From an uncultured Phycisphaeraceae bacterium (lineage in GTDB: Bacteria; Planctomycetota; B15-G4; JADJEK01): a stretch of DNA of 64,000 nucleotides. The position numbers and the translations under genes were made by a program. Within the stretch, counting starts at the first letter, position 1. Each line of letters begins with the position of its first letter. Positions 1 through 64,000 of the stretch are shown here, piece after piece. The stretch covers positions 15,217-79,216 of the forward strand of contig CAZYQW010000147.1 in NCBI GenBank assembly GCA_964649825.1, given 5' to 3'. Under the pieces are notes generated by a model. It saw nothing but the letters and a program-made list of their open reading frames with translations, ran no database searches and was not told the DNA's origin.

Positions 1-11
1 GCGGCCAGCGG

Positions 12-911
12 ATGACGCCGGAGCTGCACCTCTGTCATGACGTCGAGGTGGATCGCTGCGCCGTCTGCATCCCGAAGATGTGGGGCGGTTGGTTCGGTCG
101 CGGGCGCGACGGCGAAGCGTTCGAGCCGGCCGCCTCCCGCGCCAAGGACGTCGCTCAGTTGAACGAGTACCACGAGTGGATCCGCGCCGTGTTGTCGCGC
201 TGCGATCGGCTGGTCGCGCCGTCCGAATCGTCGCGCGAGATCTACGTGCGCTACGGCGTCCCCGTCGAGCGGATCACGGTCGTGGAGAACGGCCTCGATC
301 ACGCCCCGTTCCGCTCGATCGAGAGGACGACGTCCGCGTCGTTCCGCTTCGGCTTCATCGGCTCGGTCCTGCCGACGAAGGGCGTCCACGTGCTGATCGA
401 GGCGTTCGAGCGCCTCGGCCGACCGAACGCGCGGCTCGACGTCCACGGCGAACTCCTCGGCTGGCACGAGGTGCAGGACTACGGCGATCGAATCCGCGCT
501 CAGGCCGAGCGCGCCGGCGGGCGGATCACGCTGCACGGCCGCTACGAGGCGGCGGAGCTCCCCTCGATCCTCGGGCGCCTCGACGCGCTCGTCGTACCGT
601 CGCTCTGGTTCGAGGCGTTCTGTCTGACGTTGCGCGAGGGGTTTCTCGCCGGCGTTCCCGTGATCGCGTCGCGCCTTGGCGCGATGGCGGAAGGGATCGA
701 TGACGAGCGGACCGGGCTTCTGTTCGAGCCGGGCAACGCCGCCGACCTGGCCGCCAAGATGGCGCGCGTGATGGACGACGGGGCGTTGCGGGCGCGGCTC
801 GTCGGATCGACGAAGCGCGTGCGGACGATCGAGGAGAACGCGGCGGCGCTTCTCACGCTCTACGTTGGCGGGGCGGGCGGAAGGCCGGAGGGGCGGAGCG
901 AGCCGGACTGA
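12..911 (+). CDS. Glycosyltransferase family 4 (GT-B), C-terminal part; probably 5'-truncated by the window edge
   Basis: Motifs FGFIGSVLPTKGVHVLIEAF, DALVVPSLWFEAFCLTLREGFLAGVPVIAS and TGLLFEPGN. The frame stays open to the window start. Confidence 0.9.
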   Translation: MTPELHLCHDVEVDRCAVCIPKMWGGWFGRGRDGEAFEPAASRAKDVAQLNEYHEWIRAVLSRCDRLVAPSESSREIYVRYGVPVERITVVENGLDHAPFRSIERTTSASFRFGFIGSVLPTKGVHVLIEAFERLGRPNARLDVHGELLGWHEVQDYGDRIRAQAERAGGRITLHGRYEAAELPSILGRLDALVVPSLWFEAFCLTLREGFLAGVPVIASRLGAMAEGIDDERTGLLFEPGNAADLAAKMARVMDDGALRARLVGSTKRVRTIEENAAALLTLYVGGAGGRPEGRSEPD

Positions 912-2329
912 GTCGGAGTGATCTCGAGCTCGTACGCGCCGGACGGGATCCCACCCGGACGGCGGCCCTCGGCCAGCGATTCGATGAGCGCCATCGGCTC
1001 GCAGGAGAACCCGACCGTCTGCGTCGACTCGGTCATGGCCACTCGAAGGGTCGCGATCTCGAACCGCACGATCTCGTCGAGGTGATCGACGTCGAGCTCC
1101 AGGTCGCAGAGGTAGAGCGCGAACGAAGTCGCCTCGTCCGACGCGAACAGCTCGGGCTCCACGGTGCGGCAGAACCGATCGATCAGGTCGCGATACGCGG
1201 CGTCGCCGAGCGCGATGCGAAGCAACCGGCAGGTCAGGGTGAGCGCGTCGACGATCATTCCAGCGCGGGCGTGCCAGACGAGGTCGCGCAGGATCGAGAC
1301 CCCGTCGTCGAGTGCCAGTTCCCAGCCGAGCGAGCACTCGGGAGTCCGGCCGATCGCGAGCGTCGCGAGCGCGTCCTCCCACTCGGCCGGGGTCGGAAGG
1401 GGCGCGTCGTTTGCGACCGGCTTCGTCGTCGAGCCGGCCGGCCGCGGCCGGCGCTCGCGTCGCGCCCGGCCGCCGCGGGAACGCGAGTCGATCGCGAGGG
1501 AGAGCCGCTCGAGCTCGTCGCGGACCCCGTCGATCCCGAGTCGCGGGACGTAGTCGCCGAGCAGCTCGAACACGACGGCGCGGAGGTTCGGGAGGGCGGG
1601 GACGAGCTCGGTCAGCAGCTCGAGCACCTCGTCGGGCGTCGCCGCCGAGTGCGCGTCGAGCCAGTAGCCGTCCCGCTCGACGCCGCCCGCGACGTGGATC
1701 TCGACCACGCGATCGAGCGGAACGTCGGCGAGGAACTCGCGCACCGGCTGGCGGCCGTTTCTCTCGTTGGCGTACAGGTTGTGGAGGTCGAGCAGGATCC
1801 CGCAGTCCGCGCGCGTCGCGACGGCGGCGGCAAAGGCGCCGTCCGGCATCTCGCCGGGCCGCGGCTTCAAGTAATCGACCCCCGTCTCGAACAGGAACGG
1901 GACCGGGAGCCGGCAGGTCAGCGTCCGGATCGATCGGACCGCGGCGTCGACGCCGGCCGGGCTCGGGAAGGGCGGCAGCAGGAATCCGGCGAACCGTTCG
2001 CCATGCGGCCCGCGCGCCCGATTGAACGCCAGGTGCTCGCTGCACCACGGCGCATCGAGTGCGCGGACCACCTCGACGAGCGGGGCGACCTGGCGGGGGT
2101 CGGGAGGGATCGTCCCGCCGACCGGGAACCCGACGCCGTGGACGATCTTCGTCTGCGGCAGCGACCGGATCCGTTCGAGGTGGTCGCGGCTCATCGCGTA
2201 GGGTCGTTCCGCGCCGGCCACGTGACGCCAGAGCGTCTGCGGCTCGACCTCCACGTACGAGACGAGATCCTCGCTGGACCGGAGCAGCGGTTCCAGTCCA
2301 GGCGAGTACAGCAGTCCGAGTCCCGGCAC
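860..2329 (-). CDS. DUF692 / MNIO (multinuclear non-heme iron oxidative enzyme) with a C-terminal helical partner-like extension
   Basis: HGVG, SEHL, DLHNLYAN, EIHVAGG, LDAHS and VFE match the DUF692 metal-ligand pattern. About 170 aa follow the barrel. Start moved to GTG 2329, which has GGGAG upstream and lies just after the stop of the 2344-2577 gene. Confidence 0.9.
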   Translation of the reverse strand: MPGLGLLYSPGLEPLLRSSEDLVSYVEVEPQTLWRHVAGAERPYAMSRDHLERIRSLPQTKIVHGVGFPVGGTIPPDPRQVAPLVEVVRALDAPWCSEHLAFNRARGPHGERFAGFLLPPFPSPAGVDAAVRSIRTLTCRLPVPFLFETGVDYLKPRPGEMPDGAFAAAVATRADCGILLDLHNLYANERNGRQPVREFLADVPLDRVVEIHVAGGVERDGYWLDAHSAATPDEVLELLTELVPALPNLRAVVFELLGDYVPRLGIDGVRDELERLSLAIDSRSRGGRARRERRPRPAGSTTKPVANDAPLPTPAEWEDALATLAIGRTPECSLGWELALDDGVSILRDLVWHARAGMIVDALTLTCRLLRIALGDAAYRDLIDRFCRTVEPELFASDEATSFALYLCDLELDVDHLDEIVRFEIATLRVAMTESTQTVGFSCEPMALIESLAEGRRPGGIPSGAYELEITPTQSGSLRPSGLPPAPPT

Positions 2330-2343
2330 CGCGCTCGCTCCCG

Positions 2344-2577
2344 TCAGAAGCCGGGGCCGAAGTCGGCGACGACGTTCAGCTTCTCGTCGACGCGGAACCG
2401 GTTCTCGAGCCCGAACCGGATGTCGAATCCGGAGTGGCACTCGGAGCAGCCGAGGCGCCCGAGAATGTCCTTCGTCACCTTCTGCATCGCGGTCAGGTCG
2501 AAGGCCACCTGCGCCGGGATGCTCACCTTCACCGCCTTCAGGGTTCCGATCTCGGCTTGGGTCTTGTCGAAATGCAT
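2344..2577 (-). CDS. 77-aa peptide with a CxxC(H)SG motif; putative MNIO substrate/precursor
   Basis: MHFDKTQAEIGTLKAVKVSIPAQVAFDLTAMQKVTKDILGRLGCSECHSGFDIRFGLENRFRVDEKLNVVADFGPGF. GGAG lies 8 nt before ATG 2577, and the stop is 14 nt before the MNIO start. Confidence 0.8.
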   Translation of the reverse strand: MHFDKTQAEIGTLKAVKVSIPAQVAFDLTAMQKVTKDILGRLGCSECHSGFDIRFGLENRFRVDEKLNVVADFGPGF

Positions 2578-2791
2578 CGCTCGATCTCCAACGTTTCTTC
2601 TCGCACGGGCCTCCGACTCTTTCGGAGGCCGGACTGCTCCACGCCGAATCCGGGCCCGCGGCGTCAAGAAAAAGAGGTTTCTGTCGTGCCGGCGGTTTGG
2701 ATCACCCCCGACGCGGGTCGAGAGAGCGTCACACTCGGGGGCGACGTTCCGTTCTCCTCTCCAGTGGCCCGTGACCCAGCCGGAGACCTCG

Positions 2792-5323
2792 ATGAACCTC
2801 GCGCTTCGCACCACCTCGTTCCTTCTTGCCGCGTCCACCGTCGCGGGGGCCGCGCCCGCGGTGCGGCCCGCGCTGCCTCCCGCGTTCGTCCAGAACCGAG
2901 GGCAGCTCGACGAAGCCGTCGAGTTCGTGGCCCGCCACGGCGGGATCGTCACGTTCGTGACCCGGGAGGGGTTTCGCCTGCGGGCCCATGCTCCCGACGG
3001 AACGCGTGGCGCCGCGGTCTTCTTCCGCTTCGAGGGCGCGGCCGGCGACGCCCGCGTGACCGGACTCGACCGGTTCGAAGCGCCGTTCCACTTCCTCGTC
3101 GGTGAGCCGTCCGAGTGGCGCACCCACGTCGCCGGCTTTCGGTCGGTCCGACTCGAGGAGCTCTATCCCGGCGTCGACGTCGAACTGCATCATCGCGGTG
3201 GGCGGGTCGCGTACGACCTGCGGCTCGCCCGCGGGGCGGACCTGTCCCGCGTCAGCATGCGGTGCGACGGCGTGGACGCGCTCGAGATCGACGAGGGCGG
3301 CGCGCTCGTCCTGAGGACGTCGATCGGTGATCTCCGGCAGACGCCGCCGGTCGCGTTCGTCACGGACGACGACGGGAGGCGGCGCGCGGTCGAGTGCCGG
3401 TTCGTGCCCCTTGGCGACTCGCGCTACGGCTTCACCGCGGACGGCTGGACGGGCGACCGACCCCTCGTCATCGATCCCGGCATCGAGCTCTCGACCTACC
3501 TCGGAGGGAACCCGGCCGACGTCACCGCGACGGGCATCGGCGACGGGGCGGCGGCCGTCGCGGTCGACGCCGATCGGAACGTCTACGTCACCGGCTCCAC
3601 CGACGACGCCGACTTCCCGACCACGCCGGGAGCGTTCGACGTGACGTTCGAAGGGAGCCTCGGCTTCATCAAGGGCGACGTCTTCGTCGCCTCCTTCGAC
3701 CCGACCGGAAAAGTCCTCCGGTTCGCGACGTTCCTCGGCGGGAACTTCGGCGAGCAGGCGACCGGGCTCGCGCTCGACGCGAGCGGCAACGTCTACGTCA
3801 GCGGCACCACGGACGGCGGGACGTTCCCCTCCACCCACGAGTTCGGCACGTCGATGGTCTTCGGTCTCTCGACGTTCACGTCGTTCGTCGCGCGCCTCGA
3901 CCCGCTCGGCACGACCCTCGGATGGGCCGCGCTGATCCACGACTGCTCGCTGAGCGCGATCGCGCTCGACGGCGTCGGAGGGCTCTACGCGGTCGGCTCC
4001 GCCGCGTTCCAGGCCGGCGTCACCGGTTTCCCGGCGACGCCGGGCGCCTATTCGACGACCCACTCCGGGGGCTTCTGGGACCAGTGCGCGCTGAAGCTGA
4101 CCACCGACGGTCAGACCCTCGTGTACGCGACGTTCCTGGGCGGAACGAACTACGACGTCGGCCGGGCGATCGCCGCCGATCCGTCGGGCGTCGCGTTCAT
4201 CGGCGGCGACACGTTCTCCGCCGCGTTCCCGGTGTCGAGCTCCGCGTTCGACACGACGCGCAGCACCTTCCTCGTCGAGGGGACCATCTCGCGCCTCGAC
4301 CCGACCGGGTCGCTGCTCGTGGCGTCCACGCTGCTCGGGGCGGGGAACAACTCAGGCGTGCGGTCCCTCGCGATCGGCTCTCAAGGCGAGCTGGTGGTGG
4401 CCGGCCAGGTGTGGGACTTCGACGGGCTCACGGCGCCGGTGCCGTTCTTCGTCACCCCCGGCGCGTTCGATACTGTGTACGACGGAGACACGGACGGGTT
4501 CTGCGCCAAGCTCGACCTCGGCCTCGCCACGCTGCTTGCGTCGACGTACGTCGGCGGCCCGGGCGACGACGGCGCGACAGGGATGGTGCTCGACTCGTTC
4601 GATCGCCCGTACGTGGCGGGATGGACGAGTTCGACGACGTTCCCGGTCACGGCCGACGCGGTCGACGCGACCTTCAACCAGCACCCCACTCTGCCGAGCG
4701 GCTTCGATGTCTCGTTGGTGCAGCTCGAGAACGACCTGAGCGCGCTCCGCTACGGCACGTACTTCGGGGGCGTGTTCGACGACTCGGTTCGCGACCTGGT
4801 CGTGACGCCGGAGGGCGTCGTCTACATCGCCGGGATGACGCGGTCGCCGGACCTGCCGACGTCGCCCGGGGCGTACGACTCGGTCTGGAGCGGGAACCAG
4901 GACGCGTTCGTGGCGAAGATCGAGTTCTGCCCGGGATCGCTCCTGCGCGAGTACGGCACAGGCTGTCCGGGTACGTCGTCGATCACGCCGGCCCTCCACG
5001 GGGACGGTTGTCCGTCGCCCGACTCGACCATCGTGCTGCGAGTCTTCGGCGCCCTCGGCGGGGCCACCGCGTTCGTCCTGGTCGGACCGTCCGCCGGCGC
5101 TCTTCCGCTGAACCCGGGCTGCATCCTGGCGCTCGGCGGGGTGTCGATCCTGTTCGCGGTGCCGCTCGCGACGGGTGGACCCGGCGCGGGCGAGCAGGTG
5201 TTGACGGTGAAGATGCCGCCGATGTTCCCGATCGCCGACGCGTACGTTCAGGCGGTGATCCCCGACCCGGGCGCCCCGTTCGGCTTCGCGGCGACGAACG
5301 GGCTGCGGGTGCACCTGCAGTAG
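2792..5323 (+). CDS. Secreted SBBP-repeat (beta-propeller) surface protein with a conserved C-terminal domain
   Basis: Signal peptide MNLALRTTSFLLAASTVAGA; N-terminal FVQNRGQ...LVIDP domain; repeated (S/A)TYLGG...VAVDADRNVYVTGST..DFPTTPGAFD units. Start set at ATG 2792 because the upstream part of the ORF is the antisense shadow of the MNIO operon. Confidence 0.85.
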   Translation: MNLALRTTSFLLAASTVAGAAPAVRPALPPAFVQNRGQLDEAVEFVARHGGIVTFVTREGFRLRAHAPDGTRGAAVFFRFEGAAGDARVTGLDRFEAPFHFLVGEPSEWRTHVAGFRSVRLEELYPGVDVELHHRGGRVAYDLRLARGADLSRVSMRCDGVDALEIDEGGALVLRTSIGDLRQTPPVAFVTDDDGRRRAVECRFVPLGDSRYGFTADGWTGDRPLVIDPGIELSTYLGGNPADVTATGIGDGAAAVAVDADRNVYVTGSTDDADFPTTPGAFDVTFEGSLGFIKGDVFVASFDPTGKVLRFATFLGGNFGEQATGLALDASGNVYVSGTTDGGTFPSTHEFGTSMVFGLSTFTSFVARLDPLGTTLGWAALIHDCSLSAIALDGVGGLYAVGSAAFQAGVTGFPATPGAYSTTHSGGFWDQCALKLTTDGQTLVYATFLGGTNYDVGRAIAADPSGVAFIGGDTFSAAFPVSSSAFDTTRSTFLVEGTISRLDPTGSLLVASTLLGAGNNSGVRSLAIGSQGELVVAGQVWDFDGLTAPVPFFVTPGAFDTVYDGDTDGFCAKLDLGLATLLASTYVGGPGDDGATGMVLDSFDRPYVAGWTSSTTFPVTADAVDATFNQHPTLPSGFDVSLVQLENDLSALRYGTYFGGVFDDSVRDLVVTPEGVVYIAGMTRSPDLPTSPGAYDSVWSGNQDAFVAKIEFCPGSLLREYGTGCPGTSSITPALHGDGCPSPDSTIVLRVFGALGGATAFVLVGPSAGALPLNPGCILALGGVSILFAVPLATGGPGAGEQVLTVKMPPMFPIADAYVQAVIPDPGAPFGFAATNGLRVHLQ

Positions 5324-5360
5324 CGCCATCCGATACGGGCGGGGCGCGGGCGGATCGACG

Positions 5361-6773
5361 TCAGGCTTCGGCGAGCGCGCGGGCCGCGCCGCGGCCGGCC
5401 GCGAACCCGCTCGACCACGCCCACTGGAAGTTGAATCCGCCGAGCCGTCCGGTGCAGTGGGCGACCTCGCCGCAGAAATGCAGGCCGCGCCGGCGGCGGC
5501 TCTCGAGCGTAGCGCGGTCGAGGTCGGCGAGGAGCACGCCGCCGCGCGTCACCTCGGCCTTGTCGAAGCCGTCGACGCCCGAGAGCTCGAGATCCGCGTA
5601 CGCGAGCGCGACGTGGACGCGACGCCACTCCGACGTGGAGAGGTGCGCCGCGGACTTGTCGCCCTCGACGCCGGACCTCGCGACGAGCGCGGCGGCGAGC
5701 GAGCGCGGCAGGCGCGCGGCAAGGACGTTCAGCAGGGCTCGCCGGTCCGCGCCGTCGATGGCGCGTGCGTCGGCGACGAACGCGTCGAGGCCGATCGGCC
5801 GCGGCGTGTCGATCGCGCGCAAGCACGCGCCGGGCGGTTTCGCGAGCGAATGGAACCGCGCCCAGGGGGAGTCGGGGGTGGCGAGCGACCAGAAGTCGGC
5901 GCGGAGCCGCACCGCGTCGCCGCGCGCCAACGCGAGCGCGCACGCGCCGCTGACGTCGAGCGCGGCGGGGCCGGTCGCGCCGCGGTGGGTGACCAGCAGG
6001 CTCCCCGCCGCCCGCGCCAGCGGCCGAAACCTCGATCCCCCGATCTGCTCCGGCGGAGCCTCGGCCGGCGCGAGCGTGAGCAGCGCCGGCACGGTGACGC
6101 CGGCCAGCCCGGCGAGCGGTGACGCGCTGGTCAGGAAGAGCGGCGTGAGCGCTGGAAGCACCTCGGAGAGCGCGTGGCCCGATCGAGCCGCGACCTCGAA
6201 CCCGAACCCCCGCGATCCGGTACGCGGAAGGCTCTTGCCGCCGGTCGCGATCACGACCCGGCGCGCGTGAACGGCGCCGCCGGCCGCGGTCGAGGCGACG
6301 AAGCCGTTGCCGCCGGCATCGATCGCCGTGACCTCGACGCCGGGCTCGAGCGTCGCGCCGGCGCGCTCGACCGCATCCACGAGGATCCGCAGCACGTCGC
6401 GCGCGCGGTCCGACGTCGGGAACAGCTTGCCGAGCGGTTCGGCGTAGAGCGGACATCCGCCTTGCTCGAGGAACGTGCGTATGCCGGACGGCGGAAAGCC
6501 GCGCAGCACGCTGCGCGCGACCTTGGGGAGGTCGGTGTCGAAGTCGGTCTCGTCGACGACCTCGTTGGTGACGTTGCACCGCCCGCCCCCCGACACGAGG
6601 ATCTTGAGCCCGACCCGCGCCGACGCGTCGATCACTCGCACGCGGGGCGCGTCCGCCGGCGGACTGGCGGGCGCGCCCCGTCCGTCGACGGCCCCGCGCG
6701 CGGCGATCGCGGCGAACAGCCCGGCCGCCCCCGCGCCGACGATCAGGAGGTCCGTCGCGTCGGGCCGGCTCAT
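5361..6773 (-). CDS. HI0933/YhiN (BaiN-like) NAD(P)/FAD-dependent oxidoreductase
   Basis: IVGAGAAG, KILVSGGGRCNVTN, AEVTRGGV and FCGEVAHCTGRLGGFNFQWAWSSG. ATG 6773 overlaps the MFS stop (ATGA). Confidence 0.9.
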   Translation of the reverse strand: MSRPDATDLLIVGAGAAGLFAAIAARGAVDGRGAPASPPADAPRVRVIDASARVGLKILVSGGGRCNVTNEVVDETDFDTDLPKVARSVLRGFPPSGIRTFLEQGGCPLYAEPLGKLFPTSDRARDVLRILVDAVERAGATLEPGVEVTAIDAGGNGFVASTAAGGAVHARRVVIATGGKSLPRTGSRGFGFEVAARSGHALSEVLPALTPLFLTSASPLAGLAGVTVPALLTLAPAEAPPEQIGGSRFRPLARAAGSLLVTHRGATGPAALDVSGACALALARGDAVRLRADFWSLATPDSPWARFHSLAKPPGACLRAIDTPRPIGLDAFVADARAIDGADRRALLNVLAARLPRSLAAALVARSGVEGDKSAAHLSTSEWRRVHVALAYADLELSGVDGFDKAEVTRGGVLLADLDRATLESRRRRGLHFCGEVAHCTGRLGGFNFQWAWSSGFAAGRGAARALAEA

Positions 6774-8137
6774 CGCTTCCCGATCGTCGCATCGTCGTCG
6801 GGCCCCGGGGACGGCGCGATCGAAGGTTCGACGCCCTCGTCGACCGGCCGGTGCGACACGCCGCCGCTCGGGCGGAACCCGAGCATCCGGAGCGCGAACG
6901 GACGCCGGGAGACCGGCGCGCCGGCGTCGACGTCCGCGAGCAGGCGCGGCGCGGCGACCGCGGCGACCGATCGCAGGGCGAGGCTGAGCGCGAAGACGGC
7001 CGTGAAGCCGTCCCCGACCGAGAGGAACAGGAGACCCCCGACCGCCGACCCGACCAACTGGCCGCCGCCGTTGACGAAGCTCTGGAGCGCGAACAGGCGG
7101 GGCCGGGACGGCGTCGGCGCGTGGCCGAGGAGCAGACCCAGGATGCCGAGCTCGTGCGCGGCCCACGCCACGCCGGAGAACGCCTGCACCGCGAGGACGC
7201 CGGGCAGTCCTTGGATGAAGAGCCACGGCAGCGGGATGACCGCGACCAGGACCGTCGCGAACCGGTAGACGAGCGCAGGGCTCTTGGCGTCGACGGCGCG
7301 GCCGAACACTCGCAGCGCGAGCACCTTGAACGCGACCTGCATCGCGCTCGCGGCCATGAAGCTCCGGTAGTCGAACTGGAGCACGGTCAGCATGTACGGG
7401 GTGAAGAACGGCGAGCCGAGGTAGACCGAGAACGTCAGCAGGCCGGAGAGGCCCAGGAGCCGGCGGGCGGCCGGCGTCAGCGGCTCGAGGCGCGGGACGG
7501 GCGACGCGCGGGGGCGCGCAGGAGCGGTGGGTTCGGGCGAGACGAGGAGGAGGACGGCCGACACCATCCGCGCGCCGGCCGCGCCGAAGAAGAGGATCGC
7601 GAACCCACGCGTGGCCCCCGCTCCGAAGCCGTCCAGGAGGAAGCCGCCGGCGATGATGGCGCCGAACGTCACTCCGTGGACGACGCCGGCACGGCGCGAG
7701 AAGTACGCTCCGCGCGACTCGACCGGCACCACGTCGCCGTACCAGGACGACCAGAGGACGCCGCTCATCTGCCCGCAGGTCTGGTGGAGAGCCGCCGCCG
7801 CGATGATCATCCACGCCGACGCGCGTCCCTGCCACTCGGCGGTGGCGAGGAGGGTGAACACCGTCGCCTGGGCGAGCACGAGCAAGACGATCGGCGTCCG
7901 CCGCCGCCGCGCGCGGCGCATCAAGTCGACGCTCGCGGTCGCGGCCGCTCCGCCGAGCGCGAGCGGGAGGCCGACGAGAAGGCCGATCTCGAGGGAGGAC
8001 GCGTGGTGGGCGACCGCCGCGGCGACGAGGTACGCCTCGCCGAGTCCGACCATCACCGCGAAGAACGCTCCCTCGACGATCGCGAGGCGGAGCGTCCGAT
8101 CGATCAACGCGCGCGGAAGGGTCGCCGATTCGGTCAA
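6770..8137 (-). CDS. MFS transporter
   Basis: About 12 hydrophobic segments, with N-terminal AIVEGAFFAVMVG, WSSWYGDVVP..SRGAYFSRR and FGRAVD. Start (TTG 8137) is uncertain. Confidence 0.8.
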   Translation of the reverse strand: MTESATLPRALIDRTLRLAIVEGAFFAVMVGLGEAYLVAAAVAHHASSLEIGLLVGLPLALGGAAATASVDLMRRARRRRTPIVLLVLAQATVFTLLATAEWQGRASAWMIIAAAALHQTCGQMSGVLWSSWYGDVVPVESRGAYFSRRAGVVHGVTFGAIIAGGFLLDGFGAGATRGFAILFFGAAGARMVSAVLLLVSPEPTAPARPRASPVPRLEPLTPAARRLLGLSGLLTFSVYLGSPFFTPYMLTVLQFDYRSFMAASAMQVAFKVLALRVFGRAVDAKSPALVYRFATVLVAVIPLPWLFIQGLPGVLAVQAFSGVAWAAHELGILGLLLGHAPTPSRPRLFALQSFVNGGGQLVGSAVGGLLFLSVGDGFTAVFALSLALRSVAAVAAPRLLADVDAGAPVSRRPFALRMLGFRPSGGVSHRPVDEGVEPSIAPSPGPDDDATIGKR

Positions 8138-8337
8138 GCCGCAGCGCCTCCGCGGCGGACGTTCGCCTTCTCGTCGTTCACGTACGTCGCTCCTTCCGGC
8201 ATCGAGCTCGGACGCCGCGCCGGCGGTTCCGTCGCCGCGATGAACCTGCCGCCGGTCCGACTCGAGCCGATCGGCGCCCCGTGATAGGGGGCGGACCCCC
8301 GGCTTCGCAAGCACGTGCACCCTGGTAGTCTGAGGCG

Positions 8338-9264
8338 ATGTCGGTCGCGACCCCGAAAAACGCCGTTCCGGCGCCCGTCACCATCGTCGTTCCGACCCGG
8401 AACGGCGGGCCGCTCTTCCGTCGGGTGATCGCGCGCATCGCCGCGCTCGACCCTCCTGCCGCGCGGGTCATCGTGATCGACTCCGGCTCGAGCGACGGCA
8501 CCGCCGACCACGCGCGGGAGGCCGGCGCCGACGTTCTCCCCATCGACCCCGCGACGTTCGATCACGGCGCCACCCGGATGATCGGGGTCGAGCGCGCCGG
8601 CACGCCGCTCGTGGCGTTCCTCTCGCAGGACGCGCTGCCCGACGCCGACTACCTCGGCCCCCTCGTCGCCGCGTTCGACGACCCGCGGGTGGCGGGGGCG
8701 ACGGCGCGCATCCTGCCGCAGGAGGACGCGTCGCCGCTCGCGCGCCGGTCCGTGCTCGCGTCGCCCATGGCGGGGTCCGAGCCCCGCACGATCGAGGTCG
8801 ACCCGGCCCGGTTCGCGGCGCTCGACGGGCGCGCCCGCCGTGCCTTCACGCAGTTCGACAACGTCGCTTCGATGGCGCGGCGCGACCTGCTCCTCCGCCA
8901 CCCGTTTCCGCGCACGATGATGGGGGAGGACGCGGCGTTCGCGGCGGCGGCGCTCGCGGCCGGGCACCGGTTGCGGTTCGAGCCCGGCTCGGTCGTCCGG
9001 CACTCGCACGAGTACGGCCCGATCTCGGCGTTTCGCCGCTACCGCGACGACGCCCGTTTCTTGAGGCGTTCGTTCGGCGAGGTCGTCCGGCCTACGCCAT
9101 GGGACGTGGTCCGCGGGTTCGCCTACGAGGTCCGCGAGGACGCGCGCGCGGTGCGGGGAACGAAGCTCGCCGCGGCGCTCAAGGCACTGGCGAAGTCGCC
9201 GTTCGTGCGCGCGGGCCAGATCGCCGGGCAGTGGTGGGGCGGTCGCGCGGGGGCGCGGCCGTGA
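8338..9264 (+). CDS. Glycosyltransferase family 2 (rhamnosyltransferase-like)
   Basis: IVVPTRNG, VIDSGSSDGT, FDHGATR, FLSQDALP, GED and VRHSH. Confidence 0.9.
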   Translation: MSVATPKNAVPAPVTIVVPTRNGGPLFRRVIARIAALDPPAARVIVIDSGSSDGTADHAREAGADVLPIDPATFDHGATRMIGVERAGTPLVAFLSQDALPDADYLGPLVAAFDDPRVAGATARILPQEDASPLARRSVLASPMAGSEPRTIEVDPARFAALDGRARRAFTQFDNVASMARRDLLLRHPFPRTMMGEDAAFAAAALAAGHRLRFEPGSVVRHSHEYGPISAFRRYRDDARFLRRSFGEVVRPTPWDVVRGFAYEVREDARAVRGTKLAAALKALAKSPFVRAGQIAGQWWGGRAGARP

Positions 9265-11972
9265 AGGTCTCGATCGTCATCCCGACCTGGAACGGAGACG
9301 ACGTGGTGGCCGAGTGCCTGCGCGGCGTCTTCGAGCAAGAGGTCGACTTCGAGGTCGAGGTCCTCGTCATCGACTCCTCTTCGAGCGACCGGACTCCCGA
9401 TCTCGCACGCCGGTTCCCGATCCGCGTCCACTCGATCCCGCAGCGCGAGTTCAGCCACGGCGACACGCGCAACCTGGGCGCGCGGATGACGGACGGCGAC
9501 CTGATCGTGTTCCTGGTGCAGGACGCGTATCCGGAGCGACGCGACTGGCTCTGCACCCTGGTCGGGAACTTCGTCGATCCTCTCGTCGCGGGGGCGTTCT
9601 CGCGCGTCGTGCCGCGCCGGAACGCGGGCCCGCTCGTCCGGCGCGGCGTGCAGGGCGACCTCAACTTCGGCGAGGAACGGCTCGAGCGGCAGGTGGCCGA
9701 CCAGGACGAGCTCGCGCGGCTCGATCCTCTGACGAAGCGGATCTTCGCCAACTTCAACGACGTCGCCTCGTGCCTGCGCCGCGACGTCTGGCGGCGCCTG
9801 CCGTTCCCGCGGGTCTCGTTCGGCGAGGACCTGCTTTGGGCGCTCGGCGCGCTCCAGGCCGGATACAAGATCGTCTTCGACCCGGACGCTCCGGTCGTCC
9901 ACTCGCACGAGTACGACCCGAAGACGTTGCGGGCGCGGACCCGGATCGACGGCTGGGTGAACCGCGCGTACCTCGACCGGGTGTGCGTCGCGCGGAGACG
10001 CGACGCGTGGATCATGACGAAGCGCGTGGCGCTCGAGGATCGGCGCTACGTGCGCGGGCTCGACCTGTCTCGCGGCGAACGGCGGCGGCTCGGGTTCCTG
10101 TCGTACTACTACCACTGGCTCGAGTTCCTCGGCGCGTATGAGGGCGGACGGACCAAGGACCGCCTCGTCGCGCCGGTGATCTCCCCCGACCGCCCGTTGA
10201 GGATCCTGTTCGTCGTCCACGGCTTTCCGCCCGAGAGCGTGGCGGGCACCGAGGTGCTCACGCTCGCGCTGGCGCAGGCACACCGCCGCCGGGGCCACCA
10301 CGTCGCGGTCTTCTTCCGCAGCGGCGATCCGGCCGCGGAGGACCACTCGTTGGCCGCGGGCGAGATCGACGGCATGACGACGTACCGCGTCGTGAACCAG
10401 CTCGACTACCGCAGCATCCGCGACACGGTGGCGAACCCGCCGATCGAGGCCCGCTTCCGCGAGGTGCTCGCGCGCGAGCGTCCGGACGTCGTCCACTTCG
10501 AGCACATGATCCACCTGTCGGTCGCGCTGCCGCGGATCTGCCGAGAGGCGGGCGTGGCCGCCGTCGTCACGCTCAACGACTTCTGGTTCCGGTGCGCGCG
10601 CGTCCAGCTCGTCAGGCCGAACCAGAAGCTCTGCAGCGGCCCGCCGCCGATCCTCGGCTGCGCGGCGTGCATCTCGAACGTCCCGGCGCTGGTCGGTCCG
10701 CTGCGCGCGGTCTCGCGTCCGCTGCGCCGGTTGTGCGCGGTGATCGCGCGGCACGCGGCGCCGCTCTTGCCGGCGAAGCCGAAGCACGTGCTGAAGCAGG
10801 CGTCGAACCTCGTCTGGCTGGCGCTGCGGCCGGAGACGATGAACGAGGCGCTGGGCCAGGCGCACTTCATCATCGCGCCGTCGCCGTTCCTGAAGGAGAA
10901 GATGGTGGAGGCGGGGGTGCCGCCCGAACGGATCGTCGTCTCCGACTACGGCATGGAGAATGGATGGCTCGCGCGCTACGAACGCCGCCCTGCCCCCGGC
11001 CGCGTCCGTTTCGGGTTCGTCGGCTCGCTCGTCTGGTACAAGGGGCTCGAGGTGTTGGCGCGCGCGTTCGAACGCATCGACGATCCCCGCGCCGAGCTTC
11101 ACGTCCACGGCGACGATGACGGCCGCCCGGAGTTCGCGGACGTGCGCCGCCGCGCCGAGGCGATCGTGCGGAGGGATGGCCTCCTCTTCCACGGCCGCTA
11201 CGAGCCGGGCCGCATCGGCGAAGTGTTGAGCGGGATCGACGTCCTCGTCGTTCCGTCGGTCTGGTACGAGAACTCCCCGCTCGCGATCCACGAGGCGTTC
11301 CTCGCCCGGATCCCGGTGATCGTGTCGGACCTCGGCGGCATGCGGAACCTCGTCGTGGAAGGGCGGGGAGGAACGCGGTTCCGCGCCGGGGACGACGCCG
11401 ACCTCGCCCGGGTCATGGGCCGCTTCCTCGAGGACGCGACCCTCGCGGACCGCGTCGCCGCCGCGGCTCCCCCGGTGAAGACGACCGACGAGAACGCGGC
11501 CGAGATGGAGGTCAAGTATCGCCAGGCGATCGGGCTCGTCGCCGGCGCGGCCTGCATCACCGCCGTCGACCTGAGGCGGATCGTCGACGAGCGGGGCCTG
11601 GTCGAGGCCGGTCAGGACGGGTCGGTGCGGATCGGTCCGTCGCGGCCCGGCGGTTCCTCGGTCGAATACGCGGTCGACGCGGACGGCGCGATGGACGTCG
11701 AGCTCCGGATCGTGCTGGCGTGCGACCCGGCCGACGCGGCGGCGGAGCAAGGCGTGCAAGTGACGCTGAACGGACGGCGCGTCGCGACGCTGGCCCCGTC
11801 GCGGCCGGCGAGCTCGGGTGCATCGATCCCGGCCCTCGCCCCGGTCTCGCTCCACCGTGGCCGGAATCGTCTCGTCTTGTCGACGTGGAGCCCGAACGGT
11901 GCGGACGCGGCGCTCGCGCGCGTTCGAGCGATCTCGGTCCTTCGAACGCCGGCCGCGCGTCGCCCTGATTGA
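9261..11972 (+). CDS. GT2-GT4 fusion glycosyltransferase with a C-terminal beta-rich domain
   Basis: GT2 part: VSIVIPTWNG, IDSSSSDRT, LVQDAYP. GT4 part: ILFVVHGFPP..VAGTEV, FGFVGSLVWYKG, VPSVWYENSPL. GTG 9261 overlaps the upstream stop (GTGA). Confidence 0.9.
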   Translation: MKVSIVIPTWNGDDVVAECLRGVFEQEVDFEVEVLVIDSSSSDRTPDLARRFPIRVHSIPQREFSHGDTRNLGARMTDGDLIVFLVQDAYPERRDWLCTLVGNFVDPLVAGAFSRVVPRRNAGPLVRRGVQGDLNFGEERLERQVADQDELARLDPLTKRIFANFNDVASCLRRDVWRRLPFPRVSFGEDLLWALGALQAGYKIVFDPDAPVVHSHEYDPKTLRARTRIDGWVNRAYLDRVCVARRRDAWIMTKRVALEDRRYVRGLDLSRGERRRLGFLSYYYHWLEFLGAYEGGRTKDRLVAPVISPDRPLRILFVVHGFPPESVAGTEVLTLALAQAHRRRGHHVAVFFRSGDPAAEDHSLAAGEIDGMTTYRVVNQLDYRSIRDTVANPPIEARFREVLARERPDVVHFEHMIHLSVALPRICREAGVAAVVTLNDFWFRCARVQLVRPNQKLCSGPPPILGCAACISNVPALVGPLRAVSRPLRRLCAVIARHAAPLLPAKPKHVLKQASNLVWLALRPETMNEALGQAHFIIAPSPFLKEKMVEAGVPPERIVVSDYGMENGWLARYERRPAPGRVRFGFVGSLVWYKGLEVLARAFERIDDPRAELHVHGDDDGRPEFADVRRRAEAIVRRDGLLFHGRYEPGRIGEVLSGIDVLVVPSVWYENSPLAIHEAFLARIPVIVSDLGGMRNLVVEGRGGTRFRAGDDADLARVMGRFLEDATLADRVAAAAPPVKTTDENAAEMEVKYRQAIGLVAGAACITAVDLRRIVDERGLVEAGQDGSVRIGPSRPGGSSVEYAVDADGAMDVELRIVLACDPADAAAEQGVQVTLNGRRVATLAPSRPASSGASIPALAPVSLHRGRNRLVLSTWSPNGADAALARVRAISVLRTPAARRPD

Positions 11973-12021
11973 CGCATCCTCTACGTGATTCCCGTGGTGC
12001 GACCGGCTACGATCCCGCGCC

Positions 12022-13182
12022 GTGTCCCGCATGAAGAACAGCCTCCCCGACGCCGCCGTGATCGTGCCGAACTGGAACGGGCGCGCCCACCTGGACGCGT
12101 GCTTCCGATCGCTCGATCAGCTCGCCTACGCCGGGCGCGTCGAGTTCGTGCTCGTCGACAACGGCTCGAAGGACGATTCCGTGGCGTGGATCGAGCGGCA
12201 GCATCCTCGGGTGCGGGTGCTCCGGAATCGGTTCAACGAGGGGTTCGCCAAGGCGTGCAACGACGGCGTCCGCGCCGTCGACGCCGACGTGGTCGCGTTC
12301 GTGAACAATGACATGCGCGTCGACCCGAGCTGGCTCTCCGGGTTGGTCGAGGGGATGAACGACGAGTACCGGTGCACCGGCTCGCTCATCCTCTCGTTCG
12401 ACGGGCGCGAGGTGAACTACGGCGGCGGGGGCATGAACTTCCACGGCCTCGGCATCCAGCTCGGGCTCGGCTCGACCGACGTCGACCGGTACCGCGAGCC
12501 CGGCGACACTCTGTTCGCGTGCGGCGGCGGAATGGCGATCGACCGGCGGCTCTTCCTCGACGCCGGCGGGTTCGACGAGCGGTACTTCGCCTACTACGAG
12601 GACGTCGACCTGGGCTGGCGCCTCTGGGTGCTCGGCCAGAAGGTCCGCTACTGTCCGGCCTCGGTCGCGTATCACCATCACTCCGCCACGTCGTCCCGCG
12701 TCGACGTGCACCGCATCCGGCGGCTTCAGGTGCGGAATCCGCTTTTCACGATCTTCAAGAACTACGACGACGACAACCTCAAGCGGGCGCTGCCGGCCGC
12801 GCTCCTCATCTCGCTGCGGCGGACGAAGTACATGCTCGCCGCGAACGAGAGCGGCTACTCCCTCGAGTGGGGGCGCGGGATGCGCGGCGGCCCGTTCGCG
12901 AGCCTGCGGAGCCGCATCCTCTCCAAGCGGTTCAAGGCCCGCGTCGCGCGGGCGGGGGTCGCCGACGTGCTCGCGTACAACGACCTCCTGGACGGGTTCG
13001 CGACGCTCGTCGAGGAACGGCGATCGATCCAGTCGCGGCGGGCGCGCCCCGACGTCGAGATCGTGGGGTTGTTTCGAGACCCGTTCTGGACGGCGGAGAA
13101 GCCGGCGGCGTACGCGGAGCTGCAAGACGATCTTTGCCGGTTCTTCGGTCTCGATGAGGTTCTCGGCCGATCGAGCCGATAG
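12022..13182 (+). CDS. Glycosyltransferase family 2
   Basis: VIVPNWNG, VDNGSKD, NEGFAKACN, FVNND and GGFDERYFAYYEDVDLGWR. Alternative start ATG 12031. Confidence 0.9.
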   Translation: MSRMKNSLPDAAVIVPNWNGRAHLDACFRSLDQLAYAGRVEFVLVDNGSKDDSVAWIERQHPRVRVLRNRFNEGFAKACNDGVRAVDADVVAFVNNDMRVDPSWLSGLVEGMNDEYRCTGSLILSFDGREVNYGGGGMNFHGLGIQLGLGSTDVDRYREPGDTLFACGGGMAIDRRLFLDAGGFDERYFAYYEDVDLGWRLWVLGQKVRYCPASVAYHHHSATSSRVDVHRIRRLQVRNPLFTIFKNYDDDNLKRALPAALLISLRRTKYMLAANESGYSLEWGRGMRGGPFASLRSRILSKRFKARVARAGVADVLAYNDLLDGFATLVEERRSIQSRRARPDVEIVGLFRDPFWTAEKPAAYAELQDDLCRFFGLDEVLGRSSR

Positions 13183-13234
13183 AATTCCGGGCTTTGTCGT
13201 CGAGCCCTCGAGGAGTGGAGCGAGCCGGTCCGGA

Positions 13235-13957
13235 ATGAAGCTCTCGGTCGTCATCCCCGTCTACAACGAGCGTGACACGATCCGTTCCGTCCTGGACAGG
13301 GTCGCCTCGACCCCGTTCGACAAGGAGATCGTGGTCGTCAACGATTGCTCCACCGACGGCACCAAGGAAGTGCTCGAGGCGTATCGGCGGGACGACGTCG
13401 AGATCCGCGTCTTCCATCACGACGTCAATCAGGGGAAGGGCGCCGCGCTCCGCACCGGCTTCGAGCAGGTGAAGGGCGACATCGTGATCATCCAGGACGC
13501 CGACCTCGAGTATTCGCCCGACGACTATGGCAAGCTCGTGAAGCCGATCGAGGACGGTCTCGCCGACGTCGTGTTCGGGTCGCGCTTCCTCGGCGGCCCG
13601 CACCGCTGCCACCTGTTCTGGCACTACGTCGTGAACAAGGGGCTGACGTTGATCTCCAACGTGTTCACCAACCTGAACATCAGCGACATGGAGACCTGCT
13701 ACAAGGTCTTCCACGTCGACGTCGCGCGGCGGCTGAAGATCGAGAGCAACCGCTTCAACGTCGAGCCCGAGTTGACCGCGAAGGTCGCGAAGATGCGCTG
13801 CCGCGTCTATGAGGTGCCGATCTCGTATCACGGCCGCGACTACTCCGAGGGGAAGAAGATCGGCTGGAAGGACGGCTTCCAGGCGATCTGGTCGATCCTG
13901 CACTTCAACCTGTTCCGCACGGGGCCGGAGCCGCTGCCGCACCGGCGGAAGAAGTAG
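13235..13957 (+). CDS. GT2, polyprenol-phosphate/DPM-synthase-like glycosyltransferase
   Basis: MKLSVVIPVYNE, VNDCSTDGT, NQGKGAALRTG, IIQDADLEYSP and SDMETCYK. Confidence 0.9.
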   Translation: MKLSVVIPVYNERDTIRSVLDRVASTPFDKEIVVVNDCSTDGTKEVLEAYRRDDVEIRVFHHDVNQGKGAALRTGFEQVKGDIVIIQDADLEYSPDDYGKLVKPIEDGLADVVFGSRFLGGPHRCHLFWHYVVNKGLTLISNVFTNLNISDMETCYKVFHVDVARRLKIESNRFNVEPELTAKVAKMRCRVYEVPISYHGRDYSEGKKIGWKDGFQAIWSILHFNLFRTGPEPLPHRRKK

Positions 13958-14129
13958 TCGGCGCGCCGCGTTCGGCGCGCGCGGTGCAGCGCGACGACGA
14001 GCCGGCCCCGCCCCGTGCCCGTGTTCACGCAGCGTCGCTCGTGGTCGAGCTCGAGCCGCTTCGCCGTGCCTCCCGTTCACGGGCGAAAACCGCTCAATCT
14101 CCCTGCCCTCCGTCGTCGATACCGAATCC

Positions 14130-14648
14130 ATGGTTCAGACGGTGGCAGGAAAACCCTGGCGGCGGTTTGCCGTCGTGCTCGTCCTCCTCCTCGCGGTGGC
14201 GGGGATCCTGGAGGCGCCGCTCCTCACGTTCTACCGGATCTCGGGGAACTCGATGCTGCCGTCGTTCACCGACGGGGACCGCGTGCTCGTCACGACGTTC
14301 AGCGACGTCGACGTCGGGGACGCCGTGATCGCGCGGTTCGCCGGCGAGACGCTGATCAAGCGCGTCGTGGCGGGACCGGGCGACACGATCGAGGTCTTCT
14401 GCGGCACGTTGATCCGCAACGGGCACCTGGCGAACGGAGTCGCGCCCGGCGCGTACCGCGACCGTTCGTGCGAGCCGCCCCGCCGGCTCGGGCCGGAAGA
14501 GTACTTCCTGCTCGGCGACAACCGCCGCGTGTCGGTCGACAGCCGTTCGTTCGGACCGGTCACGAGCGACGACATCGTGGGGAAGGTGATCTATCGCTGG
14601 TTCGACGCGCACCGAGCGACGCCGGTGACCGCGGCCGAGAGGCGCTGA
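14130..14648 (+). CDS. lepB: Signal peptidase I (S26)
   Basis: One N-terminal TM; SGNSMLP (catalytic Ser), LIKRVVA (catalytic Lys) and LGDNRRVSVDSRSFG. Confidence 0.9.
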   Translation: MVQTVAGKPWRRFAVVLVLLLAVAGILEAPLLTFYRISGNSMLPSFTDGDRVLVTTFSDVDVGDAVIARFAGETLIKRVVAGPGDTIEVFCGTLIRNGHLANGVAPGAYRDRSCEPPRRLGPEEYFLLGDNRRVSVDSRSFGPVTSDDIVGKVIYRWFDAHRATPVTAAERR

Positions 14649-14755
14649 GCCGGCCGCGTTTCCCCCTTGTGATCCCGCCTCCGCGTTGACACGATCCGGT
14701 CGCGAGGCGCCGGCGGCAGGCGCGAGCGCTCCCACCGGGCGGGCGGGCCGGATCG

Positions 14756-17875
<3,120 letters not shown>

Positions 17876-17896
17876 GCGGTTGCGCTCGGAGCGCCG

Positions 17897-20548
17897 TCAA
17901 CGCGGCGCGACGACGACCACCCGTTCGTCGTCCGGTCCGCGGCGGTCGCGCACCTGGATCGCGTCCGGTCCGCCGGCCACGACAGTGACGACGCGGCCGC
18001 CGGCGAACCGGACGACGGTCGCGTCCGGACCGACCTCGATGGCCGGTGCCGGGTCCGACGCGCCGGGCGGCAACGGCAGAAGGAGCGTCACGAAGCGCGC
18101 CGACGGCCCGGCCCGGGTGTGCGTGATCGTCGTGGTCGGCACCGGAGCGGGAGCCTTCTTGTCGACGTGCCAGCCGAGGCGCTCCGGCTCGAGCTGCGCC
18201 GACGCGACGGCGACGTCGAGCCCGTCGCGGACGAGCGGGATCACCGCGAGGTTCGAGAGGCCGTCGTCGGTGGTGCGGACGACGCCGAATCGATCCGCGA
18301 TCGTGCGCGTCGTCTTCACGTGCCAGCGCGCCTGATAGGCGTGCGGCGCGTCGTCCTTCGACTCGACCGCGTCGACGACGACGAACAGGTCCGGCTTCAC
18401 GAACAGCACGCCGCGGCGATGCCGGGCGATCGGCTCGCCGGGCGCCTCGGCCGCGCGCGGGCTGTCGTCGTAGCCGTCATCGTAGGTCGCGGCCGCGAAG
18501 TCGCGAACGTCATCGGTCTCCCAGCGGACGTCGACCGGCCGCGCCGAGATCGCGTCCGCGTCGCGCGCCCGCGAGCGACGCTGGCCGAGGCCGTCCACGA
18601 CCACGGAGTTGTGCGACAGCGTGTCGACGGCGTACTCGCGCCAGGGGCTCTGCGCGTACCGCCCGCCGCCGCCGTCGTACAAGATCTCGCGACCGTACGA
18701 CCAGAGCACGAGATGGAGCTTGTCCTGGTGGACGTGGTGGCTGCCGAGCGGCCCGGCGTCGAGCACGGCGAAGTTCGCCGTCGTCTCCCAGCTCGAGCGC
18801 ATCACGCAGAAGCCCGCCCACGGGAAGAGGTGCGACGTCACGGCCGGCCGCGAGCCCTCGCGGCCGCCGCTGGCCGCGAAGAGGAAGTCGGCGCGGTGGG
18901 GGAAGAGTCCGTCGCCGTGCTCGGCGAGGAAGCGGGCGCCGTTCGGCTGGCCCGAGTCGTTGAACGCGGGAAGCTTTCCGTCCGGCGCCATGAACCAAAG
19001 GTTGACGGCGAACGCGTTCTCGAGCCGCGTCGGGATCGGCCCGACCTCGTCGGCGAAGCCGTAGCGAGCCGCGTTCTGATAGAGGGCGAGGATCCCCTTC
19101 AGCGTCGCGTTCTGGTACGTCGGACTCAGCTCGCGCGTGAACCCGTCGTCGTAGAAGACCACCTCGGCCGTCTTCCGGATCTTCTTGGCCGCGCGGCGCC
19201 GCCAGTCGCGCGCCTCGCGGAACTCGGGGAAGACGCAGCCGATCGTGTGCAGCGCGAACAGCTCGGTCGACTGGTGGTTGCTCGCGCCCTTGCTGTAGTT
19301 CGCGTGCAGGTGGCGTGCGTGCTCGAGCGACGACTTCAGGTAGTCGACGAGGTCGTCGTCGGTCACCGCGGGGGAGCGACGGAACGCGAAGAACGCGTCG
19401 GGCCAGCTCCGCTTCATTCGCGCCGCGGTCGAGAGCATCTCCCACTGGGCCGACTGGTAGCGCTTCTTCGGCTCCGGGTCGTACGGGCAGCTTGCGATCC
19501 AGCGCCGGAGCTGCGCGGCCCACGCCGCGGCGAACCGCTCGTCGCTCGTCGCCCGGTACGCCGCGGCGAGGGTCGACCAGAACGGCATGTGGTTCAGGTG
19601 GTTCTCCCACTGGCGGTTGTAGTCGACGTTCGGGAGGTGGCGCGTCGGGTTGAACGTCCAGTCGATCGGGCCGTCGAAGCGGTGCGTGACGTGGACGAGC
19701 GTGATCTCTCCGGCCGCGATCCGCTCGGCGGCGGCGAGGAGATCGGCCTCGTCGAGGACGATGCCCTCCGCGTCGATCTCCTCGGTCTCCTCGACCTCTT
19801 CGCCGTCGTCGTCCTCGACGGCATCGTCGTTCGGAGCGGCCGCGTAGCTCCATTCACGGTCGACGTCGCGCAGGTAGCGCGCGATCGCGGCGCGGATCGC
19901 GGTCGAGCCGCGGGCGGCCGCGATCGGGGCGAGCTCCGGACGGGTCAGGTCGAGCGCCGCCGCGAGCTCCTCGTCGGTCACGAGCGGTCCCCGGGTCGCG
20001 GCGTCGACGAGATCGAGCGCCGCGAATCCAAGCTCGGCTCCCGGGCCCGCGCCGCGCGGCCGCAGCTCGAATCCGGTGACGCGGTCGAAGCCGCGCGGCG
20101 CGCCGACCGCGGACATCGCGGCCCGGCGGAGCACGACGCGCCGCGGTCCGCGGAACCCGAGGTCGACGACGGCGGCGTAGCCGTCGCGCCCGGGAGTCGC
20201 CGGGTCGTCGCTCTCGATGAGGACCTCGAGCTCACGGTCCGTCGGCGCCGCGTGGTCGAGGTAGAAGCGGACCGCGTCGTGCGAGGTCCAATCGGCGGGC
20301 GGCGACCGCCACCGCACCGCGGCGGTCGTCCCGTCGTCGATGGCGATTCCGACCCATTGGTGGACGCGCCGCGTGCCGGTCGCCCCGTCCCAGTCCGCGG
20401 GATCGTCGCCCGTCGAGAGGGGGCGTCGCGAGGCGCGTTCTTCGGCGGCCGGTTCGTCGCGGCGGCACGCGCCGACCCCGACGACGCAGACGATGCAGAC
20501 GGCGGCGAGCGTGACGGCCGACCCGACGGCGAGGAGAGTTCGATGCAC
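17897..20548 (-). CDS. Heparinase II/III-family polysaccharide lyase, probable lipoprotein
   Basis: Hydrophobic N-terminus ending VGAC; LNHMPFW..LAAAY, NH..TEL, ELSPTYQ, H.HQDKLHLVL...GREILYDGG and TLSHNSVVVDG. Confidence 0.8.
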   Translation of the reverse strand: MHRTLLAVGSAVTLAAVCIVCVVGVGACRRDEPAAEERASRRPLSTGDDPADWDGATGTRRVHQWVGIAIDDGTTAAVRWRSPPADWTSHDAVRFYLDHAAPTDRELEVLIESDDPATPGRDGYAAVVDLGFRGPRRVVLRRAAMSAVGAPRGFDRVTGFELRPRGAGPGAELGFAALDLVDAATRGPLVTDEELAAALDLTRPELAPIAAARGSTAIRAAIARYLRDVDREWSYAAAPNDDAVEDDDGEEVEETEEIDAEGIVLDEADLLAAAERIAAGEITLVHVTHRFDGPIDWTFNPTRHLPNVDYNRQWENHLNHMPFWSTLAAAYRATSDERFAAAWAAQLRRWIASCPYDPEPKKRYQSAQWEMLSTAARMKRSWPDAFFAFRRSPAVTDDDLVDYLKSSLEHARHLHANYSKGASNHQSTELFALHTIGCVFPEFREARDWRRRAAKKIRKTAEVVFYDDGFTRELSPTYQNATLKGILALYQNAARYGFADEVGPIPTRLENAFAVNLWFMAPDGKLPAFNDSGQPNGARFLAEHGDGLFPHRADFLFAASGGREGSRPAVTSHLFPWAGFCVMRSSWETTANFAVLDAGPLGSHHVHQDKLHLVLWSYGREILYDGGGGRYAQSPWREYAVDTLSHNSVVVDGLGQRRSRARDADAISARPVDVRWETDDVRDFAAATYDDGYDDSPRAAEAPGEPIARHRRGVLFVKPDLFVVVDAVESKDDAPHAYQARWHVKTTRTIADRFGVVRTTDDGLSNLAVIPLVRDGLDVAVASAQLEPERLGWHVDKKAPAPVPTTTITHTRAGPSARFVTLLLPLPPGASDPAPAIEVGPDATVVRFAGGRVVTVVAGGPDAIQVRDRRGPDDERVVVVAPR

Positions 20549-20731
20549 CGGACGAGGACCTCCGTCACCGGCCGCGCGCGAATCGCGGGCGGGACCCGCA
20601 GACGGCGCGGAGGATACCGAATCGCCGGAACTCCTCCCTCATCTTGCGTTTGAGCGAGGCGGCCGGCCGCCTCGATTCGCCGGCGTGGCGCAGGCCGTGC
20701 ATGTCGTCGGGATTGTGCTAGATTCTGTCAC

Positions 20732-22318
20732 GTGCGGACGCAGCTCATCCACCCCCCGGTCTACCTCAACGTCCACGCCATGACGGCCTTGCGGCCGAGC
20801 ATGCCGTTGGGGCTCGCCTACATCGCGGCGACCCTGGAGCAGGCCGGCCACTCGGTCTCGGTCATCGATGCGGTGGCCGAGGCGCCCGACCGCGTCACCA
20901 GCGATGGTCAGCTCCACCGTCTCGGCCTCTCGCCCGATGAGATCGCGGACCGGATCGCGCCCGACACCGAGGTGATCGGCGTCACCAATATGTGGACGTT
21001 CTCCTGGCCGCTGGTGCGCGACATCCTCCGCACGTTGAAGCACCGGCACCCGGACAAGGCCCTGATCTGCGGCGGCGAGCACTTCACCGGGCTGCCCCGG
21101 CTGTCGATGGAGCAGGCGCCGATCGATTACATCGTCCTCGGCGAGGGCGAGGAGACGATCGTCGAGCTGATGCGGACGCTCGAGAGCGGCGAGCGCGACC
21201 CGGGCGACATGCCGGGGGTGGCGTTCCGGCGCGACGGCGAGATCGTCCTGAACGAGCGTCGGGCGCGCGTGACGGCGGTCGACGCGCTGCCGTGGCCCGC
21301 GTGGGATCGGTTCGACCTCCGCGCGTACAACGAGCACGCGCTCCTGAACGGGGTGAACGCCGGCATGACGGTGCCGATCCTCGCCACGCGCGGTTGCCCG
21401 TACCAATGCACGTACTGCTCGTCGCCCGGCATGTGGACGACGCGCTGGTACCCTCGCGACCCGGTCGACGTCGCGGACGAGATCACGCACTACGTCAAGA
21501 CGTACGGTGCCCGCAACTTCCCGTTCCAGGACCTGACCGCCATCATCAAGAAGGACTGGATCGTCACGTTCTGCAACGAGATCATCCGCCGCAAGCTCGA
21601 CATCGTGTGGCAGTTCCCCTCCGGCACGCGCTGCGAGGTGATCGACGACGAGGTCGCGGAGCTCCTGCAGAAGTCCGGCGGCCGCCACCTCGCGTTCGCG
21701 CCCGAGAGCGGTTCCGAGCGCACGCGCAAGCTGATCAAGAAGCGGATGACGACGCAGGGCCTCTTCAACGCGGTCGAGGCGTCGGTCCGTCACAAGCTGA
21801 ACATCACTGCGTTCCTCGTCATCGGCTTCCCGCACGACACGAAAGAGGACATCCAGGAGACGGTCCGGTTCGTGCGGACGCTCGCGAAGAAGGGGATCGA
21901 CGACATCGCAATCGGCTTCTACTTCCCGATCCCCAACACCGAGATCTACCGGTTGCTCGTCGAGCAGGGCCGCGTCGACTATTCCGACAAGTGCCTGATG
22001 ACGCCGATCTTCGCGAACGACGAGAAGCTGCGGCCCGAGAACAACTACTGCGAGCACCTCACCGCGCGCCAGCTCACGCGGACGAAGTACTGGCTCCTGT
22101 TGAACTTCTACGGCCTGTCGCTGCTCCATCACCCCGGTCGATTCTTCAAGATGTTCGTCAACGTCGTCCGCGGTCGGGAGACACGGAAGATGGAGACGTT
22201 CCTGATCGAGCTGAAGCGCAAGTCGCTGCTCTGGGTGCGGAGCAAATTCCGCCGCGCCGAGCCGCCCGAGTCGACGCCCGCGTCTGAACCGGATCGGGAG
22301 AAGGCGGCGGTCTCCTGA
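20732..22318 (+). CDS. B12-binding-domain radical SAM protein
   Basis: PLGLAYIAATLEQAGHSVSVIDA, ICGGEH, TRGCPYQCTYC (CxxxCxxC) and ESGSER. GTG start. Confidence 0.9.
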   Translation: MRTQLIHPPVYLNVHAMTALRPSMPLGLAYIAATLEQAGHSVSVIDAVAEAPDRVTSDGQLHRLGLSPDEIADRIAPDTEVIGVTNMWTFSWPLVRDILRTLKHRHPDKALICGGEHFTGLPRLSMEQAPIDYIVLGEGEETIVELMRTLESGERDPGDMPGVAFRRDGEIVLNERRARVTAVDALPWPAWDRFDLRAYNEHALLNGVNAGMTVPILATRGCPYQCTYCSSPGMWTTRWYPRDPVDVADEITHYVKTYGARNFPFQDLTAIIKKDWIVTFCNEIIRRKLDIVWQFPSGTRCEVIDDEVAELLQKSGGRHLAFAPESGSERTRKLIKKRMTTQGLFNAVEASVRHKLNITAFLVIGFPHDTKEDIQETVRFVRTLAKKGIDDIAIGFYFPIPNTEIYRLLVEQGRVDYSDKCLMTPIFANDEKLRPENNYCEHLTARQLTRTKYWLLLNFYGLSLLHHPGRFFKMFVNVVRGRETRKMETFLIELKRKSLLWVRSKFRRAEPPESTPASEPDREKAAVS

Positions 22319-22579
22319 AGGCGGCGCTCCGTTCGGTCACGCGGGCGACTTCATCCTGGGCTTTCAGCATCGAGATCGACCTCACCCGCCGGCCCGACCG
22401 CGCGGTGATCATGCGGGACCTGGCGCGCGACGGCTCGACGGCCCGGCGACAACGTTCGCCGCCGACCCGTCGTTCCCCTCCGGCCGGCGCGGCGCGCGTG
22501 TTTACCACTCCGTGACACGGGATGGTGATCACACGCGCAGAATGACGAGCATCGTTTCCTTCGAACTCGGAGGGCACAA

Positions 22580-24739
22580 GTGGGCCCCGCATGGATCGCG
22601 CTCGTCGTCGCCGTCACCGCCGGGTCGGCCGACACTCGCTCGAAGGTGCCGTTCCTACCCGCGATCGATTTCGCGAGCCGCTCCGTGGAAGAGTGGCGGT
22701 CCGAGCTCGCGCGGAGCGGTGGCCGGTCCCGCGAGGCGCTTTGGTCGCTCTTCTATCACGATGACCGCGGCGACGAGACCGTCGCCGAGCTCAGGCGCTG
22801 GCAGCGCGACGCGCGGACGGTAGAGGCGCGCCGCGAGCTCGAGGTTGTGTTGAACCACTGGAGTCTTCCGGTCGACGCACCGCTCCCGCTCCCCGGGCTC
22901 CGGGAGCGGGCGGACGTGCCCGCTGGCCACCTTGCACTTCCGTCCGAGCCCTACGAGACCCCGTTCCCGCGATTCGCCGACCTCGACCAGCGGGCCTTGC
23001 TGGAGCGGCTGGACGGGGACGACCCGATGACCCGGGCGCGCGCCGCGTTGACGCTCGTGCATGCGGGACGGGATGTCGGGCGCGTCGTGCGGACTCTCTC
23101 GTCCGCGCTGTTCGCCGAGACGGCGGGAACGTGGTGCGGGTCCCCGTACGTGAGAAACGATCGGATTCCGGAACACGACGTCACGGGATCGGCGCTGCTC
23201 TGGTGCATCGACCATGCGGGGAGCAGCGCCGACGAAGCGTTGCTCGAGCTCCTCCTCGACCCGGAGGTCGACGAGGCGAGGCGGCCGGCCGAGCTCGGCG
23301 TCCTGCGCCAGGTCGGTCCGTCGTCCGCGGCGTCGCCGGCGGTCGTCACCGACGGGCTCGTCGTGCTCGCCGAACGTCCCGGACGAACCGGTGTGCTCGC
23401 GTGCCGTTGGGCGCTGCGGGTCGCGGAAATCGCGTACACGAGTTCGTTTCAGACCGACTTTGGCTTCGAGTGGAGTTGGAGCGAGGTCCCCGACTCGTGG
23501 TGGATGAGGGAGCCGCTCGGTTCACCACCCGCGGAGGAGATGCTCGCTCGGGTCGTCGGCGCGTTCCTCCGCGGCCGTCGGGCGCGCGGCACGGGAACCG
23601 CGGAGGATCTCGCCGCCGCGCTCGTCGCGGGCCTCCGCAGCGGCGTGGCGGCGCGCGTCCTCGTGCCGGAGGTGCTCCCCTGGCTCGAACGCGAGGACGC
23701 GGTGGGAGAAGCGGCCCTGTTCGTGGTCTGCGCGCTCGGCGCCTCCGCATCGGACGTCCGGGCGCGGTACGTCGAGGCGCTCCGGCGCATCGACCCCGAC
23801 GATCCGAGCGCGAGGATCCCGCGACTCCGCCACCACGACGGTGAGACCCTCGCGGCGCTCGAAGCGGCGTTCGACGCGGCCGGAGACAAGGCTCCCTTTT
23901 TCGACCCGTTGCTCGCCGCCGGCCTCCTCGACGTTCCGTGGTCGCGGGTGGGACGCGAGGCGGTTCGCTCCGCGCGCCGCGCCACGTCACCTTGGAGCCG
24001 CTGGTACGGGTGGTTCGCGTGCGGCGTCCGCGGCGTGCCCGAGGTCGCCCCGACCGACCCCGCGTACGAACAGGTGGAGATGCTCGCGATCGCGATCCGA
24101 ACCCTCCGCGAGTACGGCCGGGACGCGAGCGCGCCGCAAGACGCGCTCGAGCGGCTCGTGATGGAGGCCCCGCCCGAGCGGGGCAACGGTTCGTTCGTCG
24201 GGGCCGTCCCCCGCCGGATCGAAGCGCTCGGCATCGCGTCGCGCACGTTCATCGACTGGAGCATCGACTACGTGTGCGATCCGGAGAGGTATCACCACCG
24301 GGAGTTCGGGCGGATGCTCCAACGGTTCGCCCTCGACCGGCGGCAGCAGGCGAGGCTCTGCCACTTCGATTCCATCTGGGGGCTCGGCGACCACCTCGCG
24401 CTCTTCGCGGCGCGGGGTGAGGCGTCGATCGAGCGCGTCGGGGAGATCCGGGGTCTCGTGCGCCCACATCGGTCGTGGAGGAACGGCGTGGTACGGCATC
24501 GACTCGAGGTACTGGACGCGATCCTGTCGATCACGAAGGCGACGCCGGCCGAGCTCGGCGTCCTGCGCCGCGCGCTCGATGACGGGGACGCGGCGCACCG
24601 CCGCGAGGCGGTGGAGCTCGTCGCGCGGCACGGGGTGACGGCACCATCGATCGTGGACGCGGTCCGGCGCCGGTCGGTCGACCTCGACGCTGGCGTGCGC
24701 CGCGCCGCGGAGGGTGCGCTCCTCGTCCTCGAGAGGTGA
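22580..24739 (+). CDS. Hypothetical secreted protein with HEAT-like repeats
   Basis: Hydrophobic N-terminus; LLERLDGDDPMTRARAALTL; LRRALDDGDAAHRREAVELV...DLDAGVRRAAEGAL. Confidence 0.6.
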   Translation: MGPAWIALVVAVTAGSADTRSKVPFLPAIDFASRSVEEWRSELARSGGRSREALWSLFYHDDRGDETVAELRRWQRDARTVEARRELEVVLNHWSLPVDAPLPLPGLRERADVPAGHLALPSEPYETPFPRFADLDQRALLERLDGDDPMTRARAALTLVHAGRDVGRVVRTLSSALFAETAGTWCGSPYVRNDRIPEHDVTGSALLWCIDHAGSSADEALLELLLDPEVDEARRPAELGVLRQVGPSSAASPAVVTDGLVVLAERPGRTGVLACRWALRVAEIAYTSSFQTDFGFEWSWSEVPDSWWMREPLGSPPAEEMLARVVGAFLRGRRARGTGTAEDLAAALVAGLRSGVAARVLVPEVLPWLEREDAVGEAALFVVCALGASASDVRARYVEALRRIDPDDPSARIPRLRHHDGETLAALEAAFDAAGDKAPFFDPLLAAGLLDVPWSRVGREAVRSARRATSPWSRWYGWFACGVRGVPEVAPTDPAYEQVEMLAIAIRTLREYGRDASAPQDALERLVMEAPPERGNGSFVGAVPRRIEALGIASRTFIDWSIDYVCDPERYHHREFGRMLQRFALDRRQQARLCHFDSIWGLGDHLALFAARGEASIERVGEIRGLVRPHRSWRNGVVRHRLEVLDAILSITKATPAELGVLRRALDDGDAAHRREAVELVARHGVTAPSIVDAVRRRSVDLDAGVRRAAEGALLVLER

Positions 24740-24781
24740 GGACGAGACTCCGGGAAGCTCGACCCCCGGCGGGACCGACTC

Positions 24782-25825
24782 CTACTCTGCGTCCGCGAGC
24801 GTCAATCGGCAAACGGTCGTCGCTCCCGCCTGGACCTCGATCGAGCGGCGGCCGTAGCGTTCGATCGGCGCTCCCGTCTGCTCGTCGACGACGGCGAAGC
24901 TCGTGACGGGGAGCGCGGTCATGACGATTCGGACGTCGGTGGTCCCCGGTCGGTGGCCGGGGGAAGAGTGCCCCTCCTCGTACGGTTCGTACCCTTGCTG
25001 CGAAGCCTCGAGGACGTACGGCTCGTCCTGGGGGAGCAGGATCGTGAACCGGCCATCGTCACCGCTCGTCGCGCCGGCCCCTCGACCCGAGCCGCTGGGC
25101 CAACCCCAGACGCGGACGCCCGCCATCGGCGCACCCGATGCGGTCACGACGACGCCGGCGAGGACAGGCGCGTCTCGGAGCGCGAACTCGAGCCCCTCGG
25201 TGATCGCGCGCTCTTCCACGCGCACGTCCCGGATCGTCGTTCGGAGGGAAGCGACGTGGTGGCATAGGACCGCGTACGTCCCCGGCGGAACGTGTGCGAG
25301 GAGGAAGGTCCCGTCCACGTCCGACCGAGCGCTGGCGACGAATCCCCCGGGGAACGTGTCCTCGAGCGACACCTCGGCCGCGGAGATCGAGTTCCCCTCC
25401 TCGTCCACGACCCGGCCGGCGATGGCCCCCGTGTCCGGGAGGACCAGGTCGCCGAGATCGTTCGCTCCAGTGCGGAGCGGATCCTCGTCCCGTCCGCCGG
25501 CGACGCCGAAGATGCGTCCGGCGCGCCCGAACGACCATGCCGGAACGACGGTGAGCGAGACCCAGCTCGACGTGGGTCGCGGGACGTCGAACGCGAAGCG
25601 ACCGTCGGAATCGGTCTCGGTGGTGAAGCCATCGTCGGAAGGCGCGACTCCCGGTCCCCACGGCTCGCCGGCCGACGTGATGCGGACGTGGACGCCGGAG
25701 ATCCCCGCACCACGGACGTCGAGGACGCGACCCGTGATCTGTGAGCGGTCGTGCTCCGACACTTCGGCCCCCGTCGGCAGCAGGAGCAGCGAACCCACGA
25801 ACGAACCCGCAACGAGTCTCAGCAC
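24782..25825 (-). CDS. Carboxypeptidase-regulatory-like (prealbumin-fold) repeat protein, secreted
   Basis: Three full units (ITGRVLDVRGAGISGV, IAGRVVDEEGNSISAA, LAGVVVTASGAPMAGV), each with T.TD.DG.F-type motifs, and a fourth unit that stops short. Confidence 0.7.
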   Translation of the reverse strand: MLRLVAGSFVGSLLLLPTGAEVSEHDRSQITGRVLDVRGAGISGVHVRITSAGEPWGPGVAPSDDGFTTETDSDGRFAFDVPRPTSSWVSLTVVPAWSFGRAGRIFGVAGGRDEDPLRTGANDLGDLVLPDTGAIAGRVVDEEGNSISAAEVSLEDTFPGGFVASARSDVDGTFLLAHVPPGTYAVLCHHVASLRTTIRDVRVEERAITEGLEFALRDAPVLAGVVVTASGAPMAGVRVWGWPSGSGRGAGATSGDDGRFTILLPQDEPYVLEASQQGYEPYEEGHSSPGHRPGTTDVRIVMTALPVTSFAVVDEQTGAPIERYGRRSIEVQAGATTVCRLTLADAE

Positions 25826-26012
25826 GGCCCTGTCTCCGTTCGATGTGTTCCGGTCGTCGTCGGATCGAGAGCGAACGTAGCGAGGTCCGGGTCGTCGCCG
25901 CGTAACGGATCCGTCACGGTCGATCCGGTCCGCGTCCTTGAAGAGCGAGGCTCGATCTCCTCGACCCCGAGCGCCACGTCGCTGCTCCTCTTGCGTGCCG
26001 TCGCGTGCCGCG

Positions 26013-27467
26013 TCAACGCTCGGCCACGCCGATCACGCGAAACCCGACATTGTCGCTGCGCGTCGCGCCGTCGATGACGTCGCGGTTGCTCGACCGACAA
26101 CCGGCGTAATTCGTCGCCCAACCGCCGCCGCGAACGACGCCGAGCTCGCCCGAGATCGCCGGCAGGGCGCCCGAGGGGAGACACCACTCCGCCACGTTAC
26201 CGTGGCAGTCGTACAGTCCCCACTGATTCGGTGCGAGCGAGGCGACGGGGAACGGTCCCACGCCTCCCGGACCGAGGTTCGACTCGAACCACGCGACCTC
26301 CGGCAGGCGATCTGCGAAGACGCGGCGATTCGTCGGAGTCAACGAAACCGCGATCGGAGCGCGAGTCGCGGCGCGGCACGCATACTCCCATTCGTCCTCG
26401 GTTGGGAGTCGAAACCGATAGCCGATGCCCTGCTCGCGGGCGAGCCGGCTGAGGACGAGGCAGAACCGCTTCGCCTCGACCAGCGTGAGCCCGTGAACCG
26501 GCAGCGACGGATCCTGGACGGACGACGGGTTCTGCCCGAGTACGCTCGCGTACGACTCCTGCGTTACCTCGGTCCGACTCATCAGCACCCCACCATCCAT
26601 GGCGAAACGCCTTTGCTTCTCCTGAGTGACGTCCGCGTCCTGGTCGATCTCGTCGGCGCCGGCCGGCCCGACGGCGGACATGCCGAGCGTCGTGACACCC
26701 GCGGGGATCGGAAGGAAGTCGACGCCCAGAAACGTAAGACGAGGAGGGGCGGGCGGAGGGATTTCCACTTGGCGGATCCAAACGAGATCGAGGAGCACGC
26801 CCGCGGCGGAGCTCGCGAGCTCGTCTGCCGTTCCGAGGACGAGTTCGCGCTCCTCCGTGCTGGCCGGCGCCTTCGCCGACGTCGACGACGCCAGATCCCG
26901 CGCATAGTCCAATCCGAGGAGCCGTCCCAACGGCAGGTCCGCGACCGCGAACCCGCGGAGGTTCTCGACCGCGACGATCGCTCGGCGATCCCCGGCAACG
27001 GCGGCATCGTTCAGGACGCGATGAGCCCGAGCGATACACCAGAACCACTCGCGGGACGACATGCGTTGTTCCGACAGCGACGATGCCACGTCGAACGCGT
27101 TCGGCCGAGTGACGAAACGGTACGCGGACAGCCAATGGTGCGCCGCGTCTCGCCATTCACGTCCCGCGCTCGATCGGGACAGGTCGTCCGGCTCCAATAG
27201 CCGATCGGGGCAGGCGTCGACGAAGGAAGTCGTCACCACGCCTCGTATCCGCAGCGCCCTCATCCAGCGGTCCCGTCGCAGATGCTGGTCCAGTGGGATC
27301 CGGAACGGGTACGCGTGATCCGTCGCTCGGGCGGTCTCGAACAGTGGCTGATCCCCTGCCGCGAATCTCCGGACCTCGGCCTGGACGACGACGCCAGCGA
27401 GAACGCTTGCCACCAGCGTCGTCACGATCGCGGCGACCGTGATCTTTCGCCACGCCACCGTCCTCAC
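26013..27467 (-). CDS. FGE-sulfatase/SUMF1-fold protein with an N-terminal membrane anchor (TagR-like)
   Basis: SRTEVTQESY, FRLPTEDEWEYACRA, PNQWGLYDCHGNVAEWC and RGGGW...R....VGFRV. GTG 27467 overlaps the upstream stop (GTGA). Confidence 0.8.
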   Translation of the reverse strand: MRTVAWRKITVAAIVTTLVASVLAGVVVQAEVRRFAAGDQPLFETARATDHAYPFRIPLDQHLRRDRWMRALRIRGVVTTSFVDACPDRLLEPDDLSRSSAGREWRDAAHHWLSAYRFVTRPNAFDVASSLSEQRMSSREWFWCIARAHRVLNDAAVAGDRRAIVAVENLRGFAVADLPLGRLLGLDYARDLASSTSAKAPASTEERELVLGTADELASSAAGVLLDLVWIRQVEIPPPAPPRLTFLGVDFLPIPAGVTTLGMSAVGPAGADEIDQDADVTQEKQRRFAMDGGVLMSRTEVTQESYASVLGQNPSSVQDPSLPVHGLTLVEAKRFCLVLSRLAREQGIGYRFRLPTEDEWEYACRAATRAPIAVSLTPTNRRVFADRLPEVAWFESNLGPGGVGPFPVASLAPNQWGLYDCHGNVAEWCLPSGALPAISGELGVVRGGGWATNYAGCRSSNRDVIDGATRSDNVGFRVIGVAER

Positions 27468-28726
27468 CGCTCGACGGGCGGCGGCCGTTTGACGATCGCC
27501 ACGAGGCGGAATCCGAGGGTCGCCTCGCGAGCCGTCGCCGGCATGCTCGTGCGGAAGGAGCACTGGAACTGCCAGGGGTTCTTCGTGGCGACATGGCCTC
27601 CCCGCACACACATCAAGCTGCTCTCCGAATGGGCCTTCTCCGATGACGGATCGTGCGTGATCCCGCCGCCTCCGACCTGCTTCCAACGATTGTCGGACCA
27701 AGTGTCCCAAGTCCACTCCGCGACGCCACCCGCAAGATTGGCGATCCCACTGTCGGTTCGGTCCCGCTCGAAGTCGTAGGTTCCACGCTTCCCCCTCACC
27801 AGATTGGCCATTGTGTCGGCGACGTCGAAGTCATCTCCCCACGGGAAAAGACGACTGGGCTCCGAACCCGATACCGCGGCGTATTCCCACTCCACTTCCG
27901 TCGGCAAGCGCACCGTCAGCGACGTCGTGTCGTCCCTGCGATACAACTTCCAAGAGTCGCTCAGCCTTCGAGTGAACTCATATGCGTCGGTCCAGTTCAC
28001 GAATCGCGCCGGCTCGTCGTCTCTCGCGGACTCGAGATCGTCGAGGGCACCCAGGTGCTCCGCGTAGGACCGATTGCTCCAGGAACGGCTCGGCTTCTCG
28101 ATCCCCATGACGACTCGGTACGCGAGATCGGAGACTTCCGTGGCCCCGATGTAGAACCCATCCGAGATCGTGACCGGCACCAGTGGCGATGAGAGCGCCC
28201 CGGCGGGCGACATCGAATTCAAGACGGTCTGAGCTGGTTCGAGTCGGTTGTCTGTCGGATCGATCCCGACCGTGCACGTTCCCGGATCGACCCGCACGAA
28301 CCGGAGTTCGCAAGTCGTCCCACGTGCGGTCACCACGATCTTCGCCGTACCGGCTTCGTCGTCTTCGACCCATGCGATCGACGGCTCGCGCGCGGTCCGC
28401 TGACGCTCGGGGGAAGCGCGTACATTTTTCTGAAGTGCACGCAGCGCGGACAGCACGGCCTCGATCCGTTGCGTCTGCTCCACGTGCCTCCCCAGGAGTT
28501 CCTCGACCTGCGTGGCCAACAAGTCGACCTGACGCACGAGTTCGTCCGCTCCGGCGAGCTTCGAATCCGGTGACGGTCGCTCGGTCGTGTCCTCCGCTCC
28601 GCCGGAGGACGTGATCCGAGCACGTGGACTCCGCGGATCCGGCTGGGCCAGGGTCGCGCAGTCCGACGAAAGACAACCGACCGTCAGCACGACGGCGATC
28701 GGGAACGTGTGAATCGGTCTCGACAC
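27464..28726 (-). CDS. Secreted FGE-sulfatase/SUMF1-fold protein with an N-terminal coiled coil (TagR-like)
   Basis: Signal-like N-terminus; coiled coil ELVRQVDLLATQVEELL...; IGATEVSDLAY, RLPTEVEWEYAA, NLAGGVAEWTWD and VRGG...TLGFRLV. Confidence 0.8.
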   Translation of the reverse strand: MSRPIHTFPIAVVLTVGCLSSDCATLAQPDPRSPRARITSSGGAEDTTERPSPDSKLAGADELVRQVDLLATQVEELLGRHVEQTQRIEAVLSALRALQKNVRASPERQRTAREPSIAWVEDDEAGTAKIVVTARGTTCELRFVRVDPGTCTVGIDPTDNRLEPAQTVLNSMSPAGALSSPLVPVTISDGFYIGATEVSDLAYRVVMGIEKPSRSWSNRSYAEHLGALDDLESARDDEPARFVNWTDAYEFTRRLSDSWKLYRRDDTTSLTVRLPTEVEWEYAAVSGSEPSRLFPWGDDFDVADTMANLVRGKRGTYDFERDRTDSGIANLAGGVAEWTWDTWSDNRWKQVGGGGITHDPSSEKAHSESSLMCVRGGHVATKNPWQFQCSFRTSMPATAREATLGFRLVAIVKRPPPVER

Positions 28727-28798
28727 TTCGTGGTTCTCCTCTTCGGTGCCTACCCAAACGTGGATCCCCGCTGCGCGTTCTCTGTACTTCCTCGTCGT

Positions 28799-31700
28799 TC
28801 ATGCCGCCTGCTCGATGAGCTTCACCGGTTCGAACCTCGCCGCCTTGAGGCCCGAGTAGCAGAACGCGAAGACGCAGCTCGCGCACACCATCGCGAGCGC
28901 CTTCAGGCAGTCGGAGAACTCGATCCAGCAGGTTCCCGGGCTGACCAGCGCGTTGATCCCGGCCTGGACCAGGTAGCCGCCCGAGATGACGAGGGCCGAT
29001 CCGATTGCCATTAGGAAAAAGTTCCGGACGGTTATGACCCAGAGCACCGCAGCGGGCGTGAGTCCGACCAGACGGAGAACGCCGATCATCGGCATACGCT
29101 GAAAGACGTTCATGACGGTGACGATGAAGATCGTGACGATCGCCGCGAGGAACGTCGCCCAGTAGATGATCGACACGAGTCGCTCCAGGATCGCGGCGTT
29201 GCCCTGCAGCTCTTTCACCGCGAACACGCCCGGCGCGTGCACCTCGAAGTCCGCTGCCAGCACCTGACGAAGCACGGGGATGTCCTCGATGTCCTTGGGG
29301 TAGACGAACGCCGTCGTGAACTCCAGATTTCCCCGGAGCGCGGGATGGAACTTGCCGGTCGCTCGATCGAAGACGACCGTTCCGATCTCCTGGGCGCGGT
29401 GGAGCGCGACGAGGTCCTCGGGTAGGTACACCCAGTCGCGAAGCGGGTTGTCGAGGTCGTCGAGGTCCACGGGGCGGCGGCCGACCGCGACCTCGTACGT
29501 GACGTCGTCCGCGACCCTCACCTCGACTCCCTCTTCGAACGCCAGGCTCAGCTCGCTGGGCACGGGGAGCGGGTGAGAGTCGTCGGGCGGCATCAGAGCC
29601 ACCATGGGTAGCAACGTCTTGGCCACGGGGCGCGCGAACAGGTCGGAGATGCCGTCGAGGAACCGGGGCTGTTTCGCTTCCCTCGCCCGGCTCTTCGTGT
29701 GGACGTAGTACGGAAGTCTCCCCCGCAGCTCCTGAGGTAGGCTGATCGCCCGGAAGGACGACCCGCCGATCGAAACGTCGATCGGCGGATTGAATCCGAG
29801 GCAGAACGCCTGTTCGTTTTCGTTTCTTCCCGACCCTTCCCGCAGACGTCTCCAAAGGCTCCTTCGCGCGCCGTCGGTCAGGACGACCGGTCGCCGTTGG
29901 CCGGAGTCGTCACGAAGGCGGCTCACGACGGCCGCGCACCTGGCGTACGACGGGAACTTCGGGGCGTCCGCGCCGGTCATCCGGGGTCGGTCGAGATACC
30001 CGAAGAACGTCGCTCGCGGATCATCGCTCGCGATCTCGACACACTCGAGTTCATAGGACTCGAGCAGTTGGGCCGCCTCGAGGTCGAGCAACGGCTCGTC
30101 CGGGGACCGCTGTGAGTAGAGGAGGATCGACTCGTAGGCGTATTCCACGTCGCCATACCGGTTCTCCGTCCCCGGAAGATGGAACTCGGTCGGCGCCGAA
30201 AGTCCGCCGCGAATGCCGGAGTCGTCCGTGATGTCGACGGGGAACCCCTGCCGGAAGATCTCGAGCTTCTCCAGCAGACGCAGCGGAACATACGCCGTTT
30301 GGTAGCGAGGATCGGACGTGATGAGGTCGAGGATCCGGACGGGGACCCAGTGGAATTCGCCGCCGTTGTGAACGCCGAGCTCCAGATAGCCGGCGCTCAG
30401 CGTCGCGTTGGCTGGGACGTGTCGAGACTCGACCGCGTAACGCAGCAGTTTCTCCGCGTGCTCGCGATAGACGACGATCTCCAGAGCACGCCCCGTCAGC
30501 GGCCGAAGCCCCAGCGTATCGATCAACGGATCCCGCTCGTCGAGCAGGTAGATCTGATAGTTGTCCGCCTCGACGTCGCCTTCTCGCTTGAGGAACCCCC
30601 GAAACCATTCCGATTCTTCGGACTGCCCATTCAGGAACTCCGAGTCGAGCGCCGGAATCGGATCCACGTCGCCGGGAGTCCGGAAACGGAGTTTGCCGTT
30701 GATCGAACGTCCGAGAGAGATTGCGCGAATCGCGGGGAACTCGGACTTGAGCTGCTCGCAAAGCGTCCCGTTGAGCGCGGTCGACTCGCGCCACGGCGTG
30801 ATGCGCAGGCGCGACAGGGTCGGGCTCTGACGGATGTTCTGCGTGAGCCGCTGGATCAGCCCGTTCCTGAGCCCGAACAGTAGCAGGAGCGGGAGCGTGA
30901 GACACAGAACGGTGAGAATGAACGAGGTAACGAGGTTTCGGTCGTGGTACCCGTCCTTGATGGCGACCTTGGTGTACATGCCGAACCGCCCGAGAAGACT
31001 GCTTCGATCGAGCTGCGAGTTTCCGTCGCTCGAGAGTTCGTCCGCCCACACGCTCTTCCGCTCCTCGATCGATTGTGAGTCCCGGATGATGACCGCCGTC
31101 GAACGCGACGTCCGCTCGTAGTCCACGGTTCCCAGCCACTGGCGGTCCTCGAACGAGCGGAGCCTCAGGATCGGAAGACCGAAGTGTCGCGCGAGCTCCT
31201 CGTCATGCGTGACCATGACGATCGTGCTCTGCGACTCGAGTGAATCGCGCATCGCGAGAAGAGCTCGGACGGCCGCGAACGCGCTCTGCTGATCCAGGTT
31301 GTTCGTCGGTTCGTCCGCGAAGACGAGCGTCGGATTGTGGACGATCGAACGCGCGAGGAGCACCCGCTGTCGCTGGCCGCCCGAGAGAGCGGATCGCCGC
31401 GAGCCGCGGATTCGGTCGACGAGCTCTTCGCCGTTGGTCCCGTTCGACCACGTCGGGCGCTCGTCGGCGGGATCGAACAGGGAATGGAAAAGGTTCTTCT
31501 CGTACTCGAGCGCCTTTCCACGCTTGGCAACGTCCCGGAGCTGGCCCGTGGCGTGCAGCGGCAGCGAGACGTTCTCGGCCGCGGTGAGTGCGCCGAGAAG
31601 CTCGCCCGACTGCAACGCGAACCCGATGTGATGGCGCCGCACGACCTCACGGATGTCGCTCGGTACGGCCCGCTTCGCGTTCTGGATCACGAGAGGCTCC

Positions 31701-32002
31701 GCCGATACCTCCGGAACGCTCAACGTGAAGAGATCGACGTGGGTCGGCTTCCTCAGCAGCCCCATCACCGTCAGTAAGGTCGTCTTGCCGCACCCGGACG
31801 GCCCCACCAGGCAGACGAAGCTTCCCCGCGCGATCTCGAGGTGGGGAACGTGAAGCAGGAACGAGTTCTGCGGCCGGATCGGCTCGACCGAGGCGAGCAC
31901 TTCCTCCGCGCTGGCTCCATGAGGGGGCCGCCAACCATTCGGCCCGTTGAAGAAGTGCCACAGGTTGGAGATGTGGATCGCCGGCGCGTTGTCGGAGCTC
32001 AC
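28799..32002 (-). CDS. Fused ABC ATPase + FtsX/MacB-type permease (TagT/TagS-like)
   Basis: GPSGCGKTT, LSGGQRQRV, VFADEPTNNLD and VTHD. TM1 (LTLPLLLLFGLRNG) is followed by a periplasmic region of about 560 aa and three C-terminal TMs. Start GTG 32002 with AAGGGG upstream. Confidence 0.85.
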   Translation of the reverse strand: MSSDNAPAIHISNLWHFFNGPNGWRPPHGASAEEVLASVEPIRPQNSFLLHVPHLEIARGSFVCLVGPSGCGKTTLLTVMGLLRKPTHVDLFTLSVPEVSAEPLVIQNAKRAVPSDIREVVRRHHIGFALQSGELLGALTAAENVSLPLHATGQLRDVAKRGKALEYEKNLFHSLFDPADERPTWSNGTNGEELVDRIRGSRRSALSGGQRQRVLLARSIVHNPTLVFADEPTNNLDQQSAFAAVRALLAMRDSLESQSTIVMVTHDEELARHFGLPILRLRSFEDRQWLGTVDYERTSRSTAVIIRDSQSIEERKSVWADELSSDGNSQLDRSSLLGRFGMYTKVAIKDGYHDRNLVTSFILTVLCLTLPLLLLFGLRNGLIQRLTQNIRQSPTLSRLRITPWRESTALNGTLCEQLKSEFPAIRAISLGRSINGKLRFRTPGDVDPIPALDSEFLNGQSEESEWFRGFLKREGDVEADNYQIYLLDERDPLIDTLGLRPLTGRALEIVVYREHAEKLLRYAVESRHVPANATLSAGYLELGVHNGGEFHWVPVRILDLITSDPRYQTAYVPLRLLEKLEIFRQGFPVDITDDSGIRGGLSAPTEFHLPGTENRYGDVEYAYESILLYSQRSPDEPLLDLEAAQLLESYELECVEIASDDPRATFFGYLDRPRMTGADAPKFPSYARCAAVVSRLRDDSGQRRPVVLTDGARRSLWRRLREGSGRNENEQAFCLGFNPPIDVSIGGSSFRAISLPQELRGRLPYYVHTKSRAREAKQPRFLDGISDLFARPVAKTLLPMVALMPPDDSHPLPVPSELSLAFEEGVEVRVADDVTYEVAVGRRPVDLDDLDNPLRDWVYLPEDLVALHRAQEIGTVVFDRATGKFHPALRGNLEFTTAFVYPKDIEDIPVLRQVLAADFEVHAPGVFAVKELQGNAAILERLVSIIYWATFLAAIVTIFIVTVMNVFQRMPMIGVLRLVGLTPAAVLWVITVRNFFLMAIGSALVISGGYLVQAGINALVSPGTCWIEFSDCLKALAMVCASCVFAFCYSGLKAARFEPVKLIEQAA

Positions 32003-32093
32003 TGCTCGACCCCTTGTCGTCAAGTTACGTGGTGCATTGCGCCGCAGTTCCGAACGGAAGCGACGGCGCAACTCGGAAACGAACGATGCGCAA

Positions 32094-34097
32094 TCAGGTC
32101 ACGTCGACGATCTCGATGAACGCCACCGCGTCGTCCGCTTCCTGATTGCCGGGGAGATCGAACCACAGCCCGGCGTCCTCGGTTTGCTCGCGCAGCCGCT
32201 TGGCCATGCTGTCCAGGTTCTCGACCATCCGCTTTCGGTCGGCTGCGGTCTGCGCCGCGATCTGCTCCGGGGTGAGGCTCATCGTCTTGGTCGTGATCGG
32301 GAGGCCGCCGACGATCTGGAACACCTCGCTGAGCGGCGTGGTGGGACTGATGTCGCGATCGATGCCGACCGCCGCGAGCCGTTGCTGGAGGTTCGCGACG
32401 AGCGCCTGCGCGTTGATGTCCGTACCGCCGATCTCGCCTGCCACGAACGACAGCGTGTTCTCGAGCCGCTTGCACCGCCTCTTGCTGGTCAGGAACTTCT
32501 CCTTGACGGTCTTCGCGCCGTAGGTGTCGTATCCCGACACCCACCCCGAGTGCATTCGCGTCGCGTTTCTGCCGGCGGAGTCGTCTTGCGGTTTGAGCAT
32601 CTCCATCATCACGACGAACGGTCTTGGCACCCCGGCGAACTCCGGAGCGCCGACATCGAGCTCGTAGATGTCGTCGCTGCCGCCCGTGATCAGGCTCTGC
32701 ACCGATCCCGCGCCGCCGATCTGCAGCCGGATCGTAGCCAGCAACTCCTGCTTGAACCCTCCCGCGTTTCCCGGCTGGAGCTGCAGGTGCCGACCCTCGA
32801 AGAAGCCCTTCGTGAGGGTACTGAACTGTTGCGTTCGAAGCGCGTGGAGCACGTCCCCGTTGTTCTCTGCCATGATCTCGGCCGCGAACACCATGATGGC
32901 GCTCTTGACCCCGTCGATCGTGGCGACCGTGTCGTCCACGGGTTGCGCCAGGTCGACGATCTCCGCGGCACGGAGCTTCGAGCTGTTCCATTCAGGGTGA
33001 CAAGCGGCGTCGTAGCCGTTCTCGTCGCCCACGAGCACCAGCGTCTTGAACGCGATCGGGCTCCAGTCCATGCCCGTCACGGCGCGGTGGACGCCGCCGA
33101 GGACGTCCTCGCCGTCAGCGCCGCCTCCCGTCGCTTTGATCGTTCGAAGGCGGCGCAGGAACTCGCCGTGATCTGCACCGTCGCTCAACGTGCACTGAAT
33201 CGCCACCTCCGACGGCCCCTGATACGTAACGATGCCGAACCGGTACTTGTCCTTGACGTTCGCGTCGCCTTCCCCGAGTTCCTTCGACACCTGCTCGATC
33301 GTCGCCACGACGGCGGCGATGAACGGATCCATCGAGCCACTCGCGTCGACGCAGAAGACGACGTCGACCTTGAATTCCCCAAGGGTCTTCCTGAACTCAT
33401 CCACCTCTTTGTCCGGGGCGTCGACGACGTCGTTTCCGGCCACAGTCCGGGGGATCGTGATGAACGCAACCTCGAAGAGATCATGCTTCGTCCCGTCCGC
33501 GGCGGTCTGATCGGGCTTGGCGTCGATGACGGGCATGACGAATCCATTGTTCCCGAGCCGCTTCGGCTCCATCGCAATCGCTATCTCGTCGTCCTGGACC
33601 TCCGGATCCGGGTAGTTCGAGAAGCCATTGTTCCAGTCGCCGTCGTTCTCATAGAACCGGACGCGCTGGCGCGCGGGATTCCTCGGATCTCTAGGATCGC
33701 CGCGAGGCATGAAGGCCAACGCCTCCCGATGCCACCATTCGATGACGTCACTACTGTGAATGAAGCCGTATTGGGTCTGCCTCTTCGCACGTTCCGCCGT
33801 ATGAACGCGATACCAGTGACCGTTCGCGTCCTCGGCGATCTTGTATTGCTTCGGATCGTCGGGACTCGGCAGCACGTAGAAGAACTGCATCGGGGCGACG
33901 GTCTGTCGGAGCAGGCGGTTGTCGGCTCTAGGCTCCTTGTAGACGCTGGCCTCCCTGCGGATGATGATCTTCAAGGGGGCGGGCCGTCCGGCGACCTCGA
34001 CGACGTGCTCGTAGGTATCCGTCTGCGCCTGGGCGGTAGGGATCGCTCCCAGGGACGCCAGGAGCAGCACTTCGATCGGGTAATTGCGTGCGAGCAT
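32094..34097 (-). CDS. Secreted vWA-domain protein resembling the extracytoplasmic region of T6SS kinase PpkA; no kinase domain
   Basis: Signal peptide ending AQA; SH3-like N-terminus (WYRV...GFIHSSDVIEW); MIDAS DVVFCVDASGSMDPFI; RFGIVTY; EDVLGGV..A...MDW; LVLVGDE; C-terminal GLP and LWF motifs. Confidence 0.75.
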   Translation of the reverse strand: MLARNYPIEVLLLASLGAIPTAQAQTDTYEHVVEVAGRPAPLKIIIRREASVYKEPRADNRLLRQTVAPMQFFYVLPSPDDPKQYKIAEDANGHWYRVHTAERAKRQTQYGFIHSSDVIEWWHREALAFMPRGDPRDPRNPARQRVRFYENDGDWNNGFSNYPDPEVQDDEIAIAMEPKRLGNNGFVMPVIDAKPDQTAADGTKHDLFEVAFITIPRTVAGNDVVDAPDKEVDEFRKTLGEFKVDVVFCVDASGSMDPFIAAVVATIEQVSKELGEGDANVKDKYRFGIVTYQGPSEVAIQCTLSDGADHGEFLRRLRTIKATGGGADGEDVLGGVHRAVTGMDWSPIAFKTLVLVGDENGYDAACHPEWNSSKLRAAEIVDLAQPVDDTVATIDGVKSAIMVFAAEIMAENNGDVLHALRTQQFSTLTKGFFEGRHLQLQPGNAGGFKQELLATIRLQIGGAGSVQSLITGGSDDIYELDVGAPEFAGVPRPFVVMMEMLKPQDDSAGRNATRMHSGWVSGYDTYGAKTVKEKFLTSKRRCKRLENTLSFVAGEIGGTDINAQALVANLQQRLAAVGIDRDISPTTPLSEVFQIVGGLPITTKTMSLTPEQIAAQTAADRKRMVENLDSMAKRLREQTEDAGLWFDLPGNQEADDAVAFIEIVDVT

Positions 34098-34215
34098 CTC
34101 CGTTCTCCGTTAGGGTCGTGGCGAGCTACAATTGCCTTCGGCTCGACCACGGCCTACTCAATGACATGACGCCGGCTGGACCAGCGCGGCGTGCGAAATC
34201 GCTTCCGTTCGTTCG

Positions 34216-36087
34216 TCAACGGACCCACTCGGCGAGCACACGAAAGCCCACGCTCGGTTTTGCGCTCGCCTTGTCGATGACGTCGCGATTGCTCGATCGA
34301 CAGCCCTGATAGGACGTCGTCCAGCCCCCGCCCCGCGTCGGAGCCGCGTGCGCCGGCACCGGCGGGAGGCTCTTCGACGGCCGACACCACTCACAGACGT
34401 TTCCGTGGAAATCGTGGAAACCCCATCGATTCGGACGGAGCTGACCGACGGTTTGCGGACCGTGCCGCGAGTTGCTTTCAAAGAACGCGATCTCACGAAG
34501 GCGCTCAGAGAGTGGGCGGTAGTTCGGAGTGCCATCGACTTCGAACAGATTGATCGGCAGCGGAGACCCCGCGCGACAGACGTACTCCCACTCGTCTTCA
34601 TCCGGCAACCGGAAGACGAAGGGGAGGCCGGCGCTCTGTACGGCCGTCGAGAGGCTCGCACAGAAGGCCTCGGCTTCGTCGAAGGTCACGGAACGTGCCG
34701 GCTGTCGTTGTCGACTCGGAGGCGACGGGACCCGGTGCTGTGCGACGTAGTCGTACGTCGCCTGGGTGACCTCGACCTCGGCCATGAGCTTGAAGGCGTC
34801 CATACGGTACGGGCGCGACGGTTCGTCAGCGGCGCTGGCGTCCGGATCGACTTCGGAACGACCCGCCACGCCGACCGTCGACGTGCCGAGGGAGCCCGTT
34901 CCCGGCGGGATCGGTGCCAACTTGAGCTCCCACGGTTGATCCGGCCACAGCGAGAGACCGCGTCCGTGTAATTTGGTCTTGAGCTTCAGAGCGAGTGCTG
35001 CGTCCTCGGACTTCGTCGCGATGTCGTAGAGCCACGGATCGACGGGTCCCGTCTTCTTGTCGAGTGCGTCGGCATAGCGCAAGACGAGCGACCGGAGTTC
35101 GGTGGTCGTCAACGCCGCTCGCGTCTGAACGTCGCTCGTGGCCTCCCCTTTGGTGGATGCAAGGCGCAACACGATCGCGAGCTCTGATTGATTGCCGACC
35201 ATCGCCTCGGCGATGGTCGGCCAGAGGTCGAGTTTGACGTACCCTTTGGCGTCCGTCTGGACGATGGTCGTCGATTCCGGCCGATCCTCTACGAACCACT
35301 CGATCGACATGTCGGCTGCCGGGCGCGAGCCGACGTCGACGATCTCGTGGATCCCAAGCTCCGCGGGTGGTTCGGACGCCATCCCGGCTAACAGAACGAC
35401 CGGCGTCGAGAAGCCCAGAGCGAGCGTGTCCATCGTCAAAGCGCTCGTCAACGTGACGGCGTCGGTTGCGGCGAGGACGGTTGCCGTCACGGCGTCCAAG
35501 GTCAATCCCGTCGCCAGGGTGGAGACGTCGAACGCGCCGAGCGAAGCCGTGATCGCGACGTCCGGTCCGAGGAGGGCGACGCTCATCACGGTGTCGATCA
35601 CGGGTGGGATGATGAAGAGGACCAAGCCCGACAGGTATAGAGGCGTCAATGCGGCCGCGACGTCGGTGTAACTGTCATTGTTGTAGGCGGCGTGCGTCAC
35701 GGGAAAGACGTGGTCGCCGTGGTACCACTGCGTCAAGAGGAACGGATAGTGGCATGCCACGGGGAACAAGCCACCACCCCGGAGCCCGGTCAGAGGGAAT
35801 GCATCGCTCTCGAACCACTTCTTGGTGAGGAAGATCGATTGCCAACCTCTCGTGGCCGATTCCTCGGAAGCGGAGAACGAGATTTCCGTGTCTTGCGTCG
35901 AGATGACGCGCTCCTCGGATACGTAGAGTCGACCGAGGGCCGGCCAGGCTCCAGCTCCGGTGACGCGCAAATCCTTGTTGAACGAAAGTGCGGCCGCGCG
36001 AACCTCGGGGACCGGGTTCGGCACGCTCTCGTGCTCGTACGCGAGATGGCAGCTCGTGAGCAGGAGCGCGAACGAGCACCGGGCCAT
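34216..36087 (-). CDS. Lipoprotein with a hydrophobic 11-residue-repeat segment and a C-terminal FGE/SUMF1-fold domain
   Basis: MARCSFALLLTSC contains the lipobox LTS-C (alternative start ATG 36183). C-terminal AEVEVTQATY, FRLPDEDEWEYVCRA, PNRWGFHDFHGNVCEWC and RGGGW..VGFRV. Confidence 0.75.
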   Translation of the reverse strand: MARCSFALLLTSCHLAYEHESVPNPVPEVRAAALSFNKDLRVTGAGAWPALGRLYVSEERVISTQDTEISFSASEESATRGWQSIFLTKKWFESDAFPLTGLRGGGLFPVACHYPFLLTQWYHGDHVFPVTHAAYNNDSYTDVAAALTPLYLSGLVLFIIPPVIDTVMSVALLGPDVAITASLGAFDVSTLATGLTLDAVTATVLAATDAVTLTSALTMDTLALGFSTPVVLLAGMASEPPAELGIHEIVDVGSRPAADMSIEWFVEDRPESTTIVQTDAKGYVKLDLWPTIAEAMVGNQSELAIVLRLASTKGEATSDVQTRAALTTTELRSLVLRYADALDKKTGPVDPWLYDIATKSEDAALALKLKTKLHGRGLSLWPDQPWELKLAPIPPGTGSLGTSTVGVAGRSEVDPDASAADEPSRPYRMDAFKLMAEVEVTQATYDYVAQHRVPSPPSRQRQPARSVTFDEAEAFCASLSTAVQSAGLPFVFRLPDEDEWEYVCRAGSPLPINLFEVDGTPNYRPLSERLREIAFFESNSRHGPQTVGQLRPNRWGFHDFHGNVCEWCRPSKSLPPVPAHAAPTRGGGWTTSYQGCRSSNRDVIDKASAKPSVGFRVLAEWVR

Positions 36088-36908
36088 GTGTCTGGTTCGA
36101 CCCGCGCGACGAGGCGGGGCGAATTCTCGGAACGACGTCGTCGCTCGCACCAGCACGTCGCGCGTTGTGCGGTACATTTCCATGAGGGTTCGCCGGAACT
36201 ATCGCGACTCCATGTGGCTGTGAACGATCCATGACGAACGTCACGGGTCGATCGACTGCACGACGCCGTCGTCAAGGGTTCTCGATCGAATCCGTAACAC
36301 GTCGAGCGGGCGGCGCGGGTTCTCACTGACAGGAACGATGTCGCTTGTGGAACCCGCCGCCTTTTCTTGACCGAGACGTTCGATTCCGTCGCACAGAGGA
36401 AGCGGGCATTGATTCGACGGCCAAACTCCTGTTGCGCTCTGCGGCCGCTGATCCCGGGGCCGCTGGTAAAGAGGGCTCGATCGGCGGCGACGGTGTCGCG
36501 GCGGCGCGACGTGGGCTCGCCGCGGTCACAGCCACGGCGCGGCGGATGCCGCGGAATGCCGCCGCAGGGGATCGCGGCCGAGCTTGGCGGGTACCTGCAC
36601 GCCCGGTCCGGTCGGGGTTGTCGCCGTTGCATTTGTCGATCTCGAGGTCGCTGCCGATCGACGTCAAGGTGAACGCGACGCCGTTGTCGCCGTTCGCGCG
36701 CTTCGGGACGACTGTCGAGTCACGCTCCACTGGTCGACATCGAGGTCGTCGGCGCCGCCGCCCGTCGCGATCGAGAGGCGCCGATGGTGGGACACGACTG
36801 GATGACGGCCTCGTGGTCCCTTGCCGAGCCGCACGTCGACGCGCGACGTGGAATGGAACCTAGACCCCATTCCTTGCATGGGATCGGCGATTCCCATGGG
36901 TCAGCCGG

Positions 36909-37637
36909 TCAGCGGTTGATCGCGAGCTCGCGTTCGAGCCGTGAGCGGTACGCCACCGACTCGTCGCGCCGGCCGAGGAACTCGAACGAGAGCGCGAGCT
37001 GGTAGAGGGCCTCGCAGCGCGCGCTGCGCGTCGCCTCCTTGAGACGGAGCACCTCGTGCGCGGCCTCCGTCACTTCGGACCACTCGCCGCGTCGCGTCCG
37101 CTGGATGGTGCGGATCATGCGCACATCGTGGGCCATCGTCGTCGGGGACACGATCGTGGGTTGCGGCGTCGGCGAAAGACCCGACGTCAGCGCCGAGCCG
37201 TAGGCCATGAGGCCGACGCCGATCAGGTGGTGGATCGGATCGCGGGACATGGCCGGAGGATCCTCTTCGATCGCCTCATCCACGTCGACCACGCCGACCG
37301 TCTCGTCTACCGCGACCGCGACTTCGCCGGCACTCTCGGATCGATGGGCGCGATGGTCGCCATGGTCGAGGGGCGACGGGTCGAAGCGGAACGAGGCGCC
37401 GACGGCGATCAGGAAGAACGCCGCCGCCGCGTACGCCAAGGGCGCGGGTCGGAGGACTCGCCAACCGCGCCGGCGCCGTGACGGCATGGCGGGAGTCACC
37501 GTCGACCACGCGTCCTTCATCCAGCGCAAGGTGGCCTGGGTTCGCGGATCGGCCTCGTCCAGCCGGTCGCCCCGTTCGGGAGGCTCGACGGCCCGCCATG
37601 CCTCTCGGAGGCGCTCGATGGCATCTCGATCGTTCAT
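36909..37637 (-). CDS. Putative anti-sigma factor (single TM, C-terminal TPR-like helices)
   Basis: Translationally coupled (ATGA) to the ECF sigma; TM LAYAAAAFFLIAVGASF; C-terminal EALYQLALSFEFLGRRDESVAY. Confidence 0.55.
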   Translation of the reverse strand: MNDRDAIERLREAWRAVEPPERGDRLDEADPRTQATLRWMKDAWSTVTPAMPSRRRRGWRVLRPAPLAYAAAAFFLIAVGASFRFDPSPLDHGDHRAHRSESAGEVAVAVDETVGVVDVDEAIEEDPPAMSRDPIHHLIGVGLMAYGSALTSGLSPTPQPTIVSPTTMAHDVRMIRTIQRTRRGEWSEVTEAAHEVLRLKEATRSARCEALYQLALSFEFLGRRDESVAYRSRLERELAINR

Positions 37638-38224
37638 GATGAAAGACCTCCACCTCCTCCGGCGCGGGCGACCTCGGGAATCCGGTGGCCGAGGATCGTG
37701 CGCAGCCGCCGCCGCGCCAACGAGAGGAGCGACCGCACCGTCCCCTCGGTGATCCCCAGGACCTCCGCGACATCGGGGCTCTCCGCCCCTTCCAAGTCGC
37801 GCAACACGAACACTTCGCGCTCCCGATCCGTCAACTTCGCCAGGCTCTCGCGCAGAATCGTGTGCACCTCGGCCGCGGCGGCGACGTCGTGGGGGTCGGG
37901 CAGGAGATCGAGGTCGGTCACCGCGGCCGACTCCTCGGCCCGTCTCCGGGTCGCCCGACGCCGCAACCGGTCGCGGCAGAGGTTGGCCGCGACGGTGTTG
38001 CGCCAGGTGGTGAACCGACGCGACGGATCGAATGCCGCCAACCGATCGATCAACTGGAGCATGGCGTCCTGCGCCACGTCCTCGGCTTCCGCCTCGTCGG
38101 CCAGGAAGCCGAAGCAGAGGCGGAAGACGCGGGGATGCTCACGTCGATAGAACTCGTCCTGGGCGGCGGAGTCGCCGGCCAGGACGCGCTCCAGCAACGG
38201 ATCGTGGCTGAGGTCCGGTGTCAT
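37634..38224 (-). CDS. ECF (sigma-70 group 4) RNA polymerase sigma factor
   Basis: Region 2 EAEDVAQDAML...FTTWRNTVAANLCRD; region 4 LTDREREVFVLRDLEGAESPDVAEVLGITEGTVRSLLSLARRRL. Start ATG 38224. Confidence 0.9.
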   Translation of the reverse strand: MTPDLSHDPLLERVLAGDSAAQDEFYRREHPRVFRLCFGFLADEAEAEDVAQDAMLQLIDRLAAFDPSRRFTTWRNTVAANLCRDRLRRRATRRRAEESAAVTDLDLLPDPHDVAAAAEVHTILRESLAKLTDREREVFVLRDLEGAESPDVAEVLGITEGTVRSLLSLARRRLRTILGHRIPEVARAGGGGGLSS

Positions 38225-38313
38225 GTCTCTGGGGAGAGTACGGCGGTCGACCGCCGGGCGCTGAAGGGAAAATCGAGCCCTGGCGTTCGACGAACGAGCG
38301 GAACCGACCCACG

Positions 38314-38339
38314 GGAACGTGGGATTGCTTATTCTCGTC
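38314..38339 (+). promoter_or_regulatory. Possible ECF-type promoter (GGAAC-N17-CGTC)
   Basis: GGAAC at 38314-38318 and CGTC at 38336-38339, about 105 nt upstream of the 38446 gene and next to an ECF sigma gene. Pattern match only. Confidence 0.3.
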
Positions 38340-38445
38340 GACTCTCTTCGATCCGCGTTACGAATCTCGTTTCGCTGCGTCCCTCGTGCACGCGATCGGT
38401 CCCGCTCACGACATTCGAGCCGTACGCGCACGCAAAGGAGGAGTC

Positions 38446-39750
38446 ATGCGACGACGTCCCTGGTCACTCGTTTCCGCCGGTGGAGCACTCGTGCTCCTCT
38501 CGTCGATCCTCGCCGGCCGCACGCCGGCCGCGGTGATCGTCGTCGACGCGGCGGGGGGAGGAGCGTACACCTCGATCCAGCCGGCGGTGGACGCGGCGGT
38601 GGACGGCGACATCCTGTTCGTCCGCGCCGGCACCTACGCGGGCTTCTCGATCGTCGACAAGTCCCTCGTCGTGTCGATCGACCCGCCGGTCGGTTTCGAC
38701 CAAGTGAAGGTCGACGGCGTGACCGAGGTCCGCTCGCTCTCGCCGGGCAAGACCGTCCAGCTCAGCTTCCTCACCGGCAAGAGCCTGCCGTATGCACCGA
38801 CGTCCCACGCGCTCGTCGTCGACAACTGCCAGGGGCACGTGCGTGTCCAGGCGTGCCGGTTCACGGGAATCCCGGGAAGCAGCTCCTCGAACGGCGCAGA
38901 CGGGACGGCGGGGGCTCGAGTGATCAACTCCGCCGACGTGCTCTTCGTGGGTTGCCAGCTCTTCGGTGGCTATGCCGCCAACGTCCCGCCCTGCGACGGG
39001 ACTGGCGGGACCGCGTTCGGCGGGCGGGGCGGCGACGGGCTGCACGCGACCGGCTCGTCGGTGGTCGTGTACGACTCGCTCGTGCGCGGGGGCAAGGGCG
39101 GCGAGGGCTGCTTCGTGGGAGGGTTCGGCGGCGACGGAGGGCGGCTGGAGACGACGACGCTCTTCACGTCGAACACCAAGTGGGAGGGAGGCGGCGGCCA
39201 GTGGGCGATCGAGTACATCGGCTGCGGCTTCGTCGGCGGCGACGGCGGCGACGGTCTCCACGTGGACGCGGGCTCGACCGCGCGCGTACTCGACTGCGAC
39301 CTCATCGCCGGTGCGCCCGGGCCGCCCGCCCTGTGCAACGTCGCGGGCAACCCGGGGCAGACGTTCGCGGGCGCGGGAACCGTGACGCTGCTCGGCGGCG
39401 TTGCGCGTGCGTTCAACACGGCCAAGTCGGCGCACGAGGGCCAATCGATCCTGCTGCAGTTCGCCGGGATCGCGGGCGACACGGCGTTCCTGTTCCTCTC
39501 GACGTCGACCGGCGCCCAGGCCATAGATCCCTGGAGCGGAGTGTTCCTGCTTGGCTCTCCGTTGATCGGCCCGCTTCTGGCCGGGGTCGTTCCCGCGGGA
39601 GGCTACTTCGAGTTCAACGTCACCGTGCCGCAGCTCCCGACCGGTCTGCTCGGCGCCGGCGTGTACGAGCAGGCGATCTTCGTCGACGCCGTCGGCAACG
39701 TCAGGATCGGCAGCCCGGGCTACCTGACGATCTTCGACGCGTCGCTCTGA
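38446..39750 (+). CDS. Secreted protein with pectin-lyase-like/beta-helix N-terminus and Gly-rich repeats
   Basis: AAGGAGGAG RBS; signal peptide; VIVVDAAGGGAYTSIQPAVDAAVDGDILFVRAGTY; repeated GG.GGDGL...S motifs. Confidence 0.7.
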   Translation: MRRRPWSLVSAGGALVLLSSILAGRTPAAVIVVDAAGGGAYTSIQPAVDAAVDGDILFVRAGTYAGFSIVDKSLVVSIDPPVGFDQVKVDGVTEVRSLSPGKTVQLSFLTGKSLPYAPTSHALVVDNCQGHVRVQACRFTGIPGSSSSNGADGTAGARVINSADVLFVGCQLFGGYAANVPPCDGTGGTAFGGRGGDGLHATGSSVVVYDSLVRGGKGGEGCFVGGFGGDGGRLETTTLFTSNTKWEGGGGQWAIEYIGCGFVGGDGGDGLHVDAGSTARVLDCDLIAGAPGPPALCNVAGNPGQTFAGAGTVTLLGGVARAFNTAKSAHEGQSILLQFAGIAGDTAFLFLSTSTGAQAIDPWSGVFLLGSPLIGPLLAGVVPAGGYFEFNVTVPQLPTGLLGAGVYEQAIFVDAVGNVRIGSPGYLTIFDASL

Positions 39751-39831
39751 CCCGCTGACCCGCCGCGCCCGCGCCGCGACTCGCCCCGATGACGGCGGCC
39801 GCCGCACGGCGCGGGGTGGTGCGCGGTCGCG

Positions 39832-42800
39832 CTACTGCAGCGTCACCTCCAACCCGTTCGTCGTCGAGAGCCCGAGCGCGGAGCCGGCGTCCACCACCAA
39901 GGCCTGCGTCGTCAGCGTTCCGACCGGAGTGCCGGGCGGGAGCGTGGTCGTCAGCGAGAAGCCTCCGTCGCCCGGTCCGCCCGCCGCGAGCGGGATCGGC
40001 CCGAACGTCGGCGCGAGGAGCGGGGCGACGAGCAGGTTGCAGCCGCCGCCGATCGGGGTCGCCCCTGGCAGCAGGCCGAAGACGAGGAACGCGTTCGACC
40101 CGCCGAGCCCGTGATCGATCGCGAACGTCACCATTCCGTTCGCGCTGGCGCAGCCCGACAGCGACAGCGCCGGCACGATTCCGAGCGAGCCGCCGCAGCC
40201 GTCGCCGTAGGCGGTCGCGCCGCCGCACCCGGGGACGCTGAGCGCGTCCGCCGGGTCGGACCCGGCGTCCTGCTCGTCCTGATCGAACGCGCCATCCTCG
40301 TCGCGATCGACGCCGAGCCGCACTTCCGAGCCGTCCGCGACGACCGTCCAGGTGATGGGGCTTCCTGGCGTCGGGAGGAGCTTGACCTGCGCGGTCGTCA
40401 AGGTCTCGGAGGCGCGGTCGGTCTGGAACTGACCGCTCCCGGCGTAGACCGCGCCGCGAGGGAGACCGCCGATCGTGCCCTTCACGACGAGTCCGGCCGC
40501 GCCGGCGTCGGCGAGTGCGACCATCGAGTCGATCAGCGCGAGCTGACCCGGCGCCGGGTTCGCGCCGTCCGCCATCGTCGTCTGCCGGCCGACCGCCGCG
40601 TGCGTGTCCTGGCTGGCGACGGCGGGAGGTTCGAGGAACGGCCCGCCGTACGGCAGGTCGGAGCCGGAGAACGCGAGCATGAACGCGACCAGATCCGCCA
40701 GCATCTGCTCGTTCGAGACCACGAAGAACGGCTCGGAGATGAACTGCGCGAGGGTGTCGACGCCGCCGTCGTGCGTGAACCCGAACCCGGCGAGGTTGCG
40801 TTTCGCGCTCGTGTCGAAGCCGACCTTCTCGTGCATGTTCCGCAAGTGCGGGATCTTCATCGTCACGTTCGTCGACGGATCGACCGAGACGAGCGCCAAG
40901 TGCTTCTCTCCCATCGGTCCCGTCGGGAACGGCTGGAACTGACCGCCGACCAACTGGTGGTTCGTGCCGAGGCCGGTCGGCAGGGTGTGGCAGGTGGAGC
41001 ATGCGAGCCCGCCCGCGTCGAGCAGGAACGGCGGGCGGAAGCGCGCGAGTCCGGCCTGCGCGTTGCCGTTCGGGAGCGGCGTCCCCTTCGCCGAGAACTT
41101 CCCGGCGCTGGCGTGACCGCTCAGGTCGACGTTCGTCGGGAGCGAGTTGTCGAAGTTCCGGTACGGGTTGGGCGGGAAGTGGATCGTCGCGAGGAAGTCC
41201 TCGAACGCCTGCATCTCGCCCGCCGTGAGCGGAGCGTCGTCGCCGAGGAGGTTCGTGAACGCGGGATTGAACTCCTCGATGCCGTCGCGGTCGCCGCGCC
41301 AGTGATGCGGCTCCTTGCCGATGATGTCCTGGAGGGTCTGCGTCGTCATCGGCCCCTTCATCGGGTGCCAGTCCTGGAACCCGGAGTTCAAGCCCGGCAC
41401 GTTGGCCCCGAGGTTCTGGCCGCTCTCGTCCTTCATCGTCCCCTGCGGATCGCCGAGGTCCCAGGCCAGCCGGTCCATGCGCGCATCGACGTGGCACGAC
41501 GCGCAGGAGACCTGGCCGAGCCCCGACGTGCGGTGGGTGTCGTAGAGGAAGGGCCGGCCGGCGCGGATCGCGTCCGGCGTCGGATCGAAGAAGCTCGTCT
41601 CGGCGACCTCGAGGTCGATCGTGGCGTCGATCGTGGAGATCGACGCCGAGAATCGGTTCAGCACGTAGACGTACGGCAGCGCCGGGTGGTGGCGCAGCCC
41701 CGTCGGGCCGGCGCCGACCTCGATCGTGGCGCCCGATACCGCACGGGCCCCGGTCGCATCGATCGCCACCACGTTGTTCGATCCCATTCCGGTCACGAAG
41801 CCGCGGGTTCCGCTCGGGTTCCAACAGATGCCGCGCGGGTCGCCGATCGACTTGTCGCGATCGCTCTGCGGGGCCGTCGACGTCGCGTACGTCAGGTGGT
41901 CGTTCAGGTCGACGTCGCCGAGCACGGAGAGAGTCTGCGCCTGCACGCGCGCGGCCTTCACGCGCACGAACGTGCCGTTCACGTTCGGCTCGAAGCGGAT
42001 CTCGTTCGTCGCGTCGGTGCCGACGACGATGACGTCGCCGCTCAGCGGGTGCACGGCGAGCGCCATGTTGACGTTCATGAGCGCCGTGACGTAGCGGATC
42101 GCGAGGGTGTCGGCGTTCACTTCGGCCACGTCGTGGTCGTTCAGGAGCCAGCCGACCGGCCGGCCCGACAGCGCCGCGTTCGCGCCGCTCACCACGCTCG
42201 TCCAGTCGCCCTGGTTGTCGTCGATCCAGTTGTCCTGCCCGTTCCGGCGGACGATCAACCCCACCTTCGGGGGAGCGGGAAGAGCCGGTTGGATCGGCGG
42301 CGAGAACGCGACCCCCTGGTTCGGCGGCGGGTTCTGGCCGCCGTAGGGGCCGCTCGGATGGCTGACGACGTTCGGGGGGAACGCCCCGGCCTGGGTGCCG
42401 CCCCCGCCGAGGATCGTCGTGTCGTTCCCCGACTCGAAGATCGCGGCGTAGACGGTCGATCCGTCGGGGCTCACCGCGAGCGCGCGCGGGTCCTCACCGA
42501 GCAGCGTGAGCTCGACGGGGGCGGCCGCGAGCTGGCTGGGATCGAACACCTGGACGCGATTCACCTGCGAGCAGGTGACGAACGCGCGGCCGAGGCTCCC
42601 GGCGAACACGACGTCGGCCGGCTCGTCGGCGGTCGCGAGCGTGGCGATGACGCGGTTCGTCGCGAGGTCGACGACGCTGACGCTGTCGGAGAGGTGGTTC
42701 ACCACCCACGCCTCGTCGTTGCCACGCGCGCGCACGGAGACCGGCTCGACGCCGACCGCGATCGACGCCCGATGCACGAGCTTCGGACCGACGACGTCGA

Positions 42801-42966
42801 AGACCTCGAGCCGATCGTCGGGGGTATTCACGGCCAACAGCGTCGACCCGTCCGGGGTCAGGTCGAGCGGGCTGACGTGCGGTGTCTCCCAGTTCACGAA
42901 CGACTGGGACGACGCGAACGAGGCCGAGACGCAGAAGAGCAACGCGACGAGTGCGAGCGTACGCAA
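39832..42966 (-). CDS. Secreted YncE-like beta-propeller + di-heme cytochrome c (CCP/MauG-like) protein with a conserved C-terminal domain
   Basis: AAGGAGG RBS before TTG 42966; signal peptide; propeller repeats (TPDGSTLLAVNTPD, VWVVNHLSDSVSVVD); two CxxCH motifs (CASCH, CSTCH); WRGDR, PPNPYR and KIPHLRN. Confidence 0.8.
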   Translation of the reverse strand: MRTLALVALLFCVSASFASSQSFVNWETPHVSPLDLTPDGSTLLAVNTPDDRLEVFDVVGPKLVHRASIAVGVEPVSVRARGNDEAWVVNHLSDSVSVVDLATNRVIATLATADEPADVVFAGSLGRAFVTCSQVNRVQVFDPSQLAAAPVELTLLGEDPRALAVSPDGSTVYAAIFESGNDTTILGGGGTQAGAFPPNVVSHPSGPYGGQNPPPNQGVAFSPPIQPALPAPPKVGLIVRRNGQDNWIDDNQGDWTSVVSGANAALSGRPVGWLLNDHDVAEVNADTLAIRYVTALMNVNMALAVHPLSGDVIVVGTDATNEIRFEPNVNGTFVRVKAARVQAQTLSVLGDVDLNDHLTYATSTAPQSDRDKSIGDPRGICWNPSGTRGFVTGMGSNNVVAIDATGARAVSGATIEVGAGPTGLRHHPALPYVYVLNRFSASISTIDATIDLEVAETSFFDPTPDAIRAGRPFLYDTHRTSGLGQVSCASCHVDARMDRLAWDLGDPQGTMKDESGQNLGANVPGLNSGFQDWHPMKGPMTTQTLQDIIGKEPHHWRGDRDGIEEFNPAFTNLLGDDAPLTAGEMQAFEDFLATIHFPPNPYRNFDNSLPTNVDLSGHASAGKFSAKGTPLPNGNAQAGLARFRPPFLLDAGGLACSTCHTLPTGLGTNHQLVGGQFQPFPTGPMGEKHLALVSVDPSTNVTMKIPHLRNMHEKVGFDTSAKRNLAGFGFTHDGGVDTLAQFISEPFFVVSNEQMLADLVAFMLAFSGSDLPYGGPFLEPPAVASQDTHAAVGRQTTMADGANPAPGQLALIDSMVALADAGAAGLVVKGTIGGLPRGAVYAGSGQFQTDRASETLTTAQVKLLPTPGSPITWTVVADGSEVRLGVDRDEDGAFDQDEQDAGSDPADALSVPGCGGATAYGDGCGGSLGIVPALSLSGCASANGMVTFAIDHGLGGSNAFLVFGLLPGATPIGGGCNLLVAPLLAPTFGPIPLAAGGPGDGGFSLTTTLPPGTPVGTLTTQALVVDAGSALGLSTTNGLEVTLQ

Positions 42967-43133
42967 GACAACCTCCTTCTCCGTGGATGCGACCGGCGCC
43001 GTGGATCGGCGACGGCGCGGCGGCCCAGGGAGCACCGCGGTCCGGCCGCGAGTTCGCGAATTCCTGGCTACGAACGGACGCGTACATCCTAGACTGCCCC
43101 GCTTTGCACGCGGCTTGGATCGTGGGGGTACGG

Positions 43134-43616
43134 ATGATGAAACGACAGACGCAGATCTCGGTCTTCACGGACAATCGCCCGGGGACACTGGCGCGGATCA
43201 CGGCGGCGCTCGGCAAGCGCGGAGTCAACATCATCGGGGTCGCGGCCTGGGGCGAGACGGACCATGGAGTCATCCGCATGGTGGTCGACGAGCCGCTGAA
43301 GGCGCTCCATCTGCTCGGGGAGCACGGGATGATGTGCACCGAGTCGAAGGTGCTTGGGATCCACCTGCCGAACACGCCCGGCACGCTGAATCAGGTCGCG
43401 AACCTGCTCGGCAAGAAGAAGGTGAACGTCGATTACTGCTACGGTTCGGACTCCCCCGAGGGCGGCGTGCTGTACCTCAAGGTCGACGACCTGAGCGCGG
43501 CGGAGGAAGCGCTGAAGAACAGCTCGCTCACCGCGCCGAAGGGTTCGAAGGCCCCGCGGAAGGCGGCGAAGCCGGTGGCGAAGAAGGCGGCGAGGACGAA
43601 GGCGGCGAAGGGATAG
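43134..43616 (+). CDS. Double ACT-domain protein with an Ala/Lys-rich tail
   Basis: QISVFTDNRPGTLARITAALGKRGVNI and LPNTPGTLNQVANLLGKKKVNVDYCY; tail KAPRKAAKPVAKKAARTKAAKG. Confidence 0.85.
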   Translation: MMKRQTQISVFTDNRPGTLARITAALGKRGVNIIGVAAWGETDHGVIRMVVDEPLKALHLLGEHGMMCTESKVLGIHLPNTPGTLNQVANLLGKKKVNVDYCYGSDSPEGGVLYLKVDDLSAAEEALKNSSLTAPKGSKAPRKAAKPVAKKAARTKAAKG

Positions 43617-46383
43617 CCCCGGGTCCGCGCCTTCGCCGGGCGATGCCGGCGAGGATCGCGAAGAGCGCCGCCGCGAGTCCGACGTAGGTGAGGGCGCGGC
43701 CGCGGCGGAAGCCGGCCGGGTCGTAGCGGACCTCGACGGTCTCGGCTCCGGCCGGGAGCGGCACCGCGCGGAACGCGAAGTTCGCGACCACGACCGGCGC
43801 GGGGTTCCCGTCCACGGTCGCGACGAAGCCCGGCGCGTAGGAGTCGACGATGACGAGGACGCAAGCACCGTCCCCGCCCTCGAGCCGCGCCACGAGATGC
43901 TCGGCCTCGTCGACTTCGAGCGTGACCGACGGGGGCGTCCCGTCCGCGCGTCGCGTTTCCGCCCCCTCGCCCTCGAGCAGCACCTCGCGCCGCGGGTCGA
44001 ACGCCGGCGACATCAGTTGGTCGAGGGTTTGCTCCTCGGTCCAGCGCGTGACGTCCTCCGACCGCGAGACCGCGAAGACGCGCGGCAGCGCGCGGTCGTT
44101 CTTCAGCACGAACGAGCTTTTCCCTCGGTGCGTGATGGAGATCCCGTCGGGCAGGGGCTCGGGTACCGCGCCGAACCCGAGGATCGCCTTCACCGCCATC
44201 AGATCGAGCACGCGCGAGCCGAGCGCCTCGGGATCGGGGAGGTAGGGGATGAAGACGCTGCCGTCGAGGTGGTGGAACCAGTCGTAGAGGCGGCGCGTGG
44301 CGCGGTCCGCGGGTGCGATCGACTTCGGGTCGGGGAGCTCGTCCTCCTTCGGCGCCAACCGCTCGGCGAGGTCGCCGAACCGTCTCGGCGGGGAGACGGT
44401 GTAGCAGTTCGCGTCGAGCAGCCCGTAGCAGCCGGCGAGGTTCGGCGGTACGACGGCGTGCGTCAGCGAGAGTCCGGTGTCGTCGCCGCAGTAGCGGAAG
44501 ATCCGGCCGGTCCGGCCGACGTCGCGGCGCGCTTGCTCGATGATCGGATGCGACTCGAGGAAGCCGTCGCGGGGTTTGGGGACGATCGACGGCCACGCCG
44601 CCGTCGCGAGGTCCACCGCCAGCACGACGATCACGGGACCGAATCGCAGCCACGGCCGCGCGCGCGTCAGCAGCGTCAAGAGCGCGATTCCCGAGAGCAG
44701 GCCGACGAGGCACGCGCGCGTGATGGTGTCGTCCACGAGTTTGGAGTTGGCGCGCTTTGCGTCCTCGGGGACGTGCTCGGGCAGCCCGAGCTCGCGCGCC
44801 ATCGTGTGCGCGTTCTCGACCAGCGGCTCGATCGTGCGGTCGTGCTTCAAGACGGACTGACTGAGCCCGACCCCGCCGACGAAGGACACGACGACGAGGA
44901 CGACGCCGAGGACGCCCGCCGTCACCAGCGCCGGCTTCTCGCGCCGCGCGACCGCCCCCGCGCCGAGCCCCGCCAGCGCGCAGGCCGCGAACACGAACAC
45001 CCCGAGGGCGCGGCGCGGGTCGCCGCCGACGCAGAGCCCGCCGAAGTAGAGCGGGTAGACGACGTACGGGACGCCGACCGCGAAGGCGCCGAACAGGAAC
45101 GCGATCAGCGTCAGCGCGCCGCGCCGCACCGATGGAACGATGAGTCCGATCGGGACGAGCGCGAGCGGGACGAGCCCGAAGAAGACGGTGTTCTCGATCA
45201 AGTTGCCGATCCTGTCGCCGAGACCGGCGACGAGGTCGGCCGGCGTCAGCGCGAGGAGCCGCGGCAGGTTGTAGAGGCTGTCGAGGTACGCGAAGTCCGG
45301 GCGGCCGAACAGCCACGGCAACGCGAGGTCGAGGAGGAACGTCGGACGCAGGCCGCTCGCGACGTACGCCTCCGGTGCCCCGAGCGCGCGGCGGTTCGCC
45401 CAGGCCATCCACTCGACCGACGGCAGGTACTGGATCATCGCGATCAGCGCGCCGACGAACAGCGCCGCGCCGAGCCACGCCATGCGGCCGAGGAACGCCC
45501 GCTTCCCGCCCGCGAACGCGAACGCGAGGAGGAGCGCGATCCACGGCGCGAACGCCATCGTGATCAGCTTCCCCTCCTCGTTCGCCACGAGCGAGATCGC
45601 GGCGGCCGCCGCGAGCACCGCGAGCCCGGCGCCGATCAACTTCGTCCGCGGCAGCGCCAGGTCCGCGCGCGCCGCGCGGACGACCGCCCAGAGGATCCAC
45701 GCGTAGATCGTGTACCCGCCGGTCTGTGGCCACGCGGCGAGCAGTACCACTCCGGCCGTGAGCGACAACAGCCCGAGCCAGACGATCGAGCGCGACGTGA
45801 ACCATCGCTCGACGAAGTAGAGGCCGAGCGGCAGCCACGCGTAGGTGCCGACGTACTGGTAGTAGTGCGCCCGCATCATGAAGTAGGTGGAGAAGCCGAA
45901 CGCGAGCCCGCCCACGAACGCGCCGAAGCCGCCGGCGCCGACCTGCCGCAACAAAAGAAACGTGAAGAGCGCGGCGAGCAGGTGCTGCAGAGCGGCGAGA
46001 AAGCCGTACGCGCGCTCTGGCTCCATCCACCGGTAGATGACGTGGAACGGATAGAAGACGCCGTAGAGCGCCTGCGCCAGGTGGGGGACGCCCCCCGCGT
46101 TCGTCTCGTTCCAGAGCGGCACGCGTCCTTCGCGGAGCGCGTCGATCGTGGCCTGATCGTCGGCGCGGAACGAGATCAGCGTGTCGGACGCCGACGCGAC
46201 CTCCCCCCGCTTCAACTCCGCGGTGCGCTCGGGCGACAGATCGGAGCGCCACGGCTCGAGGCGATGGGTGTGCATCGGCACGAAGATCTGGTCGCTCGGG
46301 AACGAGCGGCCGAAGAAGACGCACGCGACGACGACGTAGCCGAGGAGCGAGAGCAGGAAGGTCCGACCCGGTCGCTCGCTCAT
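43528..46383 (-). CDS. YfhO-family (GT-C-like) polytopic membrane protein
   Basis: PLWN...GG.PHLA...YGVFYP, FGGLAFGFS, HY..VGTYAWLPL, GWPQ-like AWPQ, QYLPS..W, ALPRVF and DSYAPGFVATVDG..APVVVANFAFRAV.LPAG..TVEVRYDP. Confidence 0.85.
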   Translation of the reverse strand: MSERPGRTFLLSLLGYVVVACVFFGRSFPSDQIFVPMHTHRLEPWRSDLSPERTAELKRGEVASASDTLISFRADDQATIDALREGRVPLWNETNAGGVPHLAQALYGVFYPFHVIYRWMEPERAYGFLAALQHLLAALFTFLLLRQVGAGGFGAFVGGLAFGFSTYFMMRAHYYQYVGTYAWLPLGLYFVERWFTSRSIVWLGLLSLTAGVVLLAAWPQTGGYTIYAWILWAVVRAARADLALPRTKLIGAGLAVLAAAAAISLVANEEGKLITMAFAPWIALLLAFAFAGGKRAFLGRMAWLGAALFVGALIAMIQYLPSVEWMAWANRRALGAPEAYVASGLRPTFLLDLALPWLFGRPDFAYLDSLYNLPRLLALTPADLVAGLGDRIGNLIENTVFFGLVPLALVPIGLIVPSVRRGALTLIAFLFGAFAVGVPYVVYPLYFGGLCVGGDPRRALGVFVFAACALAGLGAGAVARREKPALVTAGVLGVVLVVVSFVGGVGLSQSVLKHDRTIEPLVENAHTMARELGLPEHVPEDAKRANSKLVDDTITRACLVGLLSGIALLTLLTRARPWLRFGPVIVVLAVDLATAAWPSIVPKPRDGFLESHPIIEQARRDVGRTGRIFRYCGDDTGLSLTHAVVPPNLAGCYGLLDANCYTVSPPRRFGDLAERLAPKEDELPDPKSIAPADRATRRLYDWFHHLDGSVFIPYLPDPEALGSRVLDLMAVKAILGFGAVPEPLPDGISITHRGKSSFVLKNDRALPRVFAVSRSEDVTRWTEEQTLDQLMSPAFDPRREVLLEGEGAETRRADGTPPSVTLEVDEAEHLVARLEGGDGACVLVIVDSYAPGFVATVDGNPAPVVVANFAFRAVPLPAGAETVEVRYDPAGFRRGRALTYVGLAAALFAILAGIARRRRGPGAIPSPPSSSPPSSPPASPPSAGPSNPSAR

Positions 46384-46396
46384 CGCCGCCGTTCCG

Positions 46397-47383
46397 CTAC
46401 AGCCCGCACGCGGCGCGGGCTCGGTCGGTCACCTCGCGCGCGACCTCGCGCGCCTTCTTGCCGCCCTCGCGCAGCACGTCCTCGACGACCGACGGGTCCG
46501 CGTTCAGCTCGGCGAAGCGCGCGCGCGCGCCGGCGAACGTCGCCTCGATCTTCTCCATCAGCGCCTTCTTCGCGTCGCCGTAGCCGATCGCGCCCTTGCG
46601 GTACTTGTCGGCCATCTCCGCCTTCTCGTCGTCGGTGGCGAACAGCGCGTAGAGCGCGAACACGCTGCACGTGTCCGGGTCGAGCGGCGAGCCCATCGCC
46701 TTGCTGTCGGTGACGATCCGGCCGACGAGCTTCTTCAGCGGCTTGCCCGACGCGAAGATCGGGATCGTGTTGTCGTAGCTCTTCGACATCTTCTGGCCGT
46801 CGAGCCCGGGCACCGCTGCGCCTTTCGACAGTTGGTGGCGCGGCTCGATGAAGACCGGCTGCCCGTACTGATGGTTGAACGCCCGCGCGAACTCGCGCGC
46901 CATCTCGAGGTGCTGCACCTGGTCCTTGCCGACCGGCACCACGGTCGCGTCGTAGCCGAGGATGTCGGCCGCCATCAACACCGGGTAGATGAAGAGGCCG
47001 GCCGACGCGGGCAGCCCCTTCGCGGTCTTGTCCTTGTAGCTGACCGCCCGTTCGAGCTCGCCCATCGGAGTGGCGGTGAGGAGCAGCCAGGTCAGCTCGG
47101 TCACCTCGGGGACGTCGGACTGACGGAAGATGATGCTGCGTTCCGGGTCGAGGCCGAGCGCGAGGTAGGTCGCGGCTGCCTCGAACGTGTAGGCGCGGAG
47201 CTGGGCGGCATCGTGGACGGTGGTGAGCGCGTGGTAGTTGGCGATGAAGTAGAAGGAGCGGCCCGCCTCCTGCGCCGCGAGGTGCTGGAGGATCGCCCCG
47301 AAGTAGTTGCCGAGGTGCAGCGAACCCGATGGTTGGATCCCCGAGAGGTATCGGTCCTTCGGTCGTTGCTTCGCTTCGGTCAC
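46397..47383 (-). CDS. trpS: Tryptophan--tRNA ligase
   Basis: SGIQPSGSLHLGNYFGA (HIGH), YPVLMAADIL, VPVGKDQVQHLE and GQKMSKS (KMSKS). Confidence 0.97.
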   Translation of the reverse strand: MTEAKQRPKDRYLSGIQPSGSLHLGNYFGAILQHLAAQEAGRSFYFIANYHALTTVHDAAQLRAYTFEAAATYLALGLDPERSIIFRQSDVPEVTELTWLLLTATPMGELERAVSYKDKTAKGLPASAGLFIYPVLMAADILGYDATVVPVGKDQVQHLEMAREFARAFNHQYGQPVFIEPRHQLSKGAAVPGLDGQKMSKSYDNTIPIFASGKPLKKLVGRIVTDSKAMGSPLDPDTCSVFALYALFATDDEKAEMADKYRKGAIGYGDAKKALMEKIEATFAGARARFAELNADPSVVEDVLREGGKKAREVAREVTDRARAACGL

Positions 47384-47625
47384 GCGGCCCTCGTCGGCTC
47401 AGGATCGGTAGGGACGGCCGACTTCAGCGGTTTTGGCGCCTTCCGTCAAGAAACGCCCCGACCCCGTCGCGCGCGGCGCGACCTGCGCAGCCGAACCGGA
47501 GGCGGACCGGATCGGTACGAGCATTGCTCGAGGTCACGCTGCCTGTCCGACGGAACGATGACCGCCTCGCCGTGGCCGGGGAGGCGACGCATCCATCCGT
47601 GCGATGAGAGATCGGAGACAACGCC

Positions 47626-47781
47626 ATGAAGACGTGCGAGATGAAGGGTTGTCCGTGCGAGAAGAACGAGTCGGAGATGATTCAGCAGGACGGGGCCTAC
47701 TACTGCTCCTCCGAGTGCGCGCGCAACGCGACCGACGCCAACGGGAAGTGCGGCTGCGGACACCGCGGCTGCTCGAGTTGA
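47626..47781 (+). CDS. Bacterial metallothionein-like protein 1 (51 aa; not in the ORF track)
   Basis: Hand-translated MKTCEMKGCPCEKNESEMIQQDGAYYCSSECARNATDANGKCGCGHRGCSS; GGAGA RBS; SmtA/BmtA-like CxC...DGxYYCSxxCA...GCGHxGC. Confidence 0.85.
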   Translation: MKTCEMKGCPCEKNESEMIQQDGAYYCSSECARNATDANGKCGCGHRGCSS

Positions 47782-47784
47782 CGG

Positions 47785-47810
47785 AACCGAGGCTTCGCGA
47801 CCCTCGGTTT
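47785..47810 (+). terminator. Hairpin just after metallothionein 1 (possible terminator or stabiliser)
   Basis: AACCGAGG (47785-47792) and CCTCGGTT (47802-47809) form an 8-bp stem; the U tract is weak. Confidence 0.35.
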
Positions 47811-48028
47811 CTACAAAACGTCGCCACGATTTCGACGCCGCTGTCGACGAGCATCGATCGCAAGCCTCGATCGCGACGGGCTTGCGTGCGGAGACCGACC
47901 GCCCGGCGAGGCCTGGGATCTCGCGGGCCTCGCCGGAACGAGGGTTGCTCTACTCCTCGAGACGCGCGACGCACGGCCACGGCCGCACGGCCGAGGGATC
48001 GAAGGCGTCCGACGACTGGGAGGGATCG

Positions 48029-48184
48029 ATGAGACGGTGCGAGATGCTCCTGTGCGAGTGCGAGGTGGAGGAGTCGAAGGTCGTGGAGCGGGACGGCGGC
48101 TTCTTCTGCTCGGAAGCATGCGCTCGTGACCAGGCCGACGATGATGGCTTCTGCGGCTGCACCCACGAGGTCTGCGTCGACTGA
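48029..48184 (+). CDS. Bacterial metallothionein-like protein 2 (51 aa, acidic)
   Basis: MRRCEMLLCECEVEESKVVERDGGFFCSEACARDQADDDGFCGCTHEVCVD; GGGAGG upstream of ATG 48029; same Cys/His positions as protein 1. Confidence 0.85.
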   Translation: MRRCEMLLCECEVEESKVVERDGGFFCSEACARDQADDDGFCGCTHEVCVD

Positions 48185-48279
48185 TCGGCGATCCGCCGTC
48201 GCCGCCACGTCGATCGCCGCCGCGATCGAGGAGACCGGCCCGGCCGTCGACCACGGCGCGTTCGTTATGCTCGCGCGTC

Positions 48280-51200
48280 GTGACCCTCTTCATCAGCCAC
48301 GCACCGGAAGACGACGCGGCGGCACGGCGCGTCGAGGAGCAGCTCGGGGCCGCCGGCTTCGTGACGATCCGCCTCGACTCCGACGGCAGCGACGGTCGTC
48401 CGGCCGTCGGGGACTGGGAGCGAGCGCTCGACCACGCGCTTGCTCGATCCGTGGCGGTCGTCGCGCTCGTGAGCCGGCATTGGGGCCAGTCGCGATGGTG
48501 CCTCGCGGAATGGACGTTGGCGCGCGCGCTCGGCAAGCCGGTGCTCGCGGTGATGGTCGACGGCGACGGGGTTCCGCCCGAGGTCGGAGCCAACGAGGCG
48601 GCTCTGATCGTCGACGTCGCCGGCGGCGAGATCGCCGATCGGATCGTCGCCGGACTCGCGGCGGCCGGCGTCGCGCGCGGCGGTCCGACCCCGCACCGGC
48701 CGCCGTGCCCCGGCCTCTCCCCGTTCGACGAGGCGGATGAGTTCTACTTCGTCGGCCGCGACCACGAGGTGCAGGACGTGCTGGCCGCCGTGCGCCGGAT
48801 GCGGACGTTCGGCCGGCCGCGCGTCCTGTTGCTCGTCGGTCCGTCGGGCAGCGGGACGTCGTCCCTGCTGCGAGCTGGCGTCGTACCGAAGCTCCGGCGG
48901 GCGAGGGACGTGGCGCGCGTCGTGGGGCCGTTTCGCCCGCTCCGCGCGGACGCCGCCACGGTTCGTGCGCAGGTCGGCGAGCCGCGGAGCGCGCCGGCGC
49001 CGACGTTCCTGATCCTCGACCAGCTCGAGGAGGTGCTGCATCCGGGCGCCGACCCGAGCTGGACCGAGCTTCTCGGCGAGCTCGCTCGCGCCGAGTCGAT
49101 CCACGTGATCGGGGCCGTCCGCTCCGAGGAGCTCGTCGCGATCTCCGGTCTCGACGCATGGGACGGAATCGCCGTCGAGACGATGCCGATCGCGATGCTC
49201 CGCCCCGACGCGCTCGCGCCGCTCCTGCTGCACTGGGCGAGCCGCGCCGGCGTGATGCTCGAGGACGGCCTCGTCACCCGCATCGTCACCGATGCTCGCG
49301 GCACGTGTGGGCTGGCGGCAGTGGGGTTCACGTTGCGCGAGCTCCACGAGCTCCACGAGCCCCACGAACTTGACGAACTCCACCCCGAGGACGCGACGTC
49401 CCGTCGGCTGACCGTCGACGCCTACGAGCGGACGGGTGGAGTCGGCGGAGCGATCGAGCGCGCGGCGGAATCCGCATTGGCCGGCCTCGATGACGAGACC
49501 GAGGCGGAGCTCCGCGCGGGGCTTCTCCGGCTCGCGTGGTTCGACGAGGCGGACCGGATCCACCGGAGCGTGGCCCGGCTCGAAGAGTTCCCCACCGCCG
49601 CGCGGGCGTTCGTCGAGCGGCTCATCGCGGCGCGCGTGCTCGTGCGCGGGGGTGACGGCGTGGAGGTGGCGCACGAAGCGGTCTTCGTCGCGTGGCCGCG
49701 GCTCGAGGCCTGGATCCGCGAGATGCGGTCCGCGCGCGCGTGGGCTCGCGACCTGCGCCGCGCGCGGGAGCGGTGGGAGGGGGTCGATCGATCGCGAGGC
49801 CCCCGGCTGAGCGACGCCGCGGTGGCGCGCGCCCGCGAGCACCTCGCGCGGGGAGATCCGCCGCCGGCCACCGAACGAGAGTTCCTCGATCGGTGCCTGT
49901 CCGACGCCGACCGCCGTGCGTCGCGCCGCCGGTTCCTCGCGATCGGCGCGGCCGTGGTCGTCGTCACCGCGATCCTCGTCTCGGTGCGGACGTTCGGCCT
50001 CTACCGCGACGCGGTGCGGGACGCTGGATCCGCGCATGCGAGGATCGCGCTCATACGGGCGCGTGCCGCCGAGGATCCCCTCGAAGCCGTGCGCCTCGTC
50101 CTGGACGGCCTGGAGGAGTGTCCCGACGACGATGGGATCACGGCCGCCGAGCTTCACGCGGAGCTGGATCGGCGGGCGGGGCTCGGCCTGGTGGTCCAGT
50201 TCGACCTGGCGGCCGAGGCGCACGCGATCCGCGGCGACGAACGGCTCCTGGTCGGCGACGTCCTGGTGGACGCAACCGACGGGAGCGCGGTCGTCACTCT
50301 CCCATCGCCGCCCAGCACGGTCGAGTCGGTCGACGTCGACGGAGCGCCGACGGTGCGACTCGCCTTCGACGACGGGCGGGTCGAGCTGCGCGATGCCCGC
50401 ACCGGCGAGCTTCGGCAGCAGCTTGCCGGCGTCGCTCGGCGCGTCTCTCGACTCGACCCGGCGATGGCGAACCTCGAGCTGGAACCACTCGGGGGCATGG
50501 TCGAGCAGGAACGCTCCGAGGCAGTGATCGGTCCACGCGAGACCTGGCTTCTCGTCCGTTACCGGGCGTCGGATCCGCGGCCCGGCTCGACCGACCCGGT
50601 CGAGTTTGGCCAGGTGTACCGGGTTTCGGATGGCAGTTCGCTCGAGTGCGGAAGCTCGGTCGCGTCGCTCGGCTTCATGGGCCGGCACCTGGGCCTGGTG
50701 CTCGACGATGGCCGGGTGGACCTTCGCGACCTCGACAGCGGAGAACCGATCTTCGAGCGACCAGCGGCCGCGTTGCTCGAGGCGGCCGGAGGCGGAGTCG
50801 CGCAGCTCGCGCTCGATGACGAACGGTGCGAGCTGCGAAACCTCGCGACCGGCGCGCGGCTGACGATCGACGACCGCTTCGTTCGGATCCTCGCGAGCCC
50901 GGACGGACGGCACCTCGCTGTCGCGTCGCGGGGGTCGCCCGGCTTTCTCGTCGAGTCCTCCCGATTCTCGGGTCGGCGCGAGCTCCTGTTCCACGCTTCG
51001 GAGCGTTCTCCGCTCGAGACCGCGCAGTTCTCCGACGACGGCACGATCCTCGTCGGCCACTCGCGGGGGCACGGTTTCCACGCCTGGCGCACGACGGACG
51101 GGCATCCCTACGGGCCGCTCGACCAGGACGGCGTCAGCGACGTGGGTGCGTTCTCGCCGGGCCGTCCGCGGTGGCTCGCGGTCGTCGCGTCGGGTCGCGT

Positions 51201-51600
51201 CGTCGTCTTCGACGTCACCGGATCCAAGGCGATGAAGGTCCGCGAGTTCAGCGACTCATCGACGCGGCTGAGGTTCGCCGCGGACGGGCGGCTGCTCGTC
51301 ACGCGTTGGGATCGACGCGTGGCCTGCTTCGATCCCGCGAACGACTGGGCGCGGGTCGAGGTCGGTCCGGTCGGCGGGGACGTGATCCTGCCCCCCGGCG
51401 CGCCCTACCTCTGGTACGAGGAGCCGGAGTCGCGACGCTGGTCGATCGTCGATCTCGCGTGGCGGGCCGACTCGGAGCCGCTCGACGGGTCGGCCGGCCG
51501 CCGGGCCGAGCGCATCAGCGCGGCCCGGCGCGGGCTCGAGCGGTTCCCGTTCGCGAATCCTGCCCCCTGTCTCAAGCCGGCGGTCTCATCGCCACCATGA
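48280..51600 (+). CDS. TIR + nSTAND1 NTPase + TM + degenerate beta-propeller protein
   Basis: TIR: LFISHA..D...SRWCLAEW. nSTAND1: PCPGLSPF...FVGRD, GPSGSGTSSLLRAG, LILDQLEE, VEVAHEAVFVAWPRL..W. TM FLAIGAAVVVVTAILVSV, then WD-like repeats (FSDDGTILV, FSPGRPRWLAV, FAADGRLLV). Confidence 0.85.
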   Translation: MTLFISHAPEDDAAARRVEEQLGAAGFVTIRLDSDGSDGRPAVGDWERALDHALARSVAVVALVSRHWGQSRWCLAEWTLARALGKPVLAVMVDGDGVPPEVGANEAALIVDVAGGEIADRIVAGLAAAGVARGGPTPHRPPCPGLSPFDEADEFYFVGRDHEVQDVLAAVRRMRTFGRPRVLLLVGPSGSGTSSLLRAGVVPKLRRARDVARVVGPFRPLRADAATVRAQVGEPRSAPAPTFLILDQLEEVLHPGADPSWTELLGELARAESIHVIGAVRSEELVAISGLDAWDGIAVETMPIAMLRPDALAPLLLHWASRAGVMLEDGLVTRIVTDARGTCGLAAVGFTLRELHELHEPHELDELHPEDATSRRLTVDAYERTGGVGGAIERAAESALAGLDDETEAELRAGLLRLAWFDEADRIHRSVARLEEFPTAARAFVERLIAARVLVRGGDGVEVAHEAVFVAWPRLEAWIREMRSARAWARDLRRARERWEGVDRSRGPRLSDAAVARAREHLARGDPPPATEREFLDRCLSDADRRASRRRFLAIGAAVVVVTAILVSVRTFGLYRDAVRDAGSAHARIALIRARAAEDPLEAVRLVLDGLEECPDDDGITAAELHAELDRRAGLGLVVQFDLAAEAHAIRGDERLLVGDVLVDATDGSAVVTLPSPPSTVESVDVDGAPTVRLAFDDGRVELRDARTGELRQQLAGVARRVSRLDPAMANLELEPLGGMVEQERSEAVIGPRETWLLVRYRASDPRPGSTDPVEFGQVYRVSDGSSLECGSSVASLGFMGRHLGLVLDDGRVDLRDLDSGEPIFERPAAALLEAAGGGVAQLALDDERCELRNLATGARLTIDDRFVRILASPDGRHLAVASRGSPGFLVESSRFSGRRELLFHASERSPLETAQFSDDGTILVGHSRGHGFHAWRTTDGHPYGPLDQDGVSDVGAFSPGRPRWLAVVASGRVVVFDVTGSKAMKVREFSDSSTRLRFAADGRLLVTRWDRRVACFDPANDWARVEVGPVGGDVILPPGAPYLWYEEPESRRWSIVDLAWRADSEPLDGSAGRRAERISAARRGLERFPFANPAPCLKPAVSSPP

Positions 51601-52330
51601 CGAGCGAGTGACCGAACGGCGCCGACACGTAGCGCAGCACCTTCCCCTCGCCGCCGAAGATCGCGGCCAGGAGCCCGTTCAAAAGCGGGCTCGGTGAGCT
51701 CGAGAGGTTCGTCCGCGTGTCGCCTTCCTTCGGGAAGAGCCGTTCCTTCGTCTTGAGCGCGAGCACCGCGGGGAGGATCAGCGGGAAGAGCACGACGTTC
51801 ACGTAGGTCGCCTTCCGCACCACGAGGCCCGCCGTCCGAGCCTTCGCGACGAGGTCGCCGCGGGTGTAGCGCCGCTTGTGGTGCGCGACCTTGTCGTTGT
51901 TCGAGTAGAGGAACTGGTACGCCGGCACCGAGAAGAAGGCGGTGCCCCCCGGCTTCAGGACCCGCGTCACCTCGCGAAGCACGCCGCGGTCGTCGTCGAC
52001 GTGCTCGAGGCAGTCGAACAACGTGACCAGATCCTGGCTCGCGTCCCGCAACGGCAGCCCGACGTCGCCGCCGACGAAGCTCCGCGCGAACCCGCGCTCG
52101 TGGCAGATCTCGATCGATCGCCGATCGGCGTCGACGCCCACGGCGTCGCCGTAGCGCAGCTTCAGCTCGGGCAGCATTCCGCCGACTCCGCAGCCGACGT
52201 CGGCGACCGCCAGCCCGGGGCGCGGCGGCAGGAAGCGCTCGAGGATCGTGAAGTAGCTCCGGCGACGGCCGATGAACCACCAGTGGTCGCGCTCGAGCTC
52301 GAGGAATTGGTCGTAGGCGACGCCCTCCAC
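51572..52330 (-). CDS. Class I SAM-dependent methyltransferase
   Basis: HWWFIGRR, VADVGCGVGG, DCLEHVDDD, LKPGG and HKRRYT. Confidence 0.9.
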   Translation of the reverse strand: MEGVAYDQFLELERDHWWFIGRRRSYFTILERFLPPRPGLAVADVGCGVGGMLPELKLRYGDAVGVDADRRSIEICHERGFARSFVGGDVGLPLRDASQDLVTLFDCLEHVDDDRGVLREVTRVLKPGGTAFFSVPAYQFLYSNNDKVAHHKRRYTRGDLVAKARTAGLVVRKATYVNVVLFPLILPAVLALKTKERLFPKEGDTRTNLSSSPSPLLNGLLAAIFGGEGKVLRYVSAPFGHSLVMVAMRPPA

Positions 52331-52340
52331 GGCCCCTCGG

Positions 52341-53252
52341 TCACCGCTTCTCGCGGGCGACGATCAGCATCTCGTCGAAGAGGTTGACGTAGAGCGACGC
52401 GTTGCCGATCAGCTTCAGCGGCGCCGCGAGGGTCGAGAGGATCGGGTGGATCTTGCCGATCCGCTCGACGAGGAAGTTGAAGGAGACCTTCTTGCCGCCG
52501 CGCCGCGGCGTGTTCTCCTCGACGACGAAGCCGGCGCGGTCGAGCAGGGTCCGCACCGTGTCGGGCGCGAAGTGGTACAGGTGCTCGGCCATCTTGTAGT
52601 GCTGCCAGCGCGGGCCCATCACGCGGGCGAAGCGCGACTCGACGTTCTGCGTCTCGATGACGAGGAGCCCGTCGTCCTTCAGGAGCTGTCTCGCGCGCGC
52701 GAGGTGCGGGATCGGGTCCTCGAGGTGCTCGATGACGTCCCAGAACGTGATCGCGTCGAAGCTCCGCTCGGCGAACGGGGCGTCGAGGATCGAGCCGGAG
52801 ACGACCGAGTCGAGGTCGAACATCTGCTTCGAGCGCGCCGCCATGTACTCGGAGAGCTCGATCCCGTGGCACTCCCAGCCGATCTCCTTCATCGTCGACA
52901 GGAAGAAGCCCGCCGCCGATCCGACGTCGAGGACGCGTCCCCCGGCCGGCTTGCGCGACGTGATCACCTCGCGCCGCATGCGGTACGTCGCGACGTAGAG
53001 CTCTTCGTCTTTCAGGTAGTCGGTGTAGCCGAACTCCTTCGCCTCGTCGGAGTTCCAGTACGCGGTCTGATACATCGCCTGCAGCTCGGCCTCGGTGAGC
53101 CGTGGAGTGACGTAGACGAGGCGGCAGCCGTTGCAACGCACGACCCGATACGGATCCTGCGTGAACATCACGGCGGCGTCGTCCCTGCCGCAGAGGTAGC
53201 AGCCGACCTCTCGCGTCGGTCGCGCGCTCAGGACGTCGGCGGAGCTCTTCAT
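52341..53252 (-). CDS. Class I SAM-dependent methyltransferase with an N-terminal Zn-binding CxxC pair
   Basis: CYLCG...VRCNGCRLVYVTPR; VLDVGSAAGFFL; FDAITFWDVIEHL. Confidence 0.9.
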   Translation of the reverse strand: MKSSADVLSARPTREVGCYLCGRDDAAVMFTQDPYRVVRCNGCRLVYVTPRLTEAELQAMYQTAYWNSDEAKEFGYTDYLKDEELYVATYRMRREVITSRKPAGGRVLDVGSAAGFFLSTMKEIGWECHGIELSEYMAARSKQMFDLDSVVSGSILDAPFAERSFDAITFWDVIEHLEDPIPHLARARQLLKDDGLLVIETQNVESRFARVMGPRWQHYKMAEHLYHFAPDTVRTLLDRAGFVVEENTPRRGGKKVSFNFLVERIGKIHPILSTLAAPLKLIGNASLYVNLFDEMLIVAREKR

Positions 53253-54667
53253 CAGTCGACGTGCGCCTCCTCGCCGAGGAGTTCATCGTGCCTCACCGCG
53301 CTCCGCTTCAGGAGCTTGTCGGCGAGCACGAGGCCCATCGCGATCGAATGGTCCATGTTCCCGTACTGGAAGAGCCCCTGGCGTCCGGTGGTCTCGAAGT
53401 TCTCGAACCGGCCCATCCACTCGCGGCAGCGCCTCACGTGCTGCTTGTAGGTCAGGTCGTACAGCGGGTAGCTGTACCGCTCGCGGTGGATGAACGCATC
53501 GAGCACCTCGTGCCGTTTGATCAGGCCGATCGTCTCGAGGTCGGAGGACGCCTGCTCCAGGAGCTCCTCCTTGCTCATGTTCCACACGTGGTCGTCGTAG
53601 TTGCACGTGATCTCGGCCGACACGAGCGTCCGGCCCGGCGGCGCGCACTCCTCGGAGAAGTTCTTGAACTCGGAGATGCGGTGGACCTTCAGGTGCTGCT
53701 CGGGCAGGTAGATCCAGTGGTCGTCGGTGACCTTGTCGCGGTCGAGGGAGAGCATGACGAAGACGATGGCCTTGTAGCGCAGCGAGCGCCGCGACTCGAG
53801 CACCTCCTGGGGCGGCGCGGGATCGAACAGGTCGATCATCGACGTGATCGGGATCGTGCTCACGAGGAACTCGACCGGCTCGACGTGCGTCTCGCCGTCC
53901 TTGAGGTACTCGATGGCAGTGACGCGGTCTCCCTCCCACCGGATGCGCTGGATGTCCACGTCCGTCTCGATCGAGCTGCCAACCCCATTCCCGCCTTCCA
54001 GGATGAGGTCGCCGTAGCGCCGCGAGAGGTAGCCGATGCCGCCCTGTCGCGGATAGATGAACTCCGACACGAGCGTCCGCGGCGCGTTCTTGGGGCGGAA
54101 CAATGTCTTCTTCACCGTGTCCATCAGGTTCAGCAGCGTGATCCGCTGGGACGCCCAGTCCGCCGAGATCTGGGTGCAGGGGATGCCCCATGCCTTCTCG
54201 GTATAGGTGCCGAAGAAGAGGCGATAGAGGGTCTTCCCGAACCGCTTCAGGATCCAGTTCTGGAAGCAGTCGTCGGGAATCGGATGGAAACGATCGCGCA
54301 CGCGGACGGCAATGTAGTCGCTGAACGATCGCACCAGCAGCCAGACCGGGAGGTTCTTCAGGATGTTGGCGGTGTTCAACGGATAGTTGAAGAACCGCCC
54401 CAACATGAAGATGCGCGAGAGGCGGTGCCGCCAGTGGGCGTTGTCGCCGATCAGCTCTTCGACCTGCGCCTGCACGCGTTGGTTGCGCGTGTGGAACCGA
54501 TGAGGTCCGAGGTCGAAGGTGTAGCCGTCGATCTCGAACGAAGCCGCGAGCCCCCCGATGTACGGCTCCTTCTCGAGGAGGCGCACCGTCTTGCCCTCTT
54601 TCGACAGGTTGTATCCGGCCGACAGGCCCGCCAGTCCGGCGCCCAGAATCGTGTACTTTTCGACCAT
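53252..54667 (-). CDS. FAD-dependent oxidoreductase (protoporphyrinogen-oxidase/UDP-galactopyranose-mutase-like family)
   Basis: ILGAGLAGL, LEKEPYIGGL, FDLGPHRF, YTEKAWG, YPLYD and GRQGLFQYGNMDHS. Confidence 0.8.
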   Translation of the reverse strand: MVEKYTILGAGLAGLSAGYNLSKEGKTVRLLEKEPYIGGLAASFEIDGYTFDLGPHRFHTRNQRVQAQVEELIGDNAHWRHRLSRIFMLGRFFNYPLNTANILKNLPVWLLVRSFSDYIAVRVRDRFHPIPDDCFQNWILKRFGKTLYRLFFGTYTEKAWGIPCTQISADWASQRITLLNLMDTVKKTLFRPKNAPRTLVSEFIYPRQGGIGYLSRRYGDLILEGGNGVGSSIETDVDIQRIRWEGDRVTAIEYLKDGETHVEPVEFLVSTIPITSMIDLFDPAPPQEVLESRRSLRYKAIVFVMLSLDRDKVTDDHWIYLPEQHLKVHRISEFKNFSEECAPPGRTLVSAEITCNYDDHVWNMSKEELLEQASSDLETIGLIKRHEVLDAFIHRERYSYPLYDLTYKQHVRRCREWMGRFENFETTGRQGLFQYGNMDHSIAMGLVLADKLLKRSAVRHDELLGEEAHVD

Positions 54668-54873
54668 TTGAAGTTGGGTGGAGACTCTCTGAGGCGAGGG
54701 AGTGGATCCAAGGGTGATGAGGGTGATTCCTTAGCAGAGTCGCCGGAACGAAGCAACGAAGGCGGAGCGGCTCCGATCGAACGCGTGCATCTCTCCTCCT
54801 GCCGCGGCCTGCCGTTCACGCGACCCGCCAAGTCTACCCCACGACGCGGCATGTCCTCTTCCGCGTGCCCCGC

Positions 54874-55596
54874 TCATCGCCCGTATTTTCCTCGCGCCGC
54901 CCGCGCCCGGATCGCGACGAGCTCGCCGAACGATCGTGCCGTGTCCCGGACCAGCCGTACCTTCGAGTTCGGCCGGTGCTCCCACGTGACCGGGATCTCG
55001 CGGACGTGGAACCCGAGGAACCGCGCGAGGAACAGGATCTCGGCGTCGAACGACCAGCCGTCGACGACGGAACGCGTGAAGATCGCCTGCGACGCCTCGC
55101 GCCGGAACGCCTTGAAACCGCACGTGTAGTCGGAGAAGGAGAGGCCGAGCACCCGATTCACGACCTTCGTGTAGCCGAGGCCCATCACGGTTCGGACCTG
55201 GCTCTGCGGAGTCCTGATCTCTGCTTCATCATGCTTGCGCGTTCCGATCACGATGTCGACGCCGGAGTCGTCGAAGACGGGCAGGAAACGGTCCATCTCG
55301 GCGAGGGGCGTGGCGAGGTCCGCGTCGAGGAAGAACACCGGGTCTCCGGCCGCCTCGAGCATGCCGCGCCGCACGGCGGCGCCCTTGCCGAGATTGATGC
55401 CGTTCTCGCGGATCTGGAGAGGGAGGTCGGCCCCGAGCTCCTGCAGGATCGCGACGCTGCGGTCGCGGCTGCCGTCGTCGACGGCGACGATCTCGTAGTC
55501 GTCCCCGAACCGCTCGCTGAGGAAGCGGGCGAGCTCGGTGACCGATGCACGCAGCACCGGTTCTTCGTTGAACACGGGGACGACGACGCTGATCAT
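54874..55596 (-). CDS. GT2, dolichyl/polyprenyl-phosphate glycosyltransferase-like
   Basis: MISVVVPVFNEE, VDDGSRD, NLGKGAAVRRG, FLDADLAT, DYTCGFKAF and WSFDAE. Start ATG 55596; the long upstream part of the ORF is antisense to YfhO. Confidence 0.9.
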   Translation of the reverse strand: MISVVVPVFNEEPVLRASVTELARFLSERFGDDYEIVAVDDGSRDRSVAILQELGADLPLQIRENGINLGKGAAVRRGMLEAAGDPVFFLDADLATPLAEMDRFLPVFDDSGVDIVIGTRKHDEAEIRTPQSQVRTVMGLGYTKVVNRVLGLSFSDYTCGFKAFRREASQAIFTRSVVDGWSFDAEILFLARFLGFHVREIPVTWEHRPNSKVRLVRDTARSFGELVAIRARAARGKYGR

Positions 55597-55635
55597 GGGC
55601 GCGGGACGCGGTGGGGCTCTTCCTAAAGGGCGCCG

Positions 55636-58554
55636 ATGATATCGACCACGAGGGCCGGAGAACACGAGCAACACGAACCCGCCGCCGCGCGCCTCGTCGA
55701 CGATCGACGCGGCGCGGGCGGATGGGGCGAGGGCGTCGTCGCCGGGCTGGTCGCGCTCCTCCTTGCGTCGACGTTCCTGATCCGCGGCCTGCCGCCGGGG
55801 GTCGCACCCGTCTGCGTCGATCCCCTCTACGCCGACGTCCACGCCGTCCCGTTCAGCGAGGTGAGGCCGGACGGCTTCGAGGCGCACAACGCGTATCTCT
55901 CCGACCACGCGCTCGTCTTCTATCCGTGGCTCCGCTTCATGTCGGAGGCGGTGCGCGGCGGCGAGATCCCGTGGTGGACGCCGCACTCGGGCGGGGGCGT
56001 CCCGTTCATCGGCAACCTGTCGTCGGCGTTCTTCTTCCCGACCACGTGGCTGTCGTTCCTTCCGCCGGACGTGATGACGGTCGCGCGCGGGATGTGGTTC
56101 GCGGCCGTGATCCGTCTCGTCGTCGCCGGTCTGTTCGGGTTCCTCTTCCTCCGCCGGCTCGGCTTCGGGCGCGCGGGTTCGGCGGCGGGCGGCGTCGGGT
56201 TCATGCTGTTCGGCTACCAGGTGGTCTGGCTGTTCTACTCGCTGTCGAACGTCGCGTGCCTCATCCCGCTCTGTCTCTTCCTGACCGACCGGTTCGCCTC
56301 CCGGCCGTCGGCGGGGCGGGGCGCGGCCCTTGCGGTCGTCCTCGCGCTCCAGTTCCTCGGGGGGCACGCCGAGACGTCGGTCGCGACCGCGATCGCGGCG
56401 GGCGCGTGGTTCGTCGCCCGCGCGACCGCGCCGGATCGTCCCCGGCCGGTGGCGGGGATGCTCGCCAGGTTCGCCGGCGTCGGGGTCGCGTCGCTCGGGC
56501 TCTGCGCGTTCCAACTGCTCCCGTTCGTCGAGTACCTGATGCGCTCGTGGGGGCGCCTGGAGCGGCTGACGGCGCGGCCGCCGACGTTCGATCGCCTCGA
56601 CCTGGACTCGATGATGGGCCTGGTCGCGGCGAGCGTCGGAGGCGCGGCGCTGGTCCTTGGATTCCGCCGCCTGCGTGACGCCGGCCGCGCGGTGCTCCGG
56701 CCCGGGATCGCCGGCGGAGTTCTCCTGGCGATCGGAATCGCCGCGCTTCTGCCGCTCGGACTGCGGCCGCAGCTCCTGCTCTTGTTCGAGCCGGATCTGT
56801 TCGGCAGCCCCCTCACCGGCGGGTACCGAGGCCCCGAGACCTATACGGACGTGAACGGGGGCTACGCCGGCGCGTTCGCCGCGGTCCTCGCGGTCTTGTA
56901 CGTGCTCGGCGGTGCGAACCGGCGGGTCGCGACGACGTTCGGCTCGCTGTTCGCGTTCGCCTGGATCCTGCCTGGTCACGTCGAACCGTTCCATTCGCTG
57001 CTGAAGTCGATCCCTCCGTTCGACCTCGCCGCGAACACGCGCATGCTTCCGCTCTCCGGCGTCGCGATCTCGGTCCTCGCCGCCGCCGCCGTCGACCAGT
57101 GGGTCCGGCGCGGCGCGCGCGACCTCGTGCGCGCCGCACTTCGGCTCGCGATCGCGGTCGTGATCGTGATCGGCGCGAGCGCGACGTTCCCGTGGTTCGC
57201 GGGCCTCGTCGCCACCGAGGATGCCGAGGCGGCCGCCGGCGGAGTCGCCTGGGTCAGCCCGAGCCCCGAGGACGATGCTCGGCTCGAACCGACGATCACG
57301 GCGCGAAGGACGGGGAGGTTGGTCGTATCGATGACGCTGGACGTTCCGGCGGGGACGACCGACCTCGCCGTCCACGCGGGCGACGGTTACGCGGCGAGGA
57401 GACGCGTGGACCCGACGGTGACGGCGGCCGGCGGTCCGGTGACCGTCGAATGGGACGCGACGCGCTTCGAGCCGGGCCGCTACACCTTGGTGCCCGTCGC
57501 CACCGACGCGGGCGGCGTGGAGACCCGGGGGGCGCCGCTCGCGCTCTGGATCGATCGCTCGCCGCACCTCACGATGCACGGCGCCGTCCGCCTCGCGATC
57601 ATCCTCCTCCTTCTTCTGCCGCTGGCGTCGCTCCTCGCGGCGCACGCCGTCATCCTCGCGTGGATCGTGCCAGTCGTGATCGCGGTCGAGCTCTTCTTGT
57701 TCGGGTTCGACTACAACGCGTACGTCGACGAATCGATCGTCTACCCGCCCACGTCGGTCACGGACTTCCTTCGCGCCGAGGACGCTCGTTGGCGCCTCGA
57801 GGGACGAGGCCCGTTCCGCGTGCTGACCGAGAACGTGATCCTCCAGCCGAACATGCACTACGCGTACGACCTGCAGACGCCGCGCAGCTACGACCAGCTC
57901 GAGAACGCTCGGTTCAACCAGTTCCGCGCGGACGCGTTCCAAGGTGCAGGCATGATGTCGTACAACCGTCACACGATCGACTACCAGAGCCCGCTCCTCG
58001 GCGTCCTGAACGTCGCGTACATCGTGACCGCCGATCGGCTCGATTCGATCCCGACGCTGGAGCTCGCCCACGAGTCGTCGGCCGGGCGCGTCTATCGCAA
58101 TCGTTCGGTGCTCGACCGGGCGTTCGTGGTGGGGGACGCGCTGGACCTGCGCGCGAGGTCCCGCGCCGAGCTGCTCGCCTACGATCCACGAACGACGGCG
58201 TTCCTCGAGGTGCCGCCGCCCGCGCCACTGGGCGGCCGGGGAACGGCGCGCATCGAGTCCTACCGCCTGAACGAGGTCGTCGTGGACGTCGAAGCGGACG
58301 GCTCGGCCCTGCTCGTTCTCACGGACAACGACTTTCCCGGTTGGTCGGCCACGGTGAACGGCTCCGACGCTCCCATCCTCCGCACCCATCTCACGTTCCG
58401 AGCCGTGCCGGTGTCTGCCGGCGCGAGTCGAGTAGTCTTCTCGTACCGGCCTGGCTCGGTGCGAGTCGGCTTCATCCTCGCCGCTCTATCCGCCCTGGCG
58501 CTCGTGGGGGCTGGAATCGGGGCGGGAATCCGTGCGGGGCCGCGACGTCGTTGA
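55636..58554 (+). CDS. YfhO-family (GT-C-like) membrane protein with an inserted Ig-like domain
   Basis: PWWTPHSGGG.PF.GN.....FFP, FLGGHAET, FQLLPFVEY, LDRAFVV and NDFPGWSATVNG..APILRTHLTFRAV.V.AG..RVVFSYRP; insertion with VEWDATRFEPGRYTLVPVATD. Confidence 0.85.
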   Translation: MISTTRAGEHEQHEPAAARLVDDRRGAGGWGEGVVAGLVALLLASTFLIRGLPPGVAPVCVDPLYADVHAVPFSEVRPDGFEAHNAYLSDHALVFYPWLRFMSEAVRGGEIPWWTPHSGGGVPFIGNLSSAFFFPTTWLSFLPPDVMTVARGMWFAAVIRLVVAGLFGFLFLRRLGFGRAGSAAGGVGFMLFGYQVVWLFYSLSNVACLIPLCLFLTDRFASRPSAGRGAALAVVLALQFLGGHAETSVATAIAAGAWFVARATAPDRPRPVAGMLARFAGVGVASLGLCAFQLLPFVEYLMRSWGRLERLTARPPTFDRLDLDSMMGLVAASVGGAALVLGFRRLRDAGRAVLRPGIAGGVLLAIGIAALLPLGLRPQLLLLFEPDLFGSPLTGGYRGPETYTDVNGGYAGAFAAVLAVLYVLGGANRRVATTFGSLFAFAWILPGHVEPFHSLLKSIPPFDLAANTRMLPLSGVAISVLAAAAVDQWVRRGARDLVRAALRLAIAVVIVIGASATFPWFAGLVATEDAEAAAGGVAWVSPSPEDDARLEPTITARRTGRLVVSMTLDVPAGTTDLAVHAGDGYAARRRVDPTVTAAGGPVTVEWDATRFEPGRYTLVPVATDAGGVETRGAPLALWIDRSPHLTMHGAVRLAIILLLLLPLASLLAAHAVILAWIVPVVIAVELFLFGFDYNAYVDESIVYPPTSVTDFLRAEDARWRLEGRGPFRVLTENVILQPNMHYAYDLQTPRSYDQLENARFNQFRADAFQGAGMMSYNRHTIDYQSPLLGVLNVAYIVTADRLDSIPTLELAHESSAGRVYRNRSVLDRAFVVGDALDLRARSRAELLAYDPRTTAFLEVPPPAPLGGRGTARIESYRLNEVVVDVEADGSALLVLTDNDFPGWSATVNGSDAPILRTHLTFRAVPVSAGASRVVFSYRPGSVRVGFILAALSALALVGAGIGAGIRAGPRRR

Positions 58555-58614
58555 AACGGACATGGCGCGACCGTCGGGCGTGCCGTACAATCCTTCGGCG
58601 CCGAACGGACAGAC

Positions 58615-59355
58615 ATGAGAACCCACGCGCACGCTTTCCTCATCATCTTGTTCCTTGCCACCGTCGTGTCGGGCCTCGTGCTCGGCCAAGGCATGACGTA
58701 CTTCACCGCCTTCGCGGACTCGTTCGACGACGATCCGGTCGGCGCCGTCCCGTTCGACATCGCGAAGCCAGGACAGAAGACGATCAAGAGCTCGCTCGGG
58801 ACGATCCTCGGCGGGGCGACCGACAAACGTGGCATCATCGAAGTGCGCCCGGCGGCGGGCTCCTCGACGAACCACGTGCTCCGCATCAGCGACGAGAAGA
58901 TCCTCGACGGCACCGGCCACAGCGAGGCGCACATCATCCCGGACCTGGGCGCCGGGCCCGGCGAAGTCATCGTGCGGTTCGACCTGCGGATCGGACGAAT
59001 GTCCGGGGATACGTTCGTCTGCTCGATCGTCGACAATCGGACCACCCCCGGAACCGGACGGCTCGTGCTGATCAACGTGCTCTCCGAGGGGATGATGCTC
59101 GTCAACGGCTTGACGATCCCGGTCCACCTCACGATCTCCGCGACCTACCACATCACGGTGCGGCTCGACCTGCAGCAGGGCCCGGACACGTTCACCGTGA
59201 AGGTGGTGGAGAAGAACGGTCCCCTGAACTACGAGACCGCGCCGCTGCCGACGATGGTCGACACGCTCATCGTCAACGAGGTCGTGTTCAGCCTCACCGA
59301 CAAGGGACACGGCTGGTTCGACATCGACAACGTCCAGATCCAGCACGTTCTCTAA
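58615..59355 (+). CDS. Hypothetical secreted beta-rich protein (possibly ConA/LamG-like)
   Basis: Signal peptide; ADSFDDD; beta-strand pattern; ends GWFDIDNVQI. Confidence 0.55.
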   Translation: MRTHAHAFLIILFLATVVSGLVLGQGMTYFTAFADSFDDDPVGAVPFDIAKPGQKTIKSSLGTILGGATDKRGIIEVRPAAGSSTNHVLRISDEKILDGTGHSEAHIIPDLGAGPGEVIVRFDLRIGRMSGDTFVCSIVDNRTTPGTGRLVLINVLSEGMMLVNGLTIPVHLTISATYHITVRLDLQQGPDTFTVKVVEKNGPLNYETAPLPTMVDTLIVNEVVFSLTDKGHGWFDIDNVQIQHVL

Positions 59356-59768
59356 GCCGCGGCGTACCTGTGAACGATCGTTCCGTACGCTTGTAACCGC
59401 TTGCGCTCAAACCTCCGAACGCGTTGATGTGAACGATCATTCCAACCCGATGCCGTCTTTTTGTTTCGACTGTGAAACACATCGCAGCGTGGCCGTGGCG
59501 TGGTTGGCCCGAAGGGGTTGCCGGAGGGTCTGAGCGGGCCCGATCCGAACGATCTGAAGCAACATCCTGCCGAATCTGCCTCGAATCCACCCAGATCGGA
59601 CCGAGTGGCCCGCGGCTTGCGGTGTCCCCCGTCGCTTGGGAGTGAGTGCTTGCTGGCACTCGATGGTCTGGCCGACAGCAGACCAGCATCCGGAGAACTC
59701 AGATCTCCGGGAGGAGAGACGAGGAATTCGGCAGTCGGCTTCGAGCAGCGTCGAAGCCGGCGAATCTT

Positions 59769-59814
59769 GAGGGCGACACCCGATGGGAGAGCCGGGTGTC
59801 GCTCTCTTCTTTTT
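59769..59814 (+). terminator. Intrinsic (rho-independent) terminator
   Basis: 14-bp stem GAGGGCGACACCCG / CGGGTGTCGCTCTC (one G-U pair), followed by TTCTTTTT. Confidence 0.75.
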
Positions 59815-60111
59815 CCCGAGCCGGTCGTCGCGCATGCCGCGCGAATCGATGCTCGCGCCCACCGCTTCGCGGCGTCGCCCGTCGTTCATCCTCTCGCGCG
59901 GACCGTACGCGCGAGATAGGCTGCGCCAGCGACTTGCGACGAACGCGAGGATGCCGCTGTCGTACCGCGTGGTTCGCGCCCCGGCTTGAGCAACTCTCAA
60001 GAAAAGCCTTGCGCGAGGCCGACAGGTTCATCATCCAGGACTATGGTGGGACCGATGGCGTGGGGCGCCGAATGCGTGGCGCCTACGGGTTCCCCGCAGG
60101 AGGCTCGCAGA

Positions 60112-62154
<2,043 letters not shown>

Positions 62155-62157
62155 ACC

Positions 62158-63273
62158 GTGCCTCGTGACAACCTGAAGTCGCTGCGCAAGATCGACAAGG
62201 ACCGCAACCGGTTCCACGAGATCGTCCGCGGACGCATCAAGAAGGATCTGAAGAAGTACGTGCGCCAGCACGAGATGCTCGGCCGCAAGGGCAAGAACAT
62301 CGTCACGATCCCGATGCCGCAGATCGAGCTGCCGCACTTTCGCTACGGGCCGAACCCGAAGGGCGTCGGACAGGGCGACGGCGATCAGGGCGATCCCGTC
62401 GACACCGGCGACGGCGCGGGACAAGCCGGTGATCAGCCGGGGCGGCACGTCCTCGAGGTCGAGGTCACGCTCGATGAGCTGGCGCAGATCCTGGGTGACG
62501 AGCTCGAGCTGCCGAAGATCCAGCCGCGCGGCGAGAACCGCATCGAGTCGTACACGGGACGCTACACGAGCGTGCGGCGAAGCGGTCCGGAGTCCCTGCG
62601 CCACTTCAAGCGCACCTACCGGCAGGCGCTGCGCCGGCAGATCATCGCCGGCACGTACGACCCGGAGAATCCGGTGATCGTCCCGATCCGCGAGGATCGC
62701 CGTTACCGATCGCGCAAGGAGGTGCTCGTCCCCGACTTCAACGCCGTCATCATTTACATGATGGACGTCTCCGGCTCGATGGGGAAGGAGCAGAAGGAGG
62801 TGGTGCGGACCGAGTCGTTCTGGATCGACACGTGGCTGCGGTCCCAGTACAAGAACCTCGAGGTGCGCTACATCGTGCACGACGCGGCGGCTCGCGAAGT
62901 CGATCGCGAGACCTTCTATCACCTGCGCGAGAGCGGCGGCACGAAGATCTCGTCGGCGTACGAACTGTGCGCACGGATGATCGAGGCGCAGTTCCCGCCG
63001 TCCGAGTGGAACATCTACCCGTTTCACTTCTCCGACGGCGACAACTGGAGCGGGCGAGACACCGAGCGCTGCGTCAAGCTGTTGAACGAGGTGATGCTCC
63101 CGAACGTGAACATCTTCTGCTACGGCCAGGTTCGCTCCGCATACGGAAGCGGTCAGTTCAAGAAGGACCTCGATCGCGCCTTTCCCGACGATCCGCGCAT
63201 CATCTCGTCCGACATTCCGGACCGAGACGGGATCCTCGACTCGATCCGTGAGTTCCTGGGGACCGGCCGATGA
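62158..63273 (+). CDS. yeaH: YeaH/YhbH (DUF444) family protein
   Basis: DRYRSR-like RRYRSR...[25 protein letters not shown] and [14 protein letters not shown]; directly follows prkA. Confidence 0.93.
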
Positions 63274-64000
63274 GCACGAACCTAACGCCGGAGCTCGAAG
63301 CGGCCCGACGAGAGATCGAGGCGTTCGCCACCGGCTACGGCCTCGACTTCTTCGAGACGATCTTCGAGGTGCTCGACGCGGATCAACTGAACGAGGTCGC
63401 CGCCTTCGGCGGATTCCCGACGCGCTATCCCCATTGGCGTTTCGGGATGGAATACAACCAGCTCGAGAAGGGGTACTCCTACGGGCTCTCGAAGATCTAC
63501 GAGCTCGTCATCAACAACGACCCGTGCTACGCCTACCTGATGCGGTCGAACGCGTTGGTCGACCAGAAGCTCGTGATGGCGCACGTCTACGGGCACTGCG
63601 ACTTCTTCAAGAACAACCTGTGGTTCTCGAAGACCGACCGCAAGATGATGGACCACATGGCGAACCACGGCACCGTGATTCGCCGGTGGATCGATCGCGT
63701 CGGGCTCGAGGAGGTCGAGCGATTCCTGGACGCGTGTCTCTCGCTCGACAACCTGATCGATCCGCACTCGGTGTTCATCCGCCGGGCCGCGAAGCCGGCG
63801 TCGCGGGACCGCGCGATCGCGGAGGAGCTGGTCAAGTTCAAGAGCAAGGGATACATGGACTCCTTCGTCAACCCGAAGGAAGCGACCGAGCGCGAGAGGG
63901 CTCGGATCCGCCATGAGGCCGAGCAGGACGAGAAGTTCCCGCCGCGGCCCGTGCGGGACGTGCTTCAGTTCCTGCTCGATCACGCCCCGCTGCAGCGGTG
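63270..64000 (+). CDS. spoVR: SpoVR/YcgB family protein (3'-truncated by the window; not in the ORF track)
   Basis: Hand-translated from ATG 63270 (overlaps the yeaH stop): [33 protein letters not shown]...[12 protein letters not shown]...[15 protein letters not shown]...[14 protein letters not shown]. Confidence 0.95.

Follow-up and report, generated by a model that had tools for sequence, protein, structure and literature searches.

A conserved pair of a small cysteine-containing protein and an MNIO enzyme with a fused partner-like domain in an uncultured Phycisphaeraceae bacterium

Introduction

Does a small protein encoded directly upstream of a DUF692 enzyme serve as the substrate of this enzyme, and what is the extra C-terminal part of the enzyme? 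These questions are raised by a locus of an uncultured Phycisphaeraceae bacterium (GCA_964649825.1), in which we analysed a stretch of 64,000 nt (CAZYQW010000147.1, positions 15,217-79,216), here called the window. The enzyme belongs to the multinuclear non-haem iron oxidases (MNIOs), a fast-growing source of unusual peptide chemistry. To our knowledge, every MNIO subfamily characterised so far has provided a new reaction.

Gene structure and annotation of the locus

The initial annotation described a 77-aa ORF located 14 nt upstream of a co-oriented DUF692 gene, and we recovered both on the minus strand. The gene of the precursor-like small protein, a member of the adjamnio-7 family (see below), spans positions 2577-2344 with the stop codon included. 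Reading of the sequence places the start codon ATG at 2577-2575, the stop codon TGA at 2346-2344 and a putative ribosome-binding site, GGAG, on the same strand at 2586-2589, 8 nt upstream of the ATG. The MNIO/DUF692 enzyme gene (489 aa) lies at 2329-860 and starts with GTG at 2329. This start agrees with the N-termini of homologues (consensus ..LPxLGVGxVYxPGLEPLL) as well as with the gene call in the relative L098 (86 % identical). Between the two genes is a 14-nt spacer (2330-2343, minus strand), read as CGGGAGCGAGCGCG, which contains GGGAG, indicating that the small protein and the MNIO are probably translationally coupled. At other loci the two genes overlap or are separated by approximately 5-50 nt.

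The GT4 glycosyltransferase gene at 12-911 is convergent to the enzyme gene, whose positions 860-911 overlap its 3′ end, and the gene of a DUF7948/SBBP protein (2792-5323) is divergent from the small protein gene. The unit in the window therefore consists of two genes only. Ahead of the small protein gene, in its 5′ leader or promoter, we noticed a perfect 9-bp inverted repeat, GGCCTCCGA N5 TCGGAGGCC (2608-2630, minus strand). The repeat and the next 15 nt are kept in L098, while the remaining upstream region has diverged. Rfam and tRNA scans of the window gave no matches, and a promoter scan found nothing, as expected at 69 % GC.

Domains of the enzyme

The N-terminal part of the enzyme (residues 1-285; 1475-2329, minus strand) is the catalytic domain of an MNIO according to Pfam and Foldseek. 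Pfam PF05114 (MbnB_TglH_ChrH) matched residues 12-249 with 133.5 bits (cut-off 25; E 1.1e-38), and the AlphaFold2 model of the enzyme (pLDDT 91) folds residues 1-285 into a TIM barrel. Foldseek retrieved TglH (8hi7_B, E about 2e-17 to 4e-17, TM on target 0.78), MbnB (7fc0_E, E 7e-12, TM on target 0.84) and also 3bww; the 50 matches listed for the full model were barrel matches only. Phmmer aligned the enzyme to TglH with 3e-15. Eleven residues (H64, H99, E148, D181, H183, N184, N188, H212, D225, H227 and E255) are identical in 75 of 75 family enzymes, and also in a 48-member set, so the active site is intact. They fall in motifs common to TglH and are, by analogy with the published structures of MbnB and TglH, candidate iron ligands or catalytic residues.

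The enzyme stands outside the characterised MNIO subfamilies, as its scores against all four NCBIfam models were far under the respective cut-offs (ApyH 113/400, BufB 104/310, HvfB 82/360 and ChrH 38/600). Among characterised enzymes, ApyH and TglH come nearest in sequence.

A low-complexity linker (residues 286-313; 1391-1474, minus strand), disordered in the AlphaFold2 model (pLDDT 51-67) and unconserved in the family alignment, separates the barrel from a C-terminal domain (residues 314-470; 920-1390, minus strand). An unconserved tail, predicted to be disordered from residue 477, and the stop codon complete the gene (860-919, minus strand). The approximately 170 extra C-terminal residues reported before thus correspond, in the AlphaFold2 model, to a folded domain; with the linker and the tail the whole extension has about 200 residues. 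Models of the C-domain reached pLDDT 91-94.5 and contain seven helices followed by strand-helix-strand at about residues 437-470. The model of the two-domain enzyme (AlphaFold2, pTM 0.89) is suggesting a fixed arrangement of the barrel and the C-domain.

To see what the C-domain is related to, its alignment was compared using hhalign with six genuine BufC/DUF2063 proteins; the initial annotation had proposed a fusion of enzyme and partner and recommended HHpred for the C-terminus. The comparison gave a probability of 90.7 % (P 1.2e-6, score 47.7) over 113 collinear columns, and the controls were clean, with a score of 12.6 for the reversed alignment and at most 16.9 for 30 column shuffles. The Pfam cut-off for DUF2063 (PF09836) was not reached. 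The C-domain from the window has no PF09836 match, and 6 of 23 family members match weakly (best E 8.4e-4; approximately 14-15 bits vs the cut-off of 27.2), always with domain residues 52-100 on profile positions 34-83. A Foldseek search of PDB with the C-domain model gave a best E of 1.0, and 3DEE, MbnC and TglI were absent from the listed matches; the C-domain profile against PDB sequences returned only noise.

A word-index search with the C-domain alone produced no matches, not even the protein from the window, and the relatives were obtained by a search with the full-length enzyme and by an exhaustive profile search. The resulting family has 760 clusters at 50 % identity. The best 150 of the 760 are all fusions or N-truncated fragments, with no stand-alone version among them. 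Short C-domain matches were considered as stand-alone partners; the one examined, P0161, proved to be an incomplete protein at the end of its contig.

On the strength of the profile comparison, the C-domain is a remote and divergent homologue of DUF2063-type partners, fused to the enzyme as the initial annotation had supposed. It has the profile similarity and the helix-rich layout, ending in a partial RRE-type element, expected of DUF2063-like partners that lack the Pfam signature, in the sense of PME-type 2 of Antoine et al. (2025). DUF2063-like partners are usually encoded by a separate gene right after the MNIO, but here the partner-like domain is part of the enzyme.

The small protein family

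The only cysteines of the 77-aa protein are C44 and C47, within LGCSECHSG, as the translation confirms. The N-terminus, MHFDKTQAEIGTLKAVKVSIPAQ, is without the typical hydrophobic stretch, which agrees with the earlier statement that there is no signal peptide, and the Cys motif is indeed internal, with 30 residues after the Cys. The family profile gives the protein 92.5 bits and finds no other copy within the window. The ORF is not a chance one, judging from protein-level homologues that are present in both low- and high-GC organisms, always directly upstream of the same enzyme.

The description of the product as a peptide had to be corrected. The small protein behaves as a domain of approximately 60 residues which is conserved along its entire length and is duplicated in tandem at some loci, and therefore it does not look like a leader plus core. 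Where a precursor has two domains, the strand-helix element is present in both. The features of a classical leader/core RiPP are missing, as there is no conserved protease or exporter among 80 loci and the conservation does not separate a leader from a variable core. The sequence pattern suggests the order strand (VKVSIP), helix (AFDLTAMQKVTKDILGRL), Cys loop and two further strands (FDIRF and RFRVD).

Searches of the window protein and 47 relatives gave no match to any Pfam or NCBIfam precursor family. Features of bufferins and oxazolins are likewise absent, with no hydrophobic N-terminus and no match to the DUF2282, BUF_6/12Cys or EGKCG signatures. The small-protein profile against PDB gave noise only. 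Weak matches to YbcO, HVO_0758 and PaoA were dismissed as chance CxxC matches, and the similarity of the CxxC stretch to zinc fingers or Fe-S proteins was at the level of noise.

The family is already known. It was catalogued in 2025 as adjamnio-7, a putative precursor family associated with MNIO SSN cluster #7 (Antoine et al. 2025, Microb Genom, PMC12452194); the cluster number is the one given in that article for the adjamnio-7 MNIOs. Because of this publication, the family is less new than the initial annotation assumed. The named example, WP_078758616 from Novilysobacter spongiicola (PMC12452194), is the very protein that precedes the fusion enzyme at our locus L058; aligned over the full domain, it and the window protein are 52 % identical. 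The two differ in the motif, which is of the CxxCH class in the window and of the CxxCC class in WP_078758616. With adjamnio-7 the window protein has in common homology, the position upstream of an MNIO, the lack of a signal peptide and a CxxC.

The adjamnio-7 entry of PMC12452194 consists of one sentence and a figure; an AlphaFold model is shown for adjamnio-7 and not for a family predicted to be unstructured. The text of this article on adjamnio-7 mentions no experiment, fused domain, C-x-S-G core or tandem forms, and the supplements contain no text on the family. In the literature we found neither a description of the fused partner domain nor experimental work on adjamnio-7, the motif strings were not found in papers, and a search by host genera was of no further help. 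The 'Fused' enzyme of the Std paper is a different one.

To characterise the Cys motif, we summarised the residues around the conserved Cys in 89 domains from 70 loci. The domains were chosen by the C-x-S-G pattern, so the invariance of C-x-S-G in this set is by construction. The family core is G-[C/H]-x-x-C-x-S-G-x-D: relative to the conserved Cys, G is at -4 in 88 domains, position -3 holds C in 74 and H in 7, D occupies +5 in 82, and +8 is aromatic in 84. A Cys or His is found 2-4 residues before the conserved Cys in 88/89 domains, and in many relatives an extra Cys is present at +1 (CC) or +6 (D-C). In the window, the core G43-C44-S-E-C47-H-S49-G50 is encoded at 2428-2451 on the minus strand, with the codon of Cys47, the proposed modification site, at 2439-2437. 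The emphasis of the initial annotation on CxxCH was misplaced, since His48 (+1) is variable and the conserved residues are Cys47, Ser49, Gly50, Gly43 and the Cys/His at 44. Because of this conserved core, Cys47 is the likely target residue. Cys is the substrate residue of most characterised MNIOs (Table 1 in PMC12452194).

At 70 of 80 loci the ORF next upstream of the enzyme contains C-x-S-G; at L036 the pattern lies further upstream. In a clade of Acidobacteriota the upstream protein is without C-x-S-G, and some of these proteins have no nearby Cys at all. They are still recognisable as family members, and the enzyme keeps all candidate catalytic residues.

Conserved gene pair across phyla

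The enzyme is encoded in about 294 species genomes, and the carriers range from Acidobacteriota to Streptomyces, Xanthomonas, Microcystis and an ammonia-oxidising archaeon. Cultured carriers include Novilysobacter spongiicola DSM 21749, Massilia atriviolacea, Glutamicibacter soli, Xanthomonas bonasiae and Streptomyces lavendulocolor JCM 4390. Of the 79 loci that were found through the enzyme and include upstream sequence, 76 have a member of the small-protein family directly upstream. Conversely, contigs found through the small protein have a fusion enzyme of approximately 484 aa right after it, provided that they are long enough. The small protein and the fusion enzyme are a conserved two-gene cassette.

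The precursors form several motif classes (CxxCHSG, CxxCCSG, CPACTSG, GHxxCxSG and two-domain forms) that track the enzyme tree and cut across phyla. The small protein is duplicated at L022 and L086. No conserved protease, transporter or regulator was found near the pair among the 80 loci, the only conserved genes being the two themselves. The lack of a protease and a transporter, first noticed in the window operon, thus extends to 80 loci from more than 12 phyla. We also considered a functional link to neighbouring genes for an EgtD-like methyltransferase, a radical SAM protein, a peroxiredoxin and an ABC ATPase, and rejected it as each is limited to one lineage.

Discussion

Taken together, we consider it somewhat probable that the cassette encodes a cytoplasmic small protein modified at Cys47 by the fused MNIO, the product possibly being metal-binding. 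Partners of MNIOs are normally separate; here the partner would sit on a flexible C-terminal linker and recruit the substrate. The small protein may dock on the partner domain with its N-terminal strand and helix, and its Cys loop would thereby be presented to the iron site, where the enzyme would oxidise Cys47 with O2. The most likely reaction would be the four-electron conversion typical of Cys-directed MNIOs, leading to an oxazolone-thioamide or a 5-thiooxazole. This heterocycle chemistry is a guess, because the nearest enzymes, ApyH and TglH, act on C-terminal residues and make no heterocycles. The modified residue and Cys44, which is Cys or His in nearly all relatives, could then form a metal-binding or redox-active site. 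As there is no dedicated machinery for cleavage or export, we infer that the product acts inside the cell.

The cassette can be compared with several known systems. Bufferin clusters (BufA/BufB/BufC) are similar in having an MNIO with a DUF2063-type partner and a Cys-bearing, fairly long and structured precursor directly upstream, and the C-domain aligns collinearly with BufC. They are made up of a DUF2282 or BUF_6/12Cys precursor, the MNIO, a DUF2063-RRE partner and often DoxX. However, bufferin precursors have a Sec signal peptide and are periplasmic, whereas the window precursor is without one, and the bufferin partner is a separate protein of approximately 250 aa with a full RRE-type domain, whereas here it is fused, shortened and below the Pfam threshold. 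MovX of the Vibrio methanobactin-like cluster also has no separate partner but an extra domain thought to be partner-like (PMC12452194). It differs in that the N-Cα bond of a C-terminal Asn is cleaved, the extra domain is a winged helix-turn-helix (wHTH) and the enzyme belongs to SSN cluster #21 and not #7.

TglH is the solved structure closest to our enzyme, and ApyH is its best NCBIfam model. The systems to which they belong, TglHI (pearlin/3-thiaglutamate) and ApyHI (aminopyruvatide), resemble ours in precursors without signal peptide and in divergent 'PME-type 2' partners. In both, the C-terminal residue of a leader-bearing peptide is modified and the partners are separate, whereas the Cys in our protein is internal. 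In the methanobactin system (MbnBC) an MNIO of similar barrel fold and its partner convert a Cys before small residues into a metal-binding oxazolone-thioamide, but the precursor there is a short peptide of leader and core, with dedicated genes for its cleavage and export, MbnC is a protein of its own, and the identity of our enzyme to MbnB is only 14-19 %.

Other explanations of the locus have to be weighed. The enzyme may act on the same substrate by another chemistry, such as a TglH-like β-carbon excision, a cross-link of Cys47 with Cys44 or with a different residue, or some other oxidation. The product would then be protein-bound and act as a redox cofactor or a sulfur carrier, not as a metal chelator. 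The reactions of MNIOs are diverse (Table 1 in PMC12452194), and the closest enzymes are ApyH and TglH rather than the heterocycle-forming MbnB, BufB and HvfB. The extra Cys at +1 or +6 in many relatives points in the same direction, but the nearly universal Cys or His 2-4 residues upstream (88/89 domains) fits a ligand pair at least equally well, and we regard this alternative as unlikely.

It is very improbable, in our opinion, that the locus encodes a classical secreted RiPP with an N-terminal leader, from which unlinked general proteases and exporters free a short modified peptide. The order of precursor and MNIO is the classical one, unlinked proteases serve some RiPP clusters, and a radical SAM gene is near the pair in one low-GC relative and an EgtD-like methyltransferase near others. 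However, no protease or transporter is conserved among the 80 loci from more than 12 phyla, the conservation includes the C-terminal strands past the Cys loop and not the N-terminal part alone, and tandem two-domain precursors repeat the whole unit. In the clade of Acidobacteriota the small protein has lost the Cys motif but can still be recognised, next to an intact enzyme. This could mean instead that the small protein is an accessory subunit with a CxxC site (a donor of iron or electrons, a regulator or a chaperone) of an MNIO whose substrate is unlinked or is a small molecule. This seems to us distinctly improbable given that the position directly upstream of the MNIO is the standard one of precursors, that the enzyme already has a partner-like domain whose relatives recruit precursors, that the motif classes co-vary with the enzyme clades, and that duplicated domains and genes (L022 and L086) are typical of substrates and not of subunits.

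A more specific version of the preferred reading, modification of a cytoplasmic protein by the fused MNIO, is tentative and in our view rather doubtful. It holds that a Cys-derived heterocycle or thioamide would be a built-in prosthetic group of a folded cytoplasmic protein, which would serve as a buffer or chaperone of a metal (e.g. Cu(I)) or as a redox cofactor, and that there would be no secreted product. Because the maturase carries its own recognition partner, the two genes could cross phyla as a unit, including into the ammonia-oxidising archaeon.

The locus in the window is one more member of a family listed in 2025, and its value lies in the anatomy of the family and not in the single instance. 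With 760 clusters at 50 % identity and about 294 species, the adjamnio-7-type subfamily is large, yet the system is minimal, with two genes and a built-in partner, and the fused enzyme may serve as a single-chain model of how partners present substrates. If the product is a modified cytoplasmic protein and not an exported peptide, metal-binding groups made by MNIOs would reach the cytoplasm, beyond the periplasm and the medium, and the border between RiPPs and the maturation of protein cofactors would be blurred.

The gene pair and its surroundings

The small reading frame proposed in the initial annotation proved to be real on reading the sequence. It is located on the minus strand between an ATG at 2577 and a TGA at 2344, with a GGAG motif 8 nt before the ATG, and encodes a 77-aa protein (MHFDKTQAEIGTLKAVKVSIPAQVAFDLTAMQKVTKDILGRLGCSECHSGFDIRFGLENRFRVDEKLNVVADFGPGF) whose only Cys residues, at positions 44 and 47, indeed fall within LGCSECHSG. 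After a 14-nt spacer (CGGGAGCGAGCGCG) follows the 489-codon frame of an MNIO (DUF692) enzyme with an extra C-terminal domain (2329–860, minus strand). Its GTG start at 2329 agrees with the N-termini of homologues and with the gene call in an 86 %-identical relative (L098). According to the family profile, the small gene is present in a single copy in the 64-kb window.

The neighbouring genes are unrelated to the pair. On one side lies a GT4 glycosyltransferase gene in convergent orientation; on the other, the gene of a DUF7948/SBBP protein diverges from the pair, and beyond it come genes for an HI0933-like flavoprotein and an MFS transporter. The 3′ ends of the enzyme and GT4 genes share 52 nt (860–911), and the enzyme tail encoded there (residues 477–489) is disordered and unconserved. 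The large divergent gene (2792–5323, plus strand) codes for a DUF7948 domain and SBBP beta-propeller repeats; the hydrophobic N-terminus of the protein may mean secretion, and no link to the cassette is evident. In the leader of the small gene we noticed a perfect 9-bp inverted repeat (GGCCTCCGA N5 TCGGAGGCC, 2608–2630), after which comes CGTGCGAGAAGAAAC (2593–2607). Both are kept in L098, the remaining upstream region having diverged, and could be an operator or a 5′UTR element.

The small protein

The conserved unit of the family has around 60 residues and consists, in this order, of V-[RK]-V-[ST]-[IL]-P, a helix, the Cys core G-[C/H]-x-x-C-x-S-G-x-D-[I/C]-x-[F/Y] and the final strand motif [E/R]-x-F-[VI]-[VI]-[DN]. 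As the ORFs for motif counts were chosen by the pattern C-x-S-G, its invariance is by construction, but that of the flanks is not: among 89 domains, Gly precedes the conserved Cys at −4 in 88 and Cys or His at −3 in 81, while 82 have Asp at +5 and 84 carry an aromatic residue at +8. The residue after Cys47 can be H, F, C, T or I, so the His of the suggested CxxCH motif is not conserved. Best conserved in this substrate-like protein is a single Cys, which sits in a loop rich in Gly and Ser and has another Cys or a His close by. As originally noted, the protein lacks a signal peptide.

Two motif domains occur in one protein in 21 of 80 loci (L024, L029, L032, L039, L042, L044–L050, L054, L057, L060, L062, L063, L065, L067, L074 and L077) and two separate copies in two loci, L022 (3394–3660 and 3720–3974) and L086 (3151–3582 and 3204–3968), where both ORFs precede a single enzyme gene. 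The tandem forms correspond to one enzyme clade across many phyla; their first domain is typically GCPKCFSGADCFF, with a third Cys, and the second G[AP][HC]PC[HI]SGFD. They may represent the 'adjamnio-IV' group of Antoine et al. (PMC12452194), which is described there as 119–146 aa long, with 5–6 Cys and no partner gene. In Massilia frigida (L016, ORF end at 896) the motif is apparently corrupted (GCPAWSSGCDIRDD vs GCPACTSGFDIRY in other Massilia), which may reflect a frameshift or a decaying copy.

The enzyme and its fused domain

The MNIO domain (PF05114) was recognised by Pfam at residues 12–249 (E 1.1e-38). The AlphaFold2 model, built on an alignment of 48 homologues, is confident (pLDDT 91, pTM 0.89) and displays a TIM barrel (residues 1–285), a poorly ordered linker (286–313), a second domain of seven helices followed by strand-helix-strand (314–470) and a disordered C-terminal tail. 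Foldseek matched the barrel to TglH (8hi7_B, E 4e-17), the DUF692 structure 3bww and MbnB. Eleven His/Asp/Glu/Asn positions, situated within motifs common to TglH, are identical in all 75 family enzymes compared, and the active site is predicted to be intact. When compared with the NCBIfam models of characterised families, the enzyme stayed below the cut-off for ApyH (113 vs 400 bits), BufB (104 vs 310), HvfB (82 vs 360) and ChrH (38 vs 600), which by sequence places it outside the named MNIO subfamilies.

The suggested likeness of the C-terminal domain to DUF2063, a partner protein that is normally separate, was backed by profile comparison but not by Pfam, where the window domain had no match on its own, or by structure. 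Weak DUF2063 matches were found in six of 23 relatives, always in the same stretch. Using hhalign, we aligned the domain profile with six genuine DUF2063 partners from plasmid DUF2282-DUF692-DUF2063-DoxX bufferin operons and obtained 90.7 % probability (P 1.2e-6, score 47.7), against 12.6 for the reversed control and at most 16.9 for 30 column-shuffled ones. The 113 collinear columns reach from the 'VYRN' region to the first strand of the RRE-type part and include the 'LG..F..la..y....P', 'yG..F..fL' and 'PYL.dvarlE' helices. Against this, Foldseek searches of the PDB with the domain model (pLDDT 94.5) returned nothing, solved partners included, and the sequence profile search of the PDB was likewise empty. 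We conclude that the domain is a divergent, shortened DUF2063-like partner fused to the enzyme, of the 'PME-type 2' kind by the criteria of Antoine et al. (PMC12452194). An exhaustive profile search gave 760 clusters at 50 % identity, of which the best-scoring 150 were fusions of 460–510 aa or N-truncated fragments. The one short match checked as a possible stand-alone partner sits at a contig edge.

Linkage and distribution

A word-index search recovered six clusters of the small protein, which is an undercount of the family. On contigs retrieved with the small protein as the starting point, the fusion enzyme is encoded directly downstream wherever the contig is long enough. Conversely, the ORF directly before the enzyme gene belongs to the family in 76 of 79 loci with upstream sequence, by a profile trained partly on the same loci; the other three, all cyanobacterial, have divergent small ORFs still bearing C-x-S-G. 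Full-length enzyme relatives were found in 294 species genomes, from Acidobacteriota, Thermoanaerobaculia, Massilia, Thiodiazotropha, Lysobacter, Xanthomonas, Streptomyces, Amycolatopsis, Glutamicibacter, Chloroflexota, Cyanobacteria including Microcystis, Bacteroidota, Nitrospinota, Gemmatimonadota, Verrucomicrobiota and one archaeal MAG. The archaeal locus (L082, match 4001–5365) lies on a 294-kb contig of Candidatus Nitrosothermus koennekii (Nitrososphaerota), with the precursor GCPNCHSGKDILF.

The precursor motif classes track the enzyme tree and not taxonomy, a pattern expected of an enzyme-substrate pair travelling together, and the two genes are translationally coupled and co-inherited. 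When all ORFs lying up to 4 kb from the pair were clustered over 80 loci, no conserved neighbours emerged beyond the two genes, other shared genes being synteny inside single lineages. The cassette has no conserved processing or export genes in these loci, in line with the minimal system, with fused partner and without protease or transporter, proposed initially. In low-GC relatives (L003 703–1728, L004 130–1155, L005 531–1556) the gene immediately upstream, in the same orientation, codes for an EgtD-like histidine methyltransferase (PF10017), an arrangement observed in this lineage alone.

During the searches we met other MNIO clusters. Complete bufferin-type operons (DUF2282, DUF692, DUF2063, DoxX) are carried by conjugative E. 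coli plasmids (pHN32wt, L095, 1945–4449, and 72 Escherichia plasmid records). A distinct cluster on a Bacillus cereus plasmid (L097, 448–5357) comprises radical SAM, DUF692 and two hypothetical genes, then a TldD-related peptidase.

Relation to known families

The family has already been noticed, as the small protein of Novilysobacter spongiicola (L058, WP_078758616.1) is the example given for 'adjamnio-7' in Antoine et al. 2025 (PMC12452194). In that catalogue, a single sentence and one figure panel cover these putative precursors, described as having no signal peptide, bearing a CxxC motif and lying beside SSN cluster #7 MNIOs. This entry weakens the novelty of the system, and the window locus is a further member of a listed, uncharacterised family. 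The term 'adjamnio' was not found elsewhere in the literature searched, nor were the motif strings anywhere in it; all members are labelled 'hypothetical protein' at NCBI, and no model for them exists in Pfam or NCBIfam 20.0. In the text accessible to us we found no statement of a fused partner in cluster-#7 enzymes; MovX is described there as having an extra winged-helix domain and not needing a partner (PMC12452194).

Proposed function and alternatives

Unlike in characterised MNIO systems, the DUF2063-like partner is here fused to the enzyme, and the putative substrate is folded, without a signal peptide and with an internal C-x-S-G. The two proteins are very probably enzyme and substrate. 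The small protein would dock to the fused domain through its strand-helix element, and its Cys47 would be oxidised by the barrel, the likeliest reaction being the four-electron one shared by Cys-directed MNIOs. Once modified, the small protein would stay in the cytoplasm and carry a site that binds metal or is redox-active. We lean towards this model as a whole, and its heterocycle-plus-metal part is doubtful.

Three observations speak against the model and sustain its rivals. Among related Acidobacteriota of one clade (L055, L056, L061, L066, L068, L075 and L084) the small protein is recognisable (30–72 bits), in most loci as an ORF at about 3660–3975 directly upstream of the enzyme match, but C-x-S-G is gone, in some together with every nearby Cys, and yet the enzyme retains all 11 candidate catalytic residues. 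Such motif loss beside an intact-looking enzyme is a problem for the model, as is the negative structure search for the partner domain. Moreover, ApyH and TglH, the characterised enzymes closest to this one, modify C-terminal residues. With these points counted in their favour, a chemistry other than the proposed one is rather unlikely, a role of the small protein as an accessory instead of a substrate is improbable, and we give slightly less credit to a RiPP of the classical exported kind whose processing would be unlinked.

For specialists familiar with the MNIO landscape papers, the locus will be unsurprising. It nevertheless lends itself well and easily to experiment and stands a fair chance of yielding new chemistry.

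Follow-up and report, generated by a model that had tools for sequence, protein, structure and literature searches.

A lineage-restricted C-terminal domain on unrelated secreted proteins of Planctomycetota is a candidate sorting or surface-anchoring module

Here we report a folded C-terminal domain (CTD) of roughly 130-135 residues that is absent from Pfam and NCBIfam, closes otherwise unrelated secreted proteins and occurs essentially only in Planctomycetota. Its lineage restriction, its terminal position, the enrichment of signal peptides among its carriers and the sorting tails that occupy the same slot in homologues of one carrier lead us to prefer a reading in which the CTD may serve as a lineage-restricted post-Sec module for sorting or surface anchoring, analogous in function but not homologous to the CTD of the type IX secretion system (T9SS); we would give this reading about an even chance of being correct. 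The cell envelope of Planctomycetota is unusual, and how these bacteria deliver the very many giant proteins that they place at or beyond the cell surface is, to our knowledge, poorly understood.

The two founding members, proteins A and B, and their tails are arranged as follows in the window, the whole 64-kb stretch of DNA that was analysed:

2792..5323, + strand: protein A gene, 843 aa plus stop, with signal peptide, DUF7948, SBBP beta-propeller repeats and CTD (Pfam DUF7948 and SBBP)
2792..2851, + strand: predicted Sec signal peptide of protein A, MNLALRTTSFLLAASTVAGA-AP, cut before AP (reading of the sequence and hydrophobic N-terminus heuristic)
4904..5320, + strand: CTD copy A (153-sequence HMM, E=4.6e-37, HMM positions 9-139; AlphaFold model, pLDDT 92.8), with no residue between it and the stop (5321-5323)
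39832..42966, - strand: protein B gene, with signal peptide, YncE-like/lactonase-type beta-propeller, CCP_MauG-like di-haem peroxidase domain and CTD (open reading frame, Pfam/NCBIfam matches)
42913..42966, - strand: predicted signal peptide of protein B, (M)RTLALVALLFCVSASFA-SSQ, cut before SSQ (inferred from reading the sequence)
39835..40251, - strand: CTD copy B (153-sequence HMM, E=4.3e-43, HMM positions 7-139), with no residue between it and the stop (39832-39834)

Protein A is 100% identical to the database protein P0005. The most likely start of protein B is the TTG at 42966, which is preferred because a GGAGAAGGAGG Shine-Dalgarno sequence lies 6-8 nt upstream of it; the longest open reading frame begins at the GTG at 43035. 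The bodies of the two proteins are unrelated, both proteins look secreted, and the window derives from a soil bacterium. Some other secreted-looking proteins of the window lack the CTD, as would be expected of a pathway-specific tag.

The original prediction, that these two proteins share a tail, was borne out: over their last ~133/135 residues, 52 of 130 aligned positions are identical (40%; composition-adjusted BLASTP, E=2e-24), and a two-sequence HMM run against the six-frame translation of the 64-kb window recovered precisely these two tails, at E<1e-66, and no other strong copy. The tails are homologous copies of one domain, the extent and signature of which require some revision. The start first proposed was too far downstream, with the HMM envelopes beginning ~8-15 residues further upstream, and this added stretch supplies a fourth conserved cysteine to the three originally described (C3, C15, C30 and C67 of tail A). 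Similarly, the terminal motif TNGLxVxLQ is common to A and B, but across the family only [ST]N[GA] persists, leading into a strand in which hydrophobic residues alternate, and the last residue varies (P in 33%, Q in 19%).

The size of the family was revealed by an exhaustive HMMER search of 1.84 billion representative proteins, in which 6,710 clusters (~50% identity) matched the CTD profile at E<=1e-3 and 1,524 at E<=1e-10, so the family is not confined to two proteins; a word-indexed protein search was too insensitive, returning four short proteins for the two tails and 24 for 35 CTDs. Domain position was inspected for the best ~150 of the 6,710 matches, and in these top matches the CTD ended 0-3 residues from the C-terminus in 153/153, two copies never being seen in one protein. 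Furthermore, all 68 complete copies found in annotation-free six-frame translations (658 kb) lay 0-2 residues before a stop codon, and the domain was terminal in 21/21 CTD-bearing homologues of the protein A body. The expectation that the tail is always C-terminal therefore held for every inspected copy, each of the 242 being single and ending 0-3 residues before the stop, with no internal copy among them.

A profile scan of species-representative contigs identified 47 genome loci in 26 assemblies, 41 of them labelled Planctomycetota. The MAG richest in CTDs held at least 8 seed loci, 23 further copies were found in the flanks of seed loci, and tandem arrays were present; these per-genome counts are lower bounds, because the scan used a consensus-like six-sequence alignment that samples only the YG[ATS]GCAGSG subfamily. 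When the two-tail alignment was used to scan species-representative genomes, none of 38 pattern sites was confirmed, indicating that the genome of the window is not among these representatives. CTD identity was slightly higher within MAGs than between them (0.45 vs 0.36), but recent paralogy and the choice of seeds confound this difference, and it is not used as evidence of co-evolution.

Sequence conservation within the family is concentrated in a few positions. HMM columns C20, C72, Q116 and D121 are 94-99% invariant, and a Gly-rich YGxGCxGSGG loop is nearly so. The cysteines are conserved in pairs, C20 and C72 (~95% each) co-occurring and C9 almost always being accompanied by C35, which fits an extracytoplasmic fold. 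Modelling with AlphaFold from the alignment yielded a confident structure, an all-beta sandwich of 10 strands (pLDDT 92.8, pTM 0.84), which together with the cysteine co-occurrence predicts a core disulfide C20-C72 and a second disulfide C9-C35. The tail did not correspond to any known carbohydrate-binding or structural domain: 35 diverse isolated CTDs matched no Pfam family and had no meaningful NCBIfam match at E<=10, no Pfam family covered the tail in 94 full-length members, the sole PDB sequence match was a chance one (E=1), and Foldseek found no close structural relative, returning only generic beta-sandwiches and nothing at E<=1e-3 against the PDB (two models) and BFVD. Nor is the domain described in the literature that was searched. 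Weak Foldseek matches to ester-bond adhesin domains, together with the invariant Q and D, raised the question of an intramolecular ester or isopeptide bond, which was set aside because the family has no invariant Thr, Lys or His to serve as its partner.

The bodies preceding the CTD are highly diverse, with 63 Pfam families, mostly beta-propellers, found in 94 CTD proteins and including FG-GAP, DUF4394, DUF6923, PQQ_2, WD40, SBBP, GHL10 and TIG. The pairing of the tail with a signal peptide was supported as an enrichment but not as a universal feature: a crude hydrophobicity heuristic identified a signal-peptide-like N-terminus in 105 of 128 full-length members (~80%), and by the same kind of heuristic 62% of CTD-bearing ORFs were signal-peptide-like vs 30% of neighbouring ORFs (odds ratio 3.8, p=1.6e-5). 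The CTD adjoins the body directly. Comparison of family members revealed neither a Pro/Thr-rich nor an otherwise conserved linker upstream of it, and no sign of cleavage.

Homologues of the DUF7948-SBBP body of protein A from other lineages carry a variety of other tails at the same slot. The tail is a T9SS type A sorting domain in three (P0187, P0194 and P0292, above curated cut-offs), MYXO-CTERM in one (P0181) and a type I dockerin in three (P0240, P0241 and P0275). This positional equivalence is suggestive rather than conclusive, since ordinary Ig-like and PKD domains also fill the slot.

The closest functional parallel is provided by the T9SS type A CTD of Bacteroidota (TIGR04183 / PF18962 Por_Secre_tail), which is likewise a folded domain rather than a linear peptide, strictly C-terminal and single-copy, carried by proteins with Sec signals and very diverse passengers, restricted by lineage and present in many copies per genome; a beta-sandwich, its known fold, is also what AlphaFold predicts for the planctomycete tail. 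The two also differ in several respects. No sequence match was found in either direction (35 CTDs at E<=10; three full window proteins at E<=0.1), whereas the controls P0187, P0194 and P0292 were detected, and the T9SS CTD is absent from the top 50 Foldseek PDB matches of the CTD model, all of which have E>2e-3. The T9SS domain comprises ~70-100 aa and 7 strands, in contrast to the ~130 aa, 10 strands and 2 probable disulfides of the planctomycete tail. We know of no T9SS in Planctomycetota, and none of the Pfam-matched genes of the 64-kb window is T9SS-like.

A second group of known signals is recognized by dedicated enzymes, namely exosortase (PEP-CTERM), sortase (LPXTG), rhombosortase (GlyGly-CTERM) and myxosortase (MYXO-CTERM). 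As outlined in Haft 2023 (doi 10.1101/2023.06.07.544157), these tripartite signals span ~25-40 aa, with a TM helix joined to a short motif and an Arg-rich cluster. The CTD resembles them in being C-terminal, lineage-specific and found dozens of times in a genome on surface proteins that are otherwise unrelated, and resembles MYXO-CTERM in its conserved cysteines, but its 130-aa soluble folded tail ends in a predicted beta-strand and has no Arg/Lys cluster. The NCBIfam -CTERM models matched neither the window proteins nor the 35 CTDs, while detecting the MYXO-CTERM of the control P0181. A PEP-CTERM-type signal is excluded by the lack of a TM helix and basic tail and by the predicted 130-aa folded, disulfide-bonded domain. 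Accordingly, of the sorting signals to which the tail was originally likened, the parallel with the T9SS CTD stands, as does the lineage restriction, and that with PEP-CTERM does not.

By analogy with these systems, a route can be proposed in which the N-terminal Sec signal peptide would take the protein across the cytoplasmic membrane, after which the tail would fold in the oxidising periplasm as its 10-strand beta-sandwich, locked by the predicted C20-C72 and C9-C35 bonds. The folded tail would then display the YGxGCxGSGG loop together with Q116/D121 to a dedicated envelope component, whereupon the passenger would be moved across the outer membrane or fixed to the cell surface, and the tail may subsequently be removed. 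Under this proposal, a need for a free C-terminal position would explain why hundreds of unrelated passengers each carry just one CTD, at the very end. We more tentatively suggest that the CTD may mark substrates of a Planctomycetota-specific outer-membrane export or surface-attachment pathway that evolved independently of T9SS. Clustering of the genes at 48 loci revealed no candidate machinery near CTD genes, the only recurrent neighbours being ECF sigma factors and Ser/Thr kinases, which are not counted as machinery because they are very common in Planctomycetota, and Pfam identified no transport-like genes flanking the CTD genes of the 64-kb window.

It is possible, if on balance doubtful, that the CTD is instead a non-covalent binding or retention module that holds its carrier to LPS/lipid A, peptidoglycan, a surface glycan or an external ligand and needs no dedicated translocon. 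The top, weak Foldseek matches fit such a role equally well, being ligand-binding beta-sandwiches that include the ML domains MD-1, MD-2 and NPC2, the O-antigen-binding C-domain of Wzt and LPMO/CBM-like folds, and the invariant Q116/D121 and conserved Gly-rich loop may resemble a binding site; dockerins and Ig-like domains also hold the same slot in body homologues. The ML domains are the best structural neighbours, similarly secreted, disulfide-bonded beta-sandwiches of ~130-150 aa, but the scores (Foldseek E 2e-3 to 2e-2, TM 0.35-0.44, RMSD 6-8 A, 8-13% identity) are too low for an ML fold or lipid binding to be claimed. More generally, the TM of 0.35-0.5 and E>2e-3 of the best matches do not prove a shared fold, and the 35 CTDs had no Pfam match at E<=10 to ML, CBM, PKD, Big, FlgD_ig or CarboxypepD_reg. 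CBMs, PKD, Big and similar binding modules are normally found at variable positions, often as repeats, whereas all 242 inspected CTD copies stand alone and end 0-3 aa from the C-terminus.

This strict placement would also suit a protein-protein assembly module joining diverse enzymes and propellers to a common scaffold or surface layer, in the manner of type I dockerins (PF00404), which are also single-copy C-terminal addressing modules of diverse extracellular proteins and which replace the CTD in some homologues of the protein A body; the many CTD copies per genome are consistent with this. We nonetheless consider it unlikely, as the 48 loci show no recurrent cohesin-like partner family beside the CTD genes, and the tail, a predicted disulfide-bonded beta-sandwich rather than an EF-hand-like domain, is unrelated to dockerins in fold and sequence and has no Ca-binding repeats (controls P0240, P0241 and P0275 detected). 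We give slightly less credence still to the CTD being a structural cap, folding aid or pro-domain of the preceding beta-propellers that has no addressing role: most passengers are indeed propellers (FG-GAP, SBBP, WD40, PQQ, YncE-like) followed directly, without a flexible linker, by the CTD, but it is also carried by non-propeller bodies (GHL10, TIG, the di-haem peroxidase domain and the small ~100-aa domains of P0002-P0004), homologous propellers in other phyla fold without it, and the lineage restriction would be left unexplained. Finally, chance similarity arising from the composition of a 68.9% G+C genome, conceivable for a domain rich in G, A, L and P, is refuted by the composition-adjusted BLASTP score, the 1,524 clusters at E<=1e-10, the four invariant columns and the confident AlphaFold model obtained from the alignment.

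The ~6,700 clusters invisible to Pfam and NCBIfam imply that thousands of MAG proteins carry an unannotated module, which merits a family entry even if it is merely a binding module. Should the CTD be a sorting or anchoring tag, as we prefer, it would provide a predicted surface proteome for mostly uncultured bacteria of soil, groundwater, wastewater and marine habitats, and the CTD HMM combined with partial phylogenetic profiling would offer a direct computational way of finding a new system for secretion or attachment, its translocon and any processing enzyme; the domain might also serve as a surface-display tag.

A third protein of the window, protein C (38446-39750, + strand), has a signal peptide and a Gly-rich, probably beta-helix-like body with no Pfam match, and its tail contains one further feature:

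39412..39747, + strand: possible divergent, Cys-less relative of the CTD core, forming the C-terminal part of protein C (HMM positions 30-124, 15.4 bits)

The distant resemblance originally noted for this tail thus finds a counterpart in a weak profile match, but the YGxGC motif, all four cysteines and TNG are missing from it. This tail and a sister tail of the type FGxSSxGCxG...SASNALxxTxQP may belong with the CTD in one superfamily. The larger six-frame scan did not return the protein C match at E<=1e-3; it scores ~5e-4 against the six-frame ORFs of the window and E=7e-7 as a single sequence (Z=1), and the relationship of the protein C tail to the CTD is weak.

The tails of proteins A and B, two proteins of the window with unrelated bodies, define a C-terminal domain (CTD) whose family is real, very large and uncatalogued, strictly terminal, single-copy and near-exclusive to Planctomycetota. 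Its members combine diverse passengers, an enrichment of export signals, conserved cysteines and a confident beta-sandwich model. The features concerned are as follows.

2792-5323, + strand: protein A, 843 aa, identical to database protein P0005; DUF7948 and SBBP beta-propeller repeats
4904-5320, + strand: CTD copy A (HMM envelope)
39832-42966, - strand: protein B, ending at 39832; YncE/lactonase-like propeller and CCP_MauG-type di-haem segment (Pfam/NCBIfam)
39835-40251, - strand: CTD copy B (HMM envelope)

The most likely start codon of protein B is TTG 42966, judging by GGAGAAGGAGG lying 6-8 nt upstream, and its N-terminus would then read (M)RTLALVALLFCVSASFA/SSQ; signal-peptide-like sequences are present at the N-termini of both ORFs. 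Neither tail is covered by any Pfam or NCBIfam match. Aligned by BLASTP with composition adjustment, the two tails share 52/130 identities (40%, 8 gaps, E=2e-24), confirming the similarity noticed in the original prediction. The 51 invariant columns of this pairwise alignment include YGxGCxG, PLAxGGPGxG and the terminal TNGLxVxLQ already recognised there, and the conserved cysteines are four (C3, C15, C30 and C67 of tail A) rather than three. The HMM envelopes show that the domain had also been drawn too short, leaving out the first 8-15 residues and the first Cys. Among all stop-to-stop ORFs of the window, only A and B matched a 2-sequence HMM strongly (E<1e-66); a third ORF, 38218-39750, matched it weakly in its terminal part (E=5e-4).

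While a word-indexed search returned only four small proteins, all with a C-terminal CTD, an exhaustive search of 1.84 billion representative proteins with a 6-sequence profile matched not just the two proteins of the window but 6,710 at E<=1e-3 (1,524 at E<=1e-10 and 13 at E<=1e-30). Among the 153 top matches of the 6,710, the CTD stopped 0 (116 proteins), 1 (33), 2 (3) or 3 (1) residues short of the C-terminus; none of these 153 carried two copies. A 153-sequence HMM was then scanned over six-frame translations of 48 fetched loci and the window (658 kb), independently of gene calling; it found 70 copies, 23 of them non-seed, and all 68 complete ones stopped 0-2 residues before the stop codon. 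Together with 21/21 CTD-bearing homologues of the protein A body, all 242 inspected copies in the three sets were single and terminal, so that for these copies the question whether the domain is always C-terminal is answered in the affirmative.

Taxonomic distribution was examined by pattern and tblastn searches of one genome per GTDB species, representatives that do not include the window's genome, using a pattern (YG[ATS]GCAGSG) that captures one CTD subfamily only. The 47 loci recovered from 26 assemblies were labelled Planctomycetota (41, including Phycisphaera-, Planctomycetaceae- and Brocadiaceae-labelled MAGs), unclassified 'bacterium' (5) or Chloroflexota (1), in keeping with the lineage specificity originally proposed. 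The Chloroflexota locus (L011, DYJB01000251.1, Candidatus Aquidulcis) is a 2.8-kb contig of 69% G+C with two CTD-type genes; its DNA is 78-81% identical to that of Planctomycetota loci L017 and L002, and it is probably misbinned. Several MAGs held 3-8 seed loci each, even with a single subfamily sampled. The window itself was detected in one soil metagenome run.

The CTD consensus reads xxCxGxxxxYGxGCxGSGGFVPxLxxxGCPxxG...GLGGSxAxLxxG...PxGxGCxLLVxP... and continues ...PLxGxGPGxG...TxQAFVxDPGxPxGFxxTNGxxxxx. Counted over 223 distinct copies, the near-invariant profile columns are G17 (96%), C20 (94%), G22 (98%), P28 (97%), G60 (97%), C72 (96%), Q116 (99%) and D121 (99%). C20 occurs almost always with C72, and C9 with C35 in 103/106 cases, from which we infer two disulfides, C20-C72 and C9-C35, as would suit a protein outside the cytoplasm. 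P is the final residue in 33% of cases and Q in 19%, and no Pro/Thr-rich or otherwise conserved linker precedes the domain. AlphaFold models improved from pLDDT 78.9 with six sequences to 92.8 (pTM 0.84) with 35, so that the structure prediction suggested at the outset gave a ten-strand, all-beta sandwich.

Comparisons with known families were empty or weak. For 35 diverse CTDs, Pfam-A gave 0 matches at E<=10 and NCBIfam 20.0 two chance matches; PDB sequences gave nothing beyond one chance match (E=1). Foldseek found no PDB match at E<=1e-3 for either CTD model, the best (MD-1/MD-2/NPC2 ML domains, complement MG, LILR Ig, Wzt C-domain and LPMOs) having TM 0.35-0.5, and BFVD viral structures offered nothing specific. 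Given these comparisons, the predicted fold is a generic beta-sandwich without identifiable relative, and a full-text literature search found no published description of the domain. Membership of the T9SS CTD, tripartite -CTERM or dockerin families was rejected, since the CTD failed the HMM or architecture tests that define them. The small C-terminal sorting signals described in Haft's survey (doi 10.1101/2023.06.07.544157) are tripartite, unlike the CTD. The analogy with PEP-CTERM was likewise abandoned, as the CTD end has no TM helix and basic cluster.

The passengers are varied: the bodies of 94 full-length members contained 63 different Pfam families, among them FG-GAP types (17-23 members each), DUF4394 (10) and DUF6923 (7), besides PQQ_2, WD40, SBBP, GHL10, LDL-receptor class B and TIG, and none covered the CTD. 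By a heuristic other than SignalP (a 10-residue window with Kyte-Doolittle >=2.0 within the first 40 residues), 105/128 full-length members have a hydrophobic N-terminus; no lipobox was seen in these 128. Under a stricter heuristic, again not SignalP, signal-peptide-like ORFs made up 33/53 of CTD-bearing genes vs 83/274 of their neighbours (odds ratio 3.8, p=1.6e-5). The expected pairing with signal peptides thus holds as an enrichment, not for every member.

The strongest functional argument in this analysis comes from the C-terminal slot of the protein A body. Residues 1-710 were searched against the protein collection, and of 119 homologues analysed (database proteins P0176-P0294), 21 end in the CTD, including P0191, P0211, P0224 and P0233, the four NCBI-labelled Planctomycetota homologues that carry a family domain, all CTD-terminated. 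P0187, P0194 and P0292 have a T9SS type A sorting domain (TIGR04183, 34-40 bits vs a cut-off of 23) stopping 3 residues short of the C-terminus; the tail of P0181 is MYXO-CTERM (21.1 bits vs a cut-off of 20), that of P0240, P0241 and P0275 a type I dockerin, and several others have Gly-rich/Cys/TM/Arg tails. The T9SS CTD, MYXO-CTERM and dockerin, all known modules for sorting or anchoring, thus resemble the CTD in their position on the same passenger in other lineages. This equivalence suggests a sorting or anchoring role but is circumstantial, since Ig-like and PKD domains, as well as Big domains, also fill the slot. The DUF7948-SBBP body (2792-4921) appears as a 'universal passenger' with varied tails across phyla, convenient for cataloguing lineage-specific surface-sorting tails.

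On balance, we hold it an even question whether the CTD is a sorting or anchoring signal. The passenger would cross by Sec, and a putative envelope system would then recognise the CTD as a folded unit and export or anchor the protein, so that the CTD would work like that of the T9SS. The original targeting proposal is in this sense partly supported: its descriptive side stands fully, and its T9SS-like function by analogy only. A plain binding or retention module, as the Ig-like domains in the same slot might suggest, seems rather unlikely, and a dockerin-like assembly module, despite dockerins ending three body homologues, distinctly improbable. A structural cap is at least as doubtful, and an artefactual similarity is scarcely conceivable.

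Divergent relatives point to a likely wider superfamily. The tail of protein C (38446-39750, + strand; no Pfam match), originally noted as a distant version, matches CTD HMM columns 30-124 weakly (15.4 bits); it keeps QAxFVD but has none of the Cys, YGxGC or TNG motifs. A sister tail on P0219, P0243, P0262 and P0267 (C-terminal ~140 aa; FGxSSxGCxG...AQFxWxGPxSPxPCPP...SASNALxxTxQP) scores 11-17 bits with the same overall layout, and is probably a second uncatalogued subfamily. In fetched loci L046 and L047, copies align with the HMM no earlier than column ~20. Tandem CTD-gene arrays occur in fetched loci; in L047 (JACKHW010000001.1, 1-11065), five consecutive same-strand paralogues each carry such a truncated-profile variant (31-34 bits).

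The window is ordinary chromosome, encoding glycosyltransferases, an HI0933-like flavoprotein, an MFS transporter, UvrD helicase, heparinase II/III, a B12-radical SAM enzyme, an ABC/FtsX transporter, a VWA protein, FGE-sulfatase-domain proteins, an ECF sigma factor, YfhO-like proteins, TrpRS, a TIR-nSTAND1 NTPase, methyltransferases and PrkA/DUF444/SpoVR, with nothing resembling a dedicated exporter. When all neighbour ORFs of the 48 loci were clustered, the recurrent families were limited to ECF sigma factors (7 loci) and Ser/Thr kinases, which we regard as phylum background. Substrates of known sorting systems are typically dispersed without linked machinery, so its absence argues neither for nor against the sorting model.

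Several other genes of the window merit mention. An ECF sigma factor (37634-38431, - strand) and a probable anti-sigma factor (36909-37637, - strand; no Pfam match) are divergent from the adjacent protein C gene and close to that of protein B; six other loci also have ECF genes next to CTD genes, which may be no more than a reflection of their high density in the phylum. Divergent from protein A is an MNIO-family RiPP maturase gene (860-2440, - strand; PF05114 MbnB_TglH_ChrH, E=1.3e-38; NCBIfam ApyH/BufB-like, below equivalog cut-offs). A 77-aa ORF immediately upstream of it on that strand (2344-2577; MHFDK...GRLGCSECHSGFD...FGPGF), with a Cys-rich motif and no match to a known family, could encode its precursor peptide. 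The TIR-nSTAND1 gene (48280-51600, + strand; 1,106 aa) joins an N-terminal TIR to an nSTAND1 NTPase (PF13676 and PF20703), an architecture typical of conflict/defence-type STAND proteins. A trio of PrkA (AAA and kinase-like), DUF444 (YeaH-like) and SpoVR-like genes (59986-63998, + strand) continues past the window end. Finally, two ~950-aa membrane proteins with YfhO-like C-terminal regions (43528-46383, - strand; 55636-58554, + strand) sit amid genes of glycosyltransferase, methyltransferase and amine-oxidase/GLF-like type, a setting suggestive of a surface-glycan locus.

Follow-up and report, generated by a model that had tools for sequence, protein, structure and literature searches.

In Pseudomonas, the TagR/TagS/TagT/PpkA cassette signals when the T6SS should fire. 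What, then, might a similar set of genes do where neither kinase nor T6SS accompanies it? The initial annotation of the 64 kb of DNA analysed here (hereafter the window, part of a 143 kb contig) raised this question by describing five genes, g1-g5, as a stand-alone Tag/PpkA-like module and the best candidate for a new system. The five ORFs are co-oriented on the minus strand, and their coordinates, Pfam matches and sequence bear out the order given for them: FGE-fold, vWA, fused MacB-type ABC, FGE-fold, FGE-fold (Table 1). The GTGA overlap between the last two is real as well; the GTG start of g5 (27467-27465) overlaps the TGA stop of g4 (27466-27464), and for this reason g5 is taken as 26013-27467, encoding 484 aa. 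Elsewhere the genes are separated by 118 bp (g1-g2), 72 bp (g3-g4) and either 22 or 91 bp (g2-g3, depending on the choice of g3 start), and GC3 is of coding type in all five frames (0.77-0.85; 0.79 for g1). Judged by Pfam and topology, the only cytoplasmic domain among the five proteins is the ATPase, and a signalling domain was found in none.

Table 1. Genes of the cassette and its immediate flanks
Feature	Position	Strand	Domains and properties
g1	34216..36183	(-)	FGE-sulfatase PF03781, residues 425-650, E 8e-24 (Pfam)
g2	32094..34097	(-)	VWA, residues 245-378, E 1.5e-8 (Pfam)
g3	28799..32071	(-)	ABC_tran 77-257 + FtsX 968-1082 (Pfam)
g4	27464..28726	(-)	FGE-sulfatase PF03781, residues 182-409, E 8e-30 (Pfam)
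g5	26013..27467	(-)	FGE-sulfatase PF03781, E 4e-26 (Pfam)
Candidate sixth gene (doubtful)	24782..25825	(-)	three CarboxypepD_reg domains, PF13620, E 7e-32 (Pfam)
Single-pass membrane protein, anti-sigma-like topology	36909-37637	(-)	242 aa, one membrane helix after ~60 residues
ECF sigma factor	37634-38431	(-)	Sigma70_r2/r4/ECF (Pfam)

The protein encoded by g2 (667 aa) is a secreted vWA protein, as first proposed, with an ordinary signal peptide and three domains: an N-terminal beta domain (~29-213) that carries a conserved WWHRE motif, the vWA domain (243-440), whose metal site is DxSxS, and, at the C-terminus, a helical/beta domain (445-667). Residues D251, S255, E330 and D358 are the same in all 36 aligned sequences. 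Close relatives are rare (only 6 among 5.8 billion proteins); the AF2 model has a pLDDT of 84, and in the fold search integrin I domains matched the middle domain only. A profile built from seven close relatives of g2 (A1) was more informative. In a library of 1.84 billion proteins it matched P0219 (E 1.7e-24), a protein with a Pkinase domain at residues 29-282, and the alignment of profile positions 45-662 to P0219 residues 380-992 runs end to end. The metagenomic locus that holds P0219 (L012) has the order tagF, kinase-vWA, ABC, FtsX, FGE. The same profile matches the vWA gene of the annotated Tistrella mobilis pTM1 T6SS cluster (E 1.5e-18), although compared pairwise g2 and the Tistrella protein are only remotely similar (19% identity, E 0.01). 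This cluster and L012 stand in for PA0070-PA0074 in all comparisons with PpkA and Tag proteins made here. By these alignments g2 is homologous to the PpkA-type kinase ectodomain across its whole length, beyond the vWA domain alone.

The description of g3 as an ABC ATPase-permease fusion also holds. Its longest ORF encodes 1090 aa, or 1067 aa from the called start at 32002, and has the MacB-type topology of an ATPase domain, TM1, ~565 periplasmic residues and TM2-4 (membrane helices at 380-398, 968-986, about 1000-1030 and 1055-1073). The ATPase motifs, read from the sequence, are intact (Walker A GPSGCGKT, signature LSGGQ, Walker B FADEP, H-loop THD), and the best PDB matches of the AF2 model in Foldseek are full-length MacB (5lil, E 3e-21, then 5lj7, 5gko and 5nik). 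Only 10 full-length relatives were found. The permease part matches TagS of L012 (E 3e-9) and of Tistrella (E 2e-3), whereas solved MacB, BceB and YtrF give E values of at least 1 at equal database size; it is thus closer to TagS-type permeases than to any of these three. The ATPase part scores 69-87 bits against TagT and 78-89 bits against MJ0796/LolD, its nearest relatives, and falls in the MJ0796/LolD/BceA/MacB group; it is no closer to TagT than to these generic family members. The periplasmic domain has no MacB_PCD match in Pfam and no sequence match to solved permeases, including Lol proteins.

The triplication of the FGE fold proposed initially stands, with g4 and g5 representing two conserved types. 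The first, g4 (420 aa), combines a lipobox-like LTVGC, a coiled coil and a C-terminal FGE-fold domain; it belongs to a 'first FGE' type that always follows the ABC gene, among its relatives the first FGE genes of L009, L008 and L010 rank best, and of solved structures the FGE-like domain of the kinase ToxD matches it most closely. It had been considered simply secreted, a view at odds with the lipobox-like motif and with the N-terminal membrane anchor of its orthologues in L008 and L009. The second, g5, is membrane-anchored as originally described (inner-membrane helix 9-27, with only 8 cytoplasmic residues) and also ends in an FGE-fold domain. It is of a 'second FGE' type (50-51% identity to the second FGE of L008/L009), and its best solved match is the ligand-binding protein TvpA (2y3c, E 7e-12), followed by PorK (E 5e-9) and pFGE/SUMF2. 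The third, g1, was called a lipoprotein-FGE; Pfam supports the FGE part, and the lipobox, LLTSC, is exposed only if translation begins at an internal ATG at 36087, giving 623 rather than 655 aa. Its N-terminal ~420 residues contain no known domain and have no relative in any of the fetched loci, and residues 170-260 form an odd hydrophobic stretch rich in T, A and L. The FGE domain of g1 resembles TvpA, as does that of g5, and shares 47% identity with g5 and 43-45% with the second FGE of L008/L009; g1 and g5 also have in common a 70-nt DNA repeat (76% identity). By sequence, g1 is a local paralogue of the g5 type, specific to this lineage.

A catalytic formylglycine-generating enzyme was considered for all three genes and rejected, as the copper-binding pair Cys336/Cys341 of human FGE is incomplete in each. 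Aligned with the human FGE segment and TvpA, g1, g4 and g5 all lack the equivalent of Cys336, and the equivalent of Cys341 is kept in g1 and g5 only, as in the non-enzyme TvpA, so that g4 is without both cysteines. The three domains are accordingly predicted to be non-catalytic and lectin-like, a (C-type-lectin-like) variant of the FGE fold shared with TvpA, PorK/GldK, PvdO and pFGE/SUMF2. The resemblance to TvpA and PorK/GldK does not extend to genomic context: the window has no diversity-generating retroelement or template repeat, its sole repeat being the ordinary g1/g5 paralogy, and T9SS genes were not seen in Pfam scans of its predicted genes. NCBIfam scores for GldK and PvdO are far under the cut-offs. 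Against TagR-type proteins g1, g4 and g5 score 15-33 bits, compared with 33-48 bits against unrelated solved FGE-fold proteins, and the T6SS-linked and Srf-linked FGEs form a separate group (~48% identity). The Tag/PpkA likeness claimed for the module as a whole is therefore partial: g2 matches the PpkA ectodomain over its full length and the g3 permease is closer to TagS than to the solved MacB, BceB and YtrF, whereas the ATPase is no closer to TagT, and the FGE domains seem no closer to TagR, than to generic members of their families.

Is the association of these genes conserved? The neighbourhood survey covered 39 non-redundant loci that encode the vWA module in full and, as controls, 53 loci with a generic vWA match only. 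An ATPase was present in 35 of the 39, and ATPase, FtsX and FGE together lay within 9 kb of the vWA module in 28; FtsX or FGE was near the vWA gene in none of the 53 controls. The loci span Planctomycetota, Eisenbacteria, Alpha- and Gammaproteobacteria, Desulfovibrionaceae and Nitrospinota. Since unrelated metagenome and MAG contigs show the order vWA, ABC, FGE, FGE again, the arrangement is not a matter of chance. Only six full-module loci have a kinase, two (L012 and L099) have tagF by its profile, and six (L025, L027, L033, L041, L057 and L098) have srfB/srfC; in most of the 39 there is no kinase, T6SS or Srf gene within about 10 kb. Taken together, these comparisons indicate that the five-gene cassette is a real, conserved and distant relative of the TagR/TagS/TagT/PpkA cassette.

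The module is wired to a Hanks kinase in T6SS clusters and to SrfABC, TIR or CHAT in other loci. Kinase, TM and module are joined in P0219 and P0167, and TIR, TM and module in P0174, with two FGE genes upstream (L096); in L097 the coupling is to CHAT, and in L018 a kinase-FGE fusion adjoins a free vWA module. This variety of effector couplings suggests that FGE and vWA module act as a receptor pair. The module can also stand alone, as in L016, where two occur in tandem with no ABC or FGE within 8-10 kb. One protein, P0017, appears to fuse ABC and FGE; its junction contains a lipobox, and a read-through may lie behind it.

How does the cassette compare with known systems? TagQRST-PpkA of the P. 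aeruginosa H1-T6SS, which senses outer-membrane damage via an unknown signal (PMC11881912), likewise has adjacent genes for a three-domain periplasmic vWA, a LolD-like ATPase, an FtsX-type permease and an FGE-fold protein. However, neither a Hanks kinase nor PppA, Fha, TagF or any tss gene turned up in Pfam scans of sizeable ORFs across the window, in agreement with what had first been reported; g1-g5 contain no Pkinase domain, and PrkA at 59920-62154 is of another family. A counterpart of TagQ, implied by the original comparison, was not found: a phmmer search with the TagQ-like protein of L031 (Pfam Gly-zipper/Rick_17kDa_Anti), which has matches in 12 proteobacterial-type loci, returned no such Gly-zipper lipoprotein among ORFs of at least 40 aa in the window or the fused-ABC loci. 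Furthermore, the window cassette fuses the ATPase and permease that are separate in TagT and TagS, its ~565-residue periplasmic domain compares with roughly 200 residues in a TagS-type permease of ~400 aa, and it has three FGE-fold proteins of two types in place of a single TagR.

Another parallel shows that to call this a new system was an overstatement. Tag-like cassettes beside srfABC in T6SS-less genomes were reported in 2013 for Desulfovibrio and Bilophila loci (PMC3608642), and a 2026 preprint, in passages that say nothing of T6SS, describes a cassette flanking srfABC in Haemophilus parainfluenzae and Xenorhabdus stockiae (bioRxiv 10.64898/2026.09.18.752743); I found SrfABC-linked cassettes also in Klebsiella pneumoniae plasmids and in Arboricoccus pini. 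These too lack the kinase and have the vWA module as a free secreted protein, which the A1 profile matches with E 9e-24 to 5e-37. In contrast to the window, where srfB and srfC gave no match, they directly follow srfA-srfB-srfC and a Sel1 protein, and have split ABC genes, one TagR-type FGE and usually a TagQ-like lipoprotein. No cassette that lacks Srf and combines a fused ABC with several FGE genes came up in the literature searched. With MacB and other type VII ABC proteins (LolCDE, FtsEX, BceAB, YbbAP) g3 shares the fused order of ATPase, TM1, periplasmic domain and TM2-4, but its periplasmic domain is two to three times larger, and neither a MacA/HlyD-type adaptor nor an OEP/TolC-type duct occurs among the Pfam-scanned neighbours; nor is there a histidine-kinase partner nearby. 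Finally, the vWA-MoxR/vWA ternary conflict systems of Kaur et al. (2020), which pair a cytoplasmic vWA protein with a MoxR or STAND NTPase, were rejected as a match, g2 being periplasmic with a signal peptide and MoxR not adjacent; that study does not mention FtsX, ABC ATPase, SrfB or PpkA.

At this point I tentatively favour the reading that g1-g5 form a self-contained envelope complex, a distant relative of TagR-TagS-TagT and the PpkA ectodomain that is independent of kinase, T6SS and Srf and would act as an ATP-driven periplasmic surveillance or repair machine. I favour it because the homology of g2 to PpkA-type ectodomains, and to the vWA gene of the Tistrella T6SS cluster, runs through the whole protein, because gene order is conserved in full-module loci and not in controls, because g3 pairs a TagS-like permease and MacB-like fold and topology with intact ATPase motifs, because no FGE domain retains Cys336 and two resemble TvpA, and because the five proteins carry no signalling domain and the window no kinase, T6SS or Srf gene. 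The mechanism I propose is derived from this anatomy and from known type VII (MacB/LolCDE/FtsEX/BceAB) ABC transporters. As a homodimeric inner-membrane ATPase-permease, g3 would carry no substrate across the inner membrane but would pass ATP-driven movements to its own large periplasmic domain. There it would work with g4, g5 and the extra paralogue g1, as membrane-held lectin-like receptors, and with the soluble metal-site module g2. A breach or perturbation of the outer membrane would expose some target in the periplasm, be it an envelope component out of place or a foreign molecule on its way in, and the complex would bind this target and then extract, dislodge or expel it. Its output is likely periplasmic work, because the cassette encodes nothing cytoplasmic besides the ATPase. 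The contacts among the five proteins, their ligand and the repair or expulsion role are inferred. Against this reading are the remoteness of the similarity to T6SS-linked proteins, the FGE and ATPase domains that are not Tag-specific, the absent TagQ equivalent, the possible read-through behind P0017 and the L016 modules that have no ABC or FGE.

Less likely, but to be taken seriously, is that the cassette is only a sensor arm whose output lies elsewhere, in a distant PpkA-like kinase with its T6SS, in SrfABC or in an upstream ECF sigma/anti-sigma pair, the partner changing state on envelope damage as PpkA does with TagQRST. Kinase and vWA module can indeed be separate genes in T6SS clusters (in Tistrella the kinase carries a membrane helix of its own plus a Sel1 tail, and the vWA protein its own signal peptide), and the scan covers 64 of the 143 kb of the contig. 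An ECF sigma factor and an anti-sigma-like protein also lie 725 bp upstream of g1 on the same strand. However, relatives of this sigma factor never adjoin the cassette in other loci, only unrelated generic vWA genes. The pair is possibly a local regulator, outside the conserved cassette. The many loci with no kinase, T6SS or Srf at hand, and an ATPase as the only cytoplasmic domain, also weigh against a remote output.

I consider it improbable that the ABC protein performs dedicated Lol-like sorting, taking the FGE lipoproteins out of the inner membrane and passing them on together with the vWA protein for outer-membrane or surface display as adhesins or lectins. In its favour, LolD/MJ0796 are the closest relatives of the ATPase domain, TagS and TagT fall in the COG families of LolE and LolD (COG4591 and COG1136; PMC13584744), and the 2026 preprint takes the Srf-linked permease to be LolF-like (10.64898/2026.09.18.752743). 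Moreover, g1, g4 and the second FGE of L008/L009 carry lipoboxes, and vWA and FGE/C-type-lectin folds are typical binding modules. Yet the periplasmic domain of g3 is far larger than that of LolC/E and has no sequence match to solved Lol proteins, and each system has one FGE protein that a membrane helix, not a lipid, anchors.

Similarly improbable is an envelope immune module against phage or contact-dependent attack, in which FGE and vWA proteins would capture an invading protein in the periplasm and neutralise it, leaving the ABC protein to clear it. In favour of this, relatives are fused or adjacent to domains common in conflict systems (TIR, CHAT and kinase); TvpA is the nearest solved relative of g5, the FGE fold has been read as the invader-binding part of vWA ternary systems (PMC7159879), and the GC of the cassette region is lower, at 64-66% against about 70%. 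But PADLOC defence models found no match except one generic ATPase, a diversity-generating retroelement is missing, and the nearby TIR-STAND gene is 12 kb away with unrelated genes between. The weakest alternative, now largely refuted, is that true formylglycine-generating enzymes maturing sulfatases, a MacB-like exporter and a generic vWA protein are neighbours by chance: planctomycetes are sulfatase-rich and the Pfam matches are to generic families, but the FGE cysteines are incomplete, no sulfatase gene or MacA/HlyD-type adaptor was seen among the scanned neighbours, and the gene order is conserved across phyla and absent from the controls.

A possible sixth gene, for the co-oriented CarboxypepD_reg protein, lies 187 bp downstream of g5, but it has no relatives in any fetched locus and its membership in the cassette is doubtful. 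In L031, L022 and L032 the cassette is preceded upstream by a gene for a giant CarboxypepD_reg/CARDB protein, which may be coincidence.

Five minus-strand open reading frames, transcribed in the order g1 to g5, lie where the initial annotation had placed its co-oriented genes, and their Pfam domains agree with those it had named (see table). All five have coding-type codon composition, and GC content falls from about 70% in the window to 64-66% across 26-36 kb. The host is probably an uncultured planctomycete, since the window's tryptophanyl-tRNA synthetase shares 71% identity with one of a Planctomycetota MAG. The GTGA overlap reported between g4 and g5 can be read straight from the sequence, and it sets the limits of g5, a protein of 484 aa. 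A hydropathy scan found a signal peptide in g2, an N-terminal membrane helix with only 8 cytoplasmic residues in g5, and a MacB-like topology in g3 (ATPase domain, TM1, ~565 periplasmic residues, TM2-4), whose ATPase motifs, on reading the sequence, are all intact. A lipobox-like LTVGC occurs in g4, and g1 has an LLTSC lipobox conditional on an internal ATG start at 36087. The g1 and g5 genes have a 70-nt DNA repeat in common (76% identity), and the FGE domain of g1 is a paralogue of the g5 type. Residues ~170-260 of g1, between its N-terminus and the FGE domain, form a long hydrophobic Thr/Ala/Leu-rich repeat-like stretch (e.g. TLDAVTATVLAATDAVTLTSALTMDTLALG) with no relatives among the fetched loci. 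Promoter and terminator scans gave nothing informative, and PADLOC and NCBIfam assigned no specific family.

Cassette genes, neighbouring genes in the window and located features of related loci
Feature	Sequence	Coordinates	Strand	Content
g1	window	34216-36183	minus	FGE-sulfatase, C-terminal (Pfam)
g2	window	32094-34097	minus	VWA (Pfam)
g3	window	28799-32071	minus	ABC_tran + FtsX (Pfam)
g4	window	27464-28726	minus	FGE-sulfatase (Pfam)
g5	window	26013-27467	minus	FGE-sulfatase (Pfam)
ECF sigma/anti-sigma-like pair	window	36909-38431	minus	ECF sigma factor, then 242-aa single-pass membrane protein
CarboxypepD_reg protein	window	24782-25825	minus	three CarboxypepD_reg
B12-binding radical SAM	window	20654-22318	plus	
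B12-binding radical SAM	L001	6477-8069		
Heparinase II/III	window	17897-20638		
TIR-nSTAND1	window	48145-51600	plus	1151 aa; N-terminal TIR, nSTAND1 NTPase (Pfam E 5e-59)
PrkA/DUF444/SpoVR-like trio	window	59920-63998	plus	PrkA (AAA + PrkA C-terminal domain), DUF444 (YeaH-like), SpoVR-like; runs off window end
Glycosyltransferases and YfhO-like proteins	window	1-13182, 43528-46428, 55627-58554		several glycosyltransferase genes, including 1212-aa multi-GT protein; two large YfhO-like membrane proteins
P0017	L010	10001-14326		ABC-FGE
Split PpkA function	L099 (Tistrella)	11884-15287		kinase; separate vWA module
Tandem vWA modules	L016 (Pirellulaceae chromosome OZ247499.1)	9785-14043		two full-length genes
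CarboxypepD_reg/Big_7/CARDB protein	L031 (Chromatiaceae)	3281-9595		2104 aa
Srf-linked cassette	L098 (Klebsiella pneumoniae plasmid NZ_CP138739.1)	146098-162953		SrfA, SrfB, SrfC, hypothetical, vWA, ABC ATPase, permease, SUMF1-like

A profile of g2 and its six close relatives (A1), searched against 1.84 billion representative proteins, found 619 matches at E <= 1e-10 and 53 at E <= 1e-30. Because most of these are 600-700 aa long and align end to end with the profile, the family is a three-domain module and not a vWA domain alone. In the predicted model of g2 (pLDDT 84) the vWA domain stands between a beta-rich N-terminal domain and a mixed C-terminal one; a fold search returned solved relatives for the middle domain, and none for the other two among its top matches. 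The metal-site residues D251, S255, E330 and D358 are invariant in 36 family members. In some longer proteins the module is C-terminal, behind one membrane helix, and is preceded by a Pkinase domain (P0219 and P0167) or a TIR domain (P0174); in P0171 a signal-peptide-like N-terminus and then a PG_binding_1 domain come before it.

The gene for P0219 stands at locus L012 in the order tagF, kinase-module, ABC ATPase, FtsX permease, FGE, which is the layout of a T6SS. When plasmids were searched by tblastn with P0219 as query, Tistrella mobilis pTM1 was found, where the RefSeq order is tssH, tagH, tssJ, tssK, tssL, tssM, tagF, PP2C phosphatase, Ser/Thr kinase, vWA, ABC ATPase, FtsX permease, SUMF1-family protein, vgrG. 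The function of PpkA is split here, the vWA module being encoded by a gene of its own and bearing a signal peptide. The Tistrella kinase (475 aa) combines a membrane helix with a Sel1-like tail in the periplasm and is followed by the secreted module protein; at Srf-linked loci the place of this kinase is taken by a Sel1 protein that has no kinase domain. With the database size set to 177,635, the A1 profile matched the Tistrella T6SS vWA protein at E 1.5e-18 and the Srf-linked modules at E 9e-24 to 5e-37, in each case collinearly over profile positions ~110-660. By these comparisons the g2 module is specifically PpkA-like.

The initial annotation had likened the whole set to the Tag/PpkA sensor arm of the Pseudomonas aeruginosa H1-T6SS. 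With the annotated Tistrella pTM1 and L012 as T6SS references, in place of P. aeruginosa PA0070-PA0074, and one database size throughout, that likeness holds for the g2 module and the g3 permease, and the g3 ATPase and the FGE proteins come no closer to Tag types than to generic proteins. The membrane and periplasmic part of g3 (358-1090) matched the TagS of L012 at 3e-9, a Srf-linked permease of K. pneumoniae at 3e-6 and Tistrella TagS at 2e-3, whereas the solved MacB, BceB and YtrF all scored E >= 1 and Lol proteins were absent from the match list; this part of g3 is thus specifically Tag-like. Its ATPase domain scores 69-87 bits against TagT types and 78-89 bits against MJ0796/LolD, and is generic by this measure. 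Full-length MacB was the best match of the g3 model (pLDDT 69). The FGE proteins g4, g5 and g1 likewise score as generic, at 15-33 bits against TagR types versus 33-48 bits against ToxD, TvpA and PorK. The FGEs of T6SS-linked and Srf-linked cassettes form a tight group of their own (~48% identity), and of the two FGE genes in the fused-ABC layout, the first is the one that g4 resembles and the second the one that g5 and g1 resemble. Pairwise BLASTP of g2, g3 and g4 with their Tistrella counterparts gives only weak matches, so the relationship is a remote one that takes profiles to see.

When aligned with human FGE (a segment) and TvpA, the domains of g1, g4 and g5 look like binding domains and not enzymes: the equivalent of Cys336 is kept in none of them, and that of Cys341 only in the g5/g1 type, as in the non-enzyme TvpA. 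A diversity-generating retroelement acting on the TvpA-like g5/g1 type was considered and rejected, no reverse transcriptase having been seen and the sole repeat being ordinary paralogy with mixed mismatches.

Close relatives of the cassette are rare. Among 5.8 billion proteins g2 has only six (~42% identity) and g3 has ten full-length relatives, and a scan of genome contigs with the A1 profile gave zero matches. The order vWA, fused ABC, FGE, FGE is repeated in the contigs of two relatives, L008 (a Planctomycetes MAG) and L009 (a JGI contig); g1 is not conserved. In the more distant L010 and L011, a homologue of the vWA module is followed by an ABC gene running on into an FGE domain. A kinase beside the vWA gene of L009, considered as a split PpkA, is a fragment that stops just past its DFG motif and gives way to out-of-frame sequence, and is therefore incidental. 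The ABC-FGE fusion P0017 of L010, considered as Rosetta-stone evidence, has a lipobox (LALASC) exactly at the expected fourth membrane helix, and its match to the FtsX profile is confined to the first part. An error of sequencing or gene calling may have joined two genes, and the fusion counts as weak evidence.

A wider sample came from scanning one genome per species with an alignment of P0130-type proteins (A4), which gave 80 loci; the six-frame ORFs of all loci were then compared with profiles for FGE, ATPase, FtsX, kinase, TagF, SrfB, SrfC, the TagQ-like protein and the full module. Among the 39 non-redundant loci with an end-to-end module, an ATPase domain lies within 9 kb in 35, and ATPase, FtsX and FGE occur together in 28, most incomplete loci being cut by contig ends. 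Within the same distance a TagQ-like lipoprotein was found at 9 loci, a fused ABC at 7, a kinase at 6, SrfB/SrfC at 6 and TagF at 2. The control loci, which match the generic vWA part only, had FtsX or FGE nearby in none of 53 cases. The analysis shows one unit travelling as a whole, made up of the PpkA ectodomain, a TagS-type permease and FGE-fold partners; at the loci sampled it is commoner without a kinase or T6SS (25 of 39) than with one. An exception to this otherwise constant neighbourhood is L016, where no ABC or FGE gene lies within 8-10 kb of two tandem modules.

Two layouts can be distinguished. The first, in Planctomycetota, Eisenbacteria and relatives (the window, L008, L009, L013, L017, L019, L020 and L063, an Isosphaeraceae bin), has a large or fused permease, two or three FGE genes, often two modules, and no TagQ. 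The second, in Paracoccaceae, Chromatiales, Ectothiorhodospiraceae, Desulfovibrionaceae, Nitrospinota, Arboricoccus and Rhodospirillum, has gene sizes similar to those of the T6SS-linked cassettes of L012 and Tistrella pTM1, often with a Gly-zipper lipoprotein next after the cassette; in five of the genome loci, and on plasmids of Klebsiella pneumoniae, it directly follows srfA-srfB-srfC. Arboricoccus pini is one carrier of this Srf-linked form. The plasmids are of IncFIB type, and 114 Klebsiella plasmid records match a PpkA-like query, the top matches listed covering its ectodomain only. Other combinations are FGE, FGE, TIR-module (L096), kinase-module, CHAT, two free modules and then an ABC gene (L097), and a kinase-FGE fusion adjoining a free module (L018). 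A kinase can thus be fused either to the FGE protein or to the vWA module, which speaks for these two acting together as a receptor.

Parts of this picture have precedents. TagR, TagS and TagT correspond to COG1262, COG4591 and COG1136 (2026 review, PMC13584744), the vWA domain of PpkA is periplasmic (PMC3224232), and homologues of tagQ/R/S/T and ppkA were reported to adjoin srfABC in T6SS-less genomes of Desulfovibrio and Bilophila (Campbell et al. 2013, PMC3608642). A September 2026 preprint (10.64898/2026.09.18.752743) describes a cassette of Lol-like ABC, vWA and SUMF1-like genes beside srfABC. Being cytoplasmic, the vWA ternary systems that Kaur et al. (2020) described are of a different kind. 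TagQRST-PpkA senses outer-membrane damage, and a 2025 atomic-force-microscopy study (PMC11881912) proposes that it does so through a still unidentified signal which the outer membrane normally retains. A literature search found no publication combining FGE-sulfatase, VWA and FtsX. The Srf-free, fused-ABC, multi-FGE layout therefore appears to be undescribed, and so does the fact that the free module is homologous to the PpkA ectodomain from end to end. The shared unit brings together three poorly understood things, namely the sensor arm of the T6SS, the accessory genes of SrfABC (found also on many plasmids of Klebsiella pneumoniae) and the orphan operons of planctomycetes, as one family open to comparison, in which the stand-alone cassette is a natural minimal version for finding the ligand and the core activity.

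Type VII ABC proteins (MacB, LolCDE, FtsEX, BceAB) convert cytoplasmic ATP hydrolysis into mechanical work in the periplasm. As the g3 ATPase is the only cytoplasmic domain among the g1-g5 proteins, the most economical reading is that periplasmic work is the function itself. I infer that the FGE and vWA receptors would capture a ligand that shows up on envelope breach, which would then be extracted or expelled at the cost of ATP; the kinase, TIR, CHAT and Srf contexts would be the one unit, each time wired to another effector. The chief alternative places the output with a partner encoded outside the 64 kb window, or else with the ECF sigma/anti-sigma pair upstream. As the initial annotation had noted for kinase, PppA, Fha and tss genes, Pfam scans of the window's other predicted genes turn up neither T6SS genes nor any Hanks kinase, PP2C phosphatase or FHA protein; the sigma pair is not conserved at other loci, none of the related ones having it beside the cassette. 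Returning to capture and ATP-driven removal, it is possible, if on balance doubtful, that the vWA module, FGE-fold receptors and type VII ABC together make up an ancient, portable receptor of envelope breach in at least five phyla, with outputs through T6SS (via PpkA), SrfABC, TIR, CHAT or none. In that case the core activity, ATP-driven capture and removal of a periplasmic danger ligand, would be displayed by the planctomycete form that stands alone, and the T6SS 'tit-for-tat' sensor would derive from that activity, much as BceAB flux-sensing does from a resistance pump.

Several other genes surround the cassette. The ECF pair, whose second member has anti-sigma-like topology, is co-oriented with it and lies 725 bp upstream. 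On the same strand after g5 is a CarboxypepD_reg protein, and a large protein with such domains also stands before the cassette of L031 and has relatives at two further loci, L022 and L032. Between the window and L031 proteins themselves, direct sequence similarity was not detected. The B12-binding radical SAM gene near the cassette recurs on the contigs of L001-L004 (phmmer E 7e-22), and since orientation and intervening genes differ, its proximity possibly reflects shared regional ancestry rather than function. The TIR-nSTAND1 gene, of typical conflict/defence architecture, is 12 kb from the cassette with unrelated genes between, and the PrkA/DUF444/SpoVR-like trio is a conserved stress/starvation operon. 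With its glycosyltransferase genes and YfhO-like membrane proteins, and a heparinase II/III gene besides, the region around the cassette appears rich in cell-surface polysaccharide functions.

Follow-up and report, generated by a model that had tools for sequence, protein, structure and literature searches.

Profile comparisons show that g2, a gene on the minus strand at positions 32094..34097 of the window (the whole stretch of 64 kb of DNA analysed here), encodes a free-standing, putatively exported protein belonging to the family from which the extracytoplasmic half of PpkA-type T6SS kinases is built. The g2 operon consists of five genes, g1, g2, g3, g4 and g5. Because it carries a TagT/TagS-like ABC-FtsX protein and three TagR-like proteins, we describe it as a kinase-less TagRST/PpkA-type cassette. 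As g2 matches the outer half of PpkA, has no kinase and is located beside the same partners, the envelope "sensor" is, judged by sequence comparison, widespread as a free-standing module, which some bacteria couple to a kinase.

The PpkA periplasmic region together with TagT, TagS and TagR appears as a conserved cassette that often occurs with no kinase fused to it, and the same cassette is found on Klebsiella plasmids and in the high-GC, probably non-proteobacterial uncultured bacterium studied here. PpkA is thereby recast as a kinase added to a pre-existing module, which explains the mis-naming of many kinase-less database entries as 'PpkA' or 'serine/threonine kinase' and connects the srfABC neighbourhood with the T6SS sensor. 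That similar cassettes lie beside srfABC is already known from earlier papers. A better annotation of g2 would be PpkA-C-terminal-like exported vWA protein, part of a TagRST-like ABC cassette.

Sequence Features and Domain Organization of g2

An ORF check returned exactly the above boundaries, with ATG as start codon and a GGAG motif 7 nt 5' of it. The codon-position GC of 0.64/0.42/0.85, within a contig of about 70% GC, indicates that g2 is a real gene. The ORF, its GC3, a Pfam VWA match and the profile matches describe a kinase-less, putatively secreted protein of 667 aa with three parts. Inspection of the sequence reveals a predicted Sec signal peptide at residues 1-24 (34026..34097, minus strand): the N-terminus MLARNYPIEVLLLASLGAIPTAQA|QT begins with a positive n-region, followed by an h-region of 13 residues and an AQA site, consistent with cleavage after AQA, and equivalent N-termini occur in all six of the six close homologs. 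No 19-residue window across g2 reaches a Kyte-Doolittle value of 1.6, and thus the protein has no TM helix. The AQA-type signal, with no other hydrophobic segment, places g2 outside the cytoplasm by prediction. A Pkinase match is absent from g2 in both Pfam and NCBIfam.

The AF2 model of g2 (pLDDT 87.4) consists of three regions. According to the model and to conservation, residues ~42-213 (33459..33974, minus strand) form a small all-beta region, with approximately ten short strands at residues 42-130 and more at 187-213, which includes the motifs EWWHREA (W121) and MPVI (P189). The initial annotation had called this part SH3-like; the N-terminal fragment of g2 matches neither SH3 nor any other Pfam family even at E<=10, and at the same threshold SH3 family matches are absent from the corresponding fragments of the Tistrella and Klebsiella homologs.

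The vWA domain at residues ~229-440 (32778..33413, minus strand) is delimited by Pfam, Foldseek and conservation. Pfam VWA covers residues 245-378 (E 1.5e-8), VWA_2 and VWA_4 likewise score above cutoff, and the MIDAS D251-x-S253-x-S255 is intact, reading D251-A-S253-G-S255 (nt 33333-33347) and complemented by D358. Its nearest folds in a Foldseek search against the PDB are integrin I domains (TMt ~0.75), and a profile search of the PDB points to integrin beta-8/6/3, so that integrin I and beta-I domains are the closest relatives; in the PDB comparison, solved relatives are known for the vWA domain of g2 only. The C-terminal domain, residues 441-667 (32097..32777, minus strand), was defined by AF2, sub-profiles and hhalign. 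It is mostly helical in the model, combining a long helix and a helical bundle with a small sheet, contains the motifs GW, GLP (P600) and LWF (W645), and no Pfam model was found for it.

Along the protein, the motifs follow the order IEWWHREALAF..RVRFY, MPVI, DVVFCVDASGSMDPFI, EDVLGG..A..MDW, GW, GLP, LWF. Conservation was scored in a family alignment of 104 sequences, in which D251 shows no variation and the conservation of S255 and D358 reaches 90% or more. The signature residues W121, P189, E330, G335, W345, P600 and W645 are all present in g2 and are either invariant or at least 90% conserved, such that the listed motifs coincide with near-invariant columns (these seven, D251, S255 and D358). 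The ORF, the signal sequence, the intact DxSxS, the motif order and the absence of TM helix and kinase, all of which the initial annotation had read from the letters, were confirmed in the g2 sequence.

Homology to PpkA-Type Proteins

As comparators for PpkA of P. aeruginosa (PA0074) we used surrogates from T6SS loci of uncultured and other Proteobacteria (P0099, Tistrella and Inquilinus) and proteins so named in JGI. A family profile built from seven sequences was applied in an exhaustive HMMER search and gave 53 matches below 1e-30; the best 150 matches are mostly 600-700 aa long, and many align over nearly their full length. Two Hanks-kinase fusions are matched in one end-to-end stretch each, P0047 (1028 aa) by profile positions 42-664 (E 1.1e-37) and P0099 (995 aa) by positions 45-662 (E 1.7e-24). 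On P0047 and P0099, respectively, the C-terminal sub-profile scores 48.6 and 23.2 bits and the N-terminal sub-profile 23.7 and 10.6 bits.

When the window subfamily was aligned by hhalign against the proteobacterial T6SS/Srf clade, the match reached 99.9% probability with E 3.9e-34 over 584 columns. The N-terminal parts alone gave P 1.3e-5 (80% probability) and the C-terminal parts alone P 2.5e-10, compared to 0.24-0.34 for mismatched controls. The C-terminal profile of the T6SS/Srf clade scores g2 with 24.1 bits, while 2000 shuffles remain at or below 5.5 bits; the reciprocal N-terminal HMMER comparison between window subfamily and proteobacterial clade yields 5.7 bits and is not significant. 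Even as single sequences, g2 and the PpkA-type ORF of T6SS locus L005 are related by phmmer (54.5 bits, residues 88-662), and BLASTP aligns g2 to the vWA protein of the Tistrella T6SS locus with 21% identity over 634 columns.

The homology is collinear in all three regions and extends beyond the vWA domain, its N-terminal part being weak by HMMER alone. Neither Pfam nor NCBIfam has a model that spans the entire family module. The suggestion that g2 is PpkA-like beyond the vWA core is borne out by the end-to-end matches to kinase fusions, by the hhalign result and by the N- and C-terminal parts separately; profile similarity confined to the vWA core, the outcome named against it, was not obtained.

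Partner Genes in the Operon

Directly following g2, g3 (28799..32071, minus strand) starts 22 nt past the g2 stop. Pfam, NCBIfam, hydropathy and phmmer characterize its product as a 1090-aa ABC-FtsX fusion of MacB-type topology: a TagT-like ABC ATPase (residues 77-305), TM1 (380-398), and a TagS-like FtsX permease with TMs between 968 and 1073. Between ATPase/TM1 and the FtsX part sits a periplasmic domain of ~570 aa without a Pfam match. The protein matches Pfam ABC_tran and FtsX and NCBIfam ATPases of the DevA/LolD/FtsE/MacB type, with NCBIfam scores far under the equivalog cutoffs. By phmmer, g3 scores 73.7 bits against the ABC protein of L005, and its C-terminus, collinearly, 36.1 bits against the L005 FtsX.

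TagT, TagS and TagR have been assigned to COG1136, COG4591 and COG1262, respectively (PMC13584744). On the basis of its sequence matches, g3 provides the predicted counterparts of the former two, an ABC ATPase of the COG1136 class at residues 77-305 and, fused to it, an FtsX/LolE-class permease (COG4591) at the C-terminus. The counterparts of TagR are g1, g4 and g5, putatively exported proteins of the FGE-sulfatase/SUMF1 fold, the domain that we take COG1262 to be.

According to Pfam, g1 (34216..36183, minus strand) encodes an envelope protein whose C-terminal FGE-sulfatase-fold, TagR-like domain covers residues 425-650 (E 8e-24). Its true start is likely the internal Met at 36087, which would give the lipoprotein-type signal MARCSFALLLTSC. 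The nearest solved relatives of its FGE domain, TvpA, PorK/GldK and PvdO, are non-enzymatic. The product of g4 (27464..28726, minus strand; 420 aa) is a putative lipoprotein with the N-terminus ..VVLTVGC and an FGE-sulfatase-fold domain (Pfam E 7.8e-30), and it matches the FGE protein of L005 by phmmer. The GTG start of g5 (26013..27467, minus strand) overlaps the g4 stop at the junction GTGA; g5 encodes an FGE-sulfatase-fold protein of ~484 aa (Pfam E 4.3e-26) with an N-terminal membrane anchor by hydropathy. The window FGE proteins match the TagR-position proteins of L005, Tistrella and Klebsiella. No TagQ-like ORF (outer-membrane lipoprotein, glycine-zipper/17-kDa-antigen-like) was recognised within the window, g1 and g4 being lipoprotein-like but FGE-bearing; small downstream ORFs of proteobacterial cassettes show weak glycine-zipper matches (E ~0.005).

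Distribution, Gene Order and Fusions

Free forms of the module far outnumber fused forms, and kinase-less forms of 640-700 aa dominate; in JGI, many kinase-less members carry the name 'PpkA'. The two kinase fusions fall in distant clades among free forms, each nearest to unfused proteins. This distribution supports the earlier proposal of an independent periplasmic module from which PpkA may have arisen by fusion. Other fusions join the module to different N-terminal regions, among them TIR, a peptidoglycan-binding domain and a giant transglutaminase/TPR region.

One proteobacterial clade alone contributes at least 586 loci in species-representative genomes. Partner counts were taken over 80 GTDB loci of this clade: the ABC gene lies directly downstream in 78 of the 80 and FtsX in 76, an FGE gene is present in 46, and the cassette is coupled to srfABC in 33, as it is in 114 Klebsiella plasmid records. 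The ABC/FtsX pair is the constant partner of the module, kinase-containing loci included (ABC in 78/80). Many cassette loci have no T6SS gene within 10 kb.

Within T6SS loci, L005 shows the order tssM (TIGR03348, 257 bits), tagF (TIGR03373, 150 bits vs cutoff 41), P0099, ABC, FtsX and FGE-fold gene, and plasmid pTM1 of Tistrella the order tssK, tssL, tssM, tagF, PP2C, kinase, vWA, ABC, FtsX, SUMF1, hypothetical and vgrG. Both pTM1 and L095 encode the kinase in a gene of its own, which immediately precedes that of the module. The subfamily of the window itself has the vWA gene followed by ABC in L001, L091 and L097, and L092 reads ABC, FtsX, FGE, FGE, vWA. Two FGE genes precede the TIR-fused P0054, L094 contains three tandem paralogs with ABC entirely absent, and a g2 relative in L006 is located beside CHAT.

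Genomic Surroundings in the Window

The N-terminal Hanks kinase followed by a TM helix that characterizes PpkA/TagE is not part of g2, nor does g2 belong to a T6SS cluster: Pfam and BLAST found no PppA, Fha, TagF or Tss gene within the 64 kb. T6SS, Hanks-kinase and Srf genes were likewise not found in the window, and BLAST revealed no kinase ORF in it. PrkA at 59920..62154 belongs to an unrelated family. A T6SS or an orphan kinase could be encoded in other parts of the 143-kb contig or of the genome.

Located 725 bp upstream of the operon on the same strand is a pair composed of an ECF sigma factor (37634..38431, minus strand; Pfam Sigma70_r2/r4/ECF) and an overlapping anti-sigma-like ORF (36909..37637, minus strand), recognised from ORF layout and translation, with a single TM by eye and no Pfam match. 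The pair is a possible regulatory or output partner of the cassette. The close homolog in L001-L004 has no ECF genes as neighbors, and L092 and L097 show none either. A TIR-nSTAND1 gene is found at 48145..51600, 12 kb off, on the opposite strand and behind unrelated genes.

Proposed Mechanism and Evolution

We consider it likely that the explanation as a whole holds, i.e., that g2 is a free PpkA-type module in a kinase-less TagRST/PpkA-type cassette with the mechanism and evolution outlined here. For the kinase-less cassette we infer the following mechanism, signalling included. The FGE-fold proteins, whose nearest solved relatives are TvpA, PorK and PvdO, would be lectin-like binders rather than enzymes. 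They would sense a ligand or damage at the outer periplasmic side and engage the vWA module via the metal-ion site of the latter, in the manner proposed for TagR and the PpkA periplasmic domain. ABC-FtsX would then couple the periplasmic assembly to cytoplasmic ATP binding/hydrolysis through mechanotransmission. In kinase-bearing relatives, clustering of the modules would dimerise the attached or adjacent bitopic kinase. Since the window cassette has no kinase, either its cytoplasmic link would be the ABC ATPase alone, or the end-point would be periplasmic work by the ABC machine. The idea, already voiced in the initial annotation, that the signal leaves by the ABC protein is plausible, with the correction that ABC/FtsX is no replacement specific to this locus, since it also accompanies the module where a kinase is present. 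The ECF sigma/anti-sigma pair upstream may serve as transcriptional output.

On the evolutionary scale, the free module would be the common state, to which kinases, TIR, the peptidoglycan-binding domain and the transglutaminase/TPR region were attached independently in different clades; such independent attachment of kinases and other domains is supported by the distribution. More tentatively, and with somewhat less than even confidence, we suggest that the TagRST-PpkA trigger arose late, in a lineage-specific manner, from an old kinase-free envelope-surveillance cassette present in more than one phylum, with the ABC ATPase as link and with swappable outputs. This old cassette would have been composed of the exported vWA module, the type VII ABC/FtsX machine and FGE-fold binders. 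Its outputs would be a Hanks kinase that feeds into T6SS, the SrfA pseudokinase together with SrfBC, TIR, the transglutaminase/TPR giant, or, as in the window, none. If this is true, the kinase-less loci offer a minimal system to study what TagQRST-type sensors detect, and how. In any case, kinase-free cassettes are simpler systems for biochemical dissection of the sensor.

Different explanations of the cassette have to be weighed against this proposal. It could be a dedicated transport or sorting machine, where ABC-FtsX moves its own lipoproteins (g1, g4) or other cargo and the vWA protein acts as chaperone, adaptor or cargo. The MacB-type topology and LolD/MacB/DevA-type ATPase of g3 and the lipoprotein-like signals on g1 and g4 agree with such a role, and a preprint (10.64898/2026.09.18.752743) sees the srfABC-flanking Lol-like ABC, vWA and SUMF1 as an export/processing module. 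We nevertheless regard transport as unlikely: in T6SS loci the cassette is wired to the kinase, phosphatase, TagF pathway, TagTS/TagR are treated as signal input in the literature (PMC13584744, PMC6082577), the window encodes neither Srf nor other obvious cargo, and a module fused to a kinase or to TIR is a better fit to a receptor than to cargo. The position of the sigma factor and the single-TM ORF, 725 bp from g1 on the same strand, could instead make the cassette the periplasmic sensing arm of the ECF pair, with vWA-FGE-ABC controlling inactivation of the anti-sigma factor and transcription as output. We assign this a low probability, given that Pfam does not recognise the anti-sigma-like ORF and that ECF genes do not adjoin the homologs in the six loci named above; furthermore, since ECF pairs abound in genomes of this kind, the adjacency may be due to chance.

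Little probability is also left for a surface-exposed anti-invader module, in which the FGE/C-type-lectin fold binds foreign ligands in a DGR/TvpA-like manner and a response is nucleated by the vWA protein. Among solved structures, the g1 FGE domain is indeed closest to the DGR variable protein TvpA, g2 relatives are TIR-fused (P0054) or stand beside CHAT (L006), FGS and vWA recur together in conflict systems (PMC7159879), and the window does contain a TIR-nSTAND1 gene. That gene, however, is separated from the operon by distance, strand and unrelated genes, the operon has no MoxR, STAND or DGR reverse transcriptase, and the published systems rest on MoxR-vWA pairs, whereas a MoxR/STAND NTPase is absent here. 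Finally, g2 might be no more than an ordinary secreted vWA protein, an adhesin or a metal binder, that resembles PpkA in the vWA domain only, as its Pfam and PDB matches, confined to that part, could suggest. This is effectively ruled out by the sub-profile, reciprocal-profile and hhalign results: the C-terminal domain scores alone in both directions with negative shuffled and mismatched controls, the N-terminal domain scores alone by hhalign and on the fusions, albeit not in reciprocal HMMER, the full-length alignments are collinear, and the arrangement with ABC, FtsX and FGE genes is preserved.

Comparison with Known Systems

Conflict systems of the vWA-MoxR type are mostly cytoplasmic. The ternary systems described by Kaur et al. 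2020 (PMC7159879) resemble the window in the co-occurrence of vWA and FGS, and g2 relatives that are TIR-fused or CHAT-adjacent add to this likeness; they differ in that g2 is predicted to be exported and its operon has no MoxR or STAND NTPase. Neither ABC/FtsX nor PpkA is mentioned in that study. With the type VII ABC mechanotransducers MacB, LolCDE and FtsEX, g3 shares an ATPase at the N-terminus, an FtsX-type membrane domain with four TMs and a large TM1-TM2 periplasmic domain. However, at ~570 aa this domain is far larger than Porter/Sabre, and no MFP or TolC, LolA/B or EnvC-type partner is found near g3.

The cassette of vWA, Lol-like ABC, permease and SUMF1 adjacent to srfABC was noted by Campbell et al. 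2013 (PMC3608642) and in the preprint 10.64898/2026.09.18.752743. Like the window, it combines ABC, FtsX and FGE with a vWA module devoid of a kinase, outside T6SS. In contrast to the window, which has no Srf genes, it follows srfA-srfB-srfC, where SrfA is a bitopic protein of pseudokinase fold, and its modules share only ~21-24% identity with g2. That the srfABC-side 'PpkA' is missing its kinase domain is stated in neither paper, and the preprint, which interprets the cassette in terms of toxin export, leaves PpkA and the T6SS sensor unmentioned.

The split T6SS form on pTM1 of Tistrella mobilis is similar to g2 in that a separate, putatively exported module of ~660 aa is followed by ABC, FtsX and FGE. 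Its bitopic kinase immediately upstream and its complete T6SS cluster distinguish it from the window, which has neither.

In P. aeruginosa, TagQRST and PpkA are the sensor of the threonine phosphorylation pathway that switches on the H1-T6SS in response to incoming attack or damage to the membrane. The VWA sensor domain of PpkA is extracellular, its C-terminal domain interacts with TagR (PMC3224232), and TagR probably activates PpkA through binding of the periplasmic domain (PMC6082577). Several differences to this system are evident: the window module has neither Hanks kinase nor TM anchor, ABC and FtsX are fused and carry the ~570-aa periplasmic insert, three FGE paralogs (two lipoprotein-like, one membrane-anchored) take the place of one TagR, no TagQ was recognised, and the host is high-GC and probably non-proteobacterial. 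What the window shares with PpkA (TagE)/TagQRST of the P. aeruginosa H1-T6SS is the module itself, whose homology is shown with T6SS-locus PpkA-type kinases as stand-ins for PA0074, and the same classes of partners, a TagT-like ABC ATPase, a TagS-like FtsX permease and TagR-like proteins of the FGE-sulfatase fold.

The vWA Protein and Its Predicted Structure

The minus-strand gene g2 (32094..34097) encodes 667 aa from an ATG start, with a GGAG motif 7 nt 5' of the ATG. Codon-position GC contents of 0.64/0.42/0.85, in a sequence of about 70% GC, mark it as a real gene. The N-terminus of the product, MLARNYPIEVLLLASLGAIPTAQA|QT, resembles a Sec signal peptide, and 19-residue windows over the whole protein revealed no TM-grade hydrophobicity beyond it. 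Pfam assigned a vWA domain only (residues 245-378; VWA, VWA_2 and VWA_4 above cutoff), an NCBIfam scan gave no match, and a kinase domain was found by neither. The MIDAS is intact, with D251-x-S253-x-S255 and D358. Thus, the initial annotation, which described a kinase-less PpkA-like protein, was borne out at the level of the gene: a real ORF with a signal-like N-terminus and an intact MIDAS, without kinase or TM segment. Its motifs were all recovered in the claimed order, and they coincide with the near-invariant family columns W121, P189, D251, S255, E330, G335, W345, D358, P600, and W645.

In a confident AF2 model based on a 104-sequence alignment (pLDDT 87.4, pTM 0.76), residues 42-130 form about ten short strands, and a second beta/alpha piece extends to about residue 213. 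Behind the vWA fold, at approximately residues 229-440, come a long helix at 445-471 and a C-terminal domain that is largely helical but includes a small sheet. We refer to the N-terminal beta region, the MIDAS vWA domain and the helical C-terminal domain together as the module. The initial annotation had called the N-terminal region SH3-like. Isolated N- and C-terminal fragments of g2 matched neither SH3 nor any other Pfam family, even at E<=10, and the same fragments of T6SS- and Srf-type homologs likewise gave no family and no SH3. Solved structures match the vWA part alone, namely integrin I and beta-I domains. In the PDB, g2 as sequence query retrieved only chance PlsX matches (E ~0.7), profile A4 retrieved nothing and profile A3 only integrin vWA matches; Foldseek with the g2 model returned the vWA domain as sole match. 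In these sequence, profile and Foldseek searches, the N- and C-terminal domains are covered by no solved structure. A match to TssR_VWA was rejected as noise (E 0.042, 13 bits versus a cutoff of 25.7).

Similarity to PpkA-Type Kinases Extends Beyond the vWA Core

A word-indexed search with g2 yielded only six relatives, at approximately 42% identity and conserved along the entire length, and hence an exhaustive profile search was needed. A HMMER profile of g2 and these six relatives, compared to 1.84 billion representatives, gave 4731 matches at E<=1e-3, 53 of them at E<=1e-30. The best 150 matches are mostly 600-700 aa long, and many align over near-entire length. Pfam analysis of the profile matches revealed the module as the C-terminal part of several longer proteins. 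It is present in complete form behind a Hanks-type Ser/Thr kinase in P0047 (1028 aa; profile positions 42-664) and P0099 (995 aa; profile positions 45-662), is joined to TIR in P0054 and to PG_binding_1 in P0051, and constitutes the end of P0022, a transglutaminase/TPR protein of 2670 aa. On one side, P0099 is neighboured by the 3' end of tssM (TIGR03348, 257 bits) and tagF (TIGR03373, 150 bits versus a cutoff of 41), on the other side by genes for an ABC ATPase, an FtsX permease and an FGE-fold (GldK-like) protein. P0099 is a PpkA-type kinase of a T6SS locus, with TagT-, TagS-, and TagR-like neighbours.

Sub-profiles for the three parts of the module, made from the subfamily of the window, were scored on both kinase fusions. 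P0047 and P0099 obtained 23.7 and 10.6 bits with the N-terminal, 70.9 and 50.5 bits with the vWA, and 48.6 and 23.2 bits with the C-terminal sub-profile, the matches being collinear throughout. Reciprocally, HMMER sub-profiles of the proteobacterial clade were applied to g2, all ORFs of the window and 2000 shuffles. Here the vWA domain of g2 reached 58.2 bits and its C-terminal domain 24.1 bits, compared to 5.5 bits for the best decoy; the N-terminal region by itself reached only 5.7 bits, which is not significant. When the window subfamily and the proteobacterial clade were compared by hhalign, they aligned over 584 columns (34-663 versus 40-668) with 99.9% probability and E 3.9e-34. Sub-alignments of both clades gave P 2.5e-10 (97% probability) for C against C and P 1.3e-5 (80% probability) for N against N, while mismatched controls remained at 0.24-0.34. 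Two single-sequence comparisons complement the profiles: phmmer with g2 alone aligned residues 88-662 to the kinase ORF of the P0099 locus (54.5 bits), and BLASTP aligned g2 to the vWA protein of the Tistrella T6SS locus with 21% identity over 634 columns.

Since sub-profile, hhalign, phmmer, and BLASTP matches all reach outside the vWA domain, the similarity to PpkA-type proteins that the initial annotation had proposed from motifs is not confined to a generic vWA core. With the T6SS-locus proteins as comparators, the C-terminal link is solid at the level of sequence; the N-terminal link, drawn from hhalign and intermediate sequences only, is weaker but present. The periplasmic domains of Serratia and Agrobacterium PpkA are reported to differ from that of the P. 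aeruginosa protein.

The Operon and Its TagRST Counterparts

The finding is better described as an operon than as a single gene. g2 is the second of five minus-strand genes, separated by intergenic gaps of 118, 22 and 72 nt and by a GTGA overlap between g4 and g5. The first gene, g1 (34216..36183), encodes a C-terminal FGE-sulfatase-fold domain and, if read from an internal Met, a putative lipoprotein-type signal. FGE-fold proteins are also encoded by g4 (27464..28726), which is lipoprotein-like, and g5 (26013..27467), which is membrane-anchored; for all three FGE-fold proteins, the N-terminal half gave nothing usable in Pfam. Among solved structures, the FGE domains are nearest to non-enzymatic members, i.e., the DGR variable protein TvpA, PorK/GldK, and PvdO. 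A relationship of the cassette to the T9SS via PorK/GldK was dropped, as the shared FGE fold was its sole support.

The product of g3 (28799..32071; 1090 aa) is an ABC ATPase of the DevA/LolD/FtsE/MacB class fused to an FtsX permease. TM1 spans residues 380-398 and the other TM segments lie within 968-1073 (four hydrophobic peaks by hydropathy), such that residues 399-967 form a predicted periplasmic insert. This insert of about 570 aa has no Pfam match and is much larger than that of MacB or LolC/E. COG1262 is the FGE/SUMF1 domain. A review of the T6SS lists TagR as COG1262, TagS as COG4591 and TagT as COG1136 (PMC13584744), so that all five operon genes correspond to components of the TagRST-PpkA sensor. 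Along this line, g3 matches the ABC and FtsX proteins of the P0099 locus in phmmer (73.7 and 36.1 bits), and g1, g4, and g5 match its FGE protein with E 2e-6 to 3e-9 in a small database. A TagQ-like lipoprotein was not recognised in the window. In proteobacterial cassettes, small up- and downstream ORFs gave nothing usable in Pfam beyond weak glycine-zipper hints (possible TagQ). Hanks kinase, PP2C, TagF, TssL/M, VgrG, and Srf genes were not found in the 64-kb window.

Distribution of the Cassette

A search with the P0099 module identified 1204 homologs at E<=1e-10. Among the 120 of these matches listed, only P0099 and P0157 have a kinase domain. Even so, JGI names many kinase-less members of 640-700 aa (P0158-P0265) 'serine/threonine-protein kinase PpkA', with no Pkinase domain recorded, and some Klebsiella plasmid records (CP061360.1, MN423363.1) name such members 'serine/threonine protein kinase'. 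Apparently, this name was transferred from the C-terminal region of PpkA.

A scan of GTDB species representatives identified at least 586 loci of the proteobacterial clade, of which 80 were kept for neighbourhood counts. Directly downstream of the module, an ABC gene occurs in 78 and an FtsX gene in 76 of the 80 loci; an FGE gene occurs in 46. SrfABC was found upstream or nearby in 33, a kinase in 16 (one fused) and T6SS genes in six, while none of the three was found at 32 of the 80 loci, 11 of which are short contigs. The srfA-srfB-srfC 'virulence factor' operon regularly precedes a TPR/hypothetical gene and the vWA, ABC, FtsX, SUMF1 cassette. This set comprises L007, L009, L098 and the 33 GTDB loci among L011-L090, and includes 114 Klebsiella records out of the 126 plasmid records that tblastn with the P0099 module returned. 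Klebsiella and Haematospirillum loci share the order SrfA, SrfB, SrfC, hypothetical/TPR, vWA, ABC, permease, SUMF1, hypothetical; a Cereibacter plasmid match is likewise a cassette of the Srf type, not the T6SS type. Tistrella mobilis pTM1 (L010, 7484-10887) differs in that, within a complete T6SS cluster, the kinase (475 aa) and the module (658 aa) are encoded side by side as two genes, i.e., a naturally split PpkA, in the order tssK, tssL, tssM, tagF, PP2C, kinase, vWA, ABC, FtsX, SUMF1, hypothetical, vgrG. The two genes are split in the same way in L095.

For the window's own subfamily, a scan with alignment A1 found no relative of g2 among GTDB species representatives. In the loci L001, L091, and L097, a g3-like ABC gene with 46-50% identity to g3 comes after the vWA gene; L092 shows the order ABC, FtsX, FGE, FGE, vWA, and two FGE genes precede the TIR-fused P0054. 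In L006 (GCA_024449685.1 contig, 1538-14450), the kinase-fused P0047 is followed by a protein of 1006 aa, a CHAT protease, two free module paralogs and a g3-like ABC protein, a gene context reminiscent of conflict systems. L094 (1382-8031) deviates from the cassette rule: three tandem module paralogs (635, 685 and 642 aa) adjoin a response regulator, and no ABC/FtsX gene is nearby.

Fusion or Fission of the Module

The fused module of P0047 is closest to the unfused P0026 (660 aa; 48% identity), that of P0099 to the unfused P0156 (693 aa; 67% identity). On the contig of P0156, the kinase is encoded upstream as a gene of its own. The two fused modules are mutually distant (rank 168-222 of approximately 265). 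Because each is nearest to unfused proteins and the two fusions lie far apart, the comparison supports fusion of neighbouring genes, or fission, on more than one occasion among a large radiation of free modules. The earlier suggestion that PpkA may have arisen by fusing a free module to a kinase agrees with this pattern.

Genomic Surroundings

An ECF sigma factor gene lies 725 bp upstream of the operon on the same strand. Its stop overlaps (ATGA) the start of a 242-aa single-TM ORF, anti-sigma-like and without Pfam match; the pair spans 36909..38431 (-), and no such pair accompanies the close homolog in L001. From 26000 to 36000, the cassette region has a GC content of 0.63-0.665 as compared to 0.70-0.73 in the flanks (10-26 kb, 38-52 kb), and may be a horizontally acquired island. 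Further low-GC stretches occur at 52-56 kb and 58-64 kb. At a distance of a few kb, the cassette is accompanied by a B12-binding radical-SAM gene in the window (20732..22318 (+)) as well as in L001 (6477-8069), which encodes P0003, a homolog 42% identical to g2. This suggests residual synteny of related uncultured genomes. The TrpRS encoded in the window shares 72% identity with that of a 'Planctomycetota bacterium' MAG, ahead of Myxococcales and Gemmataceae entries (62-66%), which gives a tentative taxon. Elsewhere in the window, a large ORF (48145..51600 (+)) encodes a STAND protein of conflict-system type with an N-terminal TIR_2 domain (Pfam E 3.8e-15) and an nSTAND1 NTPase (Pfam E 5.4e-59), and a triad of PrkA (AAA_PrkA and PrkA), DUF444 and SpoVR (59920..63998 (+)), a conserved operon of yeaG-yeaH-ycgB type, is cut by the window end.

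Proposed Mechanism and Relation to Known Systems

The sensor domain of PpkA is an extracellular VWA domain, and the C-terminal domain of PpkA is contacted by TagR (PMC3224232), which probably activates PpkA through binding of the periplasmic domain (PMC6082577). By analogy to TagR and PpkA, and given the near-invariant MIDAS, the FGE-fold proteins would engage the vWA module through metal-dependent binding. The type VII ABC protein could then couple this periplasmic assembly to its own cytoplasmic ATPase cycle; where no kinase is present, its ATPase would be the sole connection to the cytoplasm that the operon encodes. A second candidate output is the ECF sigma/anti-sigma pair next to the operon, and periplasmic work by the ABC machine itself would be an alternative end-point.

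The main rival explanation assigns the cassette a role in transport or sorting. A September 2026 preprint (10.64898/2026.09.18.752743) reports a cassette of Lol-like ABC, vWA and SUMF1 genes beside srfABC and reads it as toxin export; PpkA is unmentioned there. Campbell et al. 2013 described homologs of tagQ, ppkA, tagR, tagS, and tagT beside srfABC in host-associated Deltaproteobacteria, with Desulfovibrio sp. 3_1 as the only genome among them to contain T6SS machinery genes, and treated the srfABC-adjacent 'PpkA' as a kinase (PMC3608642). TagQRST has been regarded as restricted to Pseudomonas (PMC6082577). The vWA-MoxR/FGS conflict systems (PMC7159879) have an architecture different from the g2 cassette, and assignment to their vWA-MoxR ternary system was rejected: the operon contains no MoxR or STAND gene, and ABC/FtsX and PpkA are absent from that paper.

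Owing to these reports on TagR-PpkA, srfABC-adjacent genes and the Lol-like cassette, a cassette of this kind is known in pieces. The reading of g2 as a PpkA-like sensor module is supported in its core. Three points we did not find stated in the literature searched. The cassette reaches high-GC uncultured lineages, where the form seen in the window has a fused ABC-FtsX protein and three FGE paralogs but lacks Srf, kinase and T6SS genes. The 'PpkA' of the cassette is, as judged from sequence comparison, a kinase-less exported homolog of the whole PpkA ectodomain, and the cassette itself would be the conserved unit, to which the kinase is an optional addition.
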